DNA of 64,000 nt from a virus. Its lineage: Duplodnaviria; Caudoviricetes. The stretch spans positions 1 to 64,000 of IMG/VR virus record IMGVR_UViG_3300033069_001247, one strand, 5' to 3'. Below, in pieces: positions 1 through 64,000 of the stretch. A model generated the notes under the pieces. It worked only from the letters and a program-made list of their open reading frames with translations, had not been told where the DNA came from and ran no database searches. Made by a program: the position numbers and the translations under genes. Every line of letters begins with the position of its first letter. Position 1 is the first letter of the stretch.

Positions 1-4
1 TCGC

Positions 5-196
5 GTGAAACTGGTAGATATCGATTTTGATGAGGAAACAGCAGCCGTTGCGAAGTACAAGGTCACAACATTGCCCACGTGCATTTTGGTGAAGGTCAAC
101 GCCAAGAATGAGGCAGTTGTGATCCGCAGAAAGACAGGAACATTGACCACAACGCAGCTGGTTGAACTGGTACAGCCAGCCAAATCAACGGAGTGA
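5..196 (+). CDS. Thioredoxin-like protein, C-terminal part (5'-truncated by window edge)
   Basis: KLVDIDFDEE...KYKVTTLPTCILVK...RRKTG resembles the C-terminal half of the Trx fold (cis-Pro 'LPT' motif); a CxxC would lie upstream of the window. Confidence 0.55.
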   Translation: MKLVDIDFDEETAAVAKYKVTTLPTCILVKVNAKNEAVVIRRKTGTLTTTQLVELVQPAKSTE

Positions 197-206
197 GGAG
201 CGTCGC

Positions 207-593
207 GTGTATATTTCTATCGATGTGTCGCCAGGGGAACTGCTCGACAAGATCACAATCCTGGAGATCAAAACGCAGCGGATTACTGATCCGCAGAAGT
301 TGAAGCACGTAAAGCAGATGCTGGACATGCTTCAACGGTCACGGACCGGTGTGCTTCCGACCAACGGACAGATCACCACGTTGGAGAAGAAGTTACTGCA
401 GATCAACTCCAGACTCTGGGACATCGAAGACATCATTCGCGGTCATGAACGGGTCGGTGATTTTGGTGAAGTGTTCGTGAGTCTGGCAAGATCGGTTTAC
501 CGACTTAACGACGAACGGGCTGCTGTGAAGCGGAAGATTGACCTGGCCCTTGGGGCTACCTACCTGGAAGAGAAGGCATATAGTGACGCGTAA
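207..593 (+). CDS. DUF6165-like protein
   Basis: IDVSPGELLDKITILEIK...LWDIEDIIR...LARSVYRLNDERAAVKRKID...LEEKAY pattern; GTG start at 207 preceded by GAGGAG. Confidence 0.75.
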   Translation: MYISIDVSPGELLDKITILEIKTQRITDPQKLKHVKQMLDMLQRSRTGVLPTNGQITTLEKKLLQINSRLWDIEDIIRGHERVGDFGEVFVSLARSVYRLNDERAAVKRKIDLALGATYLEEKAYSDA

Positions 594-681
594 CGCGGGT
601 TGACAGCCGCGATGCTTGATACCCACAATGGTGCATTCACAGTCCGTGAAACTGACCACAATCTGTTTGAGGAGCGTAAAA

Positions 682-1365
682 ATGCGTCTGTTGACCGCAG
701 CCACCATCACTATCATTTTGGGTCTGTTGGCCGTCTCGATGTCTGCTGTGTGCTCGGCGGAGTCTACGCCGACGCCAGTCGATGTTTCTGATGCGGCAGG
801 GACCGCAAGGCCCCTACCGACACCGCAACCAGAGGCAGATGTGCCTTCTGAAGTGCAGATTGTGCCTGCGTTCGAACCTGGCACCGTGATCGTTGAACCG
901 ACGGGCAGAGCGAAACAATTGGCATGTGCGATCACCGAAAGGGTTAAAGCCAAGTACCCGAACTGCGACGTACAAACGACCGTTTGCGAACAGAAAAGAA
1001 AGACACGGGTACGGCTTGTGATGGCCTACCCCGGTGCCGACCCTGTATTACTGACGTACGTCTCGAATTGCTCGATCAATTCGCAGTTTCGGGTAAGTCC
1101 GTCACAGTTCACGGAGTTGGCTGATCCCGATAAGCATGAGATACGCCCTAACCTGGAAGACCAGCTCGTAACATTGATTTGTGCGGACTGGACCCAGTTG
1201 AATCACGACTGGACAGACACCGTGGCTGTGGTACCTAAAAAGTACGCTGTCACGGTGCATGACAAGACTGTCGATATCAGTTATGACGTACGCCAGGTAC
1301 TGAAGTACAACCAGGTACTCGTGAGCAAGCGACGACTGGATCTACGTCGAGTGGCCACACGCTGA
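682..1365 (+). CDS. Hypothetical exported protein with N-terminal signal/anchor
   Basis: ATG 682 after GAGGAG; MRLLTAATITIILGLLAVSMSAVCSA hydrophobic leader followed by a Pro/Thr-rich linker. Confidence 0.6.
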   Translation: MRLLTAATITIILGLLAVSMSAVCSAESTPTPVDVSDAAGTARPLPTPQPEADVPSEVQIVPAFEPGTVIVEPTGRAKQLACAITERVKAKYPNCDVQTTVCEQKRKTRVRLVMAYPGADPVLLTYVSNCSINSQFRVSPSQFTELADPDKHEIRPNLEDQLVTLICADWTQLNHDWTDTVAVVPKKYAVTVHDKTVDISYDVRQVLKYNQVLVSKRRLDLRRVATR

Positions 1366-1426
1366 CTGCATCTGTACCCCGCCGACAACAGTGTCGGCGG
1401 GTTCTTGTTCGACACGGAGCGTCATC

Positions 1427-1807
1427 ATGACACCTGCAGACTTTGGCACAAAGATAGCCTACGTGCAGCTGACGCCGAGTAAACCAGTTGCGTCCGCCAA
1501 GAAGGCGACTGTACCTGCAAAAACACCGGCCTCTCCGGCACCGCCTGCGGCGGCACCAACGCAGTGGGTAATGCGAGCGGCCCCTTCCGTACCGAACCCG
1601 ATCGCACCGCCACCCAAGCCTACAAAGATCCAGTCGCCGACGGTAAAGTCGGCTGAATGTGCGAAGGCACCCAACTACACGGCCATGGGTAAAGGCGGAC
1701 GACGGGTGATGCCACAGCCGCACGCGAAACGGACGATCCGTGTGCAGACACAACGAACCGCGCAGTCGCCTGTCGACTTCGGGAAAGCGATCGCGGAAAA
1801 CAATTGA
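1427..1807 (+). CDS. Hypothetical Pro/Ala/Lys-rich basic protein
   Basis: ATG 1427 after GGAG; low-complexity PAK-rich sequence; stop overlaps next start. Confidence 0.5.
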   Translation: MTPADFGTKIAYVQLTPSKPVASAKKATVPAKTPASPAPPAAAPTQWVMRAAPSVPNPIAPPPKPTKIQSPTVKSAECAKAPNYTAMGKGGRRVMPQPHAKRTIRVQTQRTAQSPVDFGKAIAENN

Positions 1808-2661
1808 AAGCAGCTGCAGTGAAAAAATTTTCATTTCCGCAGATCTCCATCAAGCCCCCAGTTGTAAATCACGAACCGGTGTTGGAACTCGCCGCACAGG
1901 CAGATCTGACACCGGTCGTTGCGTTGGGTGACATCGAACTGGATCCAGAGATCGAAGTGTTCCTGATCATGGAAGCGGACGCAGATACTGCCGAAGCGGT
2001 ACGAACACTGCAGCAACTGCGAATCCCACATACGGTTGTCGTTATCGAAGAAGCAGCGTTACCTGCCGATCATCCGGAACTGTTGTTTGAACGGGAGAAG
2101 CATGTACGGGCTTACGCCGAAAGGCAGTATCGTAAATTTCATACCCACCAATCCGTACTGAGGTGTGCATGCTCCGAAAAGACGACGTTGATTCTAACTC
2201 CGTATTTCACGCGGATACCGGATATCGACCGTAACGAAATTCTGCAGCACATCAATGCAGCCCCGCGTTTCCTGCAGACTACGCATCGCCCTTATGACGC
2301 AGTCAGCTTGTGCAGTTGCTTTCAGTCGCAGCCTTGTCATTCGATCACCCGCTACCTTCGGGAATACGCAGAGCTGACAACGATCAAACAGGTGGACCCG
2401 ATTGCCGTCGAGACCCTTCGTCCGATTATGACGGGTTTTGACGGACGGTACCGAGAATACAATATGAAGTGGCATCTCGGATGTGCCGCTTACATTATTG
2501 GTGAGGTGGGGCGGCGTAAATGGCAGGTGGCAGGTCACGGTTACGGGATGCCAGTGGATTTGTTCCTGGTGAATGAGTTGAACACGCTGGTGATGCAAAA
2601 TACGATCTTCCAAGCGATCCCTGTAGATCTGGACATGCTGACTCAACTAACGGACGAGTGA
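1804..2661 (+). CDS. Hypothetical protein, possibly GT25-like glycosyltransferase
   Basis: C-terminal CAAYIIGEVGRRKW...MPVDLFL loosely resembles the GT25 'xxYIISxxGAxKL...PVD' pattern; adjacent to GT2 gene. Confidence 0.35.
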   Translation: MKAAAVKKFSFPQISIKPPVVNHEPVLELAAQADLTPVVALGDIELDPEIEVFLIMEADADTAEAVRTLQQLRIPHTVVVIEEAALPADHPELLFEREKHVRAYAERQYRKFHTHQSVLRCACSEKTTLILTPYFTRIPDIDRNEILQHINAAPRFLQTTHRPYDAVSLCSCFQSQPCHSITRYLREYAELTTIKQVDPIAVETLRPIMTGFDGRYREYNMKWHLGCAAYIIGEVGRRKWQVAGHGYGMPVDLFLVNELNTLVMQNTIFQAIPVDLDMLTQLTDE

Positions 2662-3395
2662 TGAACCCTGCCACGACCGTTACTGGTGTCTTGATCACCG
2701 GTAAAACTGACGAACGGTTCCCGTTGGCGAAGCGGGCGGTACATGCCTGGCAGCGACAGTTATTCAATTCCAGGCATGAATTGCTGGTTATCAATGATCA
2801 TCCGTATCAGGCGTTGTTCCCAGCCGGAACGCCCGTCGGCATTCGCGAGATTCGTGTACCTGGGCCTCTGTCATTGGGTGCATTACGGAACATCGGGATT
2901 GCGGAGGCTCGCAGCGACTACCTCGTACAGTGGGATGACGATGATTTCTCTCATCCTTCCCGGTTACTGTGGCAGATGGAGCATACAAAAACAGGACGAG
3001 CGTCAATCCTGAAATATGAGGTGCATTGTGATCTCACAGGTAAGCATCCGGCATTCGTAAACAATGGACAGGTGTGTCGTTGTCGAGGCTTCGCCGGAAC
3101 GATGTTGTGGCCTCGTTCAGTCAGTTGTCGTTTTCCGGATAAGGGCCGACACGAAGACACGGAATTTGTGCTGCAACTGCAAAAAAACTGTGGTGTGGAT
3201 GTTTTGGAGAATGATCCGACCATGTACTGTCGGTTCTTTCACGGTTACAACACGTGGACACAGGACCACATCATGAAACCGAAGCCCGGTTCACGAAAGA
3301 TGTCCGCCGCGGAACAGCGGTACATCCAGCAGTTGGTGGGACAGACCACCGAATTCCTTGCCCAGGAGAAGCAGCGCTGTGTTGAGAAAAATTGA
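2658..3395 (+). CDS. Glycosyltransferase family 2 (GT-A fold)
   Basis: ELLVIND, LGALRNIGIAEARSDYLVQWDDDDFSHPSRL (DxD motif region typical of GT2). Confidence 0.85.
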   Translation: MMNPATTVTGVLITGKTDERFPLAKRAVHAWQRQLFNSRHELLVINDHPYQALFPAGTPVGIREIRVPGPLSLGALRNIGIAEARSDYLVQWDDDDFSHPSRLLWQMEHTKTGRASILKYEVHCDLTGKHPAFVNNGQVCRCRGFAGTMLWPRSVSCRFPDKGRHEDTEFVLQLQKNCGVDVLENDPTMYCRFFHGYNTWTQDHIMKPKPGSRKMSAAEQRYIQQLVGQTTEFLAQEKQRCVEKN

Positions 3396-4365
3396 GGCCG
3401 GTATTGTCGGTGAAGCACAGCATCGCAGCGGGTGGCCCTACTGTCTGGAGCAGTTAAAGCCATTGTTCAACCCGCAGTCACCTGTGTTATTTGACGACTT
3501 CATTGAGCGGACATTCTTGTATCGCAAGAGCAAGTTTAACCGTGTCTATAAGGAGCCCTGGATCGGGGTGATGCATCATCCTCCGGATCTACCAAGCTGG
3601 TACATGCAATACATGACAATGAGCGCCTTGTTTCGGAATACCTGCTGGCAGCAAAGTCTGGACAAACTCAAGCTGCTGATTGTCCTCAGTGACAATGTGA
3701 AACAGTGGTGGAAGATGCAGCATCCGCATATTCCTTGCGTGGTCATCAAACACCCGACAGGAAAACCGTTATTGGAATGGTCTCCGGCGGCATACCAATC
3801 GCACCCAAAACCGATTCTGATGCAGGTAGGCTGGTTTCTGCGAAACCCATTCGCCATCTCGCAGGTCGAGGTGGGCGATCGGTTTCACAAAATCAAATTG
3901 ATTGCGTCTGACATGGATAATTACGTTCTACCTCAGTGCCGAAAGTATTACGCGGAGCATCACCCGGACCGGCAGAAGCACAATGACGTGCAGCTCATAG
4001 GATGGGTCCCTCACGACGAGTACGATGTACGCATGTCTGAAGCTGTCGTATTGATGGAGGTGATATCTGCAGCGGCCAACAATACCGTGGTTGAATGCAT
4101 CATCAGGAACACACCCCTGTGCATCAATCGGCACCCTGGACCTGCCTGCTATCTCGGGAACGACTACCCGTTGTTCTATGATGACTTTGACGAAATCAAC
4201 GATCTTCTTACAATCGAAAACATTCTTGCCGCCCATCAGTATCTGAAGAAGATGGACAAATGGTGGATCACCGGTGAGATGTTCAGAGAGCAGTTGCAGG
4301 CAGCGTGCATGCAATTCGTACCAGAGTGTCGGGTACCATTGACGTTACCCGTGCAGGAGCATTGA
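3358..4365 (+). CDS. Glycosyltransferase-associated (GT-B-like) protein; start uncertain
   Basis: WIGVMHHPP and AANNTVVECIIRNTPLCINRHPGPACYLGNDYPLFY motifs recalled from GT-linked proteins of bacteria and large viruses. Confidence 0.5.
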   Translation: MPRRSSAVLRKIEAGIVGEAQHRSGWPYCLEQLKPLFNPQSPVLFDDFIERTFLYRKSKFNRVYKEPWIGVMHHPPDLPSWYMQYMTMSALFRNTCWQQSLDKLKLLIVLSDNVKQWWKMQHPHIPCVVIKHPTGKPLLEWSPAAYQSHPKPILMQVGWFLRNPFAISQVEVGDRFHKIKLIASDMDNYVLPQCRKYYAEHHPDRQKHNDVQLIGWVPHDEYDVRMSEAVVLMEVISAAANNTVVECIIRNTPLCINRHPGPACYLGNDYPLFYDDFDEINDLLTIENILAAHQYLKKMDKWWITGEMFREQLQAACMQFVPECRVPLTLPVQEH

Positions 4366-4366
4366 C

Positions 4367-4573
4367 GTGGAAAACACAGGGACTGTGAAGCAGCTGAGCG
4401 AACGCGGTTATGGATTCATCGCTCGCGGTGAAGAAAAGGATTTGTTCTTTCACGTCACCGGCATGCAGGTAAAGGGGGCCTTCGACGCCTTGTCGCTGGG
4501 TGACAAGGTTCGATTCGAGATCGATAACAGTGGTGACAAACCACGGGGTATCGAAGTCTGCAAGATCGACTGA
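4367..4573 (+). CDS. Cold-shock domain protein
   Basis: 68 aa; GTVK, RNP1 GYGFI, RNP2 LFFH, GDKVRFEI. Confidence 0.92.
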   Translation: MENTGTVKQLSERGYGFIARGEEKDLFFHVTGMQVKGAFDALSLGDKVRFEIDNSGDKPRGIEVCKID

Positions 4574-4640
4574 TTTGGTGTGGGTTGGCGGTTGAAGCTG
4601 TGACGCATTATCCTATGGGTATCCCGGTTATCGCCGCGAA

Positions 4641-4654
4641 TCTCATGGAGGAGG
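4641..4654 (+). promoter_or_regulatory. RBS hairpin with CA-N-GGA-GG (CsrA/Rsm-like) element
   Basis: TCTC-ATGGAG-GAGG: 4-bp stem (one G-U) around an ANGGAN loop, just upstream of ATG 4659. Confidence 0.45.
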
Positions 4655-4658
4655 CGTC

Positions 4659-6674
4659 ATGGCTACAACGATCGCTGAAAAACTTGCATCGCAGCTGCTC
4701 TGTAAGTTGGATATTACGCAAAGCGATTTCGTTCGTGGCTTCCTGATGAAGTGTGCGTCTGTAGAATACAACGCAAGCGACACCGTCCGAGCCATCAACG
4801 ATGCAGTCAGTATCAGTCCGCACATCAGCCACGAGTTTGAGGTTTGCGGTTTCGAGAAGACGAGCAGTCGTTTGTTTGGGAGTGCTCCGAAGGCACCGGG
4901 AGCCCCGGCTGCTCCGATTAAAGCACCCGCAGCCGCTGCCGCCCCGGCGGCACCGTTCAAACCTGTGGGTTCGCTGTTCGGTAAAGGTCCACGACCGACC
5001 CCGCCAAAGATGCCAGCGACGTTTAACCCCGGCGGCGATAGCCCGTCGCCTTCAATGTTGGGTAGTGCTGCTCGTGGCTTGGGGCAGGGGGCCTTGAACG
5101 TGTTCAACGTACCTTGGGGTATGGCCAAGGGTGTAGCCGGTCGAACGCTGCAGGGTGTCGGTGCCGCCGCAAAACCGCTGGCATGGGCAACCGACACATT
5201 AGGCATCACACAGCACGCGACGCCAGCTGTGGGTGCATTTACAGACAGTCTGGCGGGTGATGCAGCGGCGGGTTTTGCAGACGTAGGTAAGGCCTTCAAC
5301 CCTGCTGAAGCTGCGTTGCCAGGTAGCCACAATACCGCCCGTGTACATCAGCATCAGCAAGAGATGCTCAGTCGCGGACAGAACTGGTCATCTGGTTTTA
5401 CCGGTGCTTTTGACAACGGCGGAAAGATGCTGACCAACATGCTACTTGGTGGCGGCGTTCTTGGTGCTGCAAGCAAGCTCGGACCTGTCAGTAACATGCT
5501 GCAGAAGGCGGCTCCGGTTATGGACAAAGTCGGACCGTTGCTGAATTATGGTGGACAGACGCTAGGGGCCGGGGCAGCGCAGTGGGCGGCACAGCCTGTC
5601 GCTGCCGAATCCGCAACGCCACCAGTCGCCACGCAAGAGAACCCGGTTGTAACCGATCAGCAACCTCCCGAGATGCAGCCCAGTGTGTCTGCCGCACCGG
5701 GAGCAGCCCCACCCGCTCCAACCGCACCGCCGCCGTCGCCAGAGGCACAACCTGCGGCAGCAGGCCAGCAACCGGCACCACAACCGGCGAGTCTGCTGAC
5801 GCAGACACCAGAGTACAAAGAAGTCAGTACGTTGGTGCAGAATGATCCAGAAACAGCGACGCAGCTCGGGCAGCAGGCCGTAGGGCAGATCAAGCAATCG
5901 CTGGACACTCCGGAAGGGGCCGCTGAACTAGGAGCATTGAAAAACACTGGGAAGCTCAGCCCTGACGGGCAACAAAAAGCCATGACGGCTTTGACCGAGA
6001 ACGGGTATGACTGGGACCATGCTCAAAATACCATCATGAACATGGATGGCTGGGAGCAGCTCGGCCTCTGGGGCGGGTTGTCATTGACGGCCTTGGGGCT
6101 CTTGCATGCATTGGGCGGCGAAGGCGGCGTAGGGTCACTACTGATTGGTATGCTGGGTCTTGGCGCGGCCGGATTTACGGCAGCCAAGACGGGCCTGCTC
6201 GATCAGGGTAGCCAGGACATGGCAAACAGCATGCAAACTGCTGTGATGGGTGAACCTTCAGCAGCTCCTCCAGCTACCCCTGCCGCACCTCCGGCTGCCG
6301 CCTCTGCCGGGGCACCCGGTATGATCGATCAGTTGAAGACGAAGGCGGTAGATACCTGGAACAATGCGAAGCCAAAATTACAGGCTGGTGCGTTCGAAGC
6401 GATCAAGCCACAGATTCCGTCAATGATCGACAAAATGCCAGATCAACCAGATCCGACTACGGCCAAAATGCTGTTGTCGCTTGTGCCGCCAGACGCCGCT
6501 GCGGAGTTAGACATGGCGATCGGGCACGGCGGAGCGGGCAATGCGATTGCGAGCTTCTTGGGCGACTTCGGAAATACCACACAGAAACGCATGACTGAAC
6601 GTCTGGGTACCACACCGGAGCAAAATGATAAGCTGCTCCGCCAGTGGGCCTACGCACGAAAGACTGGTCAATAA
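4659..6674 (+). CDS. Large Ala/Gly/Pro-rich protein with hydrophobic Gly-zipper segments (putative internal virion/ejection protein)
   Basis: 671 aa; N-terminal GFLMKCAS module and KxA motifs; Pro/Ala/Gln linker; WGGLSLTALGLLHALGG...LLIGMLGLGAAGFTAAK hydrophobic hairpin. Confidence 0.55.
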   Translation: MATTIAEKLASQLLCKLDITQSDFVRGFLMKCASVEYNASDTVRAINDAVSISPHISHEFEVCGFEKTSSRLFGSAPKAPGAPAAPIKAPAAAAAPAAPFKPVGSLFGKGPRPTPPKMPATFNPGGDSPSPSMLGSAARGLGQGALNVFNVPWGMAKGVAGRTLQGVGAAAKPLAWATDTLGITQHATPAVGAFTDSLAGDAAAGFADVGKAFNPAEAALPGSHNTARVHQHQQEMLSRGQNWSSGFTGAFDNGGKMLTNMLLGGGVLGAASKLGPVSNMLQKAAPVMDKVGPLLNYGGQTLGAGAAQWAAQPVAAESATPPVATQENPVVTDQQPPEMQPSVSAAPGAAPPAPTAPPPSPEAQPAAAGQQPAPQPASLLTQTPEYKEVSTLVQNDPETATQLGQQAVGQIKQSLDTPEGAAELGALKNTGKLSPDGQQKAMTALTENGYDWDHAQNTIMNMDGWEQLGLWGGLSLTALGLLHALGGEGGVGSLLIGMLGLGAAGFTAAKTGLLDQGSQDMANSMQTAVMGEPSAAPPATPAAPPAAASAGAPGMIDQLKTKAVDTWNNAKPKLQAGAFEAIKPQIPSMIDKMPDQPDPTTAKMLLSLVPPDAAAELDMAIGHGGAGNAIASFLGDFGNTTQKRMTERLGTTPEQNDKLLRQWAYARKTGQ

Positions 6675-6934
6675 CCTCAGTCTGTCTTAGAATGCGACCG
6701 CACCCTGTGACTGAGTCGTAACGCCGACTGGTTAGGGACCCCTGAAAACTATGGGATTGGTTGATGGGGTCGTGAGTGTCTTGCCAGATAAAATCGAACC
6801 GCAAGGCAATGGAGGTCAGATGGATGCGTTCTTGATGCCATCTACAAAGACTGTGAACACGGTCATTGGCGCCCGGCGATAGGGGATGCTGGGACGGTCA
6901 CAGGGTGTTTCAGCTTTCACAAGGATGTGACAAC

Positions 6935-7612
6935 ATGAAGCGTCGTATTTTGTTGATTTCAGCAGACAAGGCAGAACGCACGCTTGTCACGACGCAACTA
7001 CAGTCTCGCTTCCGTGCTCTCGACGTGTTTACCGCTGAGACATTGAACAAAGCCCATCAGACGTTCATCGAACACGGCTGCGACATCATACTCAGCAGCC
7101 TGCATCTACCTGATGGCGAGTCACCGCCGAACGTAGCGCATTCCCTGATGGCTATGGCACACTCGGTGCCTGTGATCGTACTTACGAAGCTGACGCATAC
7201 GGATGATGATGTGCTGGATGTCCTGACGATTGGTGTCCGTCACGTCCTCTTTTGTGAAGATCTGAAATCAGAGCCCGTCACGCTGATCAACGCCGTGATC
7301 GAAGGACTTCAGGAGGTGAATGCCCGAGAGGCGCAGTTCGCTGGTTTCGGTGAGCGGTTGCAGATGCTGTCGCAGAAGGTGTATGACGTAGACAACCGCA
7401 TGGCCACCACAGAAGGACTACTGAGCAAATTGACCACGAGCATCAACACATTGGTGGCCAGTATTGATCGACGCGGTGGACTGGAAGATCGCGTAGTTAA
7501 ACTGGAAAACACGCATGCTACTGCGATCAAGTTTGGGCTGTGGTTTGCAGGCATCTGCGGTACGGTGATTGCTGGGCTGATCGTGCATATGCTGGACATA
7601 TTCAAGAAGTGA
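6935..7612 (+). CDS. Pseudo-receiver domain + coiled coil + C-terminal transmembrane helix
   Basis: RRILLISAD...CDIILSSLHLPDG...VPVIVLT is CheY-like, with Ser where the phospho-acceptor Asp is expected; heptad region LQMLSQKVYDVDNRM...; TM FGLWFAGICGTVIAGLIVHML. Confidence 0.7.
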   Translation: MKRRILLISADKAERTLVTTQLQSRFRALDVFTAETLNKAHQTFIEHGCDIILSSLHLPDGESPPNVAHSLMAMAHSVPVIVLTKLTHTDDDVLDVLTIGVRHVLFCEDLKSEPVTLINAVIEGLQEVNAREAQFAGFGERLQMLSQKVYDVDNRMATTEGLLSKLTTSINTLVASIDRRGGLEDRVVKLENTHATAIKFGLWFAGICGTVIAGLIVHMLDIFKK

Positions 7613-7621
7613 TGGTGAGTA

Positions 7622-8497
7622 ATGGGTGACCCGGTTCGTACGTATGCCCTGAAAGGCAAGCTGGCCATTTCTCGAAGTGGCTGGCTGTTGTTGCTTGTAC
7701 CGAACGCCATTGGGAACGGGTTGTTCCAAGCACTCAGTGAACACAACATCGAACAGCCTGTGCAGGAAAGCACAGGGCAATACAACGCTCACGTCTCAGT
7801 CATGCGACCGGAAGAAGTTGAACAGGCGGGTGGGCCTGACGCAATCAAGGCCCGCGGACAGACTGTGGGATTCAACCTCGGCGGTGTGACCGAGATTGCC
7901 AATCCCGGCTCGTGGTCAGAGGTCTCGAAGTGCTGGGTGATCGGGGTGCAATCCCCGGAGTTGATGCAGATCCGCCGGGCAGCAGGTTTGGGCGAACCAA
8001 AATACCCGTTCCATATGACGTTCGCCATCCGCAAAAAGCGGACAGCCAAACAGGCGTCCTACGTCTACCAGGAGAAAGCGGCGGCCACAAACACGACTAT
8101 CAAGGAATCGCCGATTGAAGGGAAGGGGCTTTTCGCCACCAAGAATTTTCAAGCAGGTGACGTGATCAATTCACGCTTCATGGTGCGTTGGCACGACAAC
8201 GGCAAAGACTACTGGGATCAGAGCGAGGAATGCCGTTATGTGAACCATAGCGAGAATCCGAACTGCACGTTGAATACTGGCGAAGAGTATGTACAACTGG
8301 TGGCGTTGGACAACATCGTCAGCGGTACAGAGCTGACTACCGATTACGCAGAATGTCTACCTGTTCTTGGCAAAGATGCCACTTTCACTTATCGTGGTAA
8401 ACCATACGACGGGTCCAGCTCGACGAAGAAGCAAGCCAGTTCAAACCGCTCAAGAGCCACCGACGTGATCCTTCGCAACCTGTATTGTGCTGACTAG
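7622..8497 (+). CDS. 2H-phosphoesterase-like domain fused to SET-domain methyltransferase
   Basis: HVSV (7790) and HMTF (8012) 74 residues apart; SET motifs SPIEGKGLFA, RYVNHSENPNC, ELTTDY; KQAS/EKAAA between the domains and KKQASS after SET. Confidence 0.75.
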   Translation: MGDPVRTYALKGKLAISRSGWLLLLVPNAIGNGLFQALSEHNIEQPVQESTGQYNAHVSVMRPEEVEQAGGPDAIKARGQTVGFNLGGVTEIANPGSWSEVSKCWVIGVQSPELMQIRRAAGLGEPKYPFHMTFAIRKKRTAKQASYVYQEKAAATNTTIKESPIEGKGLFATKNFQAGDVINSRFMVRWHDNGKDYWDQSEECRYVNHSENPNCTLNTGEEYVQLVALDNIVSGTELTTDYAECLPVLGKDATFTYRGKPYDGSSSTKKQASSNRSRATDVILRNLYCAD

Positions 8498-8506
8498 GGG
8501 TGAACT

Positions 8507-9730
8507 GTGGATGTCCTCGGCAGCCTTCAGCGATTGAGTGAACTGGCACCCTGGAAGCAGGTCCCAGAACTGGTACGCACACGATACAAGGAGGCGTCGG
8601 CAATCCAGCGGGACGTGACACGGCTGGTAAAAGCACTGCCCGCGATGGCGTCTGGTTACGGCCACGTCTACTGGAACCCCAAAGAGAAAAGCCTGTGGGG
8701 TGTTGTTGGTGACAGTGACGAAGTGCAGGATGTCCAGCGATTCGAGAATGCACTCAATGCTGTTCACGGGGTAGCCAATGTCCGTGTGGAGTCAGAACAC
8801 GGACCATTCGACGACCCGAACTGGATTCGGATCAAGCGATCGTCAGCGCTGTCGTGGCTCAACGAACCATATCGGGTGGCGGGCTCGTTGCTGAGTGGTC
8901 CGTCACCGTTGTCGAACTCGATCGTCTCGGGGTTACTGGGTAGCGGGGCAGGGTATACCGTTGGTACCGTGGCCGAGAATATGCTGCCTGAGCGATACGT
9001 TGAACGTGGTAAGTTACGTCGCAATCTGGCAATGTTGGGTGGTGCTGCTGGTGTGGCTGCTCACGTACCAGCCGCGATGGCAAACGCCCAGATGAACCGG
9101 AAAGCCACTGGTGACCCACACTGGCAGCGTTCGATTATGGGATCTGATGCCGATCAGCAGCTGGCCCCAAATGAGTCCGACTGGCAGAACCATTATCAGG
9201 CAGGTCATTTCAAACAATCGGTGGCTGCACGTTTGGAATTGGCGAAGAAACATTTGCCAATCCCTGCGGAGTCCACATTACGGATGATTGAAGAGTTCAC
9301 GAAGAAAGCCAGCGGGTACATGACGATGGATTCGGACGTACTGCGACCGGTACCTGTGGACGCATTCAACAATGCTATCTGGAACGACGTGCATAACGGT
9401 GTTCATTCATCACAGTCCAACCCTTACGGGACACGGAGCCCATACGGCGACAACAGCGAATCATTTCGGACACCTGCAATCAATGCGGCGGCAGCTGTTG
9501 GGTTGGTTACTGGTGTGCAGCAGATGTATGGCGGGTCGTCTGTCCTTTCGCCGAAGCACTTTGTCAAAGGACTGGCTGCCGCAGGTGTGGACGCCGCGAC
9601 CGCACATATCGCCGGGGGTGTACTCGGGGCTCTCGGCGGACTGACACCGGAAGCTCAGCAGCAGCTGCAGCAAATGGGGCTGTGGAGTGGTATGATTCGC
9701 GGCGTAACCAGTTCTGTTCTTGGGTTGTAG
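8507..9730 (+). CDS. Gly-zipper, KxA-containing hypothetical protein (putative internal virion protein)
   Basis: GTG start; SGLLGSGAGYTVG, MLGGAAGVAAH, GGVLGALGG segments; YKEAS, TKKAS motifs. Confidence 0.55.
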   Translation: MDVLGSLQRLSELAPWKQVPELVRTRYKEASAIQRDVTRLVKALPAMASGYGHVYWNPKEKSLWGVVGDSDEVQDVQRFENALNAVHGVANVRVESEHGPFDDPNWIRIKRSSALSWLNEPYRVAGSLLSGPSPLSNSIVSGLLGSGAGYTVGTVAENMLPERYVERGKLRRNLAMLGGAAGVAAHVPAAMANAQMNRKATGDPHWQRSIMGSDADQQLAPNESDWQNHYQAGHFKQSVAARLELAKKHLPIPAESTLRMIEEFTKKASGYMTMDSDVLRPVPVDAFNNAIWNDVHNGVHSSQSNPYGTRSPYGDNSESFRTPAINAAAAVGLVTGVQQMYGGSSVLSPKHFVKGLAAAGVDAATAHIAGGVLGALGGLTPEAQQQLQQMGLWSGMIRGVTSSVLGL

Positions 9731-9740
9731 CGAGGAAGCA

Positions 9741-10580
9741 ATGGCGATTGACACGGATGCAAAGACCTTGAGCTGGTTACGGCGGTTTGGCTACCTGACC
9801 AGTGACACGCCAACTCCAGCACAACTGGAAGCGGCAGTCGTCAAGATGCAAGAGATCTATGGTTTGACTACTGATGGCTGGGCCGGTCCGGTTACACGTA
9901 AAGCCATGAATATGTTTCGCTGTTCGCAGCGCGATGCAAACATTCTCATGGTAACCAATCCAAATGCGGTTACCGATGTGACGACACGATGGCAGAAAAC
10001 CGAGATCACATACGCTGTCGATCCCGGGATGATCTTGGCAGACAACAGGGCGGAGTGTCTTAGTATCATCCGTGCCGGGTTCAACTATTTCGCACCACTG
10101 ACTGGGCTGACGTTCAACGAAGAGGATGACTACGACGCTGCTGACATCAAGATTACGGCAGAGACGAAAGCGTCGGGTATGGACGGCGTCGGTAACATCC
10201 TGGCACTGTCTGGTATGCCCAACGGGATAACTGATCGTCCGTTACGGACAATCTTCGACAAGGACGAACCGTGGCAGCTGCAACCCAATGGTCCGGGAAT
10301 CATATTCCAGGCAGTCTGGATGCATGAGCTGGGGCACCTTCTCGGATTATCCCACAGCAGTAGTCCGGATGACCTGATGTCGCCGTACTACTCACCCACC
10401 ATGCTGTTTCCGCAAAAGCACGACAAACAAAGACTTGCTCTGCTTTACGGGATCCCGTATGTCGAGGGGTCTGACAACGTACAGCTACCTGTAGGGGCCT
10501 ACTCCACCAGTGGTATATTTGTGGTTCGCCACGATGGCGGAATTGCCATAAATCTGCGGGAGATTGTGCCCACAACCTGA
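9741..10580 (+). CDS. Matrixin-like (M10) zinc metalloprotease with PG-binding-like prodomain
   Basis: WLRRFGYL...MQEIYGLTTDG...AMNMFRCSQRD prodomain; RWQKTEITY; HELGHLLGLSH (HExxHxxGxxH at 10323); Met-turn LMSPYY. Confidence 0.9.
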   Translation: MAIDTDAKTLSWLRRFGYLTSDTPTPAQLEAAVVKMQEIYGLTTDGWAGPVTRKAMNMFRCSQRDANILMVTNPNAVTDVTTRWQKTEITYAVDPGMILADNRAECLSIIRAGFNYFAPLTGLTFNEEDDYDAADIKITAETKASGMDGVGNILALSGMPNGITDRPLRTIFDKDEPWQLQPNGPGIIFQAVWMHELGHLLGLSHSSSPDDLMSPYYSPTMLFPQKHDKQRLALLYGIPYVEGSDNVQLPVGAYSTSGIFVVRHDGGIAINLREIVPTT

Positions 10581-10636
10581 TGTCGATAGCATAGGTCGGG
10601 CTTCAGCAGTGTTGCGATTACAAGGATGAACGCATC

Positions 10637-11032
10637 ATGGTTGATAAAGACCGCCCAATTGCAAAATTTATTGTGTCGCACGTACGCGTCAAATCCCCAA
10701 AGAAAAAGGTGGATTTTCGCGATCAAGTGGTGGCCTGGGGTACCAGTGCGATCGCAACGTTGGTGGCTTTTTCCTCTTCGCTCATCAAACTGATCAGCAG
10801 TATGCTGGATGCAATTGCTGATTACTTGTTACCGTACCTGCAACAGGTTCCGCGACAAGATCGACCGGCGTGGTTGGCAGTCGCAGCTTTTATCGGTATG
10901 GGGTTGATTGTACTGAACAAGCGACGGCTCTCTGGGCCGTACAACTTGCCTCCAGCTCAGCCGCCTGCCGGTACTCCCGTTCAACCGCCGCCACCAGCGG
11001 GTACGGCGGACACTTCGAAATCAGCATTTTGA
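10637..11032 (+). CDS. Two-TM membrane protein (holin-like candidate)
   Basis: Basic N-terminus, two hydrophobic stretches (WGTSAIATLVAFSSSLI; AWLAVAAFIGMGLIVLN), Pro-rich tail. Confidence 0.45.
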   Translation: MVDKDRPIAKFIVSHVRVKSPKKKVDFRDQVVAWGTSAIATLVAFSSSLIKLISSMLDAIADYLLPYLQQVPRQDRPAWLAVAAFIGMGLIVLNKRRLSGPYNLPPAQPPAGTPVQPPPPAGTADTSKSAF

Positions 11033-11042
11033 AAGGTGTGTC

Positions 11043-11531
11043 ATGTCTTTTCCAATGATTTTGGCCGCAGACGATCAGATGAGTGCTTTCCTGGGTTCTG
11101 GGTTCTTCAAAAGTCTGCTCACCGGGGCACTGGTGATCATCGCCATCATGTGGCTGGTTGCACCAACCGTCGCAATGATGCTCAAGAACAAGTTCACCAC
11201 ATTCATCTCCGCCCAGCTCAAGTCACTCCTTGGTCTCGAGGCGAACGCAGCAGTACCGAGCATCGGGGCGCTGCTGGCTCCGAAAGTCGACCCGGCTACG
11301 CCAGTCACCGTGCAGATTACACCGGATATCAACAAGGTCGTTACGGAACGGGCTGCAGAACTCAAGACCGCTTGCCCGATGGCTCCGTCGGATCTACTGT
11401 TGAAGTGGTTGTCACAGGGTTACGACTCCAGCAAGGCCCAGGCCGACTACATCAGTGTGCTGGAAGCGAAGATCAGCAGCGGCACCGGGACTGTGCCAAG
11501 TGCGACTACGTCGTCCTCTCCAACGGCGTAG
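11043..11531 (+). CDS. Single-pass membrane protein
   Basis: LLTGALVIIAIMWLVAPTVAMML TM segment; helical C-terminal domain. Confidence 0.6.
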   Translation: MSFPMILAADDQMSAFLGSGFFKSLLTGALVIIAIMWLVAPTVAMMLKNKFTTFISAQLKSLLGLEANAAVPSIGALLAPKVDPATPVTVQITPDINKVVTERAAELKTACPMAPSDLLLKWLSQGYDSSKAQADYISVLEAKISSGTGTVPSATTSSSPTA

Positions 11532-11571
11532 TCGTGCCAACAGCTTCGTGGTTTTGATGAGGGTGTAGATC

Positions 11572-11985
11572 GTGAACAATAAACTCGTTGCCGTTCTGTT
11601 TTTGGCTGCCGCCTACTGGATCAACACGTCCGGAAGTGGCGGCGGCATTTTACCGATCGGCGACGATTCACCAGTCCCCGGGACTGGTTTCCACGTTCTC
11701 ATCGTAGAGGATCGTCCGAACCGGCAGAAACTGCCACCAGAGAAGTTTGACGCCATCATGTCGATCGAGATCGACGACATCATCAAGAAGGCCGGTGGTC
11801 GGAAGTATCTTTACGACCAGAGTCAGGACGTTAGCAACAAAAAAGACCCCTGGATTACGGCGGCCATGAAGGTACCCCGTAAATCACTGCCGTGGGCAGT
11901 CATTGACAATGACGGGCGGGGTACGTCAGCAGCCGTAGAAGGAAAAGCAGAGTTTCAAAAACTTGTGCAGGAGTACGCAAAATAA
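11572..11985 (+). CDS. N-terminally anchored/exported hypothetical protein
   Basis: GTG start; MNNKLVAVLFLAAAYWINTSG leader; VLIVED...SLPWAV core. Confidence 0.6.
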   Translation: MNNKLVAVLFLAAAYWINTSGSGGGILPIGDDSPVPGTGFHVLIVEDRPNRQKLPPEKFDAIMSIEIDDIIKKAGGRKYLYDQSQDVSNKKDPWITAAMKVPRKSLPWAVIDNDGRGTSAAVEGKAEFQKLVQEYAK

Positions 11986-11995
11986 AGCGTACGAA

Positions 11996-12005
11996 ACAGG
12001 GAGGT
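11996..12005 (+). promoter_or_regulatory. RBS with ACAGGGAGGT (CsrA/Rsm consensus match)
   Basis: Exact A-C-A-N-G-G-A-N-G-T match 5 nt before ATG 12010. Confidence 0.45.
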
Positions 12006-12009
12006 TGAG

Positions 12010-12852
12010 ATGCCGTCGAACATTGGAAGTATGCCCGTCATTGATGACAACAACAGCCAGCAGTTCATCAATCCGATAATTGACGGGCATCAGCGGATGT
12101 GTTCGCTGATGCCTCGTGACATGATCAAGTACCCGCAAGGGGGCTGTGGATTCGCGGCCCTACGTCCGTTTAACACCTACACCAAGGCAGAACTGCTACA
12201 ACGCATCCGTGAAAAGGAAGCGGCCAAGTCGGGGCTCAAACACATCCTCGACGCTAAGGGTGTGCCTGTGAAAGATCAGGACGGTATCCCGTACTGCTGG
12301 ATCTACTCCACAGTCCACACTGTCGAGATCGCCTACGTCGTACAGGGTGACAACGAGGTTTACATTCCGTTGTCGGCGACGGCGGCTGGTACGATTATCA
12401 CCGGCGGGGTCAGCCGCGGCGGGTACGGCGCTGAGGCAATTGACTTCCTGTCCAAACACGGTGTCTGTCGAGAGATCGATTGGCCGGAACACCAGATCAA
12501 TCTGCGTCGGCGTACGCCACAAATTGACGCGATGGCGAAGAACAGCATCATCACCGACTGGGGTGAACTCCCCAGCGGTGACTTGAATCAGTTGGCAGCT
12601 GCCGTGCTGAACAACTTTCCTGTCACGATTGGTCTGCCGTGGTGGGGGCATCAGGTCACAATCATCGACCTGGTTATTCTGCCTGGCGACGTGATCGGAT
12701 TTGTGTTCAACAACAGCTGGGGGATGTCGTGGGGTGATCGTGGTCGTGGTATTCTGACCCCGAACAAGGCTCACGGCGATATGTTCTACCCGATTTCGGT
12801 ACGTCCTCGCTCCGAAGACGTACGCACACTTGGTCCTCTGATTGCGGCGTAA
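12010..12852 (+). CDS. Papain-like (C1A-type) cysteine protease
   Basis: KDQDGIPYCW (oxyanion Gln, catalytic Cys), WGHQVTII (His), FNNSWGMSWGDRG (Asn, NSWG). Confidence 0.88.
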   Translation: MPSNIGSMPVIDDNNSQQFINPIIDGHQRMCSLMPRDMIKYPQGGCGFAALRPFNTYTKAELLQRIREKEAAKSGLKHILDAKGVPVKDQDGIPYCWIYSTVHTVEIAYVVQGDNEVYIPLSATAAGTIITGGVSRGGYGAEAIDFLSKHGVCREIDWPEHQINLRRRTPQIDAMAKNSIITDWGELPSGDLNQLAAAVLNNFPVTIGLPWWGHQVTIIDLVILPGDVIGFVFNNSWGMSWGDRGRGILTPNKAHGDMFYPISVRPRSEDVRTLGPLIAA

Positions 12853-12878
12853 CGCAACAGCTTTGAAGGCATGAAATC

Positions 12879-13874
12879 ATGAAGACGAATCCCATGACGG
12901 TTATCATCGTCTGCCTGGCAATTGTCTGGTGGGTGAACAGTAGCGGGAACACGATGCCCATCGTGGCCCAGGCTGCAGAGTCTGCAGCACCAGCAGTCGA
13001 ATCGGAATCGACGGTTGATTATGGTGACGTACCGGCGACAGGGGCTGTGGGTGCTACGCCTGTGATCGACGGTGTAGGTGACCTGGCTAAAGCCCAGCCT
13101 GACGCGTTCGGCGATGTACCAGCTCCGCCAGAAGCCGGTTCCGCGTTTGCCAACATCCCGCCGGGTGTCGCGTCGACACCACCGGCGTCAGACTGGGTCA
13201 ATAACGTCGTGCCCGTCTTGAGTAACAACTCAGGAACGTGTGCAGTAGCAGTTGGTCCCGAGACGCTGCTGGGTGTCTACCACGGGGTCAAGTACAACCG
13301 GGCACGTGTAACGCTCAACGGGGCGGAGGTGATTACGGCTGTGCAGCATCCACCCGGTGTCAATGATTACGACCATGATGCGGCATTGCTGAAGATCCCC
13401 AACGGAAAACTGTCGTTTATGCCGACACGGGCACCGATGTACTACGAGCCTGTTACCGTTTACGGATTGGCCACCAAAACAAAGATGCGTGGCTTCGTGT
13501 CCGCTTATCGCTACGTCAGCTTGCTTCCCGAAACGCCGGGCGTGCGTAGCGGTGATTCTGGCGGAGCCGTAGTGGCCGACGATGGTTGTCTGGTCGGGGT
13601 TATCAGCGGTCTCGTCAAGGGCTTTGACGGGCTACCAGATAACCCCAGGATTGTGTCGTTCACCCGCGCCGATTACGTGATGCCCTATCTTCCACGTAGC
13701 GGAATGTCAGCAGCTAACCAGTCAATTCCTAACCCGGTGGGACCTGTGGACGGGCCAGCGTTCCCAGACACCCAACCAGCGGTAAATAAGAACCAGTCAG
13801 CCAACGTTCCTTCATACAGTTACCAGTGGCAATGGCAGGGGTATGGCTCTCCTCGCCGCCGCATGTTCCGGTAA
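12879..13874 (+). CDS. Trypsin-like serine protease with N-terminal membrane anchor
   Basis: TM VIIVCLAIVWWV; acidic Pro/Ala linker; triad YHGV, DAALL, GDSGG; LVGVISG. Confidence 0.85.
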   Translation: MKTNPMTVIIVCLAIVWWVNSSGNTMPIVAQAAESAAPAVESESTVDYGDVPATGAVGATPVIDGVGDLAKAQPDAFGDVPAPPEAGSAFANIPPGVASTPPASDWVNNVVPVLSNNSGTCAVAVGPETLLGVYHGVKYNRARVTLNGAEVITAVQHPPGVNDYDHDAALLKIPNGKLSFMPTRAPMYYEPVTVYGLATKTKMRGFVSAYRYVSLLPETPGVRSGDSGGAVVADDGCLVGVISGLVKGFDGLPDNPRIVSFTRADYVMPYLPRSGMSAANQSIPNPVGPVDGPAFPDTQPAVNKNQSANVPSYSYQWQWQGYGSPRRRMFR

Positions 13875-13909
13875 CTGTCTCTTTTCCGTCGCCTGTTCGA
13901 GGATAAATC

Positions 13910-14206
13910 ATGGACTCCAGTGGAGCAACAAAAGTGGGTGATGTCGATACTGCACGTATCGGCGTAGTGGCGATTGTGGCGATCGTCGTCGCAATTGTGG
14001 TGACGTGGAAGGTGGCGATCTATTACACCGACAACGAACGTACACGTACGCTGTACGCTTCTGCCCTCACACGAATCACTGACCTGGAAAAGGAAGTCGC
14101 TCGCTGTTCGGGCGGTCCTGTTCCTGGTTGGCGACCAGGTACACCGATCGGGCGACCTGCAGGTGCAGCACCCGAACCGACACCCGTCGGTAGCGAACCC
14201 AAGTAA
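13910..14206 (+). CDS. TM + coiled-coil protein (i-spanin-like candidate)
   Basis: IGVVAIVAIVVAIVVTWKVAIYY then LTRITDLEKEVARC; Pro-rich tail. Confidence 0.45.
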   Translation: MDSSGATKVGDVDTARIGVVAIVAIVVAIVVTWKVAIYYTDNERTRTLYASALTRITDLEKEVARCSGGPVPGWRPGTPIGRPAGAAPEPTPVGSEPK

Positions 14207-14223
14207 ACCCAGGACGTACTGCC

Positions 14224-14490
14224 ATGGACAGCTCACAGAAGCAACCGTTCGACATCATGCGGGTCATTATCATCGGACTGTTGCTGTACGTGGGTAACGC
14301 CCTGACCAGTTATGCCCCGATGGTCCCCAAGGCTGTCACATTCATGGATGATGTCCATGCACTGCGGCAGAAGTCTGCAGACTGGGAGCAGACAGCAGCC
14401 AGTATCCAGAAGTCACTATCCGTCATCGAAAAGCTGGCATCCTACTTCGAGCGGGAGGCTAGGCGGGAGGGTAAGACATGGCCGAAGTAG
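14224..14490 (+). CDS. TM + coiled-coil small protein
   Basis: IMRVIIIGLLLYVGNAL TM; WEQTAASIQKSLSVIEKL heptads. Confidence 0.55.
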   Translation: MDSSQKQPFDIMRVIIIGLLLYVGNALTSYAPMVPKAVTFMDDVHALRQKSADWEQTAASIQKSLSVIEKLASYFEREARREGKTWPK

Positions 14491-14714
14491 CAGAAGAGCC
14501 GGATGTACGGGCCTGGGCAGATCAATACATCGCGAACTATCGAGCCCGCATGAATGCAGAGCGTGCTCGCGGTGTCCGTCCCGCAAGGCCGAATCGTGAT
14601 GAAGTGAAGCGAGCGGTGGCTGCCAGATTTCTGAATGGTGACGGGCGTGGCGGATCTGTTCTGACATGGATCCGCATCCTGTACTGGGTGATGATCATTA
14701 TGGCTGCCCTTTAA
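14478..14714 (+). CDS. Small protein with C-terminal TM
   Basis: VLTWIRILYWVMIIMAAL at the C-terminus; last gene before a terminator. Confidence 0.55.
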   Translation: MAEVAEEPDVRAWADQYIANYRARMNAERARGVRPARPNRDEVKRAVAARFLNGDGRGGSVLTWIRILYWVMIIMAAL

Positions 14715-14716
14715 TC

Positions 14717-14745
14717 AAAAGCCCTGTCCTATCGACAGGGCTTTT
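14717..14745 (+). terminator. Intrinsic terminator (possibly bidirectional)
   Basis: AAAAGCCCTGTC-CTATC-GACAGGGCTTTT perfect inverted repeat with T-tract. Confidence 0.85.
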
Positions 14746-14816
14746 GCATTGAGGTATGACTATATGCAACGATCGCAGTAGCTGCGGTCAACGAATGTCC
14801 CGCAGGAGCATGACAG

Positions 14817-15374
14817 ATGAAACCCGCCTGGTCCCTCAGTGCAAAAACCGGCAAGGTGTACCGCTACAATCAGCTGGTACTTTTCGCCATCAATGGATTG
14901 ATTTGTATCATTGATGAACGACCGGGTATCAAAGAAGGCGAACACACGATGTTGACATGCAAGGACCTGGAAGAACGGGTCAGGGCCATGAACATCGCTT
15001 ACCGGGGCCAGACCCGTGTGGATCAGCCGAGACGAAACCAGGAATTGTACGACATCCGGTTGCGGGGCAGTCAGGACTGCATGGAATGCATCAAGGAAGC
15101 CAAGGCCCAGGGAGACCCTAACGAACCAAAGGTTCAGGCGTATTGGCGTCGGCACAAATCCAATTTCCGTACGATCGTATCATTCAGCAAAGCAGCTGAT
15201 CCGGAGAATTATCCGGAGCTGCCGCCGCTGGACCTGGGGTCGATTACTGGACGCACCAGCGATGTGGATGCTAATCTGATGACCGCGGCAAGGGATCCGT
15301 TCGACACGGTTCCGCTGCTGTACAAGCCCCCGACGAGAAAGAATCGTTCGGGAATCGTGCTGCTCAACGATTAG
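14817..15374 (+). CDS. Hypothetical protein
   Basis: 185 aa ORF filling the gap between the terminator and the next gene; no motif recognised. Confidence 0.55.
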   Translation: MKPAWSLSAKTGKVYRYNQLVLFAINGLICIIDERPGIKEGEHTMLTCKDLEERVRAMNIAYRGQTRVDQPRRNQELYDIRLRGSQDCMECIKEAKAQGDPNEPKVQAYWRRHKSNFRTIVSFSKAADPENYPELPPLDLGSITGRTSDVDANLMTAARDPFDTVPLLYKPPTRKNRSGIVLLND

Positions 15375-15394
15375 TCAGCCGTAGGAGGGAATGG

Positions 15395-15814
15395 ATGTCC
15401 CAGCTCACTCGCAACGAATGTTTTCGCCTCGGCTTCTTGCTGCGTTGTGCGGAAGAGGGTTGCGACATGGATGAAGTCGCTGAACGGGTCAAGCTGGCCC
15501 ACGATCGCACCAAAATCGCAGCAGGCGGTGTGATGGATCGTGTAGCGGGGATTGTCAGTCCGCTGTGGAATACCGCCAAGACAGTGGGATATATCCCGCT
15601 GCAGTTGTCAGCATTGGGTATCGCCGGGTCAGCACTGACAGGTATGGCTGGCGGCTACGGGCTGGCAAAAATGCAAAACGAACAACTTGACCCCGAGGAA
15701 GCGAAGCAGCAGGAATTGATTAGCATCTATCGCCTGCAAGCAGACCTGGCCCGCCGTAAGGCACAGCAGCACTCGTATCGAACTGCAGTTCCCACACTAC
15801 CACGTCTCATGTAG
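15395..15814 (+). CDS. KxA/Gly-zipper protein with GFLxxCA N-terminal module
   Basis: FRLGFLLRCAEEG, TKIAAGG, ALGIAGSALTGMAGGYGLA. Confidence 0.6.
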   Translation: MSQLTRNECFRLGFLLRCAEEGCDMDEVAERVKLAHDRTKIAAGGVMDRVAGIVSPLWNTAKTVGYIPLQLSALGIAGSALTGMAGGYGLAKMQNEQLDPEEAKQQELISIYRLQADLARRKAQQHSYRTAVPTLPRLM

Positions 15815-15823
15815 GAGATCTCG

Positions 15824-16033
15824 ATGTCTTTCGCCGCTACGAATCGTGTTAAGGTGACCAATCAGTCGTCACAGTTCCGTAACAAGCTCGGCACCGTGCT
15901 GACCGCTGCTGCAGATACACCGTCGAACCTGAACGCTGTTCGGCTCGATGGGTACCCTGCCAATCACTCGGTGCAGCTGGCCGATGGTGATTTGCACCTG
16001 ACCGGCTTTGCTTCACCTGTCACCTATGGCTGA
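15824..16033 (+). CDS. Small SH3/KOW-like beta protein (paralog A)
   Basis: RVKVTNQSSQFRNKLGTV...VRLDGYP; similar to the next ORF. Confidence 0.6.
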   Translation: MSFAATNRVKVTNQSSQFRNKLGTVLTAAADTPSNLNAVRLDGYPANHSVQLADGDLHLTGFASPVTYG

Positions 16034-16088
16034 TCGCTGCCGTCGTTCTTCCGTTTCCGCCGCTCATTACACCCAGGGAGGGTTTGTC

Positions 16089-16301
16089 GTGGCAACTTAC
16101 AACGCAGACACTGCGGTCCGCGTGGCCGATCAGAGTTCCCAGTTTCGTGGCGGTCGCGGTGTCGTCAAGACCCGTGACGGGGACAAGCACTATGTTCGTC
16201 TGGAGGGGCACCCAAACAACAGCGTACAGCTGTTCCTGGGTACGCAACTGCAGACTGACGGACGCCCCGCCCGCGTGGATTACTCGCAAGCAGAGGCATA
16301 G
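16089..16301 (+). CDS. Small SH3/KOW-like beta protein (paralog B)
   Basis: GTG 16089 after CAGGGAGG; VRVADQSSQFRGGRGVV...VRLEGHP. Confidence 0.6.
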   Translation: MATYNADTAVRVADQSSQFRGGRGVVKTRDGDKHYVRLEGHPNNSVQLFLGTQLQTDGRPARVDYSQAEA

Positions 16302-16308
16302 GTGAAGC

Positions 16309-16680
16309 ATGCGGGTCGGCAGTCTGCAGAAGTATTATGCTGACCATGGTGGCCCCCAGCACGGGGGCCATCTGTCATGGCCAGGAACGCAAGAAGGCTT
16401 CCCGGTTCGCGGCGAGCCTGCTCATCTCCGCCAGTCAGAATATCAAGGCCTGACACACGTACTGGATTACAAGTCCGGTGCGTTTCGCATGTGGGTGCCG
16501 GAAGAGAAGGCCGCTTTTGATGATGTCATGGATCACATCGTCAATGGGTGGTACGCACAGCATAAACGCATAGACCACTTCAGTCTCGAATACGGGGCGC
16601 CATTGATCTGGCTGGAATGGCTGCAGATCTACGGCGAGATCCCCAACAGCAAAGCACCAGGAGCGCCCAATGTCGTCTAG
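16309..16680 (+). CDS. Hypothetical protein
   Basis: 123 aa, aromatic-rich, tightly packed with its neighbours. Confidence 0.6.
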   Translation: MRVGSLQKYYADHGGPQHGGHLSWPGTQEGFPVRGEPAHLRQSEYQGLTHVLDYKSGAFRMWVPEEKAAFDDVMDHIVNGWYAQHKRIDHFSLEYGAPLIWLEWLQIYGEIPNSKAPGAPNVV

Positions 16681-17674
16681 TCCGGTGTACAACGATCCGA
16701 CTTCTCAGGCAATGGCTAAAGAAGTTGCCGTCCGAAACGTGATGAAGATGCTGGGGGTTGGAGCCGCGGCAGGTGTTGGTATCCGCGGTGTCATGGGGCT
16801 GGGTGCGATGATGAGCAACCAAGATCTGCCTGTGATGCCCAGTAATAACCTGCCGCATACTTTGCGAATCCAGCGCAGGCCACAAGAGCGACAAAGCAAC
16901 GGTTTGCCTGCCATGCCGAAGTTCGCAATGGCCTTGCCGCCTATGTTGCAGTCCGGGATAGATATGGCCCGGACCGGACTCAACAACGTCAGCAACAGTG
17001 TGCAGACGGCAGCGGGTAAGGCAGGTGATTTTCTGGGTAAACTCCCGGAGAAGATCGTCAAGACTGTTGCCCCGCATACACCGGATACGCATACACGGAA
17101 CCCTTCGCTGGATGAATGGAGCATGCCTGCAGGGGCACTGGCGCTTGGCGGCGGTGGTTACGCCGGATACAAAGCATTGGATTGGCTGCTCGGTAAAGAG
17201 CGAAGCAGCACAGGGGCTCGCGAACTGCAGGATGCCGAGGACGAGTACCATCAAGCACTGGCCGCACAGTATCAGGCCGCCATGATGGGAAAGCAGGCTG
17301 GGGATGATCTCGGGCTGACCGCGTTGGCTGACCAGTACATCAATGACCCTGATAGTCTGAAACCGGTTGATACCGGTATGCAGAAGGAGGCGTTCCTGCC
17401 ATCCATCCTGGGCAAAATTTTCCCGCAGTTGGATTCGGCTTATGCCAATATGCCGTTTGTTGGTCATGATCGCTGGCAGGCATTCAAGGGGGCGGTTAAC
17501 ACCGCGTCAACGGCAGCTCTGTTGGGCGCCGGAAAAGTAACGTATGATTGGGCCAAGGGGCAGAACCGACAGGAGCTGCTACGTAAAGCACTGGCTCAAC
17601 GGCAAATGGCCCGCCAACGGCTTTCACCGCCACCACTCGTAGCGATCAACGAGGACGACCAGGATGGAACCTGA
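16670..17674 (+). CDS. KxA/Gly-zipper protein immediately upstream of RNAP
   Basis: MLGVGAAAGVGIRGVMGLG, ALALGGGGYAGY; PKFAM, GKQAG, QKEAF motifs; overlaps the RNAP start. Confidence 0.6.
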   Translation: MSSSPVYNDPTSQAMAKEVAVRNVMKMLGVGAAAGVGIRGVMGLGAMMSNQDLPVMPSNNLPHTLRIQRRPQERQSNGLPAMPKFAMALPPMLQSGIDMARTGLNNVSNSVQTAAGKAGDFLGKLPEKIVKTVAPHTPDTHTRNPSLDEWSMPAGALALGGGGYAGYKALDWLLGKERSSTGARELQDAEDEYHQALAAQYQAAMMGKQAGDDLGLTALADQYINDPDSLKPVDTGMQKEAFLPSILGKIFPQLDSAYANMPFVGHDRWQAFKGAVNTASTAALLGAGKVTYDWAKGQNRQELLRKALAQRQMARQRLSPPPLVAINEDDQDGT

Positions 17675-20600
17675 AAGCAGCATTCTCGGATCACTCCCTG
17701 ATCCGACAACTGAACTGCCTGCGGCTCAGCATCAGCAAATTACCCCTGCGTTACCACCGGCCACTAAGCCGGTGGTACCGTCGTTTCGTAACTTCGGCGA
17801 TACGCAGCGAACGCGGCAATTGATTTTTGACAACGTGCTGAAGGCCGCTCAGGAAATTGAACCTGTCCAGAACCAGCGACACAGTTTGTCGATCGAGAAC
17901 CCCCGGTGGGCAGGTGCAGACAGCTATTCCATTGCTGAGCAGAAGCAAGCAATTCTCAGCCGCGGTACGCTGGGGCGAAAGCTGGTTGGTGATTTTGTCA
18001 TGCGTGATCTGAACGGTGCCGAAATCGGTCGTCGCAGCACGCAGTTGGCTCGTGTCCCTTACATGACAGATAGAGGTACATTCATCGTTGGCGGCAACGA
18101 ATATACGATGGCTCATCAGATGCGGCTTCGTCCTGGCGTGTTCACCCGTAAAAAGCAAAATGGGGAGCTTGAAAGCCATGTCAACGTGTCCAAAGGTGCC
18201 GGTCATCACGTCTACATCGACCCTGCCTCGGGTGTGTTTCGAATTGCCATCGGGCAAGCCAAAATCCCGCTGGTCCCACTCTTACGAGCTATGGGTGTCA
18301 GCGACGGACAGCTTCGCGAAGCCTGGGGGAATTCACTTACAGCGGTGAACATGCAGCATGCCGATCCACAGGCCATCAAAAAGCTGCACGACCGACTCTT
18401 TCGGTATGGACGTAAAAATGAAGCCGGAGAGGCAGCAGACGCCGCGGTCGCGAGGGCATTTAGCGAAATGACACTGGACCCCGAGGTGACCAAGCGAACC
18501 CTGGGGCAGCCATTTTCAAATGCCAACGCCGATATGCTACTGGCTGTGACCAAGAAACTACTGCGTGTATCTCACGGTGAAGATGAAACAGACGATCGTG
18601 ACGCACTGGCCTATCAAAAGCTGGTCGGTCCGGAAGACATCTTTGCAGAGCGACTTCGACGAGCAAAGAATGTCACGCGACAGTTGCTTTGGAAAGCCTC
18701 CGCACGGGGTAATCTGGACAACATGGGATCGAATCCGTACGACGATTCGATTCGCGACGGGTTACTGGGCTCCGGACTTGGGCAACCACTCGGTGAAATC
18801 AATCCTGCCGACATCTTTGACCAACAGGTACGCGTCACACGGATGGGGCAAGGCGGTATCACCAACATGGACGCCGTGCCTGACGAGGCCCGGTCAGTTC
18901 AGCCGTCACAATTTGGGTTTGTGGACTTCCTCCGGACGCCTGAGTGCTATGATTACGAAACTGAAGTCATGACCAGGCAGGGTTGGAAATACTGGCCTGA
19001 TGTTGTCGCGACTGATGAGCTGGCTTGTCAGGTTGATGGGCGGTTGGAGTATCACGTACCACACAAGCTGCATTGTTATCCGTATATCGGTGAACTTTGT
19101 GGTGTGGACACTGGTCGTATTCGGTACCTCGTAACGCCGAACCACCGGGTCTGGGTTCGCAGTTTCCATAAAACTGCTACATATCATTTCGAAGATGCCG
19201 ATCGTGTAAAGAATTTCCGGAAGGTTCAATCTGGCGGCTTCCTGCCGTACATCGGCAGTGATGAGACTGTGTTCCGATTGCCGAAGGTCGCGATCGCACA
19301 CAACCCGCAACAAGTTGCAATGTCAACCACGCTTAACGCTGTCGATTCAATTGATATCGACGACTGGGCTGAGTTTATGGGTTGGTGGCTGGGCGAAGGA
19401 TCATCTTGTTACAAAGAAAGTGACGGCAACGGCAATGTGCTTTACCGCGTCCGTATTTCGCAAAGTCTTGAAGCTAATCCAGCGAACTACGCACAGATTG
19501 ACCTGTTGCTTTCACGCTTACCGTTCAAGTCGTACAAAGACTCGGACAACTGCGGATTTACGATTCCAGGTAAACAGCTAACAGCTTACCTGCGACAGTT
19601 TGGTGGAAGTCACGAACGACACATTCCAGAATCATTGCTACGATCGCGAGTATCTGCGAGACGTAGACTGTTCGAAGCGTTACTGCTGGCTGAGGGTCGC
19701 CGTGATCGTCGCGATGTACGCACACAGTTCTGTACGACAAGCAGGCAGCTCGCAACCGATTTTCAGCGATTGGCGTTCTCACTCGGCTACTCGACGCAGT
19801 ACGCATGGGAGCCTGACGACCGGGAACAATCAAATCATGGCGGGGCACATATTATCCATGTGCATAAGCTAAATGAGCATCAAGTGTTTACCAAACGATC
19901 ACCGTCACAAGGTGGTTGTGGTGATCATTACCGGCAGGCGTATAACGACAATGTGTATTGTGCCACTGTCCCTGGTGGGTTGCTTTACGTGCGGCGTCAG
20001 AACGGACTTGGTCACTGGTCTGGTAATAGTGGCAAGGTCGGCGTGGACGCTCGCCTGGCCGGTGGTGCTGTCAAAGGTGATGATGGTCAGATCTATACCA
20101 AGGTCCGTATGACCGACGGCACAGAGGCCTACAAGAACCCACAGGAGATGGCTGATGCTGTCGTAGCTTTTCCGGGTGAAATCAATCAGAACTCCTCCCA
20201 CGTAGCAGCACTGGTCAAGGGTAAAGTCCGAATGGTTCCCCGCGAAAGCGTGGACTTCGAGATCCCTGATATGGAGCACACGTTCTCGCCACTCGGGAAC
20301 ATGGTACCCAACAAGTCTGCCGTAAAGGGTCAACGCGCAGTGATGGCTGCCCGTATGATTACGCAGGCCTTGCCGCTGCGGAATGCAGAGGCCCCGCATG
20401 TACAAAGCGGCATGCCAGGGCGGACGGACCGGTCGTTTGAAGAGGAATACGCCAAGCATATGGGCGCTGTCCATGCGGACACAGCAGCCCGTATCGAAAG
20501 CGTCGACAGCGACAGCATCAACATGGTGACTGCTGATGGGCAGCGGAAGACAATCCAATTGTACAACAACTTCCCGTACAACCAGAAGACGTTCCAGCAC

Positions 20601-23600
20601 CAGACGGCGACTGTAAAGCCAGGAGATATCGTACAACCAGGACAACTCCTGGCCCGGTCAAATTTCACAGACGCCAATGGCGTCACTGCGTTGGGACTCA
20701 ATGCGCGGGTGGCCTACATTCCCTGGGGCGGGCTCAACTTCGAAGACGCCAACCTGGTCAGCGAGTCATTTGCTAAACGGGCTACGTCCGAGCATATGTA
20801 CCAGCATCAGCATGAGTGGGAGAGTAACGATCAGACGGGTAAAAATGCCTTTGTCTCGATCTTCCCATCCACGTATGACAAGAAGATGCTGGAGAATTTT
20901 GATGACAGCGGTGTGATCAAACCCGGGACTACCGTGAAGCACGGAGATCCATTGATCCTGATCGCCCGGCAGAAAGAGCGGAACAAGAAATCACTGCTGC
21001 AGGGTACCAAGCCCAGCTTTCAGGATATGACGCAGACTTGGGACCATGAAGACGACGGTGTCGTTACCGATGTGGTGCATACCGATAAGGGTGTCTCCGT
21101 GGTGGTGAAGGCCAGCGTTCCGATGCAGGTCGGCGATAAGCTGTGTTTCGATGAAGACACAGAGGTACTTACACGCCGAGGCTGGATACGTGTTGGTGAA
21201 CTGACATTCGATGATGAGATCTGTACGTTGCAGCGTGGTGATAACATTGTGTATCACCACCCGACGGCACTGCATCAGTACGCCGTCGGCGGAGATATGT
21301 ATCGCATCAAGAGCCAACAAATTGATCAATTTGTGACTGTTGATCATGCGCAGTATGTGCAGCATCGCGGTAGCGACGACTTTGTACCAACACGTGCGTC
21401 ATCTGTGCTCGGTAAACGGGTGCGATATAAGAAGAATGGTAACTGGCGAGGCAGAAGTCCTGCGTGCGTTATCATTCCTGGTGTCGACGTACGTGCGGGT
21501 CAATCCGGTAACGGTACACGTCGATTATCAGACATCACACTTACGACTGAGACATATTTGACAATTCTGGGTGCGTTCATTTCTGAAGGTAATCTTGTAG
21601 ATAACCCACAGAGTGGGTCCTACGGGATTGACATCACACAGATCAAGCAGCCAAATCGATCACAGATTATGGCTGAACTCGAACGTCTCGGCATCAAGTT
21701 CAATGAACACGGTGTAGGTACAAAATTGCGTATCTACAGCAAAGTATTGTTGAAACATTTTGAACAATTTGGACGAACCGCCAGTGAGAAACATCTACCA
21801 GCGACTATCTTTGACTGGTCGAAATCTGATTTGCAGATTCTGTTCCGTTGGTTGATGTGGGGCGACGGGTATAGGCACCATACACAACGACCGGTGAACT
21901 ATACGACGACATCACCGCAACTGGCGGATGACGTTCAACGCTTATGTCTGCACATTGGTTATGCAGCCAATGTGGTCAATGATATGCCCGCTACGGTACA
22001 AACAATCAAAGGTAAACAATATGAGTGTTTACCAAGATACAGTGTGCGTGTTGTGACGACTAAGCTCACACCAATGGTGAACCACGGACATACAAAAAAA
22101 CAACGTGTGCAAGAGGAGTACATTGTCAAAGATTACGATCGTCCGGTGTTCTGCGTTACTGTACCTGGGCATGTGTTGTATGTACGTCGGAATGGTAAGC
22201 CTTGCTGGAGTGGCAACTGTGGTCGTTATGGCGATAAAGGTATCATTTCTCACATCATTCCTGATGATCAGATGCCTGTTGGCGCTGACGGCAAACCTTT
22301 CGAAATTTTGTTAAATCCTTTGGGCGTAATATCAAGAACCAATCCTGCACAGATGATTGAAGCCGCCCTTGGAAAGATTGCTGCTCAGCGGGGGCAGGCT
22401 TACAAGATGCCGGACTTCCAGAACCAGGACGATCTGGTCGAGTACGCACTGAGCGAACTGCAGAAGGCTGGAATGAGCGATACGGAGAGCATCACAGATC
22501 CGACCAACGATCGGAAGATTCCAGATGTATTTACCGGTAATCGCTGGTTTATGAAGCTCCATCACACCTCGGAGTCCAAGGCCCAGGGCCGCGGACTCGG
22601 AGCATACACCGCAGAAGGTGTCCCGGCGAAGGGGGGACCAGAAGGGGCTAAACGTATCGGGATGCTGGAGACGAACGCTTTGCTGTCTCACGGGGCCACA
22701 GAAGTGCTGCGTGGTGGTAGTCTGGTGCGTGGGCAGTCAAATCCACAGTTCTGGGCACAGTACATGAGCGGTTTCAAGCCGCCGACACCAGAGGTCCCTG
22801 GGGTTTACCACAAGCTGGTTAACAATCTGCGGGCGTCAGGTATAAATGTCATCCGGGACGGTACGCGGACGCATATCATGGCCCTGACAGACAAAGACAT
22901 CGACCAGATGGCAAGTAACCGTGAACTTCGGAACGTGGAAACGGTCGATTGGAAGAACATGGAGCCCGTCAAGGGTGGGTTGTTCGATCAAGAGTTGACC
23001 GGTGGGCACTCGACATCAGCAGGCGGCGGTAACCGCTGGAGCTACATCAAGCTGCACGAACCGTTGCCAAGCCCCGTGATGGCGGAGCCTATTCGCCGAG
23101 TGCTTGGTATCACCGAAAAGAAGTTTGAGGATGTACTGGCCGGGCGTGAGCAGCTCAACGGTAGCACTGGTCCTGGCGCGATTGGTCACGCGTTGAAGTC
23201 CATCAACGTGGACAATGAGATCGCACGCGCCCGTGAAGAGATCAAGAGCAACAAGCGGACTGCTCGAGATGCGGCAGTCCGCCGGTTGGGTTACCTCAAG
23301 AACGCCAAGCGGTTGAATATCCATCCGGGCGACTGGATGTTGTCCAAGGTTCCTGTGTTGCCGCCCGCATTTCGACCTGTATCAACGATGGGCGCAAATA
23401 AGCTGCCACTGGTAGCCGACGCGAACTACCTGTACAAAGAACTCTGGGACGCCAATCAAAGTCTGAAAGACCTATCGTCCCACCTGGACGAGAATGACAT
23501 CGGTGACGAACGATTGAACGTCTACAAGGCATTCAAGGCAGTGACGGGTCTTGGTGATCCGACGCATGCCAAGAATCAAGAACGAAAAGTGAAAGGGATC

Positions 23601-24281
23601 CTCCAGCATGTCTTTGGATCATCGCCCAAACTCGGACTTGTCCAACGTCGGCTCCTGGGTTCGACGACCGATCTCGTCGGTCGTGCGGTTATTGCACCTG
23701 ATCCTGATCTCGATATGGACCAGGTGGGTATCCCTGAAAACCAAGCCTGGACAATCTATCGCCCAGTGCTCATCCGAAACCTTGTCCGAAAAGGCGTCCC
23801 TCGCCTGCAGGCCGCTAAAGCCGTTGAAGAGAAAACCCCGCTCGCTCGGCAGGCACTCCTCTCGGAAATGGATGAAGGCGTGGTAGTGATCAACCGGGCT
23901 CCGACGCTGCATCGTTATGGGATGATGGCAGCGAGACCCCGTCTGGTGAAAGGAAACGTACTCAAGATCAGCCCGCTTGTGGTTGGCGGTTTCGGGGCTG
24001 ATTTTGATGGCGATGCCATGCAGTATCACGTCCCTGTCGGTGACGATGAGAAGAAGGAAGCCATCGAGAAGATGCTACCCAGCAGAAATCTGTTGTCGGC
24101 TGCCACGTTTAAGGTTCACATATTACCTACACAAGAGTATATTGGTGGGCTGTACGAAGCGACGGCACGTAAAGACTTGATGAACAAGCCTATCGTGTTC
24201 CGTACGAAACGTGACGCCATACGTGCCTACAAAGAAGGACGCATCAATGTCGACAGACAAATCCACATCATCGAAGACTAG
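17664..24281 (+). CDS. rpoB: Phage multisubunit RNA polymerase: beta subunit fused to N-terminal (RpoC1-like) part of beta', with two inteins
   Basis: beta motifs RGTFIVGGNE, NFEDANLVS, GDKL|CGRYGDKG, LNPLGVISR, MKLHH, KRIGMLETNAL; then beta' motifs GGLFD, VPVLPPAFRP, GRAVI, NRAPTLHR, GADFDGDAM, PTQEYIGGLY in one frame. Confidence 0.95.
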   Translation: MEPESSILGSLPDPTTELPAAQHQQITPALPPATKPVVPSFRNFGDTQRTRQLIFDNVLKAAQEIEPVQNQRHSLSIENPRWAGADSYSIAEQKQAILSRGTLGRKLVGDFVMRDLNGAEIGRRSTQLARVPYMTDRGTFIVGGNEYTMAHQMRLRPGVFTRKKQNGELESHVNVSKGAGHHVYIDPASGVFRIAIGQAKIPLVPLLRAMGVSDGQLREAWGNSLTAVNMQHADPQAIKKLHDRLFRYGRKNEAGEAADAAVARAFSEMTLDPEVTKRTLGQPFSNANADMLLAVTKKLLRVSHGEDETDDRDALAYQKLVGPEDIFAERLRRAKNVTRQLLWKASARGNLDNMGSNPYDDSIRDGLLGSGLGQPLGEINPADIFDQQVRVTRMGQGGITNMDAVPDEARSVQPSQFGFVDFLRTPECYDYETEVMTRQGWKYWPDVVATDELACQVDGRLEYHVPHKLHCYPYIGELCGVDTGRIRYLVTPNHRVWVRSFHKTATYHFEDADRVKNFRKVQSGGFLPYIGSDETVFRLPKVAIAHNPQQVAMSTTLNAVDSIDIDDWAEFMGWWLGEGSSCYKESDGNGNVLYRVRISQSLEANPANYAQIDLLLSRLPFKSYKDSDNCGFTIPGKQLTAYLRQFGGSHERHIPESLLRSRVSARRRLFEALLLAEGRRDRRDVRTQFCTTSRQLATDFQRLAFSLGYSTQYAWEPDDREQSNHGGAHIIHVHKLNEHQVFTKRSPSQGGCGDHYRQAYNDNVYCATVPGGLLYVRRQNGLGHWSGNSGKVGVDARLAGGAVKGDDGQIYTKVRMTDGTEAYKNPQEMADAVVAFPGEINQNSSHVAALVKGKVRMVPRESVDFEIPDMEHTFSPLGNMVPNKSAVKGQRAVMAARMITQALPLRNAEAPHVQSGMPGRTDRSFEEEYAKHMGAVHADTAARIESVDSDSINMVTADGQRKTIQLYNNFPYNQKTFQHQTATVKPGDIVQPGQLLARSNFTDANGVTALGLNARVAYIPWGGLNFEDANLVSESFAKRATSEHMYQHQHEWESNDQTGKNAFVSIFPSTYDKKMLENFDDSGVIKPGTTVKHGDPLILIARQKERNKKSLLQGTKPSFQDMTQTWDHEDDGVVTDVVHTDKGVSVVVKASVPMQVGDKLCFDEDTEVLTRRGWIRVGELTFDDEICTLQRGDNIVYHHPTALHQYAVGGDMYRIKSQQIDQFVTVDHAQYVQHRGSDDFVPTRASSVLGKRVRYKKNGNWRGRSPACVIIPGVDVRAGQSGNGTRRLSDITLTTETYLTILGAFISEGNLVDNPQSGSYGIDITQIKQPNRSQIMAELERLGIKFNEHGVGTKLRIYSKVLLKHFEQFGRTASEKHLPATIFDWSKSDLQILFRWLMWGDGYRHHTQRPVNYTTTSPQLADDVQRLCLHIGYAANVVNDMPATVQTIKGKQYECLPRYSVRVVTTKLTPMVNHGHTKKQRVQEEYIVKDYDRPVFCVTVPGHVLYVRRNGKPCWSGNCGRYGDKGIISHIIPDDQMPVGADGKPFEILLNPLGVISRTNPAQMIEAALGKIAAQRGQAYKMPDFQNQDDLVEYALSELQKAGMSDTESITDPTNDRKIPDVFTGNRWFMKLHHTSESKAQGRGLGAYTAEGVPAKGGPEGAKRIGMLETNALLSHGATEVLRGGSLVRGQSNPQFWAQYMSGFKPPTPEVPGVYHKLVNNLRASGINVIRDGTRTHIMALTDKDIDQMASNRELRNVETVDWKNMEPVKGGLFDQELTGGHSTSAGGGNRWSYIKLHEPLPSPVMAEPIRRVLGITEKKFEDVLAGREQLNGSTGPGAIGHALKSINVDNEIARAREEIKSNKRTARDAAVRRLGYLKNAKRLNIHPGDWMLSKVPVLPPAFRPVSTMGANKLPLVADANYLYKELWDANQSLKDLSSHLDENDIGDERLNVYKAFKAVTGLGDPTHAKNQERKVKGILQHVFGSSPKLGLVQRRLLGSTTDLVGRAVIAPDPDLDMDQVGIPENQAWTIYRPVLIRNLVRKGVPRLQAAKAVEEKTPLARQALLSEMDEGVVVINRAPTLHRYGMMAARPRLVKGNVLKISPLVVGGFGADFDGDAMQYHVPVGDDEKKEAIEKMLPSRNLLSAATFKVHILPTQEYIGGLYEATARKDLMNKPIVFRTKRDAIRAYKEGRINVDRQIHIIED
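18945..20027 (+). mobile_element. Intein 1 with LAGLIDADG endonuclease (361 aa) in beta at TPE|SGKVG
   Basis: Starts CYDYETEV, ends YVRRQNGLGHWSGN, +1 Ser; blocks FMGWWLGEG and LFEALLLAEG; removal restores an ETPE-G-x-x-G-like motif. Confidence 0.93.
21144..22217 (+). mobile_element. Intein 2 with LAGLIDADG endonuclease (358 aa) in beta at GDKL|CGRYG
   Basis: Starts CFDEDTEV, ends YVRRNGKPCWSGN, +1 Cys; blocks ILGAFISEG and LFRWLMWGDG. Confidence 0.93.
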
Positions 24282-24843
24282 CACTTGTAAATGGTGTGGT
24301 GTGAATAAGTGCCAACCGTTGGCCAGCCGTTGTCGGTCGTGTCAGGATAGGGTCAATGCCCGCCAGAAGGAGTTGCGGGCAGCAAGAACAGCAGCAGGTC
24401 TCTGTAAGTGCGGTCGCGAGTCGCCGCGAGAAGGGAAGGCTGATTGTCAGCTATGTTTTTCTGAAATGAGTGTGTCACAGAACGTCACGTATCGGAAACG
24501 CAAGCTGGCTGGTCTTTGTAGTTGTGGTGCTGAACCAGACAAAGGATACAAATCGTGCGGCATATGTCGCAACAACTGGAAACGCAAAGGCGAAGTACTT
24601 CGTAGACGCGTGTTCAATCATTACGGGCTGAAGTGCGCCTGCTGTGACGAGGAAACCTATGAGTTCTTGGAGCTTGATCACATTGATGGCGGCGGCAATG
24701 ATCACAGGCGTAGTGTGGGTGCTACATACAGGTGGGTGATACGCAACAACTTCCCACCCGGCTTCCAGACATTGTGTTCCAACTGCAACCGAGCCAAGTT
24801 TCGTTACGGGGTATGCCCACACCAGAAACAGAAAAAGAAGTGA
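24247..24843 (+). CDS. Free-standing HNH endonuclease with N-terminal Cys-rich zinc-finger repeats
   Basis: HYGLKCACC...LELDHIDGGG...FQTLCSNCNRAK; repeats GLCKCG..CQLC, GLCSCG..CGIC; overlaps the 3' end of the RNAP gene (alternative ATG 24211). Confidence 0.85.
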   Translation: MSTDKSTSSKTSTCKWCGVNKCQPLASRCRSCQDRVNARQKELRAARTAAGLCKCGRESPREGKADCQLCFSEMSVSQNVTYRKRKLAGLCSCGAEPDKGYKSCGICRNNWKRKGEVLRRRVFNHYGLKCACCDEETYEFLELDHIDGGGNDHRRSVGATYRWVIRNNFPPGFQTLCSNCNRAKFRYGVCPHQKQKKK

Positions 24844-24925
24844 CAGCTTTCGTTGCACAACCGCATTCGATAGTATTTCAGTCGACATTCGTGGCTGATC
24901 AGGAAGATTGAAACGGAGATCAATT

Positions 24926-25630
24926 ATGGCAAGGATCAACCCAGCATTGATGGAGCTGGCCAAACACAAGACGTGGTCGTTGATTAAGTCAGCGGCTGTG
25001 CCACCCGGTGGTGCTCCGATGGATCCTGCTGCAGGCGGTGCTCCTCCGATGGATCCTTCCATGATGGGCGGTGCCCCTCCTGGCGGCGCCCCAGCAGGAA
25101 TGCCCCCTGCCGGTGCCCCTCCGATGGATCCATCCATGATGGCTGGTGGCGGTGCCCCGATGGCACCTCCGATGGATCCTTCCATGATGGGTGCGCAGCC
25201 CGGAATGATGCCAGGAGCAGCCCCCCAAAAGCTGAAGCCCGAGCAAATGATGCAGATGCTCGACTTCCGCCTGTACAACATGCAGCAGCAAGTGACTGCT
25301 ATTATGAATCACCTCGGCATCACCGTACCAGCTGGTGCGTTGGTAACACCTCCCGGGTCGCCCACACCGGTTGCTGAAGCTGCTTTACCGGGTGGTCCGC
25401 AAGATCCAGGCCCGCCACAGGCGGCGGGCGGTGGTGGTGATGCGGGCGGCGGGGCTTCGGCGATTTCATCGATCGCACCTATTCAAGGGGCCAGCCCGGA
25501 AACCGCGAAGCAGGCCAGTGTTTCTGTGGGTTCACCATACCGGGCAGTGGCATCAAACGATTTCTCCACAAGTGGCACGATCACGGATCGCATCGCAGCT
25601 GTCCGGGCCTTGCTGGCATTGCAGAGCTAA
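24926..25630 (+). CDS. Pro/Gly/Met-rich low-complexity protein with KxA motifs
   Basis: IKSAA and AKQAS flank PPMDPSMMGG repeats and a helical segment (MMQMLDFRLYNMQQQV). Confidence 0.65.
   Translation: MARINPALMELAKHKTWSLIKSAAVPPGGAPMDPAAGGAPPMDPSMMGGAPPGGAPAGMPPAGAPPMDPSMMAGGGAPMAPPMDPSMMGAQPGMMPGAAPQKLKPEQMMQMLDFRLYNMQQQVTAIMNHLGITVPAGALVTPPGSPTPVAEAALPGGPQDPGPPQAAGGGGDAGGGASAISSIAPIQGASPETAKQASVSVGSPYRAVASNDFSTSGTITDRIAAVRALLALQS
25013..25191 (+). repeat. Imperfect coding repeats CTCCGATGGATCC(TTCCATGATGG), four copies
   Basis: Copies near 25014, 25043, 25118 and 25166 encode PMDP/PPMDPSMM. Confidence 0.8.
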
Positions 25631-25633
25631 CCC

Positions 25634-25885
25634 ATGAAGATTCAGATCCACCGCAATCTGCGTGACGTTCAGACACTGGATGTCACGCGGGTTGTGGTGC
25701 TCGACGAATACGATAACCCTGTCGCCCTGGCCATTGCCCTAGATGACGGAATCATCCTGGCCGAGACGGCAGGTAACCCAGTCGAGTTCAATTCCTTACT
25801 GCGAAGCGTAGGGATCAACAAGACAGTAGTTGTTCACGGTGTCAAGCAAGACCCGCTTCCTACGATCAAACTTTCCGGGCCGTGA
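25634..25885 (+). CDS. Small hypothetical protein between RNAP genes
   Basis: 83 aa, beta-rich; its stop lies 1 nt before the beta'-C ATG. Confidence 0.6.
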   Translation: MKIQIHRNLRDVQTLDVTRVVVLDEYDNPVALAIALDDGIILAETAGNPVEFNSLLRSVGINKTVVVHGVKQDPLPTIKLSGP

Positions 25886-25886
25886 C

Positions 25887-28800
25887 ATGCTCAATACGAC
25901 ATTGGGACAGTTGATGGTCAACCAGGCTTTACCTGCGGAATTACAAGACCATCAACGTGTCTTGGATAAGAAGGGGATCAAGGCACTGCTGCAGCAGGTC
26001 GCCGATAAACACCCAGACAAGTACAGAGAAATTGCCAAAAGACTTTCTGATATCGGACGTGATGCAGCATTTACGACCGGCGGGTATTCTTTCGGACTGG
26101 GTTCGCTGCGACAATCTGTGGCCGCCCGTAAGATGCGACATGAACTGACATCCAAGCTGCAGGAGATTTACGCATCTCAAGAGCCGGACGATGTCAAAGA
26201 ACAAAAAATCCTGATGACAGTGGGCGGATATCAGAAGCAACTGTCGCAGGATGTAATGAAAGAATCACTCGATGTCCGCAACCCGCTGGCCCTGCAAGTC
26301 TTATCCGGTGCGCGGGGTAATCACACGAATCTGAACTCGCTTCGCGGTGCCGACCTGCTGTACACCGACCATCGTGGTCGAGCAATGCCGATTCCGGTCA
26401 CCCGTAGCTATTCCATGGGGCTCCGCCCGTACGAATACTTTGCGGGTGCCTTCGGTGCCCGCAAAGGTGTGATCGATTTGAAATGCCTTGGTGGTGATAC
26501 ACCAGTGGTTATGGCAGATTGGTCAGTTAAAAAAATCTGCGATATCAAGCAAGGTGATTACGTGATGGGTTCGGATACAGCTGGACGTCTGCGACCTGTC
26601 AAAGTACTCAATGTTTTCGATAACGGAAAACGTGAATGTTACAATTGGCGTTTTCGTGTTGGATCATGTCGCAAACGATTTGCTGATGTTGTGGCAACTG
26701 CTGACCACAAAATTCTCGCACAGGTTCGTGCTGGTCGACCTGGATCAACATATGCGTATCGCTCAAGCTATACGCCGTTGCCCTTGCCGTTACATACCGC
26801 AAAATTGCAAAAGAAGGCAACCAAAAATGCATTCGTGGCGTGGCCGGCTCGCGGAGAAGTCAATTCCGAAAACGGTATTGCGGAGCCGCGAGCGATGCTG
26901 CTTGGGTTGCTACTTGGTGACGGTTACACACCGGAGAAAACAGGCCATACATTGTCATGCGCTGATCAGTGTTTGATTGACGACACTGCTACGTACCTCG
27001 CATCATTGAATCTGAAACTGAATCCTCCAAAAGATGGGTACAGTCATCGACTTGTTGAGATCGTTAGATCAAAACAAAAAATGGAAGTCCGTAACAACAG
27101 AAACACATTTGCCGGGACGGGTAATCCGGTGCGACAATGGTTGCACGATGTCGGATGTACCGGAAAACTTGCACACGAAAAACAATTGCCAGCTGTCGTT
27201 TGGCAGTGGAATCGTGACTCCATCTGTCAGCTGATTGGTGGGTTGATCGCAACAGACGGCACAATTGAAGTGCGAAATGATGGTTGTACTGTCAAATTCA
27301 AATTGACAAGTCTGCAAATTGTTTCACAGGTTCAACGACTGTTGGAGTTGCGGTTGGGTATCTGGTGTACACCAATACGTCGTATTCCTGTTGAGACAAT
27401 ACCGCTAGGTAACTATGACCAGTGGGAGATTACGTTCTCACACCCAGAGGCCATTCGTCGTTTTATTGACTTGGTGTATGTGCCAGGTATCAAACATCAC
27501 CAGTTGCAAGAAGGGTTGCGGAAACTGTCTGCTGAACCGCGTAGTGCAGAGATTGGGTTTAAGATTCAATCACGCGAAGCTGTAGGTATGATTCAAACAT
27601 ACGACATTGAAGTTGATCATCCTGACCATCTCTTCTTATTAGAGAATGGTCTTGTCGTATCAAACTCGGCAACACAGGACGCCGGTTTCTTTGCTAAACA
27701 GCTGGTGCAGGCTGCACATCGATTGTTGGTGTCACAGATTGATGACGAACGCGAGTATGATCATTCAAACCCGCGTGGTTACCCAGTCGATACAGGGGAT
27801 AATGATACCGAAGGTGCATTACTGGCTCATCCTATTGGTGGTTACAAACGCAATACTGTGCTCACGCCAAAGATCCTGAAAGAATTGCGGGCCAATGGTA
27901 TGCGTGAAATTCTGGTGCGTAGTCCTACCGTCGGCGGGCCTGCCGATGGTGGTGTTTACGCACGTGATGTTGGCGTCCGTGAACGTGGTGGTATCGCACC
28001 TCTCGGTGATTATGTCGGCGTCGCAGGGGCGCAGGCTTTAGCTGAGCCAGTTACCCAAAGTCAAATTTCAAGTAAGCATAGCGGCGGAGTGGTCGGTGCG
28101 TCTGCTGGGGCTATTTCTGGGTTCAAGTACATCAATCAGCTGGTGCAGTCCCCCAAGGTGTTTCAGGGCGGGGCCGTGCATTCACAGAAAGACGGTCGCA
28201 TCACCAACGTACGACCGGCCCCGCAGGGCGGCACCTATGTCACTGTGGAAAATGAGGACCATTACATCCCACACGGTATTCAGATCCAGGTCAAACGTGG
28301 CGACACGATCGAAGCTGGTGACGTACTGACGGAAGGGACACCGCAACCGGCGGAGATCGCCAAACACAAGGGTGTAGGTGAAGCCCGGTACTACTTCACC
28401 AATACTTTTCGAAAGGCCCTTACCGATTCGGGCACATACGGGAACCGCCGGAATATCGAACTACTGGCCCGAGGGTTGATCAACCATGTGCGGCTGACGG
28501 ACGAGGTCGGTGACGGGATCCCTGGTGACGTTGTACCATACCAGTTACTGGAATCACGATGGCAGCCCAGGGAAGGCCACACGATCAATGCACCAGAACG
28601 GGCAGTCGGTCAGTATCTGGAACGCCCCGTGCTGCATTACACTGTTGGTACGCGTGTGCGACCGTCTATGCTGTCGAAGTTCAAGCAGTACGGCGTAGCC
28701 AATCTGGCTGTACATAAAGACCCACCACCGTTCGAACCCGAGATGATTCGTGGAATGGCGAACGCAGCTAACGATCCCGACTGGATGACAAGGATGCTTG

Positions 28801-28949
28801 GCAGCTATCAGAAGAACAGTATTCTGGATGCTGCACACAACGGCGCAGTCTCTGACGAAGCAGGTAGCAGCTTTGTTCCAGCGCTGGCCCGCGGCGTGGA
28901 TTTCGGGCGTGTTGGACTAACCAAAGGATGGAAGCCGCAGACACCGTAA
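25887..28949 (+). CDS. rpoC: Phage RNA polymerase beta' C-terminal (RpoC2-like) subunit with intein
   Basis: SGARGN, FGARKGVIDLK|SATQDAGF (bridge helix), VRSP, GVAGAQALAEPVTQSQISSKHSGG (trigger loop), VKRGDTIEAGDVLTEG, RRNIELLARG. Confidence 0.92.
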   Translation: MLNTTLGQLMVNQALPAELQDHQRVLDKKGIKALLQQVADKHPDKYREIAKRLSDIGRDAAFTTGGYSFGLGSLRQSVAARKMRHELTSKLQEIYASQEPDDVKEQKILMTVGGYQKQLSQDVMKESLDVRNPLALQVLSGARGNHTNLNSLRGADLLYTDHRGRAMPIPVTRSYSMGLRPYEYFAGAFGARKGVIDLKCLGGDTPVVMADWSVKKICDIKQGDYVMGSDTAGRLRPVKVLNVFDNGKRECYNWRFRVGSCRKRFADVVATADHKILAQVRAGRPGSTYAYRSSYTPLPLPLHTAKLQKKATKNAFVAWPARGEVNSENGIAEPRAMLLGLLLGDGYTPEKTGHTLSCADQCLIDDTATYLASLNLKLNPPKDGYSHRLVEIVRSKQKMEVRNNRNTFAGTGNPVRQWLHDVGCTGKLAHEKQLPAVVWQWNRDSICQLIGGLIATDGTIEVRNDGCTVKFKLTSLQIVSQVQRLLELRLGIWCTPIRRIPVETIPLGNYDQWEITFSHPEAIRRFIDLVYVPGIKHHQLQEGLRKLSAEPRSAEIGFKIQSREAVGMIQTYDIEVDHPDHLFLLENGLVVSNSATQDAGFFAKQLVQAAHRLLVSQIDDEREYDHSNPRGYPVDTGDNDTEGALLAHPIGGYKRNTVLTPKILKELRANGMREILVRSPTVGGPADGGVYARDVGVRERGGIAPLGDYVGVAGAQALAEPVTQSQISSKHSGGVVGASAGAISGFKYINQLVQSPKVFQGGAVHSQKDGRITNVRPAPQGGTYVTVENEDHYIPHGIQIQVKRGDTIEAGDVLTEGTPQPAEIAKHKGVGEARYYFTNTFRKALTDSGTYGNRRNIELLARGLINHVRLTDEVGDGIPGDVVPYQLLESRWQPREGHTINAPERAVGQYLERPVLHYTVGTRVRPSMLSKFKQYGVANLAVHKDPPPFEPEMIRGMANAANDPDWMTRMLGSYQKNSILDAAHNGAVSDEAGSSFVPALARGVDFGRVGLTKGWKPQTP
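26484..27665 (+). mobile_element. Intein 3 with LAGLIDADG endonuclease (394 aa) in the beta' bridge helix
   Basis: Starts CLGGDTPV, ends HLFLLENGLVVSN, +1 Ser; blocks LLGLLLGDG and LIGGLIATDG. Confidence 0.93.
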
Positions 28950-29020
28950 GAGTCGTTAGTCTCGCGTTCACACGGCAGCTAAGCTAACCTGTGGATAGCC
29001 ATAACGGCGCAGACGACCTG

Positions 29021-29030
29021 ACATGGAGGT
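29021..29030 (+). promoter_or_regulatory. RBS with ACATGGAGGT (CsrA/Rsm consensus match)
   Basis: The same 10-mer occurs at 39707 and 41930; 7 nt before ATG 29038. Confidence 0.5.
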
Positions 29031-29037
29031 TATTCGG

Positions 29038-31515
29038 ATGCTCACAGCACTACCCGCCGGTAAGGCATACTGGTTGGATATTTGCCGCAGTTACTCAGAC
29101 CGTGACTGGCTGACGAAGTCTGCGTCCCTGGGCGGCGACGGTCAAGACACGTCATTCGAACAAGCATTCAGTAACCTGGCCCACGCCTATTTACGGGACA
29201 AGGCCCCAACACTCCTCGATCACGAGCTGGGTTTCCAGCTGATCGATCGGAACCAGGAAAACACCAAGGCCATTGGTGTCTTTGCATTCAAGGTAGGCAG
29301 CCAGCGGCTGTTCGCCCCGGTATTCTTCCTGCGAGGCGAACTCAAGGGGCACGAGCTGCTGTACCTGCGTAATCAAGACGCGTTCGTACCGCTCAAGGAA
29401 AACCGGATCAATGATATTCTGAACCGGAAGCCAAACATTCTGGGTAACGGGGTGGCCCGGCAAACATCGCAACTTGGTGTTCGCTTCCCGGATTTGAACC
29501 GCATATCACAGTCGCCCAGCAAGATGGCGTCTGACCGGTTCAGTCAGAGCGTTCAGCCGTTTTTGCCTGTGATGGCTCACCTGGCAACGCAGGACATGCA
29601 GGAATCGATTTCTGAGTTCCAGAAACACTGCAGTGAGCGATTAAACCTGGCACACTTCATGAAGCAGGCGTCACTGCCAGCGCTGGAAGCCGTTGTGGAC
29701 CTTATGCACCGCAAACCAGCGATCGGGGAAGCCTTTGATCGTTGGTACGGAATGAGCGTCATCAGCGACGCCATCAAGGAAGCCTCTGCGCGGTTGTCGA
29801 TGCACTCGATCACCGACAACCCGTACGTCGCGGTAAATAGGAACCAACCCATCTGGGGGTCATTGCTGTCGCACCTGGAGAAGACAGCCGCTGATGACGA
29901 CAATGGGCCAGATTACCAGCAGAAACTGGAGATCATCACTCCAGAGAGTACGCGGGTGCAGGGTTCTATCATTGCCCTCACGGAAGACGACCAAGAGAAG
30001 CTGCTGAACGACAACGTCTTGATCAAGGACCATCGCAAGGGTGATGAGGTCTCTGTACCTGTCAACCTGCAGGTCGAGGAGAAGTTGTCGAATCCAACAG
30101 ACACCGGCATCTACCAGATGCTGTGCAAGTCGAATGACTTTGAGAAGTGTCTGGTGGTGACGAACCCACACGGACCAAACGGACGCAAAAACGTCAGTAC
30201 CGTTGTGCGGTTGGACGACTCACAACGGAACTGGGCCAACTTCACCCCGCAAGGGATTTTCACGTTGGGTCAGGACGAAAGCCTGCTCGGCGGCGAAGAG
30301 TCGTGGCGGGAATGGTTCGACAGCCTGCCGGACATCACCACCATCTCGGATACGTCCAACGGTGTTTACATGGCGGTTGGCCCACGCCGAAACGCCACGT
30401 TGCCGTTTACGGTGCGTCGTAAGATCGGCACCAACGGCGATACCAAGACCTACGAAGTCCGGTTCTTCTCCGACACAACAGACTCTCAGCCATTCGGTGT
30501 CTCGCGGTCCATGGACAGCTACTCGAATTACGACAGCTGGCGGGATGGTGAACGGCTACACCTGGATGCCAAGATCGGAACGCAGATCCGGTCAGCTGCA
30601 GGTGACGTGTACCTGCCTGTGGGTTACAAGCTGCTGAAGCTAACTGCCACCAAAAAGGTCAGTGACGGGGATGACGACGGTCCGGACATGGAGTGCTCTT
30701 GCAGCGAGACGCTGCCTATCACCCCTGGTAACCTGCTGGACGCCCGGCGGATGCTGCTGGAGAAGACAGCAGCGCTGAAGGTGACACATGATGGCGTGCG
30801 TTACCACATCAACGAGCGTGATAACCTGACCCCTGTGAACTCGTTGATCCATTTGGTCCGTGATCATGGTCTGACTGAAGCGGATAGCCGCTTCATCCTG
30901 AAAGAGGCTGCGGCCCAGAGTCACAAGGGCTCCTCGTTTAGTTGTCGGGTGAAATACGCCAATCCATTCTTGTCGCAGGGTGGGCCGACGGCACCAGGCT
31001 TCAACGATGATGCTGCGATGAACGGCTTTAACCCTATGGGTTTTGCGGGGCAGTCGCAGCAAGGTTACGAACAGGATCTGCCTGTTCCGGATATGTCCGG
31101 ACGTAACACTGACCCCAATATCTACAACGTCAATCCGGCCAACATGCCGGAGCCGATGGACGCCAACGGTGTCAATCGAGCAATCCAGTCAGGTCAACGT
31201 GAGGTATTTGATGTTTCCATGATCGGCTCTATGCTACGGGCCGTGCGTGACGACACGATGATTGATCGTTACCTGCCTGACCTGCTGAAGGCAGTGGACC
31301 GTCTTGGGCGTATCCTGTTCCAGTTCTACTGGCACCAGGATAAGTTTGCAGAACGGTACGGTAAGCAGGACATGCCTGAGTTGGAAGACTCGCTGCGTAA
31401 CGCCTTCGAGATGCTCGATGACGTTGAACTGTTCCTGCAACAGAAGACGATTCAGCCGTACCCGGAAGAAGATGTCCGTGACATCGATCTCGCCAACTCG
31501 GACGACCATAATTAA
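29038..31515 (+). CDS. Large KxA-rich head-module protein (unknown function)
   Basis: 825 aa; TKSAS, SKMAS, MKQAS, IKEAS, EKTAA x2, LKEAA, VKYAN; the ATG at 29023 lies within the RBS, so 29038 is preferred. Confidence 0.65.
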   Translation: MLTALPAGKAYWLDICRSYSDRDWLTKSASLGGDGQDTSFEQAFSNLAHAYLRDKAPTLLDHELGFQLIDRNQENTKAIGVFAFKVGSQRLFAPVFFLRGELKGHELLYLRNQDAFVPLKENRINDILNRKPNILGNGVARQTSQLGVRFPDLNRISQSPSKMASDRFSQSVQPFLPVMAHLATQDMQESISEFQKHCSERLNLAHFMKQASLPALEAVVDLMHRKPAIGEAFDRWYGMSVISDAIKEASARLSMHSITDNPYVAVNRNQPIWGSLLSHLEKTAADDDNGPDYQQKLEIITPESTRVQGSIIALTEDDQEKLLNDNVLIKDHRKGDEVSVPVNLQVEEKLSNPTDTGIYQMLCKSNDFEKCLVVTNPHGPNGRKNVSTVVRLDDSQRNWANFTPQGIFTLGQDESLLGGEESWREWFDSLPDITTISDTSNGVYMAVGPRRNATLPFTVRRKIGTNGDTKTYEVRFFSDTTDSQPFGVSRSMDSYSNYDSWRDGERLHLDAKIGTQIRSAAGDVYLPVGYKLLKLTATKKVSDGDDDGPDMECSCSETLPITPGNLLDARRMLLEKTAALKVTHDGVRYHINERDNLTPVNSLIHLVRDHGLTEADSRFILKEAAAQSHKGSSFSCRVKYANPFLSQGGPTAPGFNDDAAMNGFNPMGFAGQSQQGYEQDLPVPDMSGRNTDPNIYNVNPANMPEPMDANGVNRAIQSGQREVFDVSMIGSMLRAVRDDTMIDRYLPDLLKAVDRLGRILFQFYWHQDKFAERYGKQDMPELEDSLRNAFEMLDDVELFLQQKTIQPYPEEDVRDIDLANSDDHN

Positions 31516-31527
31516 GCGGAGTGACTC

Positions 31528-31953
31528 ATGAGCAAGCCTTGGAGCTATGGTCCAAAGCAGTTTACGATCCCGGCTGGTGCAGCCTCTGTGATCCAGCTGG
31601 ACGTGCCGCACCGTGCGGTATTGCGACGGTTGGGTATCCGCACCACTGTGGACAGTATCACTGGACCGTTCGAGATCTACACCAGCGAGGACGCTGCATT
31701 GGCTGCGAAGGCCAGCGGCGTTACAGCGACGACCTCGTACAGAGGAATGGTTGTCCCGGCTGCCAGTTTCGTGATGCACAGCGGAGCACTGGTTGGCGGT
31801 GTTTACTCCAGTGCATTGGATGTCCCGTACGAAAATGCCGATGGTTCGCCGTCAAATTGCATCCAACGGTTGTGGTTGCGAATCGTGCCGTCTGGTACGG
31901 GTAACCTGACGTTCACAATCAACATGACGATGCAAACACCGTCCATGATGTAA
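31528..31953 (+). CDS. Hypothetical beta-rich protein
   Basis: 141 aa, co-oriented, GGAG upstream. Confidence 0.6.
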   Translation: MSKPWSYGPKQFTIPAGAASVIQLDVPHRAVLRRLGIRTTVDSITGPFEIYTSEDAALAAKASGVTATTSYRGMVVPAASFVMHSGALVGGVYSSALDVPYENADGSPSNCIQRLWLRIVPSGTGNLTFTINMTMQTPSMM

Positions 31954-31986
31954 TTGACAGTCGGTCTCCAGTGAAGCGAGCAGAGC

Positions 31987-32982
31987 ATGTCGTTGTTGAC
32001 CTCCGCAAGTAACCCGTTCCGCCCGGCAGACTGGAGGTGGCAACGAGCCCAAGCGATTGCAGACAGGTCCCGGGACAGTATGCCACCATCACGACAACGT
32101 GATGGTGTGGAGAGCTTCAAGTGGATCACAACGGCTGTTCGTTTTCTGCGAGAGTTCAACAACGCCCGTACTGATGTCGCTAAAGAACTACTCTCTGTCC
32201 GTCGCCCCGGGATATTCTGGGCACACCACATCTGGACACAGACCAGCAACCCGCTGCGATACAGCATCGAAGCCCAGATCCTAGCCCGTTGTGATAATCA
32301 TCTCATCGGGTACAAATGCAATGTGCATCCGGATGTCATCGCCAACTACGAGGCTTTGTTCTTCAATGTCCGGGAGAAGTTGCAACACCGCAGTTACATC
32401 CTGAATGTCGTGATGGGGCCTGCCGTCCATCAGGGTTTGTCAGAACGGGACTACGGGTTGTTGTGGAAGCTGTACGGTTACTTCCTGGGACCGCACGTTG
32501 TTGATGCGCTGGAAGGAAAGTTCGTCAATCCGGTCTGGTGTAACTCTGCGGCAGGTGTCGGTGCCGCCATCATGGACGACTCAGTGGCAACGCTGAAGTT
32601 CAAAGCAGCCCTGGCCTCGAAGACAGTGCCCGTCAACCAATACACGCAGTTGCAGATCCTGGACGCATTCACAAAGTTCGTGGAGATCGAACGCAACACA
32701 GACAGCGCAGGCAAGGCGCAAGACCAGATTCTGGACCACATCTCGGCCATGATGACGACGCTGCCGTTCAGTGTCGGTGGTCGAGCTGCAGAAAAACTGG
32801 TACAACGTGATGTACAGCCGATTGAAGTTTTCGAACGTACTGCATTGGAACTGACGTTCGAAGAGACGCTTCGTATGTCGGCTTACCAGCCGATTGCTCA
32901 CAAGCAGATTCTGGAATCGCTACAGTTTCCCGCACTTCCAGCACCGACACTGTCGCCGACGCCACAGACCAGGGAGGGTTAG
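31987..32982 (+). CDS. Hypothetical protein, possible HTH-like region
   Basis: NPFRPADWRWQRA and IEAQILAR...VIANYEALFFNV segments; no clear function. Confidence 0.55.
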   Translation: MSLLTSASNPFRPADWRWQRAQAIADRSRDSMPPSRQRDGVESFKWITTAVRFLREFNNARTDVAKELLSVRRPGIFWAHHIWTQTSNPLRYSIEAQILARCDNHLIGYKCNVHPDVIANYEALFFNVREKLQHRSYILNVVMGPAVHQGLSERDYGLLWKLYGYFLGPHVVDALEGKFVNPVWCNSAAGVGAAIMDDSVATLKFKAALASKTVPVNQYTQLQILDAFTKFVEIERNTDSAGKAQDQILDHISAMMTTLPFSVGGRAAEKLVQRDVQPIEVFERTALELTFEETLRMSAYQPIAHKQILESLQFPALPAPTLSPTPQTREG

Positions 32983-32987
32983 TCAGC

Positions 32988-34361
32988 ATGCCCAGTATCA
33001 CTCCAGCCACCGAGCAGCGGCTGTTGTCTGTCATTGAGAAGACTGCGGCGTTGGTGAACGAAGGACTTGCACCAAACGACGCGATTGTTAAAGCCGCATC
33101 GTCTGCCGATATCCGACCCACCGAGATCCCGTTGATTGTGCATGCGTACAACACCGGGGCCACCAATCGGCATCGGCAGGATAGCAACGACCCGTTTCAC
33201 AAAGCGGCGTCTTTCGAGTTGGCCGATTCAGAACGTATCCTGGAAGCGTTGTACCCGACAAACGTCAAGACGGCGGCAGTGATCGAACAGGAGACAGCTG
33301 TCTCTGACGAATACGCTCACAGTCCGTTACACCTTGTCGCCCGGCGGGACATGCAGCTCAAGTTGGCCGCCGCAAAGGTGGACTGGCGCAACTTCAATGG
33401 CGAAGAGATCAAAGCCCCTGCTCCGCTGCCTGTCGACGAAGGGTTTCGACAGAAGAAGGCATTTGATCAGCTGTCTCGGGCGTGTGACGCTGCTTCAGAG
33501 ACTCGTCGCAAGGTCGCGGCCGCGCAGATGCAGGCTGCCGACCTGTACGACAGCCTCCTGGGTTACTTCCGGCAGACAGACGCTTACCCGATGCACGTGG
33601 TGAAGGAAGCGGCGGTACTACTGCATGGTCGACCAGGTGAAGTGCTGTTCGATCAGATTGCCGCCACGATGCCGCAGCTCGTGAAACTGGCCAGCAGCAA
33701 TGTCGGGGCCAGCACGGTGACTGTGCATGATCTGGACTGCACGCAGCACCCATTCACGCTCATCAACAAGTTCCTGCAGAAAGTCGCAGAATACACTGAC
33801 CTGGTTGCACAGGATGCACAGTCGCAAGCTGCTTACGAAAAGCAAGCTGCGGAGACCCGCCACCCTTTTCCCGTGTCCGCGAGCCGATCGATCTTGGATA
33901 TCTCCAACTCGGCTGACTCGCGGACCAAGCAGGCAGAATTCGGTGACCCCGTGAAAATGTTGGGGGCCTACTCCATTATGAAGAACACGCTGGGTCCTGC
34001 TGTGCAGAAGCTAAAAGGTCCTGACGACGATACACGTCTGCAGCAGGCCGTTAGCCAGCTCAACGACCCACAGCACGAACTGAAGATGCGAGAGATCAAC
34101 ACGCACGCCATGCTGTCAGATCTGCTGACGAATGACCCGGTGGTGTCTGGCTACAGCAGCCCCGAGGTGATGGAAGCATTCAACCACATCTCGCAGCTTG
34201 CACCGTCGGTATCTGACAACCGCTTGATCATGCAAGGTGCTTTGCGAAAGTATCTGCAGCAAGGTGTGCTGGATCCATTCGACCAGAGCCAACTGCTTGA
34301 TTTTGAAACCCGTCGCCGCAACCAAACTCAACTCGGGGCTGGCCATGCCAATTACGCTTGA
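32988..34361 (+). CDS. KxA-rich helical head-module protein (putative core/internal protein)
   Basis: About 12 K-x-A motifs counted by eye in 457 aa (EKTAA, VKAAS, HKAAS, VKTAA, LKLAA, VKEAA, VKLAS, EKQAA...). Confidence 0.65.
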   Translation: MPSITPATEQRLLSVIEKTAALVNEGLAPNDAIVKAASSADIRPTEIPLIVHAYNTGATNRHRQDSNDPFHKAASFELADSERILEALYPTNVKTAAVIEQETAVSDEYAHSPLHLVARRDMQLKLAAAKVDWRNFNGEEIKAPAPLPVDEGFRQKKAFDQLSRACDAASETRRKVAAAQMQAADLYDSLLGYFRQTDAYPMHVVKEAAVLLHGRPGEVLFDQIAATMPQLVKLASSNVGASTVTVHDLDCTQHPFTLINKFLQKVAEYTDLVAQDAQSQAAYEKQAAETRHPFPVSASRSILDISNSADSRTKQAEFGDPVKMLGAYSIMKNTLGPAVQKLKGPDDDTRLQQAVSQLNDPQHELKMREINTHAMLSDLLTNDPVVSGYSSPEVMEAFNHISQLAPSVSDNRLIMQGALRKYLQQGVLDPFDQSQLLDFETRRRNQTQLGAGHANYA

Positions 34362-35460
34362 CCTTTCGCAGGTATCACTGGAGTCCGCTGCCAAGTTGCT
34401 GGAAATGCAACTTGGCATTTCTGGTATCCGGGCACGTCGCGAAAAGATGGCGATGAGTGCGGGTATGCAAGGTGCGTTGATTGGCGGTATTGGCGGGCTC
34501 GGAACCGGCCTGATGAGTTCGGCCCTGTCCACCGACGAGCGAAAGCGATGGCTGCGTAACGCCCTGGTCGGTACAGCTCTGGGTGCGGGCGTCGGCGGGG
34601 CTGTCGGGTACGGTTCTGACTTGGTGAAGCAGCTACAGAAACCGAGCCCGATTGAGGAAAACCTGAACAAGACAGAGGCAATACAAGCCCGGCAGGCAGC
34701 AGAATCGCAGCCGAATGATCCTATCCGTAACTGGCTCTACGGGAAACCAGCAGTACCCGCTCCGACGGCAGCACCCGCTCCGACGGCAGCACCCGCTCCG
34801 ACGGCAGCACCTACAGCGTCCGCTGGTCCTGCTAAGGTACCATCAGTTAGCGACCTGCAGCCGTCTAACGCTGAAGTCGGTAAAGAGCTGGTGAATCAAT
34901 ACACCGGCAGGCCATACGTAACAGGTGCTACGACTGCTACGGGCGTCGCGATAGGTCATGGCGCAGATAAATTGCGGCAGTACCGTATTACACCTTACGA
35001 CGTGTCCCATCCAGGTAAAGCGCGCTGGGAAGGTATGGTACCGGAAGAACAAGCAGCCGTTAAAGCATTTCAGACGCAAGCTAAGGCCGTACGTGCCGCC
35101 GGGGGTCGCGTCACGCAGCCATTTTTAGGTGGGGCTCCTACGTTCGTAACACCACCACCAAAACCGAACACAGCCAACCGCCGTATCGAATACAGACCCT
35201 CAGTTGCAGAGCAGGCGAGTGCGTTACCGCAACCAGCTCCATTGATCGCAAAGATGGTCAATAAAGCAAAGCAGACATTGAACCCACCAGGTACAGCCCG
35301 AACACAATTTTCACCGCAGACGTGGGATGAAGATATCGTTCCCGCTATGCGACAGAACATGCCGCGTAAGTGGGGCGGGAAGCTCACTGGCGGTGTACTT
35401 GGACTGGCGGCTGCCCCGCTTGCAGAAAGTATTTGGAGCGGTTGGAACGGAACCAACTAA
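34345..35460 (+). CDS. Gly-zipper protein with Pro/Ala/Thr linker
   Basis: EKMAMSA followed by GALIGGIGGLGTGLM and ALVGTALGAGVGGAVGYG; C-terminal LTGGVLGLAAAPLA. Confidence 0.6.
   Translation: MPITLDLSQVSLESAAKLLEMQLGISGIRARREKMAMSAGMQGALIGGIGGLGTGLMSSALSTDERKRWLRNALVGTALGAGVGGAVGYGSDLVKQLQKPSPIEENLNKTEAIQARQAAESQPNDPIRNWLYGKPAVPAPTAAPAPTAAPAPTAAPTASAGPAKVPSVSDLQPSNAEVGKELVNQYTGRPYVTGATTATGVAIGHGADKLRQYRITPYDVSHPGKARWEGMVPEEQAAVKAFQTQAKAVRAAGGRVTQPFLGGAPTFVTPPPKPNTANRRIEYRPSVAEQASALPQPAPLIAKMVNKAKQTLNPPGTARTQFSPQTWDEDIVPAMRQNMPRKWGGKLTGGVLGLAAAPLAESIWSGWNGTN
34755..34811 (+). repeat. 18-bp tandem repeat ACCCGCTCCGACGGCAGC x3
   Basis: Three perfect copies plus ACC; encodes (P)APTAA linker units. 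Confidence 0.9.
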
Positions 35461-35495
35461 GCCATTGTCAATTGCAGTCAGGGAGGCTGCGACAC

Positions 35496-37016
35496 ATGAG
35501 CATCATCAAGACAACTGCATCGTGGGGCGATAAGTTTGAAGGCCCTACCGCGCAGATCGTTGGGCTGTCCAGCAGAGGACTGATGGTCAACGATTACCGA
35601 CAGCTCGTGAAACGGGCCTCGGCAGATATCCTGCATGACATCCAGAGTATTCGGGAAAAGGTAGCGGCGGACGAAACGCTGATCCACCTTCTGGCTATTG
35701 GGGCCACTGAAGACTTTGGCTGTAACCGCAACGGTGACGGCTTCCGACGGGCCACGTGTCGGGCCTACCATCCCACATTCATGAAGCATGCGATGTTCTA
35801 TCGCAATCACGAAAACAAGGATCCCCGAAAGTCGTACGGGCGGCTCGTCAAGTCTGCCTGGAACAACGACATGAAACGGGTAGAGCTGCTGGTTGCGCTA
35901 AACAGCACCGCAGCAGCAGCTCACCGCAACAACGGACTGGTCGCTGATCGCGAGATGGAGAAACTCGCCAGCGGGAAAGACATCCCGGTCAGCATGGCGT
36001 GCAAGGTTCCGTACGACATTTGTTCGTACTGCGGCAATCAGGCCACGACCAGCGACGACTACTGTATGGGTACCTCCGAAGGCGGTATGTGTAAGGCAGG
36101 CGGGCTCAAGAACAACATCGGAGCATTGGTCGAAGTGGATGGCGGTGTGCATCAGCTGCATGCTGACAACGACCGACCATTGTTCTTTGATATTTCCAAC
36201 GTGTTTCGGCCCGCAGACCGTATCGCCTACACCACTGGTGCCCTGTTGAAGTCAGCCAGTGAACACGGTCGCGTAATCAAAAGTGCAGACCTGGCGCGAC
36301 AATTGGGAGTGGTCGTCCCGTTCGAACTGGCGATTGATAACGGGGAACAACCTGCCAACGTGCAGCGGATGCTGAAGATTGCGTACCAGCTGTCTCAGTT
36401 GGAAACAGACATTGAAAACGGTGCCCCGCCTGTTGCGGCAACGTATGCTCCGGCCTTCAAGCCATTGGTACAGGATGGCGACAAGGCCATGCATATTCCT
36501 GTCCCGACACATACGAAGTTCGCGATGGCAATGCGTGCCTTGGCAGATCAGAAGATTTGTTTACCGTTGGCCCGCTTTATCGAGCTGACGACCGACAATG
36601 ACTTTGAGAAGGCTGCAGAGATAGCAGCCGTCGTAGCACACAAGCTGCCGGGTGTGTTTACACGACTGCTATCTCGCAGCGACGTGGCAGAGCGGATTAA
36701 GACCAGCAACTACAACCCAGCTGATACCGAGGCATCGACCTTGTTTGCAGGCTGGGCATATAAGTTGGCGGCTTCAATGTCCCTGCATGCCGAGCATGTT
36801 CAACGTCGTGCAATTCGTGCGGCGTTGTATGACGAAACCGCTGTGCTACGCCGTGCGACACCGCACGAGAAAACAGCAGCATCACGTGATGCTGCGGGTC
36901 AACTGGTCGAAGAGTATGCTCTTTATCAGTTGTCCTTCCTTGGCTCTATCCCTGACGCTGACCCGTGTTCAGCGTTGACACGTTCCCTGTCCGTTGTTCA
37001 GAATTATGCAGCATAA
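35496..37016 (+). CDS. Prohead maturation protease (assemblin/HK97-like fold) with KxA-rich C-terminal extension
   Basis: YRNHENKD (His), RVELLV, PVSMACKV (Ser), CSYCGN zinc-like insert, FFDISNVFRPADRIA (cf. ExSxVxxPA); position upstream of scaffold and capsid genes. Confidence 0.8.
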   Translation: MSIIKTTASWGDKFEGPTAQIVGLSSRGLMVNDYRQLVKRASADILHDIQSIREKVAADETLIHLLAIGATEDFGCNRNGDGFRRATCRAYHPTFMKHAMFYRNHENKDPRKSYGRLVKSAWNNDMKRVELLVALNSTAAAAHRNNGLVADREMEKLASGKDIPVSMACKVPYDICSYCGNQATTSDDYCMGTSEGGMCKAGGLKNNIGALVEVDGGVHQLHADNDRPLFFDISNVFRPADRIAYTTGALLKSASEHGRVIKSADLARQLGVVVPFELAIDNGEQPANVQRMLKIAYQLSQLETDIENGAPPVAATYAPAFKPLVQDGDKAMHIPVPTHTKFAMAMRALADQKICLPLARFIELTTDNDFEKAAEIAAVVAHKLPGVFTRLLSRSDVAERIKTSNYNPADTEASTLFAGWAYKLAASMSLHAEHVQRRAIRAALYDETAVLRRATPHEKTAASRDAAGQLVEEYALYQLSFLGSIPDADPCSALTRSLSVVQNYAA

Positions 37017-37060
37017 AAATTCCGGACAGGGATTTCAGTTTGACAAAGGAGTTGTCGCAA

Positions 37061-38446
37061 ATGGGCAGTAAACCACAGGCGTCGTTTCTCACGGCCCTCA
37101 CTGAGCTGACCGCCACCATCGGACAGGCGAAGCAAGCAGCTGCAAATGGCGGACGCCAGAAAGCGGCTGGGGACCCTATTCCTGCTGACCCCGGCGGATA
37201 CTCTGGCAGCTCTTCGCACCCAACTGCCCACGTGGACAACCACGGGCAGAATGTGCAAGAGGGCGCACGTAGTGCCGAGAACGAGCGAGATGTCAAGGAA
37301 GATCAGGGTGCCCCAAGCGTGAATAACGCTTCGGACATGAAGCCTGGTATTCAGGATGATGTCCAGCTCAACATCGGAACCAAGCAGACCGCTACGGGTG
37401 AAGACCCTGCGGTCGAAGATGACTACAAGGGCGGAAAGGACGACCCCGGGTCGACCCACCCAGCCCGTACTGACAACAATGCACTGGATGGCGAAAAGTA
37501 CGCCAGTGCTACGATTGGTCAGTGCCGCGATTTCCACGGTGAACTCGCGAACTCGATCCTCGCTGACCTTGCTATGGGTCGGGGATCTCAGTTGGGAAAG
37601 CAGGCAGCAGCACAAGCTGCCCCCGCTAAGCCTGCGTCGGAACTGGACACCGCGATCAAGCAGGCAGCAGCTCGGGCGAAAGCCGGTGCCGCTGGCGCTG
37701 ATCACCCTGCCACTGGCAATGCCGATCTGCAGGCCGGTTATGATCTGGCTGCCGCGATCGGTATTGAGAAGCAGGCCGCTCAGTCTGCTGTTGCCGGTAT
37801 GATCGAAACCGCGATCACCGAAGCCCAGGAAGACGCAGACCGTTATGGTGCGTTCTTCACCGGCATCCTCAAGAAGGCTGCCGAAGCCGGGGCATCTGCT
37901 GAAGGTGAAGACCACAGCAGCGACGGCGATGACACCTCCGGAGCTAACGATGCCGAAGGGACCAGCGGTGGTTCCGGAGGCGGACCTGGCGGCGAGCACG
38001 TGAGTGCTGCTGGTGACCCTCCTCCTGGCAGTGATGCTGGCGGGCCTCCCGGTGCTGGCGGGCCTCCTGGTGGCGGCGGGGCTCCTGACGAAGCTGCACT
38101 GATGCAGCTGGTCGCCGCACTGGATGAAGCTGGTATCCCGATCGAAACGCTGATTCAGGCGCTGTCTGGTGGCGGCGGGCCTCCCGGCGCCGGTGGCCCT
38201 CCTGGTGCTGGCGGGCCTCCTCCAGCCGATCCGATGGGCGGCGGAATGGGTGGGCCTCCTCCAGCCGATCCGATGGGCGGCGGTGCCCCTCCAATGGGTG
38301 ACGGCATGAAGCTGGCTTCAGCGGTCAACCGGCTGCGTCGATCCGGTAAGTACCAGTTCAAGGTCGCGTACGCTGGTACCCCTGAGCGTGCTCTGCGGGA
38401 CCAGATGAAGAGCCACGTCGGCGAGATTCTCGGTCGCAAGATCTAG
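37061..38446 (+). CDS. Scaffold-like acidic/Gly-Pro-rich protein
   Basis: Between protease and capsid genes; about 10 KxA motifs; GGPPG and PPADPMGGG repeats; RBS in hairpin GACAA-AGGAG-TTGTC. Confidence 0.6.
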   Translation: MGSKPQASFLTALTELTATIGQAKQAAANGGRQKAAGDPIPADPGGYSGSSSHPTAHVDNHGQNVQEGARSAENERDVKEDQGAPSVNNASDMKPGIQDDVQLNIGTKQTATGEDPAVEDDYKGGKDDPGSTHPARTDNNALDGEKYASATIGQCRDFHGELANSILADLAMGRGSQLGKQAAAQAAPAKPASELDTAIKQAAARAKAGAAGADHPATGNADLQAGYDLAAAIGIEKQAAQSAVAGMIETAITEAQEDADRYGAFFTGILKKAAEAGASAEGEDHSSDGDDTSGANDAEGTSGGSGGGPGGEHVSAAGDPPPGSDAGGPPGAGGPPGGGGAPDEAALMQLVAALDEAGIPIETLIQALSGGGGPPGAGGPPGAGGPPPADPMGGGMGGPPPADPMGGGAPPMGDGMKLASAVNRLRRSGKYQFKVAYAGTPERALRDQMKSHVGEILGRKI

Positions 38447-38506
38447 TTCCGCCGGTTGTTTCCTTTCCCAAAATTAACCGCTGACTCTGTCACGGAGGAG
38501 TCTCTG

Positions 38507-38932
38507 ATGAAAACCCCGAATCTGGCAAACATGACGTTGCCGGAAAAGGTGATTGAGCAAATCACCCTGTCCAACGTTGCCTTGGAAAAGGCAGCCAGCA
38601 TCGAGCAACGTGCTGCTACCAAGCAGGCGTCGGTCGATGCGTTGATTCCGAAAGTTGTGGACGCCCTTGTCGACAACGATCGGATCCATCCGAACGAGCG
38701 CGAAAAGGCCGCTTCGATGCTGCGGGATCCTGTTCAGGCTCTCAATCTGCTGATGAGCTGTGCCCAGCATCACGTCGGCAACGACGGTGGTCGACTTGGC
38801 AGCCCGCTGCAGAAGGAAGCCGCTGCGAAGCCACAAGCACCTGCACGGTCTCCGTTCGTGGGTGTTCGCGGTCAGCACAGCGAAGCATCCGATCGACTGT
38901 TGGCCGGACTGGGTCTCCCAGTCAACTCGTAG
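38507..38932 (+). CDS. Small KxA-rich helical protein (scaffold/core-like)
   Basis: EKAAS x2, TKQAS, QKEAA in 141 aa; RBS TCACGGAGGA. Confidence 0.6.
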   Translation: MKTPNLANMTLPEKVIEQITLSNVALEKAASIEQRAATKQASVDALIPKVVDALVDNDRIHPNEREKAASMLRDPVQALNLLMSCAQHHVGNDGGRLGSPLQKEAAAKPQAPARSPFVGVRGQHSEASDRLLAGLGLPVNS

Positions 38933-39025
38933 TTCTGATCTGCAGCGACTTGTAGCAACCATGGTTGGTTGCTGTTCTTTCACGATGTACGCTCATTATG
39001 AGCGACTGAAATATGGAGGTTTCCC

Positions 39026-39607
39026 ATGCCTGGTCAGGCTCCCTCGCTTCAAGCAGAACACTGCCTGAATCACCTGAAAGGGTGGTTCGATATGTCGGCA
39101 CTGGACTACAGCGCTAAGCTGTCCAGTGCGGTTACGTTGCAGGCCTTTGGTGGCCGCGTTGCTCACTTGAACGCCAATGGCGAATTCGAGATGGGTATCT
39201 CCGGCACCAAGATGGCCATCTTCTTGCTGCAAGCTGACACCGACCTCGATGTCAGCAATCCTGGTATCACCGGTGCCGGTAACTTCATGCACCAGGCCAT
39301 CGCTCCTGCCGGAAATATGTCCGGACTGGTGGCGACCGGTGGTTACGAACTCGATACTACCGAGTTCGACAAGACTCCTGCTGTGGCTTATGCCCCGAAT
39401 CAGTTGCTGACTGCTAAGGCGAGCAACACGGTACAGGCCACCGGTGGTGTGCTCAGCAACGACCGTAACGGCGCAGGTGGAAGCGCTGGTTCGGTTCGTC
39501 CGTACCAGGATGCTGCGTGCGGTGTGGTCTCCCGAGGCCAGTACCGTAACGAGCACAACGTCGAAATGCTGGCCTTCTGGTCAATCTACCTGCCAGGCAC
39601 CGTCTAA
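39026..39607 (+). CDS. Capsid decoration/cement-like protein
   Basis: 193 aa Gly-rich beta protein directly upstream of the major capsid gene. Confidence 0.55.
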   Translation: MPGQAPSLQAEHCLNHLKGWFDMSALDYSAKLSSAVTLQAFGGRVAHLNANGEFEMGISGTKMAIFLLQADTDLDVSNPGITGAGNFMHQAIAPAGNMSGLVATGGYELDTTEFDKTPAVAYAPNQLLTAKASNTVQATGGVLSNDRNGAGGSAGSVRPYQDAACGVVSRGQYRNEHNVEMLAFWSIYLPGTV

Positions 39608-39706
39608 CAGCCTGACGCTTCTGCTTGTCACCATCGTTTGTCCCGGGGTGGTCTATGATGGCCACCCCTCTTTCGCACCATCACCGAGCAGGCGGATAAA
39701 CCTGCG

Positions 39707-39716
39707 ACATGGAGGT
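39707..39716 (+). promoter_or_regulatory. RBS with ACATGGAGGT (CsrA/Rsm consensus match) of major capsid gene
   Basis: Exact consensus match 5 nt before ATG 39722. Confidence 0.5.
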
Positions 39717-39721
39717 TACAA

Positions 39722-40654
39722 ATGGCTGCTTCGCAAGCCGAAACTGTGTTGCTGAACGAGACGCTGTTCGATCAGCTGCTCACTCCGGGTATGGAGAAGA
39801 AGGCTGTTGACGCTGTCAACGACTTCACCCGTACCAAGATGCGTGAAGACGGGTTCTTCCGTCGGATCATGCCACCGGTCAAGATTTCGAATGACGAACT
39901 CGATCGTCAGTCGGATACTCCCAAGCCGGTCAAGATCATCGACAAGGAACCAGACAGCCCTGCGGCTGTCTCGATCCCATTTGGTACGCTGCCCACCAGC
40001 GTGTACATCAAGGGTCCCAGGTACCGCGTGAGCTTCGACCGAATCGTGACCCCGCGGTTCCAGGTCGACGTGGAAGAGATGCGAACCTGGGTCATGGATA
40101 TTCGGCAAGTCCTTTCGGACAATGCACTTAAAGACGTTTTGGCAGAGGAAGACGGCAAGTTCATCGCGGGCTGTAACCAGCTCATGATCGGACCCGATGT
40201 TCCTGTGCCATACAACGGCAACCAGGTGCAGTGGAAGACGCTGGACGGCGGCCTGACTCGCGAGACTCTCCAAGAGGCTCGCAAGATCATGCCACGCGGT
40301 CCTTCGCATCTCGAGGCTCACACCGCCCTGATCAACAACGTCACCGTGAAGGAACTGGAGAAGTTCCCACGCGACGAAATGGGTGGTGACTTCAGCCAGG
40401 ACGTTCTCAAGAACGGATGGGCTGAAGCGAACTTCGCAGGCATGAACTGGATCATCAGTATCAAGCGCGACCTGATCCCTGACGACAGCATGTTCATGTT
40501 CTCGGACCCTCGGTTTATCGGGAAGGCGTTTCTTCTCGAAGACACCACAATGTACGTGAAACGCGAAGCGTTCATGATTGAGTTCTTCGCATACCAGACC
40601 ATGGGTGCGACGATCGGTCATCCTGGCGGCATCGCCCGGGCAGACTTCGCGTAA
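39722..40654 (+). CDS. Major capsid protein (HK97 fold)
   Basis: 310 aa; REDGFFRRIMPP, IVTPRFQVDVEEMR...DIRQVLSDNALKDVLAEEDGKF pattern; position after protease/scaffold/decoration genes; strong RBS; followed by a terminator. Confidence 0.8.
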   Translation: MAASQAETVLLNETLFDQLLTPGMEKKAVDAVNDFTRTKMREDGFFRRIMPPVKISNDELDRQSDTPKPVKIIDKEPDSPAAVSIPFGTLPTSVYIKGPRYRVSFDRIVTPRFQVDVEEMRTWVMDIRQVLSDNALKDVLAEEDGKFIAGCNQLMIGPDVPVPYNGNQVQWKTLDGGLTRETLQEARKIMPRGPSHLEAHTALINNVTVKELEKFPRDEMGGDFSQDVLKNGWAEANFAGMNWIISIKRDLIPDDSMFMFSDPRFIGKAFLLEDTTMYVKREAFMIEFFAYQTMGATIGHPGGIARADFA

Positions 40655-40677
40655 GTTGTACTTGCTTGAAGACTTCG

Positions 40678-40724
40678 CCTCTGGTAGGGTAGGGCTTGAC
40701 AGCTCTCCCTACCAGAGGATTTTT
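40678..40724 (+). terminator. Intrinsic terminator after major capsid gene
   Basis: CCTCTGGTAGGG...CCCTACCAGAGG 12-bp stem, inner AGGGC/GCTCT stem, TTGACA loop, then ATTTTT. Confidence 0.75.
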
Positions 40725-40726
40725 CG

Positions 40727-41428
40727 ATGACCGAAAGCATCTACCAGCGACGAATCAAAGCAGGCAATTGCGGGAAGTGTGGCGATCCACGCGAAGACAA
40801 AGACGCCAAGATGTGCCACGACTGTGCCGGTAAGGAAAGAGCCCGGTCAGCAGCCAGACGTGTGAAAACAGCAGCCAACGGAATGTGCAGTGCGTGTGCT
40901 GCACGGCCCCGCCTACCGAACAGCAGTCGTTGTGAGAAGTGCAAGCAGACATCGGCGGCGTCCACAAAACGCCGCCAGGACAGGTTGAAAGCAGCCGGTC
41001 TCTGTGTTCACTGCGGTGTACCAGTGCCTGCCGGACGCGTGACGTGTGAAGTCCACAGTCAACAGATGAGCAAACGGGCAACAGACAAGTACCACGAACG
41101 AAAAGCCGCCGGTACCTGTTGTCGCTGTGACGAGCCTGTTGTGAATGGGCAGCCCACCTGTGAACGCCACACGGCTATGGCCGCGGCCAACCGCAAAGCA
41201 CTCCGCAACAAAGTCCTGAAGCGATACGGTGGCAAATGCCGCCGGTGCAAGGAAACCAGAATCGACCAGCTGGGAATGTCCCGCATTCCCAGCAAAGCAG
41301 ATCCAGCAACGAAGGGGATGGGTGGTCACCATCTCAACTGGTGGTTGAAGAAGAATGGGTTCCCTAAAGGATTCAGGATTCTTTGCCAGACGTGCAAGGC
41401 GACTCTCCGACAAGCAAAGAAGGGGTAG
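40727..41428 (+). CDS. Zinc-finger repeat protein with degenerate HNH-like C-terminus
   Basis: Four G-x-C-x2-C...C-x2-C/H repeats; RYGGKCRRC...GFPKGFRILCQTC parallels the 24247 HNH but lacks the DH motif and the final Asn. Confidence 0.7.
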   Translation: MTESIYQRRIKAGNCGKCGDPREDKDAKMCHDCAGKERARSAARRVKTAANGMCSACAARPRLPNSSRCEKCKQTSAASTKRRQDRLKAAGLCVHCGVPVPAGRVTCEVHSQQMSKRATDKYHERKAAGTCCRCDEPVVNGQPTCERHTAMAAANRKALRNKVLKRYGGKCRRCKETRIDQLGMSRIPSKADPATKGMGGHHLNWWLKKNGFPKGFRILCQTCKATLRQAKKG

Positions 41429-41487
41429 CCCGCTGTCGGATTCAAATACCATCTTCGATCGCAAGATCAGTTCTCATGGAGGCGAAC

Positions 41488-41871
41488 ATGCCGCAGCAAA
41501 TGCTCACAGCTCAGGAAGCTCACACCGTTTTCCACAACAAGGTGTACGCACCAGTCTTCTTCGAGAAGCTGGCCCAGGATTACAACATCCGACCCACCAG
41601 CGAAACAGAGGCGCAAGAGATGCTGGTGATGGCATCGCAGTTGCGATCGCTGCATGAAGCAGAAAACGAAAAGCGGGCTGCCAGCCGACCTGATCCAATG
41701 GCGATGGCCCGCAACATCCTCGACAACCAGCTGGCCCAGTATGGTTTCAGCAAGCAGGCTGGTACCGTACAGAACCAGAACCGCGTCAAGCAGTCCGCTG
41801 CTGCCGCGTCGTTTGACTCCGAACTGGCTCACGCCGCCCTGTCCGTGCTGGCACAGCACAACGCGGCGTAA
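41488..41871 (+). CDS. Small KxA-containing head-module protein
   Basis: EKLAQ, EKRAA, SKQAG; RBS TCATGGAGG. Confidence 0.6.
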   Translation: MPQQMLTAQEAHTVFHNKVYAPVFFEKLAQDYNIRPTSETEAQEMLVMASQLRSLHEAENEKRAASRPDPMAMARNILDNQLAQYGFSKQAGTVQNQNRVKQSAAAASFDSELAHAALSVLAQHNAA

Positions 41872-41944
41872 CCCCATTCGCGACACACGCAACCGCAGTT
41901 CCTGATCGAGATACTCGTGGTACTCAGCCACATGGAGGTTCAAA

Positions 41945-42307
41945 GTGCCTGTTAACCCATCTGCTGAAGAACTCTACACGACCGTAGAGAATATGACCGA
42001 CTCCGAGCGGACCTGTGGGTTCCTCGGGCCTCGCGGAATGACCCTGGCGCCCGGTGAGATCGTTCTCATTCCGGGTAACCTTGTTGCGACTCTGGGTGCC
42101 GAAGCGGCTCGCGGCAAGCGACGCCGGTTCGATGGACTGGAGCGTTCGATGAAGGCGGGCCGCATCCGCATCAACAGTACGCCTGCTCCTGTACTGTACG
42201 ACGCGGAAGATGGCGTACCCAAGTCGCTGGCGATTGCTGGCGGTGTCCTGGGTACCGTGGATCCCGACTACAACGAACACGGATCAGTCGCGTACACCCC
42301 GGTTTAA
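41945..42307 (+). CDS. Hypothetical virion-associated protein
   Basis: GTG start after ACATGGAGGT (41930); ends before a terminator. Confidence 0.6.
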   Translation: MPVNPSAEELYTTVENMTDSERTCGFLGPRGMTLAPGEIVLIPGNLVATLGAEAARGKRRRFDGLERSMKAGRIRINSTPAPVLYDAEDGVPKSLAIAGGVLGTVDPDYNEHGSVAYTPV

Positions 42308-42339
42308 CCACCGTCGCCGTACGATCCTGCTTGTTCATG

Positions 42340-42372
42340 CGGCGATCCGAAACTTTCGGGTCGCCGTTTCTA
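42340..42372 (+). terminator. Intrinsic terminator
   Basis: CGGCGATCCGAA-ACT-TTCGGGTCGCCG followed by TTTC. Confidence 0.7.
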
Positions 42373-42397
42373 TTTACCGCGATAACCGGATACCGCT

Positions 42398-43438
42398 ATG
42401 CCCGTCACAGCCACGCCGATCGCTGATAACGCACCAGGCATCTGCACCAATGAACCGGTGCTTCCTGGCGGCCGCGCTCCAGCCCCGCTACCTGTGACCT
42501 GTCTGAACCAGCACATCATCGTCCCGCGGATTCCCGCTGACGCCGGGACCGGTAAGACGATCCTCACCAGGACGATGGCGATCGAGATCCGCGGCGAACA
42601 GTTCGCCACGATCCAGTACGTGATGCGTGACCGCAATGGTAACCCTGTCGACCTGACACACTGTCTGTGTATGCCCGACGGTAGTTTGAGCGCCTCTGCC
42701 AGTCTTTCGGTGGGAGACTGCCCTTGTCAGTACAAACTGGTCTTTCGCCTTAACGAGTACCTCACCGGCGGGCGGGGCAAAGAGTTTAACGTACGCGCTG
42801 TTACCCCTGCGGCGGGTGAAGTTGAAGTCGACCTGCAGCCAGAAGATACCAGGCTCCCTGGTATCTACTTTGGCGAATTCGCCATGATTGAGTGTCATGA
42901 CGGCGAAGATACCTGCGACTCAACAGTGATATTCTCCAATCGCGTGTATGTGCATATCGGACGCAACCTGTGGAACAACCGCATGAACTGCGGTGCCCCA
43001 GCTGGCCCTCCGTCTATCTCGGAAGTCCGCCTGCATTTGCGAGACACGCGGCCCGAGGAGAGCTACCTGCTCGACAACGTAGCGTTCAGTGACGAGGAGA
43101 TCGCACAGGCCACTATCCTTCCTGTAGAATACTGGAACGAGGTGCCACCGCCGATCGGCATTTACACTACCGCAACGTTCCCATATCGCTACCATTGGCT
43201 CATGGCGATCGCTGGTTATCTGTTCCTCATCGTGGCGGAGCAGCAGCGACGCAACAACTTGGCCTACTCCGCGGGCGGAGTACAGGTCAATGACCAGAAC
43301 CGCGAACCGAACTACGAGCAGGCGGCCCAGCGCCGCATCACGGAGTTCAAAGACTTCGTCCGGGCCAAGAAAGTGTCAATCAACGTTTCTCAGGCCATGG
43401 GCTCCGTCGGTTCGTCCTACGGTCATCGTCGATTGTGA
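42398..43438 (+). CDS. Head-tail adaptor-like protein with N-terminal beta-sandwich
   Basis: C-terminal ISEVRLHLRD...FSDEEIAQA...RNNLAYSAGGVQV helical adaptor pattern; position after the capsid genes. Confidence 0.55.
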   Translation: MPVTATPIADNAPGICTNEPVLPGGRAPAPLPVTCLNQHIIVPRIPADAGTGKTILTRTMAIEIRGEQFATIQYVMRDRNGNPVDLTHCLCMPDGSLSASASLSVGDCPCQYKLVFRLNEYLTGGRGKEFNVRAVTPAAGEVEVDLQPEDTRLPGIYFGEFAMIECHDGEDTCDSTVIFSNRVYVHIGRNLWNNRMNCGAPAGPPSISEVRLHLRDTRPEESYLLDNVAFSDEEIAQATILPVEYWNEVPPPIGIYTTATFPYRYHWLMAIAGYLFLIVAEQQRRNNLAYSAGGVQVNDQNREPNYEQAAQRRITEFKDFVRAKKVSINVSQAMGSVGSSYGHRRL

Positions 43439-43451
43439 CAGGGAGGCTATC

Positions 43452-43652
43452 ATGCGTTCTGTGCAAGTTCAGTTCTGTACCGAGCGTGCTTCGGCGAAGT
43501 CATTTCGGTTCCCGCTGCAGACGATCAGGGCGGCAGTCACGGATCTGCGATCACAGGTCCACAGAGCATTGAAAAACTGCTACATCGGTTTCGGCCCCGG
43601 TCACAAGGTCCGAACCCGTCAGCTGGGAGTCCAGGGGCATGCCTCAGAGTGA
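43452..43652 (+). CDS. Small hypothetical protein
   Basis: ATG 43452 preceded by ACAGGGAGG; 66 aa. Confidence 0.45.
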   Translation: MRSVQVQFCTERASAKSFRFPLQTIRAAVTDLRSQVHRALKNCYIGFGPGHKVRTRQLGVQGHASE

Positions 43653-44904
43653 AAGCTGGCCGTTTCGACGGCTGATGGTTGATCACCTCTTTCGGGGTAC
43701 GACACGGGTGTGGTGGTCATTGGACCCTCAGTTCAATGACCCGGGTCCACACCTGTTTCAATTGCAGGCCGGATACACCGGCAACAATAACGCCCTTGAC
43801 TGGGTCAATATCGGTACGTCGGCGGTTAATGCTTACTACCTGAACGATGATACGGGTCGTGAACCAACCGGCAAACGGTTGATGACGCATTATCGCGTCG
43901 TGCTGACCACTCCCCGGCAGCGGTATATCTCCGGCCCACAGGGCATCAACGGTGCTATGCCGGAGAAGGACTGGTTACTGTCTCGCGAGATCCTTCGGAA
44001 GGAACGACTGCGACTAGGACTGGTCAGCCAGAGTGGGTACCTGATCCGCCGTATGCGGTATGGCGTCATCAATCCGGCGAATACGGATTACCTGACACAG
44101 GAGATCACCGACAGTACGCACCCTGCGTCCTGGGGGACGGCCTACAAGGTCGGCTATCATCCACCGGTACTGATCCAGGTCGACTTTGACCCGATCGCCA
44201 TTACTGAACGTCGAGGCGGGGCAGATATCGCGACGAACAACTCGCGACCTGCGGAATTCAATGCTCGGGTGCTGGGGTTCCCTGATCTGGCAAAGGAAGA
44301 CGTGTGGGTGGATGCCGCGACCGACCAGCGGTGGGGCGTCGGGGACATCAAGGTGGTGACAGCCATTCGCGGTATCCCGTTGATCTACTCCGTACGGTTC
44401 AGCCTACTGCCGTTCTCGGATGTGGTGTATCACATCCCGGTGACGCAGCTGTCCAGTGATCCGACTGACACCAACAAATTTCAACCCACCGTCGGCACCG
44501 GATGCGTACGTGTTGATCACGACTACCCGACTGATTCCAACATGGTCTATCAGGCCGGTGATTGCTGTGGAATCACCGGTGCGACCGTCACTGCTTTCTT
44601 GAAAAGTGACTGGGACAACGGCAACCGGGTTCCTGGTGCTGCCAAGGCAATCAGCCAGACGACGACCAACGGAACCTGGGCGTGGGCGATGATGCTCAAC
44701 CCCGGGGATTATGTGATTCAGTTTGAAAAGCTGGGTGAATTCGGCCCGGATACAATGGAACTGACCGTCGAAACAGCACCGCCACCAACGTTCACTTCAC
44801 TGGGTAGTTCGTCAGTCAGTTCCCTCGGTTCGGAGTGGGGCAGCGACTCCGTTCCTGCGAATGTAGACCCCAATCCAGCGGAGAACCAGTTCGGTGATTT
44901 CTAG
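43639..44904 (+). CDS. Neck/head-closure-like protein with C-terminal extra domain
   Basis: Position between adaptor and tail terminator; CVRVDHDY...GDYVIQFEK C-terminal beta domain. Confidence 0.45.
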   Translation: MPQSESWPFRRLMVDHLFRGTTRVWWSLDPQFNDPGPHLFQLQAGYTGNNNALDWVNIGTSAVNAYYLNDDTGREPTGKRLMTHYRVVLTTPRQRYISGPQGINGAMPEKDWLLSREILRKERLRLGLVSQSGYLIRRMRYGVINPANTDYLTQEITDSTHPASWGTAYKVGYHPPVLIQVDFDPIAITERRGGADIATNNSRPAEFNARVLGFPDLAKEDVWVDAATDQRWGVGDIKVVTAIRGIPLIYSVRFSLLPFSDVVYHIPVTQLSSDPTDTNKFQPTVGTGCVRVDHDYPTDSNMVYQAGDCCGITGATVTAFLKSDWDNGNRVPGAAKAISQTTTNGTWAWAMMLNPGDYVIQFEKLGEFGPDTMELTVETAPPPTFTSLGSSSVSSLGSEWGSDSVPANVDPNPAENQFGDF

Positions 44905-44955
44905 GCAGGGTTGCTCATCTGACCCGTGCCCCATATCCTATTTACGAGGTCGAGC

Positions 44956-45144
44956 ATGTCCGACAACCCGCGCAGTACGCAGCAACGCCAGACACACAAG
45001 GCGTTTTATCCGACGTTGTCGATGCGTGACTATCGACCTGATGAGCAGCAAGTCATGGAAGCACTTGGGAAGGCTCCGATAACGCAAGGAGGCGTCAGTG
45101 ACCACCACGCCGGACTGTCCGCAAGGACCCGAAAACCCGGATGA
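44956..45144 (+). CDS. Small hypothetical protein
   Basis: ATG after GAGG; overlaps the next gene by 47 nt. Confidence 0.3.
   Translation: MSDNPRSTQQRQTHKAFYPTLSMRDYRPDEQQVMEALGKAPITQGGVSDHHAGLSARTRKPG
45082..45095 (+). promoter_or_regulatory. RBS hairpin ACGC-AAGGAG-GCGT
   Basis: Perfect 4-bp stem with ANGGAN hexaloop upstream of GTG 45098. Confidence 0.5.
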
Positions 45145-45820
45145 CGTGGAAGCTCTCTTTCCAGAGGGCTCAAATCCTGGTGTACGCTTCGGTAAGTTAT
45201 CAGCAGTATGTGCCTATGGGTTGACCCAGCTTGTCTGTACGGGTGCCCTACGTCATTTCCTCATCCAACACTTCTCTGACATTCGGAACATCCTGAACGC
45301 CACGTTGCGAGAGCGACTGAAACGAGAGGGTGTTTGGAGTTCGGATCGTAACGAACGCACGGGAATCGTCATTGAGTCCCTGCATCGTTGGACCCCTGAA
45401 CTCACTGAATCGCGACCAGCCATTATCATCAAAGAAGGTACATGGAACTGGGAGCGGAAAGGGATCGGTGACTCGACCGGTGTGGAGCAGCGTACAGGTA
45501 CGCGGCACTTCAGCGGTTTCTGGAACGGATCTCACGTATTTTTTGCCCTCGCACAAGAGGCGGCAGAAGCACAGCAGATTGGGACCGAAACCCTGAAATG
45601 TCTCCAGTGGTTCAGTCAGGAAATTTCTGAGCAACTGAACATGCACCGCTTTATCCCCGTCAGCATCGGGGAAGTCGCAGCCCTTCAAGAATCGAGCGAG
45701 CATTACGTCGTTCCCGTGGTCTTTGGATACACGATTGAAGACTCCTGGAAGCTGCAGCCGGAAGCACCACGCCTGAAACGGATCGTGCTCTCCACCAAAG
45801 ACGTACTCGCCGGTTACTGA
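45098..45820 (+). CDS. Tail terminator/completion-like protein
   Basis: 240 aa directly upstream of the sheath gene; PAIIIKEG...FFALAQEAAEAQQIG pattern. Confidence 0.5.
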   Translation: MTTTPDCPQGPENPDDVEALFPEGSNPGVRFGKLSAVCAYGLTQLVCTGALRHFLIQHFSDIRNILNATLRERLKREGVWSSDRNERTGIVIESLHRWTPELTESRPAIIIKEGTWNWERKGIGDSTGVEQRTGTRHFSGFWNGSHVFFALAQEAAEAQQIGTETLKCLQWFSQEISEQLNMHRFIPVSIGEVAALQESSEHYVVPVVFGYTIEDSWKLQPEAPRLKRIVLSTKDVLAGY

Positions 45821-45855
45821 ACCATTCCACTCATCGTCCGTACCCAGGGAGGGTC

Positions 45856-48777
45856 ATGATGTCGTCTTACGTGAAACCTGCTGTCCTTGTGTCCCAGGAA
45901 TTCAACCTGGCTCCGGCTGAGCTGACTGAGCCCCTGCGAGCACACATCTCCGGACCGAATGCATACCTGCATCGGTTCTCGGTCGCTACCGAAAAGGCGT
46001 TGATCGGACTGGGTCAGTACGACCGGACCGTCAACACCAATTACCCGTGGCCAGACCGCCACCCCGGTTCACTGGTGGACCAGGCAAGCGTGCGACTCTT
46101 CATCGAGAACGCACTACTGATGTACTTGGAAGACCTGATCGGTGACGCCTCTGGCGGTCGCGGTACGATCACTCCAGACGCCAACTTCCGCAATCGGATC
46201 GTTTCGGACAGTATCGCGTTCCGGTCGAACGGAACGGAATGGCCTCGCTCGGGCATCCTCAAGGATCGTGACGTGGAAGTGGGCGATATCGTCTACATCC
46301 GCGGTCTTGATGGTCCTGAAGAGGACTGCAACGAGTACGAACTCTACACAGAAGTCACCGGGTTCGTATCCGATCCACAGAGCGCCATGGTTGGTGATGT
46401 CGTGAATGACGACAGCAACCAGGCCACGATCGCGGCTGATGCGGATATCAGTTTCACTGCAGGACAAGCGAACTGTGTAAGCGCCGCCTTCCACGGTTCA
46501 TCGTCCTACTCAGGCCTGGCATCCGGTGTGATGGAAGAGACTTACACCATCGAAGTGGTTAAGTCGAGCGTATCTGGCTGTTCCGCCACGCGTCTGCGGG
46601 TCACCAGTGCCAGCGGTACTGATGATGTGGATGAATTGGATCCCGGGGTAATCGGTAGCACCGTCGCGATCGGTACACGCGGCGTGAAGCTCGTGTTCTC
46701 TGTCGGTTCCGGTATGTGTGCGACGCTGTCAGCCGAAGCGGGTGTTGCCCATGATCAGTTCCTGACTGGTCAGACATGGACGGCAGTCGTTTCGGGTACG
46801 TTCGAACGCACCTGTGCCGTTGCCAACAACACCTACACCGGTCCGGACGACGATACCTACATCGTTGAAGTGACCAAGGGTGGGCTGTGGAACGCACTCC
46901 CTGAAGTGACCGTCACCACTGTCAAGGGGCTGGATAGCTCTGGCCCGACGACCGTAACCGATGACAACCTGGCTATCCCTGTCGGGACGTACGGGACCAC
47001 TATCACCTTCAAGGACTGCGGTTCGCTGACCGGTTCACTGTCAGTCTCGTTTGATAACGAAACAGGCATGGGTAACAACACCTTGCTGGGTCTGCGTAAG
47101 GGCGACAAGTTCTACATCACTGTTACCAGTGCTGCGAACGGGCCGATCCACACACTGATCTTGCGAGACGACTTGCCGGACGCACTGGTGGGTGCCGAAG
47201 ATCTGGATCTGCGACTCTTCATCAAGAAGACCATTGAGGTGACACCTAACCGGTTGTCCGCACCTCCGCTGGTCAACTACGAATCGGAGGCCACGCAGAT
47301 CATCGTCAAGTCCGGCATCACCGCCTACGACCAGACCTGGACAGACGGTGGTACTGAACTGCCATTGCCGGTCTACAGCGGCACCGACACCAGTGAACTG
47401 TTCGTGGAATACCGCGAATGGTTGACTGACGCTACCGGTGAAGTCTACTTCATCGACAGCGTCGCAGAACTGGATCAGGTACCTGGCCAGCTCGACGAGC
47501 AGAACCCACTCAAGTGGGGCGTATACCGGGCGTTGCAGAACTCGTCGGGTACCCGCGTGGCCTACACCGCTGTGGCGGATCCGGACAGTCTGGATTCGTG
47601 GCAGGATGTGCTGGGCAAGCTGCTGGGTCGTGACGATGTGTACAACTTCTGTCCGCTGACCTACAACCGCGAGGTGCTCAACCTGTTTGCCGCGCAGGCA
47701 GGGGCTGAGTCTTCTCCGGAAGCAGGAAACTGGAAGGCCCTGGTTTGTAACCTGCAGGCCAAGACGGAGGTCAAGCTGGTCGGTAAGAGCACTGCGGATG
47801 AGCAGGCCCTCAAGCCCACGTCGACCGACGGTAACTATGTCCTGGCCACGCTGACCGACAATCCGTCGGCGACAGGGACCCAGTACACGTTGCTGCACGT
47901 CCCTGCAGGCAACTCGGGCTTCATCACCTATGGTGTCAAACCAGGTGATATCGTCCGGTACCTGTTCACGATCGACGCGTTCGGTGAGTCGAGCTACCGC
48001 GAATACATCGTGGACTCTGTGCTGTCACAGGGTTCGCTGGTGCTCTTCAGCGGCAGTTCTGCCCCGATCACCGTACCGCAGAAGGTCGAGATCTGGCGGA
48101 CACTGAGCAAGGAAGCCATGGTCGACGATCTGATCGATCAGGCCCAGAGCTTTGCTTCACGACGTGTCGTGGCTACCTGGCCTGACGTGGTGGGGACCGC
48201 CGGAAACGCCCAATCGGGTACGTTCTTCGCGGCAGCCGTGGCAGGGCTGATCTCTGGTGTGGTTCCTCATCAGGGTCTCACCAACGTGCAGATCACTGGC
48301 TTTGACGACCTGGCCTCGCGTACGAAGGACTTCTTTACGGCTGCTCAGCTTGATCGGCTGGCATCCGGAGGTATCTGGATCGGAACTGAAGACCGTGACG
48401 GTACACCGCATACGCGGCATGCACTGACCACGGACACCCTGGACCTGGTTCATCGCGAGGAAATGATTCGGCGTAACGTGGACAGTATCAGTTACCTGTT
48501 CAGCCGACGGCTGAAGGGGTTGATTGGTCGGGCCAACGCAACGCCAGCCATCCTCAAGAAGATTCGGTACGAGGTGATGCAGATCATCAAGTACCTGAAG
48601 AACAACCAGTACACCGTGGACCTGGGTCCGCAGCTGATCGATGGTGTGATCGCTACGGACAGTAATGGTGTTGAGATCCTGCGGATTCATCCGCTGGCGG
48701 CAGATCACGTCGAAATCGTGCTCAACCTGACGATGCCGAGCCCGCTGAACAACATCAGTATCCACCTGGTGGTCTGA
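45856..48777 (+). CDS. Contractile tail sheath protein (large, with inserted beta domains)
   Basis: N-terminal YVKPAVLVSQEF; C-terminal AAVAGLISG...LTNVQITGF...RRNVDSIS...VEIVLNLTMPSPLNNISIHLVV sheath pattern. Confidence 0.85.
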   Translation: MMSSYVKPAVLVSQEFNLAPAELTEPLRAHISGPNAYLHRFSVATEKALIGLGQYDRTVNTNYPWPDRHPGSLVDQASVRLFIENALLMYLEDLIGDASGGRGTITPDANFRNRIVSDSIAFRSNGTEWPRSGILKDRDVEVGDIVYIRGLDGPEEDCNEYELYTEVTGFVSDPQSAMVGDVVNDDSNQATIAADADISFTAGQANCVSAAFHGSSSYSGLASGVMEETYTIEVVKSSVSGCSATRLRVTSASGTDDVDELDPGVIGSTVAIGTRGVKLVFSVGSGMCATLSAEAGVAHDQFLTGQTWTAVVSGTFERTCAVANNTYTGPDDDTYIVEVTKGGLWNALPEVTVTTVKGLDSSGPTTVTDDNLAIPVGTYGTTITFKDCGSLTGSLSVSFDNETGMGNNTLLGLRKGDKFYITVTSAANGPIHTLILRDDLPDALVGAEDLDLRLFIKKTIEVTPNRLSAPPLVNYESEATQIIVKSGITAYDQTWTDGGTELPLPVYSGTDTSELFVEYREWLTDATGEVYFIDSVAELDQVPGQLDEQNPLKWGVYRALQNSSGTRVAYTAVADPDSLDSWQDVLGKLLGRDDVYNFCPLTYNREVLNLFAAQAGAESSPEAGNWKALVCNLQAKTEVKLVGKSTADEQALKPTSTDGNYVLATLTDNPSATGTQYTLLHVPAGNSGFITYGVKPGDIVRYLFTIDAFGESSYREYIVDSVLSQGSLVLFSGSSAPITVPQKVEIWRTLSKEAMVDDLIDQAQSFASRRVVATWPDVVGTAGNAQSGTFFAAAVAGLISGVVPHQGLTNVQITGFDDLASRTKDFFTAAQLDRLASGGIWIGTEDRDGTPHTRHALTTDTLDLVHREEMIRRNVDSISYLFSRRLKGLIGRANATPAILKKIRYEVMQIIKYLKNNQYTVDLGPQLIDGVIATDSNGVEILRIHPLAADHVEIVLNLTMPSPLNNISIHLVV

Positions 48778-48788
48778 TCATCTAAGGC

Positions 48789-48820
48789 CTCACGCAACCG
48801 GCTTCGGTCGGTTGCGTGAG
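48789..48820 (+). other. Strong hairpin with C(UUCG)G tetraloop between sheath and tube genes
   Basis: CTCACGCAACCG-GC-TTCG-GT-CGGTTGCGTGAG; only a short T-tract follows. Confidence 0.7.
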
Positions 48821-48893
48821 CGTTTCAGCAGGTAGGTGGGTGACTTAAACCGTTTTTTGGTCGCAAGACCGGTTCTCACAGGAGGTGATTCCT

Positions 48894-49331
48894 ATGTCTG
48901 TTTTCCAAGGAGCACAGACTCACAACGGCAGTTTCCGGGCAGACAGCCTGACCATGCAGATCGGTGGTCTCAGCGTGGCTGGTTGGCTCGTGCAGAACGT
49001 CCAGTTCCAGTATTCGCAGCAGGTCGCGATGCTGTACGAAATCGGTAGCGCGTTCGTGTACTACGTGGGCGGCCGCGCTCAGGGCTCTGCCAACCTGGCC
49101 CGTATCGTCGGTCCTGCAGCCCTGGCCGATATCCTGGTGACACAGTTCAGTGATCTGTGTAATCCCAAGGACATTGAACTGACTGTGGCCAGCGGTTGCG
49201 GCAGGGCGAAGAATCTCATGACGTACACCCTTGTGAACGCGGTGTTGACGACCATCTCAGCCGGGGTCACAGCCCAAGATGTGGTGGTCAACGAACAGCT
49301 GCAGTTCATTTTCATCGACCTGTACTACTAA
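48894..49331 (+). CDS. Tail tube protein
   Basis: About 145 aa directly after the sheath gene; VQNVQFQYSQQVAMLYEIGS...YYVGGR tube pattern; RBS AGGAGGTG. Confidence 0.75.
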   Translation: MSVFQGAQTHNGSFRADSLTMQIGGLSVAGWLVQNVQFQYSQQVAMLYEIGSAFVYYVGGRAQGSANLARIVGPAALADILVTQFSDLCNPKDIELTVASGCGRAKNLMTYTLVNAVLTTISAGVTAQDVVVNEQLQFIFIDLYY

Positions 49332-49376
49332 CGTACTGGTCGCTGGCTGCATCAGCTGTCATACTCGACGCAGTTT

Positions 49377-49413
49377 GGAGTCCCTGGCGAACGTCAGGGA
49401 CTCCGGGGCTTTT
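49377..49413 (+). terminator. Probable terminator after tube gene
   Basis: GGAGTCCCTG...CAGGGACTCC stem followed by GGGGCTTTT. Confidence 0.5.
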
Positions 49414-49443
49414 ATGGTCCACGATTTACGCCTTCAAAGGTGA

Positions 49444-52209
49444 GTGATGTCAAATACGCCACGAAGGTCAGGTGCTGGCCCGGACACGGGTGCTGCCGCG
49501 CGTAGGCAGGCCCGCCAAGCCCAGGAGGCCCCTTATGGGAGCCCGGGGCCATTTAATCAAACGCGACCGCTCAGCGATCCACAGAACCAGACATCGGCCT
49601 CGCTGCACAGCCTGAATCAGACCGCTCGTGTGGTCTGCGGGATGATCACCGGTGGTACCGCGATCGGAAACGCCTACCGGGTGCAGTTCGAGAAGGTCAA
49701 GCAACCCGTCATCGCTTATTTGGGCTCCCGTACGTCCTGTTCAATCTTTGGGGCGAAGGAAATCACCACCCTGCAACCAGGGACCCTGGTGACGTGTATG
49801 TGGCACGAACAGATGCCGTATGCCCAGATCCTCACGGTAATCCCTCCGGCGGGTACCAGTGCGGCCTTGGGGCAGCAGGGGATCATCCACGGGGCCACCC
49901 GATCCCGTGTTGATGCCATCCACAAACGCCCACTACAGATGTTCGACAATGGCGGGATCCCGGCCATGCTGGCAGGTCGACCTTTCGACGCCACGCTTGC
50001 GGGGGAGACAGGCTGGATCACCGAAACTGGCATCCGCTGCTTCATTGATTCGTTTATGGCCCTGATGGGTGTAGATGAAAGCTGTCAGCTGAGCTTTCAC
50101 TATCACGACCAGCTCTGCCGTCTGGCTGCTTATCAGTTCCAGCTCTGGACCAACTGCCGCGAAACGGAATCGTTCAACGATCAGGACGAAGCCCAAGACT
50201 GGACCGGTTACGCCATGTACCCCTGGGAGAACATGGGCCTGGCTGCTCGAGGCGATCCGACGGTCATCAAATCCGCGAAGGAGTGGCAGCTGGAGCAGCC
50301 ACATTACGGCAAGATGGAACCCGTCGATGATTACCTGATGCCCTGGCACCGGGAGCGGGAGTTCCACGGATACCTGGGGCAGGGTGGTAAGCGGATCATT
50401 ATCGCCCCACCGATCGAGTTCACGGATAGCGGCGACAAAGGTAACAACGGACAGCTGGGTAAAACCGCGGGCAACCGGACGCAGCACGTCTCGTACGTCG
50501 GTGGGAAGGGTACAGTTGATGCCAAGCACCCCGGTCTGTTCGACAGCTTTGTGACGGCTGACGGACGTTACTGTGTTCAGGCAGCCAAAGGGATATCGCT
50601 GGTCAAACGGAACGCGATCGTGGCCCCCACCCGGCGGCGACGACCGGAAGAGCCAGATGGCGACAACTCCGACAACTACAAGGCCAGCGGTGTTATCGGC
50701 GGCGGGAACGCCCACAAGATCACCGGTGATATCAAAACCAATGGAGAACACAGCAACTTTAACCGGGCGCTCGGCATTCAGGACATGCACGCCTATCTGT
50801 TCAACTATGTCGGGCTGCATCCGTTCTTCTATCACGCCCAAGACTATAAGGTGATTGAAGAGGAGGAAGCAGAGTGGGCTGACGGTAAGAGCGAAGAGAT
50901 CCCTGACTTCTCTGTCCTCGACAGTGAGATGTACATCACCCCGGAAAACTACCAGAAGACGTGGAAGATCGATCACCGATACGGCGAACAGACGTTCTAC
51001 ACGCTGAGCAACGGTATCGAATTGCTCGACGACGGTGGTGTGGTGATCTTCGACGGCTACGGCAGTTGTCTCCGTATGACCGGTGGGTCGGTCGAGATCT
51101 CTGCCCCTGGGGATATCTGGCTGAAATCTGGACGGGATGTGAACACCTGGGCCGGTCACGATGCTAACGTGCGGGCCAAAAACTCCTGGGACATCATTGC
51201 CACACGCGGTGACGGGCGGCTCAAGGCAGAAGCCAACATGATGATGCTGTCCGGGAACGGCGGTACAGGCGGTACGCTGATCGAAAGCCGGGGAGCAGGC
51301 CCGCAGTTCACCTTTGAGTCGCCGGGACAGGCCAGTCAGCTGTCTGGTGTTGTGATCCGGTCGACCAAGTCTCCGTTCGTCGCCTGGTCCAGTGAGATCT
51401 ACCTGCGAACGGGCGGCGGTGATATGCCAAAGGGGCCAATTGTACTGGACGCGGGTCGCGGCGAAGGCGACATCGTGACTTACTCGCAGACCCTGCAGCA
51501 TTACGTCCGGACTGGCGCAAACTGGCACTTCAACACACGGGAAGAGAACGTCAACGGCCCATCTGCCATGATCTCGGCAAACGGTGTCCTGATGCCCAGC
51601 AATATGTGCGTTAAGGGCGGGATCATTGTGGACGGCGGCGGTGAGTTCAACGGTGTGGTTGTGTCCACGAGAGCCTTTGCCGCTGTGGAGTGTCCATTCG
51701 TTGGTTGCCTGGACGGTGAAGCACTGCAGGCCGTATTTGATTCGATCACCACCTGTCAGGAGGCTATTGAGAAAAAGCTACCGCACGAAGTCGGTCAGGT
51801 GTTCATGGATGACTTGTTGAAGCCGCAGTTCTATGATCCCGAACGCCCCGGTAACGATGATGTCATCCTGAAGTCCGAGTTCAGTCTGCGGACACAGGAC
51901 GACTACAAGACACAGGATTTCCTGTTGTACGAAGACCGTTGGCAACAACTCAGTCGACTTACAGGACGTGAACATGCCAAATGGATTGAGCGACCAGTGT
52001 TGTGGCAAGGGCAGGCTACCTACCCGTATCCCGGTGCCGAAGCGTTCCAAGGCAACAAGTTTGTCCAGCAAGGACTTGAAATCTTCGATGCGACGGCAGG
52101 GCGGAGTAAGAACCGTGGCAGCCAGCCTGAACTTAGCGATGCGTACAGCGATCCGAAATTCGGAACGGCTGACAAGAAATCCCTCAACGATTACTCGGTG
52201 ATCAGGTAA
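49444..52209 (+). CDS. Baseplate central spike (gp5/VgrG-like) protein
   Basis: N-terminal OB-fold-like segment; repetitive short beta-strands (GIELLDDGGVVIFDGYGSCLRMTGGSVEISAPGDIWLKSGRDV...). Confidence 0.55.
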   Translation: MMSNTPRRSGAGPDTGAAARRQARQAQEAPYGSPGPFNQTRPLSDPQNQTSASLHSLNQTARVVCGMITGGTAIGNAYRVQFEKVKQPVIAYLGSRTSCSIFGAKEITTLQPGTLVTCMWHEQMPYAQILTVIPPAGTSAALGQQGIIHGATRSRVDAIHKRPLQMFDNGGIPAMLAGRPFDATLAGETGWITETGIRCFIDSFMALMGVDESCQLSFHYHDQLCRLAAYQFQLWTNCRETESFNDQDEAQDWTGYAMYPWENMGLAARGDPTVIKSAKEWQLEQPHYGKMEPVDDYLMPWHREREFHGYLGQGGKRIIIAPPIEFTDSGDKGNNGQLGKTAGNRTQHVSYVGGKGTVDAKHPGLFDSFVTADGRYCVQAAKGISLVKRNAIVAPTRRRRPEEPDGDNSDNYKASGVIGGGNAHKITGDIKTNGEHSNFNRALGIQDMHAYLFNYVGLHPFFYHAQDYKVIEEEEAEWADGKSEEIPDFSVLDSEMYITPENYQKTWKIDHRYGEQTFYTLSNGIELLDDGGVVIFDGYGSCLRMTGGSVEISAPGDIWLKSGRDVNTWAGHDANVRAKNSWDIIATRGDGRLKAEANMMMLSGNGGTGGTLIESRGAGPQFTFESPGQASQLSGVVIRSTKSPFVAWSSEIYLRTGGGDMPKGPIVLDAGRGEGDIVTYSQTLQHYVRTGANWHFNTREENVNGPSAMISANGVLMPSNMCVKGGIIVDGGGEFNGVVVSTRAFAAVECPFVGCLDGEALQAVFDSITTCQEAIEKKLPHEVGQVFMDDLLKPQFYDPERPGNDDVILKSEFSLRTQDDYKTQDFLLYEDRWQQLSRLTGREHAKWIERPVLWQGQATYPYPGAEAFQGNKFVQQGLEIFDATAGRSKNRGSQPELSDAYSDPKFGTADKKSLNDYSVIR

Positions 52210-52213
52210 CCCT

Positions 52214-53440
52214 ATGAACTCCCCGCTTCAACCTCGTGCCGTGCCGCGACCTGTCCCTGGGCAGCCGCAGCTCAACAAACTTCCCGACAGTGAATTGCCG
52301 GGCGAAGGCCGCCATCCATTCGTCGCCGGTCGCGTGCATATGACGGAGATGGCCCGCAAAGGTCTGGAAAGCGTTGGCTGGAAGGACGGCGACCCGATTC
52401 CCGACGATCTGGGTGTCCGACTGCGTGAAATCCAGTCAGAGGTACTCCGGGAGCGGGAAACGGTCCGGCTGCAGGACACCGAACTGGCCAAGGACTGGAA
52501 ACCGCCTGTGGCTTCGTTCGTAGACATCACAGCCTTACCTCCCGAGAAGCAGGAAGAGATCAAAGAATACCTGCAGAGCCACAAGGTCGAGGTAGCAGAG
52601 CAGGCTGAACGGCTCCGTCAAAACGAAGAGATCGATAAAGCCATCCCACCAAACATCCAAGGTGAAGAGCGGGAAGCATTGCGAGCCCAGATGATCAACA
52701 GTCAGGCCGCGGCCGCGCAACGGGCGTCAAAAGAGTCTGGGGTCGACGTTGTTGTAGTTGATGATCGCGACACGGCACCCGCTGACCCGCAACGACCAGC
52801 CCCGAAGACAACAGCCCCGGTCGCACAACCCCAGTCATCAGCTGTCACAGTCATCGACGAACCAGCCAGCACAGGGCTACCCGCATACGCAGCCAACTGC
52901 CCCCGCTGCAAATGGCCAACAGATAAACCCTGCAATGTAGAGCCTACAATCGCAGACAAGCGAACGTTCCTTGTTGCCGTTATGGGCTTGAAGCGTTTCG
53001 AGAAAACGTACACGCTCTTCGACGGACAGATCACAGTCACGTTCCGCAGCCTGTCGAGTGAAGAAACAGCGATGATTCAAACACAGCTCGGGGCAATGAA
53101 CCGAACTGGGGAAGTGATAGGTGACGCCGAGTTCTGGGCCTACCTGATTGAATACCGCCTGATTCTGTCCACGGCAGTGATCACCATGGGTGGTAATATC
53201 CTGTACCAGGTCGAGGACATCGTAAAGTGGGCCAAGGAAAACCCGCCTACCGCTGATGACAAACTCACAGCGACACCGCTTCCACGATATTGCGATCATT
53301 TCTACAAGAAGATTGCCCTGCAGGAAACGATGCGGCGGGTCATTGGTCTGCAGCACGCAGAGTTTCAGCGACTGGTGGAGGCACTTGAGGCGTTGACGAG
53401 TGTTCCGGATTTTTGGAAAGGGATCGGACCGCTCGCCTGA
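52214..53440 (+). CDS. Tail assembly chaperone-like protein (gpG-like)
   Basis: Upstream of tape measure; FEKTYTLFDGQITVTFRSLSSEE pattern; ends ...VPDFWKG over a slippery site. Confidence 0.55.
   Translation: MNSPLQPRAVPRPVPGQPQLNKLPDSELPGEGRHPFVAGRVHMTEMARKGLESVGWKDGDPIPDDLGVRLREIQSEVLRERETVRLQDTELAKDWKPPVASFVDITALPPEKQEEIKEYLQSHKVEVAEQAERLRQNEEIDKAIPPNIQGEEREALRAQMINSQAAAAQRASKESGVDVVVVDDRDTAPADPQRPAPKTTAPVAQPQSSAVTVIDEPASTGLPAYAANCPRCKWPTDKPCNVEPTIADKRTFLVAVMGLKRFEKTYTLFDGQITVTFRSLSSEETAMIQTQLGAMNRTGEVIGDAEFWAYLIEYRLILSTAVITMGGNILYQVEDIVKWAKENPPTADDKLTATPLPRYCDHFYKKIALQETMRRVIGLQHAEFQRLVEALEALTSVPDFWKGIGPLA
53407..53413 (+). promoter_or_regulatory. Predicted -1 ribosomal frameshift heptamer G GAT TTT
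   Basis: In-frame with the upstream ORF (CCG GAT TTT TGG); the -1 frame is open from 53389 into the 53440..53913 ORF. Confidence 0.6.
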
Positions 53441-53913
53441 TGGTGAGAGCTGCCACATCCGGAATGATCGATTTCGGATCGTTTGATCCCCGTGACAAGT
53501 GGTGTTGGAAACGATTGAACTGGGTGCTGGCCGAGCTGGACACCCAGCAGACGCTACGTATCGCTGAAATCGAACACCGTCACTGGGTGACGCTGGCAGC
53601 CAGCAACCGCTTGACGAATGAGTCTTTCGACAATGTCAAAGCTCACGCCACCGCAGCGATGAACCGTGTCCTGAAAGCGACATACCCGTGGAATGCCGAT
53701 AAAATCGGTGAAGCCGGGCTGCAGACAGAACGCGAAGACGCCGTCAAGACTTACCAAACTGTGTTTGGTAAACCTGGCGATCCACGTTACGAAGCGATGA
53801 TTGACACACTGCTCAGGGAATCGAAGCAGCCGCCAATGACAGCACGACAACGGGCACAGCATCGTGAACGTCGTCGTAAACAACGGGAAGAAGAACTAAA
53901 GAACAGGGGCTGA
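53440..53913 (+). CDS. Tail assembly chaperone second ORF (gpT-like)
   Basis: -1 frame relative to the upstream ORF; also has a TGATG-coupled ATG; ends 1 nt before the tape measure start. Confidence 0.55.
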   Translation: MVRAATSGMIDFGSFDPRDKWCWKRLNWVLAELDTQQTLRIAEIEHRHWVTLAASNRLTNESFDNVKAHATAAMNRVLKATYPWNADKIGEAGLQTEREDAVKTYQTVFGKPGDPRYEAMIDTLLRESKQPPMTARQRAQHRERRRKQREEELKNRG

Positions 53914-53914
53914 G

Positions 53915-56900
53915 ATGTCGGAATACGTAACAGTGTGGCCAGGGAGTGAGCCGCCGCCCGGATACGCGCCGATGTCTGCGATGCAAGCCATGCACGGGCG
54001 GCAGCCTATGTTTGCAGCAGATCCAGGACCGCGATACACCGGGCCGTTTAATACGGGGACACCTGCGGACGGCATCATGCACATGCTGTTGCCACAACTC
54101 CTACAGATGATGACGCAGGGTCGGCACATGCCAGCCCAGTTCTTCCCCCAGCAGCAGCTGTACGATCAGCGTGAAGCCACGCGATATTTCAACGCCAGTC
54201 AGCAAGCAATGGCAGTGGCTGCCCGACGGGACGCGGGTACGGTCAACGACATGCTCGGTGGTCTGACCGAGATGATGACAGGTCGACCGCTAACTGATGT
54301 GCAGCGTTCCCGTAACTTTCGCATGGCCAGCGGCGTCTCGCAATTCACGCCGCTACTGATCAACATGCTGGGTCCGGATCTGGTCGACCAGTTGCACGGT
54401 ACCCGGGGCTCCGCCACCGTGCTGTCGCAGCAGCTGCACAATGCCATGCGGACGGCAATTGACCCTATCTCCCACACCGTCGGTTACTCCGGGGAATCTG
54501 CCGGTCGACTTTCGCAGGAGATCTTCGAGCGGAATTTCGGGAAGGGTGCTGACCTGGGAGTCATGAAGGGGATGTCTGCAGGTCAGGCGGGTATCCTGGT
54601 CAACGAGCTGCAAGCCCGCGGTATGCTGGGGCGACCCATGGGTTTGCTCTCTGTGGATGAACAACGATCCTTGCTACCGCGTACATTGCGTGACGACACG
54701 ATTTCCCGGCTGGCGGAGACGCTGCCTGAGATTCAGGAGATCCTCAAAAGCGGAGGTACTCCCAACGAAAATGCATTGACGGAGGCTAAGGCCAAAATCC
54801 GGGAGACGCACAAGAAGCTGACAGATCCGACTGTCCAATTCACCGCAAAAGACCTGAAGGATTACGATAAGCTGCCGGGTGGCGAAGAGATCATCCGCGC
54901 TGGTGATGCGGACCGGATCGCCGATCGGCTGAAGAATATGTCTGGCGTTGTGCGGGCAATGCGAGACATTTTCGGCGACATGGGGAATCCGAACGCCCCG
55001 ATGCGGGACATCATCAACGGACTGGAAGAACTGACTCAGAATGGGTTGGCCACCATGTCTGCCGGACAACTGGAGATGATGGTCCGCCGAACACACAACA
55101 TCGCCAAGCAAACTGGTATCGGTGTGCAGGGGATGATGGGACTGATGGCTGGCGGTGCCGCGATGAGTGATAGACTCGGTCTCGATCGCAGCTACGTACC
55201 TATGATCGCCCAGCAGTCCGCGTTATTCGGTGCTGCTGCCGGAGATCACCTACGCCTGGATATTCCGGTATGGGGTGCCGCCTCAAAAGAACAACTGCTG
55301 CTCACTGATCAGCAGTTACGCACACACGCTTCAGCGTCACCGTTGGCTAACCAGTTGAATGCAACACTGCGCATGATGGATACCGGAATCGCAACACCAG
55401 ATGCCGGTACAGAGCTGGCAGCCATGATGCAGGCTGTAAAACTGGGACAGACAGAGTACACGCATGACGGCAAAACCAACAGCATTTTAATGTCGCACAA
55501 CCGTCTGCTGCAGATGCTGAAGCGGGATGCAGGCGTCGGGGCTACCGAAGCCTACGCCGTCATGTCTGACATCCAAGGGAATCAAGAGTACGGTCCGAAG
55601 TACAACACGCCGGATCTGGTCCGTCGGATCATGCCCCAGGAAGCAGTACGTAAGTTACTGCAGCCAATGATCGGCAGTCGGCTGCGTGGGCTGTTCAACG
55701 ACTCGGGTATGTCCGAGACGCTCAAGGAAACCGGCGTCGCAGACAACGAAAAAGAACTACGAGAGTTGACCCTGCGCCTCGGTCAGGGTGTCGGGACCGA
55801 TTGGAGAAACATGGATTCAGCCACCAATCGTGATCCTGCTGCCAAGCAGGCCTATCTGGGTGCGTCACTGCGGAAACGCTTATGGGGTGAGATCCGCGCG
55901 AAGTATCCGAATGCTACCGAAGCAGAGATCGACGCAATGACTGACCGCAACATCGAAAAGCTCGGCGGTGCCAAGGGTCTGTCTGATGCGGGTAGTGTGA
56001 TCCAGGCCACGATCAACCAGGCTGCCAGTACGAACCCAGCGTTTCGCACAGAGGTACAGATGTTCGGCGTGATGAACATGGCGACGATGGGGCAGGCAGC
56101 AGCCCGAGGACGACAGGCCGAGATTGCAGGGCTTACACAGTCAGCAATGGCGGGGTTGGGGACAGCTGATCCCATTCGCCGATTATCTGATGCGTTCCAG
56201 AACGCCAACAAGGACACGCCGTTCGGAGAGGTCGTGGTACAGGGATTGGGTGCGGTTAATGTTGACGCTGTGAATGCCGCTGACCCTCAAGGTCCGCTGG
56301 CCCAGATATTCGGTCTTGTACAGGCCAATAAAGATCTGGACGCCAATGACCCGAAGCAACTGGAGCAGGCTCGCCGGAACTCAGCAATGCTGCAAGGGCT
56401 TATCAACGGCGGAGCGACAGCAGCGGCACAATTGAAGCTACTGGATGCGGCTGAAGCTGCAGGTCAACCAAAAAATGAACTGCTCCGCCGACATCTCGAG
56501 GCGGCGTCAAAACGGGACAGTAATACCAGTCTGTTAGGGGACCTGGGTTACTCGCTCAGTGCCAACGTCTCGATAGACCAGATCGCGGCCATTCAGGACA
56601 GCGGTAAAGATATGCGTCGTGTTCTGTCCGATGATGCGGCATCTGCTGCCGACCGTACAGCGGTGGCGACAAAGTACCTGCTGGGCTCAAAGGAACGCGC
56701 GAAACAACTCCTCAATGACGAACGGTCAATGGAGATCATCGGCCAAGGCGGTTTAGCACTGGTGCAGGGTACGATTGCTGACGTAGACCGGATTCAGGAG
56801 CTGGTGAAAACCCAGTCTGAAGCGACCGGTCACGCTATCACATTTGATGACATCCTTTCTGGTAAAAATGGCGTCAGTGACGACGCTCATAGCGAAGCCA

Positions 56901-57634
56901 TGAAGATCCAGGATCGGATGGACAGTAACTGGAAGGAGATTGCCAAACGTCGCGGTTACGCCATGTTGCCCGGAAAGGGTGACGATCCGGAGAACAAGAA
57001 CCGGGCGGCAATGACCGAACAAGAAAAGGAGGACCTGGGTAAGTACAACGCGTTCAATGCGCAGTACAGCACACCGGAGGAACGGGCATCCGCCGCTGTG
57101 GAAGGGCTGCTGGCAATCGCCTCTGTGGACCAGCGGGCGAGAATGGCCACCGATGTCAACCGCAAAGAACTTGTGGATGAGATGACCAAGGGTGACCGTG
57201 GTCGATCGATGTTCCAGGCTATCCACGGACGACAAGAACTCCTGGAGCTGGGCATCAAAAAAGGTGTCTTCAACGGTAAGACCCGTCTCGATGAACTGAC
57301 AGATGCCGAAGAAGCCGAAGTAATGAAGCGACTGGAAAAGGCGAACCTGAGTGAGTCCGAACGCGCAGACATGGAACGGCATCGTCGAGACGCAGCGATT
57401 CTGGACGGATTTGGTGATGAGACACAGTCTGCCAATACCGCCACAGCCGATACCGTCAAACGAATACGGCAGGCACCGGCCAGTATGCCTGACCACGCAC
57501 CGACCAACGCCGACAAGAAAGTGGAAATGGTGATGACTGGTTCGGTCGATATCCGCGAAGATGGTAAGGCGGACATCAAGCTGGAAGGAGCAAGCCTTTG
57601 GAGTGCGTTCACTAATGCGATGGGGGTCACGTAA
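53915..57634 (+). CDS. Tape measure protein
   Basis: 1239 aa, Ala/Gly/Met-rich and helical, after the chaperone pair and before baseplate genes. Confidence 0.75.
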   Translation: MSEYVTVWPGSEPPPGYAPMSAMQAMHGRQPMFAADPGPRYTGPFNTGTPADGIMHMLLPQLLQMMTQGRHMPAQFFPQQQLYDQREATRYFNASQQAMAVAARRDAGTVNDMLGGLTEMMTGRPLTDVQRSRNFRMASGVSQFTPLLINMLGPDLVDQLHGTRGSATVLSQQLHNAMRTAIDPISHTVGYSGESAGRLSQEIFERNFGKGADLGVMKGMSAGQAGILVNELQARGMLGRPMGLLSVDEQRSLLPRTLRDDTISRLAETLPEIQEILKSGGTPNENALTEAKAKIRETHKKLTDPTVQFTAKDLKDYDKLPGGEEIIRAGDADRIADRLKNMSGVVRAMRDIFGDMGNPNAPMRDIINGLEELTQNGLATMSAGQLEMMVRRTHNIAKQTGIGVQGMMGLMAGGAAMSDRLGLDRSYVPMIAQQSALFGAAAGDHLRLDIPVWGAASKEQLLLTDQQLRTHASASPLANQLNATLRMMDTGIATPDAGTELAAMMQAVKLGQTEYTHDGKTNSILMSHNRLLQMLKRDAGVGATEAYAVMSDIQGNQEYGPKYNTPDLVRRIMPQEAVRKLLQPMIGSRLRGLFNDSGMSETLKETGVADNEKELRELTLRLGQGVGTDWRNMDSATNRDPAAKQAYLGASLRKRLWGEIRAKYPNATEAEIDAMTDRNIEKLGGAKGLSDAGSVIQATINQAASTNPAFRTEVQMFGVMNMATMGQAAARGRQAEIAGLTQSAMAGLGTADPIRRLSDAFQNANKDTPFGEVVVQGLGAVNVDAVNAADPQGPLAQIFGLVQANKDLDANDPKQLEQARRNSAMLQGLINGGATAAAQLKLLDAAEAAGQPKNELLRRHLEAASKRDSNTSLLGDLGYSLSANVSIDQIAAIQDSGKDMRRVLSDDAASAADRTAVATKYLLGSKERAKQLLNDERSMEIIGQGGLALVQGTIADVDRIQELVKTQSEATGHAITFDDILSGKNGVSDDAHSEAMKIQDRMDSNWKEIAKRRGYAMLPGKGDDPENKNRAAMTEQEKEDLGKYNAFNAQYSTPEERASAAVEGLLAIASVDQRARMATDVNRKELVDEMTKGDRGRSMFQAIHGRQELLELGIKKGVFNGKTRLDELTDAEEAEVMKRLEKANLSESERADMERHRRDAAILDGFGDETQSANTATADTVKRIRQAPASMPDHAPTNADKKVEMVMTGSVDIREDGKADIKLEGASLWSAFTNAMGVT

Positions 57635-58113
57635 TGCCAGCATTCTTCTCACAGCAGCGTGGTACCGTCGTACGCGTGGGCAACCCAGCCAACGTGCCGG
57701 GCGGCCCGACACCGTTTCGTATTGTCATCCCTGAACTGGACGGAATCACTGGCTTTGATGCCAGCGCCATCGTCACACAGGGTGGTATCATGGAACGCGG
57801 TGGGTTCCAGTTTACGCACACGCTGGCGGAGACCATCTATGCCTTCATCTTTGGTGATCGCATTGGAGAACTGCGGATTGGCGGTATCTGCTTCGCCAAT
57901 TTCTGCAATGGCAAACAAAGCGGAATGCAACAGGTGTTACAGGCTTATCACGCACATAAACTGTCGGTACGGGGCCGGGCACTGCCTGTGGACTTCGGCG
58001 GCATCATTTACAAAGGGTTCCTGACAGGTTGCAATCTGGAAGTATCAGACCCCGAGCGGAACCTCGGGCAATGGGTGATGCAGTTCAATACGTTCCCCGG
58101 GAAGGTGAAATGA
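57634..58113 (+). CDS. Tube-initiator-like baseplate protein
   Basis: 159 aa; FQFTHTLAETIYAFIFGDRIGELRIGG resembles the tube fold. Confidence 0.5.
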   Translation: MPAFFSQQRGTVVRVGNPANVPGGPTPFRIVIPELDGITGFDASAIVTQGGIMERGGFQFTHTLAETIYAFIFGDRIGELRIGGICFANFCNGKQSGMQQVLQAYHAHKLSVRGRALPVDFGGIIYKGFLTGCNLEVSDPERNLGQWVMQFNTFPGKVK

Positions 58114-58883
58114 TCAATCACGTACGCACGCTACTGATGAACCAACCACGGGGTAGCTACCGCGTCACCGATCCGGGCGAGGAGTACATCAGTCCGCGTT
58201 TCATTGCAGCGGTATGGCCCACTGCTTTACAGCTGTTTCGTAATACGCTGTTTGGCGCGCATCCTGATCGACTGTTTATCAATTTTCGCATGCGACAGCT
58301 CATGCAATTGATTCACAGTACGGAACTGGCAGATGATGTTACCAAAGACGATCTACGGCTGACTTATCTGCCGTTCAACGATGATATGTTTGCGGATGTG
58401 TTTGGTGTGACCATCGAACAGCCTGCCGAACAGAACGGCAACCTGACATTGCTGGGTCAGCCTGCGGCTGACGAGCACAACGGACGGACCACGTCGATCT
58501 GGCACTTGGCGATCGACACAACCAGTGTTGACGTAACCCCGCTGGGGGCGGGCATGGTCACAGTACCAATACAAGATTCCACTATCCTGCTACCGGGCAC
58601 ATCATTGCGTGTGACCACACATATGATGACTCCAGACATGACCGCGAAGATCACAGTACGTGCAAAGCCGATGACGGCGATCAATGCCTTGCTGGATCAG
58701 GCAATCGCCGTCATCGGTGGCCGCGGTATCGAGACTGTTTTTCCTTACCAGGCCCCGGACAGAGTACAGACCTGGAAACGGATATTCTTAAACCACCCCA
58801 GCACTATCATGCGACAAGCGGCATTCCTGCTCGGACTGGCTGCGTGCGTAAGTCGACTGTCTCGGGAGACTGCTAGTGTCTAG
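58110..58883 (+). CDS. Hypothetical baseplate-region protein
   Basis: ATGA-coupled start; position in the baseplate block. Confidence 0.5.
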   Translation: MINHVRTLLMNQPRGSYRVTDPGEEYISPRFIAAVWPTALQLFRNTLFGAHPDRLFINFRMRQLMQLIHSTELADDVTKDDLRLTYLPFNDDMFADVFGVTIEQPAEQNGNLTLLGQPAADEHNGRTTSIWHLAIDTTSVDVTPLGAGMVTVPIQDSTILLPGTSLRVTTHMMTPDMTAKITVRAKPMTAINALLDQAIAVIGGRGIETVFPYQAPDRVQTWKRIFLNHPSTIMRQAAFLLGLAACVSRLSRETASV

Positions 58884-60507
58884 TCACGCCGTCATCAAGG
58901 TAAAGAATACCCGGGCCGTGATCGGCAAGCATACGTTCAATGACGTGGTGCAGTACGTATCCGGCTGGGGATTGAACAGTATTCCGATGGCATCACTACA
59001 GGTGGCTGTTGGTCGTAATGTCAACGGCAATGCACTGGCAAAAATTCATCACGCTGCCAAGGACTTGCGGAATCAGCAAAAGGCAGAAGTCTATGTGACC
59101 TTTGAAGTCACTGATGTGGAAGATGCCGATCCAGGTGTCGAGACAGGCGAGATCAAAGTTTTTGAGGGAACTGTTGTCGGTACTGGCTGGCAGCGGGGTC
59201 CTAATGGTGGTTACTTCACGATCAACCTGTTGCATTGGTTAGGTGAACTCAACAACTCATCAGCTATCTCGGCATCGCTACATCCTGGTTGTCCGGCAGA
59301 CATGACATTCCCGGCTGTGTTTCCGGCGTTCGGATTGAACACGACAACACCGAAGGTCACACCGATTCCATCGTTCGTTCCAGATATCAGCGGTGATGTG
59401 GCTGGTGGTTTTGATGACCTCTGGGGCAATGTGTTTTTACCGTGGCTGAATACGATCGCCAGCGATGACGCTTTCGATCGGGCTTATGATGACGCCAATG
59501 CGAAAGGGAACCCTAACGTTATTGCAGCGCTTAAACGGATGGTGGTGAACGCAGACGGGACACCGTTAGCTGTTGATCTGAACGGAGCCTCTGCAGCAGT
59601 CTTTGCTGATTCGCTACGACTGGCGCTGGTCAACGAGATCGGCAGCAACTGGATCAACACGACGCTCTGGGGCAAGATTATCGGTGAATGGGCACCGGCT
59701 TACTGGTTCTCTGTTGTACCCCGCGTAGAAGACGCCTTGGTTGTACCGTTTACAGGGGGCCTGCAGGGAGCGCCATGGGCCGTCATTGGTGACGAAGATT
59801 ATGACAGCGCGGACATGAACGCACAGCTGCAGCAAGTGCTGCGTGGTGTCAGCATTGTGCATCCTATCACGACATCCACATCATTCGATCTTAATCTCGG
59901 CATACCACAAGCATCCCGCAGTGGGGCACTGGGTATCTACCAGCCCGACGATATCAAAACAGGTATGATCCTGTTCAAAGATGCACCAAAGTGGCTCTGC
60001 AATACCAACGTCGCCCACTTGATGTCGGCAGACGCTGAAGGGGTGTTGGATGCTGAAGTCACAACCGCTTTGGATGAGATCAATTCTGCTGCCGTTACAA
60101 ACCGCAGAGACGAGGCCAACGACCTGGGACTGCTTCGTAATGTAGCCTCCGCATATGCTCACCAGTGGTATGTACTGGAGTCACTGAAAGGCAGAACAGG
60201 TGAGGTTGCCGGTAAATTGCGATTCGATATCGCCCCGGGCTCCAACGTTCTGGTTGTGGCGGGAGGGGCCAAAAACGTCCCGGATGCTAAGAACGTCACG
60301 CAGAACATCTTTGCGACGGTAGTCCAGGTGTCGTACGTGATTAACGCTGAAACACGGCAAGCCGGTACGGCTTTCAGCTTGGCCCACATTCGCACAGAAG
60401 CAGAAAACGAATTGGAGTCTACGTCTGTCGCCAAGCCGCCGTTGTACCAGAAAGCCTGGTCTGGTGCTAAACTGGTCGTTGCAGCTCCTGGACCTGAAAA
60501 GGCGTAA
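58876..60507 (+). CDS. Baseplate hub-like protein (gp27/gpD-like)
   Basis: 543 aa; IKVFEGTVVG; C-terminal GEVAGKLRFDIAPGSNVLV...ATVVQVSYVI hub pattern. Confidence 0.55.
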   Translation: MSSHAVIKVKNTRAVIGKHTFNDVVQYVSGWGLNSIPMASLQVAVGRNVNGNALAKIHHAAKDLRNQQKAEVYVTFEVTDVEDADPGVETGEIKVFEGTVVGTGWQRGPNGGYFTINLLHWLGELNNSSAISASLHPGCPADMTFPAVFPAFGLNTTTPKVTPIPSFVPDISGDVAGGFDDLWGNVFLPWLNTIASDDAFDRAYDDANAKGNPNVIAALKRMVVNADGTPLAVDLNGASAAVFADSLRLALVNEIGSNWINTTLWGKIIGEWAPAYWFSVVPRVEDALVVPFTGGLQGAPWAVIGDEDYDSADMNAQLQQVLRGVSIVHPITTSTSFDLNLGIPQASRSGALGIYQPDDIKTGMILFKDAPKWLCNTNVAHLMSADAEGVLDAEVTTALDEINSAAVTNRRDEANDLGLLRNVASAYAHQWYVLESLKGRTGEVAGKLRFDIAPGSNVLVVAGGAKNVPDAKNVTQNIFATVVQVSYVINAETRQAGTAFSLAHIRTEAENELESTSVAKPPLYQKAWSGAKLVVAAPGPEKA

Positions 60508-61313
60508 TGATGCCATTCAAATCCATCATCGACCAATCACTACCATTCGCCTCCGAAGGTTCCAGCGATGCTACGCGGTTGGAGCCGGATTTCGCGGATG
60601 ATTTCCACGCATGGAAAGGCAATGACACACCAGTCACACGGGGAGCGTTGCTGAAACGAGTATCCCCGGTGATTGATCGCGCTGTGGTCTCCTACGCAGG
60701 AGCTGATGCCAGCCCTTCGGTACGCAGTCGTGCCAAGCTGATGACGCTACAGGCCTTCAAAACATACGACCCCGCCCGTGGAACTATGCGGACGCACCTG
60801 CTATCGCAATTGCAGGGTCTGCGACGTACGGCCGCGCAGAGCAATCAAATCATCTCTGTCCCTGAACGGGTAGCCCTGGATCGGCAGCATCTGCGAGAAG
60901 CAGAAGAAGAGCTACGTGATAAATTCGGGCGTGAGCCCAGCGACATGGAGGTCGCAAATTACACGGGGTTGTCGATGCGCCGTCTCGGGTACGTGCGGCA
61001 GGCCGCCCCGGGTACGAATACAGGGTCGATCCTGGACGAGGAGGGTGATGTCTACAGCCCGGCCTCTAATGTCCCGGGAGCACACAGCCAGGACGATGCA
61101 TGGGCAGACATGGTCTACTACGACCTGGGGGACACAGATCGCACGATCATGGAATACACTTTGGGTCTACGAGGGGCACCTGTGTTGTCCAACGTAGACC
61201 TTGCTGCAAAACTCGGTGTGTCACCTGGAGCCGTCAGCCAGCGGAAGGCCAAGATTCAGGCAATGCTGGACGCCAGATCTGAAATGGATCCTTTTGGAGG
61301 ACGTAATGCCTAA
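60507..61313 (+). CDS. Sigma-70 family RNA polymerase sigma factor
   Basis: Region 2 AFKTYDPARG, region 3 ISVPER...FGREPSDMEVA, region 4 LGDTDRTIMEYTLGL...LAAKLGVSPGAVSQ. Confidence 0.88.
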   Translation: MMPFKSIIDQSLPFASEGSSDATRLEPDFADDFHAWKGNDTPVTRGALLKRVSPVIDRAVVSYAGADASPSVRSRAKLMTLQAFKTYDPARGTMRTHLLSQLQGLRRTAAQSNQIISVPERVALDRQHLREAEEELRDKFGREPSDMEVANYTGLSMRRLGYVRQAAPGTNTGSILDEEGDVYSPASNVPGAHSQDDAWADMVYYDLGDTDRTIMEYTLGLRGAPVLSNVDLAAKLGVSPGAVSQRKAKIQAMLDARSEMDPFGGRNA

Positions 61314-61800
61314 CGCACCACAAGGAGGGAAGGCAGGGCAGAAACTGGGCGACATCCACGACGTATTCCGAAAACGGCTGAAAGAACTGCAATTGCAGGC
61401 GCAGCAAGCACAGAATGCGTTTCAGGGTCAGACACAACGGGAATGGCAGGTCCCTACGGAACTGCAGGGCAGCCTGCTTGACATTGCGAATCTGCATAAA
61501 CCTGCGTTCGATCGAACCAAGATCAACGACAATTACGAAGACGTGGTCAAAGATGCGTCAAAACCAGGCACGGTGGGTGATGTCATCGGTCTGCAACTAC
61601 AGGTTGACTACAACGCCTGTGAAGAGCGGGCGTTTCGCGCACGCAGTACGTCAATTTGTCGAGCAATGTGTTTAGGGCATGCCCGTCGCTTTGGGCAAGG
61701 CCACGGTAACCTGTGGGACGACAAGACAGGTATCGAAGCAGGAGTCAACGGATTTATCGCAGCTGGAGGTATCGCACCACCCGGAGGTGCCTCGTCATGA
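61306..61800 (+). CDS. Hypothetical protein
   Basis: ATG 61306 after GGAGG; helical, baseplate region. Confidence 0.55.
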   Translation: MPNAPQGGKAGQKLGDIHDVFRKRLKELQLQAQQAQNAFQGQTQREWQVPTELQGSLLDIANLHKPAFDRTKINDNYEDVVKDASKPGTVGDVIGLQLQVDYNACEERAFRARSTSICRAMCLGHARRFGQGHGNLWDDKTGIEAGVNGFIAAGGIAPPGGASS

Positions 61801-62282
61801 ACGCGGTTGATTACCTGAATCGTAAGTTCGATGTGTTGTCGTTTAATGGGGTGCAGCTGCACGGGCAACAGCCATTGCAGCAATCCCTGTTCAGCTTTGG
61901 CGACAGCGGCAGTGTGTGTACTGGAATCCAGAAGCTGGCACAACGCTGGTTGCTAGAGTTTCTGACCGAACAAGGGTCAATGGGTTTCCAGCTCAGCGGA
62001 CGTGGCAGTTCATTCATGACCTGGGTACGGCAAGGCCGTCTACGCTCTGAGTTCGACGTACAGACGTTCTTCAATTTTGCAGAGCTGCAGGTGCAGACCA
62101 ACCTGAAGGCAGAGGAAACAGACGACCAACCGGATGAAGAACGCTTCGACAGTGCAACGCTGTCGCAGATTCTTTTACTGGACGACAGTATCGGATTAGT
62201 TGTCTTGATTCGCAGTCGGGCCGGTGATACCCGAGAGATCATTCTGCCGATCAATATCACACCAGTGAACATGCAAGTATAG
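61797..62282 (+). CDS. Baseplate wedge gp25/gpW-like protein
   Basis: GIQKLAQRWLLEFLTEQGS...GSSF, and C-terminal LVVLIRSRAG pattern; directly before baseplate J. Confidence 0.7.
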   Translation: MNAVDYLNRKFDVLSFNGVQLHGQQPLQQSLFSFGDSGSVCTGIQKLAQRWLLEFLTEQGSMGFQLSGRGSSFMTWVRQGRLRSEFDVQTFFNFAELQVQTNLKAEETDDQPDEERFDSATLSQILLLDDSIGLVVLIRSRAGDTREIILPINITPVNMQV

Positions 62283-62291
62283 GAGTCTGCG

Positions 62292-63929
62292 ATGGGTTTG
62301 AAGATCGTATCAATCGACGAACTTGATCCGACCCTGGTTGCACAGGTGCAGGACGAGCTGTCACAGATGCTGCAGGAACGTTACCCAGAAGTCGAACTGA
62401 CACGGGGCGTCATTCATGACATCGTGTTGTTCTTGCATGGGGTCTGCGGTGCTATCAACCAGACAGAGATCAACCGGGTGTTGAACTCGCGATCGCTACT
62501 GGCTATCCGTCAGAATCCACAGCTGGCCGATCCGGAGCTGGTCGACCACGTACTGTCCAACTTCAAGATCAGTCGCAAAACCGGGCTGCGTGCCCGTGGG
62601 AATATCACCATTGTCGTGACTGGCAGTGCCACCATGGTGATTGCAGCCGACGCGCAGTATTCAGCAAACGGTTTGAACTTTCGGACGAATGCAGCCATCA
62701 GTGCTCGTCCGCCAGGCACAATCACCACAGACATCAATGACCGTGTGCTCGAACCTCGCGGTGATGGCACGTTTGAGTTCTCAGTACCTGCCACTGCCGA
62801 AGATGTCGGCGAATCGTACAACGTTCGTACGAACACGAAGTTTACACCGACGGTCCCGCCACAACGATTTGTTACGGCCTTCAGCGCAGACGATTTCACA
62901 GGCGGAACGCTGACTGAAACCAACGCTCAACTTGTCAGTCGTATGGAGGCAGGTATTGCTGCCCCTGTGGTTGCCGGTCGCGGGAACATCACGGCATTGA
63001 TCAAGAGTCAGCCGGTATTCGCCGATATCAAGAATGTATCGGTGATCGGTTACGGTGATCCAGAGATGACCCGTGACCAGCACAGCATCATCCCGATCTC
63101 CAGCGGTGGTCGAATCGACATCTACTGCCAGACAGACGCCCTCCCGCAAACCGTTGCCTTGCGGCGACAGGCCCGACTGATCGAGAAACGTACCAACGAC
63201 TCCATCTGGCAGTTGACCATCCACAGGGACGACGCCCCAGGGTTCTACGAAGTGGCGGCAATCCGCACATTAACTGAAGCAACTGACAGCGCTGGCTGCC
63301 AAGTCATTAGCGACCAACGCGGATGGGATCTCGGAGACGACACCTGGACGCCAGACATCGTTACTGTCCAGGAAGCCTTCTATTCCCGGTACCAGACTGC
63401 CGTTGTCAGGTTCATCGACACATTGTCTGATGTCAGCGACATGAACATCGGTGACTCACAGGAATACAGCGTCAACCTGCTGACGCAACGATTGATCGGA
63501 GAGCTGCAGGATTTCCTGTCGTCCAGGGAGCACCGAAGTCTGACATCTGACATTCTGGTAAAGAGTGCTGTGCCGTGTTTCCTTAGCATCAATTTCGACA
63601 TCATGAAGTCGGCCAGCGAGTCAGCACCAGATCTGGACGCCATTCGGGTAGCGATCGCCAGCTTTGTGAACAACCTGAACTTCCCTGGTGAGCTGTACAG
63701 TTCACAGGTGATGGACGTGATTCACAACCATCTCGTTGGCAGTCAAGCCGTGGGTAAGCTCGACATGCACGGGAATATCCGCCAACCGAATGGCGTGACC
63801 CGTATCATCCGTGATCCGCACATGCTGCAGATCCCAGCTTCCCCTAGTACACTGGTGACGGCGTACACGACGGTCTTCATTCTGCAGCCCAGCGACATTG
63901 GCATCAGTGTGGTCAATAGGAGTATCTGA
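62292..63929 (+). CDS. Baseplate J-like (wedge) protein
   Basis: RARGNITIVV, VPATAEDVGESYNV, FTGGTLTETNAQLVSR, SVIGYGDPEMTRD...GGRIDIY. Confidence 0.85.
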   Translation: MGLKIVSIDELDPTLVAQVQDELSQMLQERYPEVELTRGVIHDIVLFLHGVCGAINQTEINRVLNSRSLLAIRQNPQLADPELVDHVLSNFKISRKTGLRARGNITIVVTGSATMVIAADAQYSANGLNFRTNAAISARPPGTITTDINDRVLEPRGDGTFEFSVPATAEDVGESYNVRTNTKFTPTVPPQRFVTAFSADDFTGGTLTETNAQLVSRMEAGIAAPVVAGRGNITALIKSQPVFADIKNVSVIGYGDPEMTRDQHSIIPISSGGRIDIYCQTDALPQTVALRRQARLIEKRTNDSIWQLTIHRDDAPGFYEVAAIRTLTEATDSAGCQVISDQRGWDLGDDTWTPDIVTVQEAFYSRYQTAVVRFIDTLSDVSDMNIGDSQEYSVNLLTQRLIGELQDFLSSREHRSLTSDILVKSAVPCFLSINFDIMKSASESAPDLDAIRVAIASFVNNLNFPGELYSSQVMDVIHNHLVGSQAVGKLDMHGNIRQPNGVTRIIRDPHMLQIPASPSTLVTAYTTVFILQPSDIGISVVNRSI

Positions 63930-64000
63930 TGGCGAACTTCGAATACCCCGCCACAGATTACGATACGCCAGCGAACCTGCTGGCAGTATTAGGAAGCTGG
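63929..64000 (+). CDS. Start of next baseplate protein (3'-truncated by window edge)
   Basis: TGATG-coupled ATG after AGGAG; reads MANFEYPATDYDTPANLLAVLGSW. Confidence 0.5.
   Translation, partial: MANFEYPATDYDTPANLLAVLGSW

Follow-up and report, generated by a model that had tools for sequence, protein, structure and literature searches.

Head-maturation proteases decide which head proteins of a phage stay, leave or get activated. To our knowledge, their cleavage rules are known for few model phages, with Glu or, for HK97, Lys at P1. The window analysed here, 64,000 nucleotides of the IMG/VR virus record IMGVR_UViG_3300033069_001247, contains a head module whose proteins repeatedly carry K-x-A, which the first-pass annotation read as a proteolytic maturation code. 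The question is what this repeated motif does. We estimate a probability of about 70% that (L/F/M/I)-x-K-x-A-(A/S) is the recognition code of the phage's own head-maturation protease, predicted to be ORF 35496.

Enrichment and conservation of K-x-A

The six head-module proteins contained 52 K-x-A, against approximately 15 expected (14.8–15.0), and 35 K-x-A-(A/S), against 3.0 expected. The non-module plus-strand ORFs of the whole 86.8-kb contig contained 92 K-x-A, against 95.5 expected. The null was 1,000 composition-preserving shuffles per protein, and the whole-contig and pair-scan expectations were analytic, calculated from each protein's own composition. The shuffles showed that K-x-A-(A/S) was overrepresented in ORF 29023–31515 (7 vs. 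0.38 expected), ORF 32988–34361 (9 vs. 0.52), ORF 35370–37016 (6 vs. 0.67), ORF 36965–38446 (8 vs. 0.91) and ORF 38456–38932 (4 vs. 0.26). The observed count was reached by none of the 1,000 shuffles in each of these five ORFs (z 6.6–12). K-x-A ranked first among 1,600 gapped residue pairs in the module (52 vs. 14.8, p = 5 × 10−14). The same scan, run on T4 gp21 and gp22 as a positive control, ranked the known L-x-E first and I-x-E fourth. The known (L/I)-x-E rule was thus recovered, and it has the same statistical signature as K-x-A. The shuffles, the pair scan and the whole-contig expectations all place the enrichment beyond Ala/Lys composition. The codons at K-x-A sites were mixed, with Ala encoded by all four of its codons and Ser by both of its codon families, indicating enrichment at the protein level and not at the DNA level.

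Recounting confirmed the earlier counts by eye for the 457-aa ORF 32988 (12 sites), the 506-aa ORF 35496 (12), the 825-aa ORF 29038 (10), the 141-aa ORF 38507 (4), ORF 41488 (3) and the capsid protein (1), and gave 11 instead of about 10 for the 461-aa ORF 37061. The motif is wider than the K-x-A-(A/S) first proposed, since a hydrophobic residue also occurs two positions ahead of Lys, giving the fuller consensus (L/F/M/I)-x-K-x-A-(A/S). Ala was followed by Ala or Ser at 67% of the K-x-A sites in the window and 42% of those in relatives. The sites are surrounded by Glu ahead of Lys and Ala-rich flanks, and their spacing is irregular (10–145 residues). The motif had also been noted in ORFs 4659–9730, 15395, 16670 and 24926; only 7622–8497 was enriched (3 vs. 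0.24, p = 0.003), and the rest were at chance. The use of K-x-A as a predictor of head cargo beyond the module was not supported: the non-module ORFs had 20 K-x-A-(A/S) against 15.2 expected, and N-terminal K-x-A sites occurred in 8 ORFs against 4.1 expected.

K-x-A ranked first of the 1,600 pairs in 17 of 17 environmental relatives from IMG/VR, in the cultured Salmonella phage Arash (44 vs. 19.7 expected) and in the cultured Vibrio phage D69 (50 vs. 20.7 expected), and the non-module ORFs of all these phages were at chance. The head-module gene order (457-aa protein, membrane-like ORF, protease, scaffold-like protein, 141-aa protein, 193-aa protein, capsid protein) was the same in 35 loci, Arash and D69. 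The conservation of Lys was 0.55 inside K-x-A and 0.38 elsewhere (p = 5 × 10−4), and that of Ala was 0.62 and 0.41 (p = 2 × 10−5). At 25 well-conserved sites, Ala was swapped almost solely for Ser or Gly, Lys was almost never swapped, even for Arg, and the middle residue was free.

The candidate protease ORF 35496

The candidate prohead protease is the 506-aa ORF 35496 (35496..37016, + strand), proposed from its fold match and family conservation. Its gene sits in the head module near the scaffold-like and major capsid genes. The protein comprises an N-terminal catalytic domain (residues ~17–238) and a 270-residue helical C-terminal domain. The protease domain (35544..36209, + strand) has an inserted Cys4 zinc ribbon (C176, C179, C190 and C199) and D232-x-S234 in an FFDIS motif. 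H105 and S166 are invariant columns in 26 family members, and His105, Ser166 and the CxxC are kept in Arash gp222, D69, phage G gp19 and Myrna gp97, which together with ORF 35496 make five distant lineages. The order and spacing of H105 and S166 fit a catalytic His followed by Ser ~50–60 residues on, and they are the candidate catalytic residues.

The AF2 model of the protease (pLDDT 75) was compared with 48,161 PDB chains. The best match was T4 gp21 (5jbl; Z 8.3, rmsd 4.0, 143 of 165 residues aligned), followed by the VZV protease (Z 6.0), with the HCMV protease lower (Z 3.9). Foldseek gave 19 matches in BFVD at E ≤ 1 × 10−3, including annotated prohead proteases (E 2 × 10−4 to 1 × 10−3), and found nothing in PDB. 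Pfam (Peptidase_S77, S78 and S80) gave no match for ORF 35496 or the 26 members, even at E = 10, and a PDB sequence search with ORF 35496 also gave no match. The alignment of the protease profile with T4 gp21 by hhalign had a probability of 0.5%, with no profile similarity. ORF 35496 is outside all curated prohead-protease sequence families. The fold assignment is based on one aligner at Z 8.3 and on predicted-structure matches; the model agrees with the assemblin/T4 gp21 fold suggested earlier, and ORF 35496 is most likely a serine protease of the T4 gp21/HK97/herpes-assemblin fold with a zinc-ribbon insert.

K-x-A sites are found at both ends of the protease domain across the five lineages. 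The family alignment places K39-R-A41 (35610..35618, + strand) directly upstream of the domain; K39-x-A41 is invariant in the 26 family members and present in Arash, D69, phage G and Myrna. K252-S-A254 (36249..36257, + strand) lies directly downstream according to the alignment and the model. K252-x-A254 is kept in Arash, D69 and phage G gp19, and is within a disordered inter-domain linker (residues 235–278, pLDDT below 50 in AF2).

Predicted processing of head proteins and its alternatives

The HK97-type major capsid protein (39722..40654, + strand; phrog_2522) is 30% identical to the Arash MCP gp226. It has a single K-x-A, K26-K-A28 (39797..39805, + strand), and none further downstream. K26 and A28 are invariant in 28 distinct relatives, and the equivalent place in the capsid proteins of Arash and D69 reads G-L-x-K-E-A-G; K26-K-A28 is the predicted maturation site. 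Many HK97-fold capsid proteins are trimmed in the N-terminal region where it sits. Downstream of the site, K-x-A occurred 2 times across the relatives against 24.2 expected, a contrast inflated by relatedness; over about nine divergent lineages the depletion was roughly 3 against 9–10 expected.

The other motif-bearing proteins of the module are also encoded on the + strand. The 830-aa protein (29023..31515; 825 aa when started at the ATG at 29038) is homologous by tblastn to Arash gp218, a virion protein. Six of its sites are in residues 27–284 and three in 576–641, and the K32, K214 and K644 sites are conserved at at least 83%. The 457-aa protein (32988..34361) is all-helical, with every K-x-A within residues 18–316, a disordered linker at 294–346 in the AF2 model, and a conserved C-terminal helical bundle (residues 347–450) free of K-x-A. 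It is poorly conserved overall, and K35, A37 and K314 are among just 12 invariant columns. This protein probably consists of a propeptide, cut into fragments of 17–37 residues, and a mature C-terminal domain. The 461-aa Ala/Gly/Pro-rich protein (37061..38446) may be a scaffold, judging from its position and composition. The 141-aa protein (38507..38932) carries its K-x-A sites ahead of a conserved 36-residue C-terminal tail. The 127-aa protein (41488..41871) lies downstream of the capsid gene, and its orthologs in relatives have 2–5 K-x-A-(A/S) against about 0.5 expected.

We propose that inside the prohead the protease would free its catalytic domain by cutting at K39-x-A41 and K252-x-A254, and would then trim ~28 residues off the capsid protein. 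ORFs 29023, 32988, 37061, 38507 and 41488 would be chopped to short peptides that exit the head or stay as small internal peptides, and the site-free C-terminal domains would survive. If cleavage occurs, we favour a cut after Ala, with Lys as P3 and the hydrophobic residue as P5. This is the most likely bond by analogy, since the characterised proteases of the assemblin fold all use P3-x-P1 sites. Alternatively, the bond after Lys would be cut.

The best-surviving alternative to cleavage by ORF 35496 is that K-x-A is uncut. The motif would then be a repeated docking element, through which the scaffold, core and capsid N-arm bind one another, the portal or the inside of the shell, or a structural signature of helix ends. 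Many sites do lie inside or at the ends of helices predicted in the AF2 models, and Glu ahead of Lys and Ala-rich flanks are typical of helix formers. However, the spacing is irregular, and sites also occur in disordered linkers (residues 235–278 of the protease and around K314 of the 457-aa protein). The sites on either side of the catalytic domain of the protease itself in five lineages, the lone capsid site at a place of common trimming and the near-restriction of Ala to Ser or Gly substitutions, which would fit a small S1 pocket, also argue against docking. The mature capsid body avoids K-x-A, which is expected of a cleavage site and not of a docking motif. We consider the uncut motif improbable.

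Cleavage of K-x-A by another enzyme is less probable still. Three further peptidase-like proteins are encoded in the window, namely a trypsin-like ORF (12879–13874) that could cut after Lys, a papain-like ORF (12010–12852) and a matrixin-like ORF (9720–10580), and in Staphylococcus phage 80alpha a host protease does the processing. A trypsin-type enzyme would account for the strict Lys, but Arg almost never takes its place, unlike typical trypsin specificity. Trypsin_2 (PF13365) was absent from Arash and two relatives (100% and 93% complete), all three of which keep the enrichment; as a control, the search detected the family in 13 of 14 control genomes as well as in this contig. Neither the trypsin-like nor the papain-like ORF had a direct homolog in any of five relatives searched. 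The persistence of the motif in phages infecting Salmonella or Vibrio and in those with unknown hosts argues against a single host protease. An origin in Ala/Lys-rich composition, low complexity or a DNA-level repeat, suggested by the 12–17% Ala of the module proteins, is refuted by the per-protein shuffles, the mixed codons, the scarcity of K-x-A in an Ala-rich neighbour (ORF 34237–35460; 59 Ala and 22 Lys, just 2 K-x-A) and in the equally Ala-rich ORF 53915–57634 (2 vs. 6.9 expected), and the kept motif position among relatives 21–47% identical.

Comparison with known maturation proteases and wider distribution

T4 gp21 (PDB 5jbl; MEROPS S77) cleaves (L/I)-x-E sites in gp22, gp23, gp24, gp67, gp68 and internal proteins. 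Of the PDB chains compared, it is structurally closest to ORF 35496, and the genes of both lie beside scaffold and capsid genes. A three-residue motif of the P3-x-P1 type is enriched in the scaffold, the core and the protease itself in both phages; the loss of an N-terminal capsid piece and the chopping of the scaffold, known for T4, are predicted here. ORF 35496 differs from gp21 in having no detectable sequence similarity, in its inserted zinc ribbon and 270-residue helical C-terminal domain, in Lys and Ala as motif residues instead of Leu/Ile and Glu, and in a predicted capsid propeptide of only ~28 residues.

The proteases phiKZ gp175 and SPN3US gp245 recognise (S/A/G)-x-E and process many head proteins. 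Many of those proteins have several motif copies within N-terminal propeptides, and their mature parts are C-terminal (PMC10052503), an arrangement predicted for this phage too. In SPN3US, the gp245 motif is repeated within the propeptides, and cleavage removes N-terminal propeptides (PMC10052503). The positions of K-x-A are conserved among relatives: it flanks the protease domain, lies at the capsid N-terminus and is avoided in the mature shell protein, as is known of the protease codes of T4 and SPN3US. P1 is Glu in phiKZ and SPN3US, whereas the constrained residues here are Lys and Ala/Ser/Gly. The cleavages of those phages were shown by mass spectrometry and protease mutants, whereas those at K-x-A are predicted from sequence.

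Herpesvirus assemblin (MEROPS S21) cuts (V/L/I)-x-A|S at its maturation and release sites. If this phage's protease cuts after Ala, both would share Ala at P1 and Ser/Ala at P1′, and P3 would be Lys here and a branched hydrophobic residue there. The herpes proteases cut two kinds of site, whereas the K-x-A sites number dozens. As read from the substitutions, the constraint on Lys and Ala/Ser/Gly is a putative specificity class distinct from the Glu-P1 prohead codes.

Arash gp222 and its counterparts in Vibrio phages D69, D148 and D181 are genuine homologs of the candidate protease, with 36% and 30% identity across half of the protein. Arash, with gp222 alongside gp220, gp223 and gp225, and the Vibrio D69 group share the gene order, the K-x-A enrichment and the capsid site, and these proteins are annotated merely as 'structural' or 'hypothetical'. 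The Arash paper mentions neither a protease nor the motif, its virion proteome gives per-protein coverage only, with no peptide-level data, and many non-structural proteins were in the virion preparation (PMC10585845). No published report of a Lys-x-Ala code was found in the literature. If the Lys-x-Ala rule is true, it would add a new class of specificity to the assemblin-fold proteases, would allow propeptides and mature domains to be mapped from sequence in otherwise unannotated proteins, and would be immediately testable in cultured Arash.

A broader and tentative reading, which we regard as rather doubtful, is that (L/F/M/I)-x-K-x-A may be the ancestral specificity of an uncharacterised class of zinc-ribbon HK97-fold prohead proteases. 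This class would span hundreds of uncultured ~200 kb phages, Arash, the Vibrio D69 group, Bacillus megaphage G and possibly the cluster C mycobacteriophages. Leaders of ~30 residues ending in K-x-A would then form a capsid-targeting-and-release code, a role likened to that of the T4 capsid targeting sequence, and head cargo would be readable from sequence.

The group of large phages is widespread, with 711 protease homologs at E ≤ 1 × 10−3. Like Arash, the phage of this window seems to have a packaged RNA polymerase, a likeness to the giant phages. A virion RNA polymerase seems to be a feature of the group as a whole, and head processing bears on how injected proteins are prepared.

K-x-A enrichment in the head-assembly module

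The first-pass annotation had counted Lys-any-Ala (K-x-A) by eye in six head-assembly proteins, and translation of the ORFs showed that these counts were nearly exact. K-x-A occurs 12, 12, 11, 10, 4 and 3 times in ORFs 32988 (457 aa), 35496 (506 aa, the candidate prohead protease), 37061, 29038 (29023–31515, 830 aa), 38507 (141 aa) and 41488 (127 aa), respectively. The single K-x-A of the capsid protein (39722–40654) was confirmed at K26-K-A28. The shuffled-control comparison also supported the proposed enrichment: K-x-A followed by Ala or Ser, K-x-A-(A/S), was found 7, 9, 6, 8 and 4 times in the five main ORFs against 0.38, 0.52, 0.67, 0.91 and 0.26 expected, and no shuffle (1,000 per protein) reached the observed number. 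In the count for the entire contig, the six module proteins carried 52 K-x-A (15.0 expected) and 35 K-x-A-(A/S) (3.0 expected). The remaining + strand ORFs carried 92 (95.5 expected) and 20 (15.2 expected).

An unbiased scan of 1,600 residue pairs with gaps of 0–3, in which the expectation was taken from each protein's own composition, ranked K-x-A first in the window module (p = 5e-14). The same pair ranked first in gp218–225 of the Salmonella phage Arash (44 vs 19.7 expected), in genes 266–274 of the Vibrio phage D69 (50 vs 20.7 expected), and in 17/17 representative IMG/VR relatives. The relatives had 46–59 K-x-A against 14–26 expected, except locus L036, where just 3 module proteins were recovered (30 vs 13.5 expected). 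Non-module ORFs of the same loci were at chance in most of the 17 relatives and somewhat above expectation in L034 (23 vs 14.2), L035 (26 vs 16.4) and L036 (30 vs 20.4). As a positive control, T4 gp21 and gp22 were scanned; the known L-x-E ranked first and I-x-E fourth, and the scan therefore recovers a real protease code. The distant relatives phage G (17 vs 7.9) and Myrna (22 vs 12) gave a weak K-x-A signal, neither being significant after multiple testing.

Motif shape, capsid protein and candidate substrates

The motif had been proposed as K-x-A-(A/S). A logo of 873 sites from relatives upheld the preference for Ala or Ser after the Ala and any residue between Lys and Ala, but the motif extends wider, into the upstream residues. 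Leu and Phe are favoured two positions before the Lys, with Met and Ile also at conserved sites, and Glu, Val, Thr and Ile one position before it. The pattern in Arash and D69 is (G/x)-(L/M)-x-K-x-A-(S/A).

Alignments of six ortholog groups showed that residues within K-x-A are better conserved than the same residues elsewhere, both for Lys (0.55 vs 0.38, p = 5e-4) and for Ala (0.62 vs 0.41, p = 2e-5). The 457-aa protein is 21–47% identical to its relatives and has only 12 invariant columns, among them K35, A37 and K314; K72, A74 and K233 come close to invariance. Of 689 cells at 25 well-conserved sites, 636 retain the Lys and only 5 have Arg in its place; where the Ala changes, it is mostly to Ser (28) or Gly (6). 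A strict Lys and a strictly small residue would fit two enzyme pockets.

The site rules of T4 (L/I-x-E), phiKZ (S/A/G-x-E) and herpesviruses (V/L/I-x-A) have the form P3-x-P1, with the cut after P1. HK97 is cut after Lys, between K103 and S104. By analogy with the P3-x-P1 form, and since only small residues are tolerated at the Ala position, we prefer a cut after the Ala, which would place a hydrophobic residue at P5, Lys at P3 and Ala at P1. A cut after the Lys, as in HK97, is possible. Phage P1 is cut between E120 and S121. The SPN3US rule, S/A/G-x-E, is likewise of the P3-x-P1 form (PMC10052503).

K26 and A28 of the capsid protein are invariant in 28 distinct relatives, and the Arash and D69 capsid proteins, about 30% identical, have G-L-x-K-E-A-G at residue 27. 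Downstream of this site, the 28 capsid proteins contained 2 K-x-A against 24.2 expected, a contrast that is overstated since the sequences are related; over about nine divergent lineages the figures were roughly 3 against 9–10 expected. K-x-A was also depleted in two unenriched neighbours of 193 aa (10 vs 18.9) and 141 aa (4 vs 11.1). Such a contrast, with the motif enriched in scaffold and core proteins but avoided where the protein has to persist, is expected of a cleavage code.

The AF2 model of the 457-aa protein is all helical. Its 12 K-x-A sites lie within residues 18–316 at a spacing of 17–37 residues, a disordered linker (294–346) contains the invariant K314, and residues 347–450 form a confident, site-free C-terminal bundle. 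The 141-aa protein of ORF 38507 has a conserved 36-residue tail after its last K-x-A site. This layout resembles that of SPN3US, in which the protease motif recurs several times within propeptides and the mature parts are C-terminal (PMC10052503).

Two further ORFs lie among these genes. The fast-evolving ORF 34345–35460 (listed as 34237–35460), which separates the 457-aa protein from the protease, combines membrane-like segments rich in Gly with a tandem APAPTAAP repeat; it shows no K-x-A enrichment and has a BLAST-detectable counterpart in only 1/35 related loci. The capsid gene is separated from the gene of the 127-aa protein by a 233-aa ORF (40727–41428) that is rich in Cys, with numerous CxxC pairs; it was found in only 1/35 related loci and so looks like a recent insertion.

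The candidate protease and alternative readings

Prohead proteases that act at a short motif found across head proteins are a well-known kind of system. No published K-x-A rule was found in the literature searched, which likewise contained no description of the K-x-A specificity, the zinc-ribbon protease family or the phage group. The Arash paper makes no mention of a protease or of processing.

ORF 35496 (35496–37016) and all 26 homologous members matched no Pfam family. A PDB sequence profile search gave no match for ORF 35496, and hhalign found no profile similarity to T4 gp21; a 6-residue SSRGL match in that comparison was rejected as coincidence, being out of register with the structural alignment. 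The N-terminal half has homologs in Gordonia phage genes annotated as 'capsid maturation protease' and in phage G gp19; it is also homologous to cluster C mycobacteriophage proteins, at their N-terminus. An AF2 model was built from 26 homologs (pLDDT 75). VIA-align against 48,161 chains placed T4 gp21 first (5jbl, Z 8.3, 143/165 residues, model residues 17–238) and VZV protease second (Z 6.0), with HCMV protease lower (Z 3.9). Foldseek with this model found nothing in the PDB and 19 matches in BFVD (E ≤ 1e-3), several annotated as prohead proteases.

An alignment of the window protein with Arash gp222, D69 gene 270, phage G gp19 and Myrna gp97 showed that all five keep His105 (N-H-x-N-x-D context), Ser166 (V-S-M), F-F-(D/E)-(I/L)-S and an inserted CxxC...C zinc ribbon. 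We infer that H105 and S166 are the candidate catalytic pair. In the window's clade, the zinc ribbon (36021–36092, protease residues 176–199) contains four Cys. Arash, D69, phage G and Myrna instead have a His at the fourth ligand position, immediately following the third Cys (YC-x-H), and a loop shorter by about 11 residues.

K39-R-A41, just upstream of the catalytic domain, does not vary within the family and recurs in all five lineages. K252-S-A254, just downstream, lies in a linker with pLDDT < 50 and is common to Arash, D69 and phage G; phage G gp19 retains both flanking sites. This is the layout that would be expected for self-release of the catalytic domain. K-x-A might instead be a docking or structural motif that is never cut, and many of the sites are indeed helical. 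That reading is unlikely, since it leaves unexplained both the avoidance in the mature capsid protein and the sites flanking the protease domain.

Cutting of K-x-A by another peptidase is less probable still. The window does encode a cluster of three peptidase-like genes: a matrixin (Peptidase_M10, E = 1e-23) with a peptidoglycan-binding domain at 9720–10580, a papain-family C1 peptidase (E = 8e-8) at 12010–12852, and a trypsin-like protein (Trypsin_2, 25.8 bits, slightly below the cut-off) at 12879–13874. However, the trypsin family is absent from Arash and two near-complete relatives, all of which still have the motif, and direct homologs of the trypsin-like and papain-like ORFs were found in none of five relatives. 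At the Pfam level, a trypsin-like family is present in 2 of the five relatives examined; the trypsin-family search was positive in the window's contig and 13/14 control genomes. The trypsin-like and papain-like peptidases were rejected as cutting agents, not being conserved among motif-bearing relatives. An artefact of composition or DNA is refuted, because the shuffles, the whole-contig counts and unenriched Ala-rich neighbours such as ORF 34237–35460 (59 Ala, 22 Lys, 2 K-x-A) exclude Ala/Lys composition as the cause, and mixed codons at the sites (all four for Ala, both for Lys, both TCN and AGY for Ser) rule out a DNA-level repeat.

Pfam finds LAGLIDADG or intein-splicing domains in the protease of several relatives, where the gene encodes 864–886 aa. 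The intein-type relatives are P0016, P0036, P0062, P0070, P0099, P0103, P0119 and P0120. Inteins therefore target the head protease of this phage group, as they do its RNA polymerase.

The contig and ORFs outside the module

The viral contig is 86.8 kb long (CheckV completeness 43%), and the window covers its first 64 kb. All long ORFs of the window are on the + strand, and its GC content is 52–58%. The nearest cultured relatives are Arash, a 181-kb phage of Salmonella Typhimurium ATCC 14028, and the Vibrio phages D69, D148 and D181 (about 187 kb); a search of the phage collection gave no nucleotide-level match to the window. Pfam and PHROGs gave almost no matches for the module proteins, and the ESM Atlas no usable match for the 830-aa protein. 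When the portal protein of Arash, gp204, was used as a tblastn query, no portal was found in the contig. The protease-like protein had 711 homologs (E ≤ 1e-3) in a metagenome protein database, many on contigs of 190–230 kb.

The motif had also been expected to predict which other proteins enter the head. This was not supported beyond the module, where K-x-A is at chance in the whole-contig count; ORF 7622–8497 is the sole non-module ORF with a significant K-x-A-(A/S) excess (3 vs 0.24 expected). Its 291-aa product joins a SET domain (PF00856) to a 2H phosphoesterase domain (PF22547). Across the contig, 8 ORFs carried an N-terminal (LIVMF)-x-K-x-A between residues 6 and 60 against 4.1 expected, which is not significant. 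In the N-terminal leader test, ORFs 2658–3395, 4659–6674, 11036–11557 and 24908–25630 each had a single (L/I/V/M/F)-x-K-x-A at residues 25–31. These four may carry a removable leader and are offered as leads, not predictions. In the capsid protein and several of the module proteins, the site lies equally far from the N-terminus.
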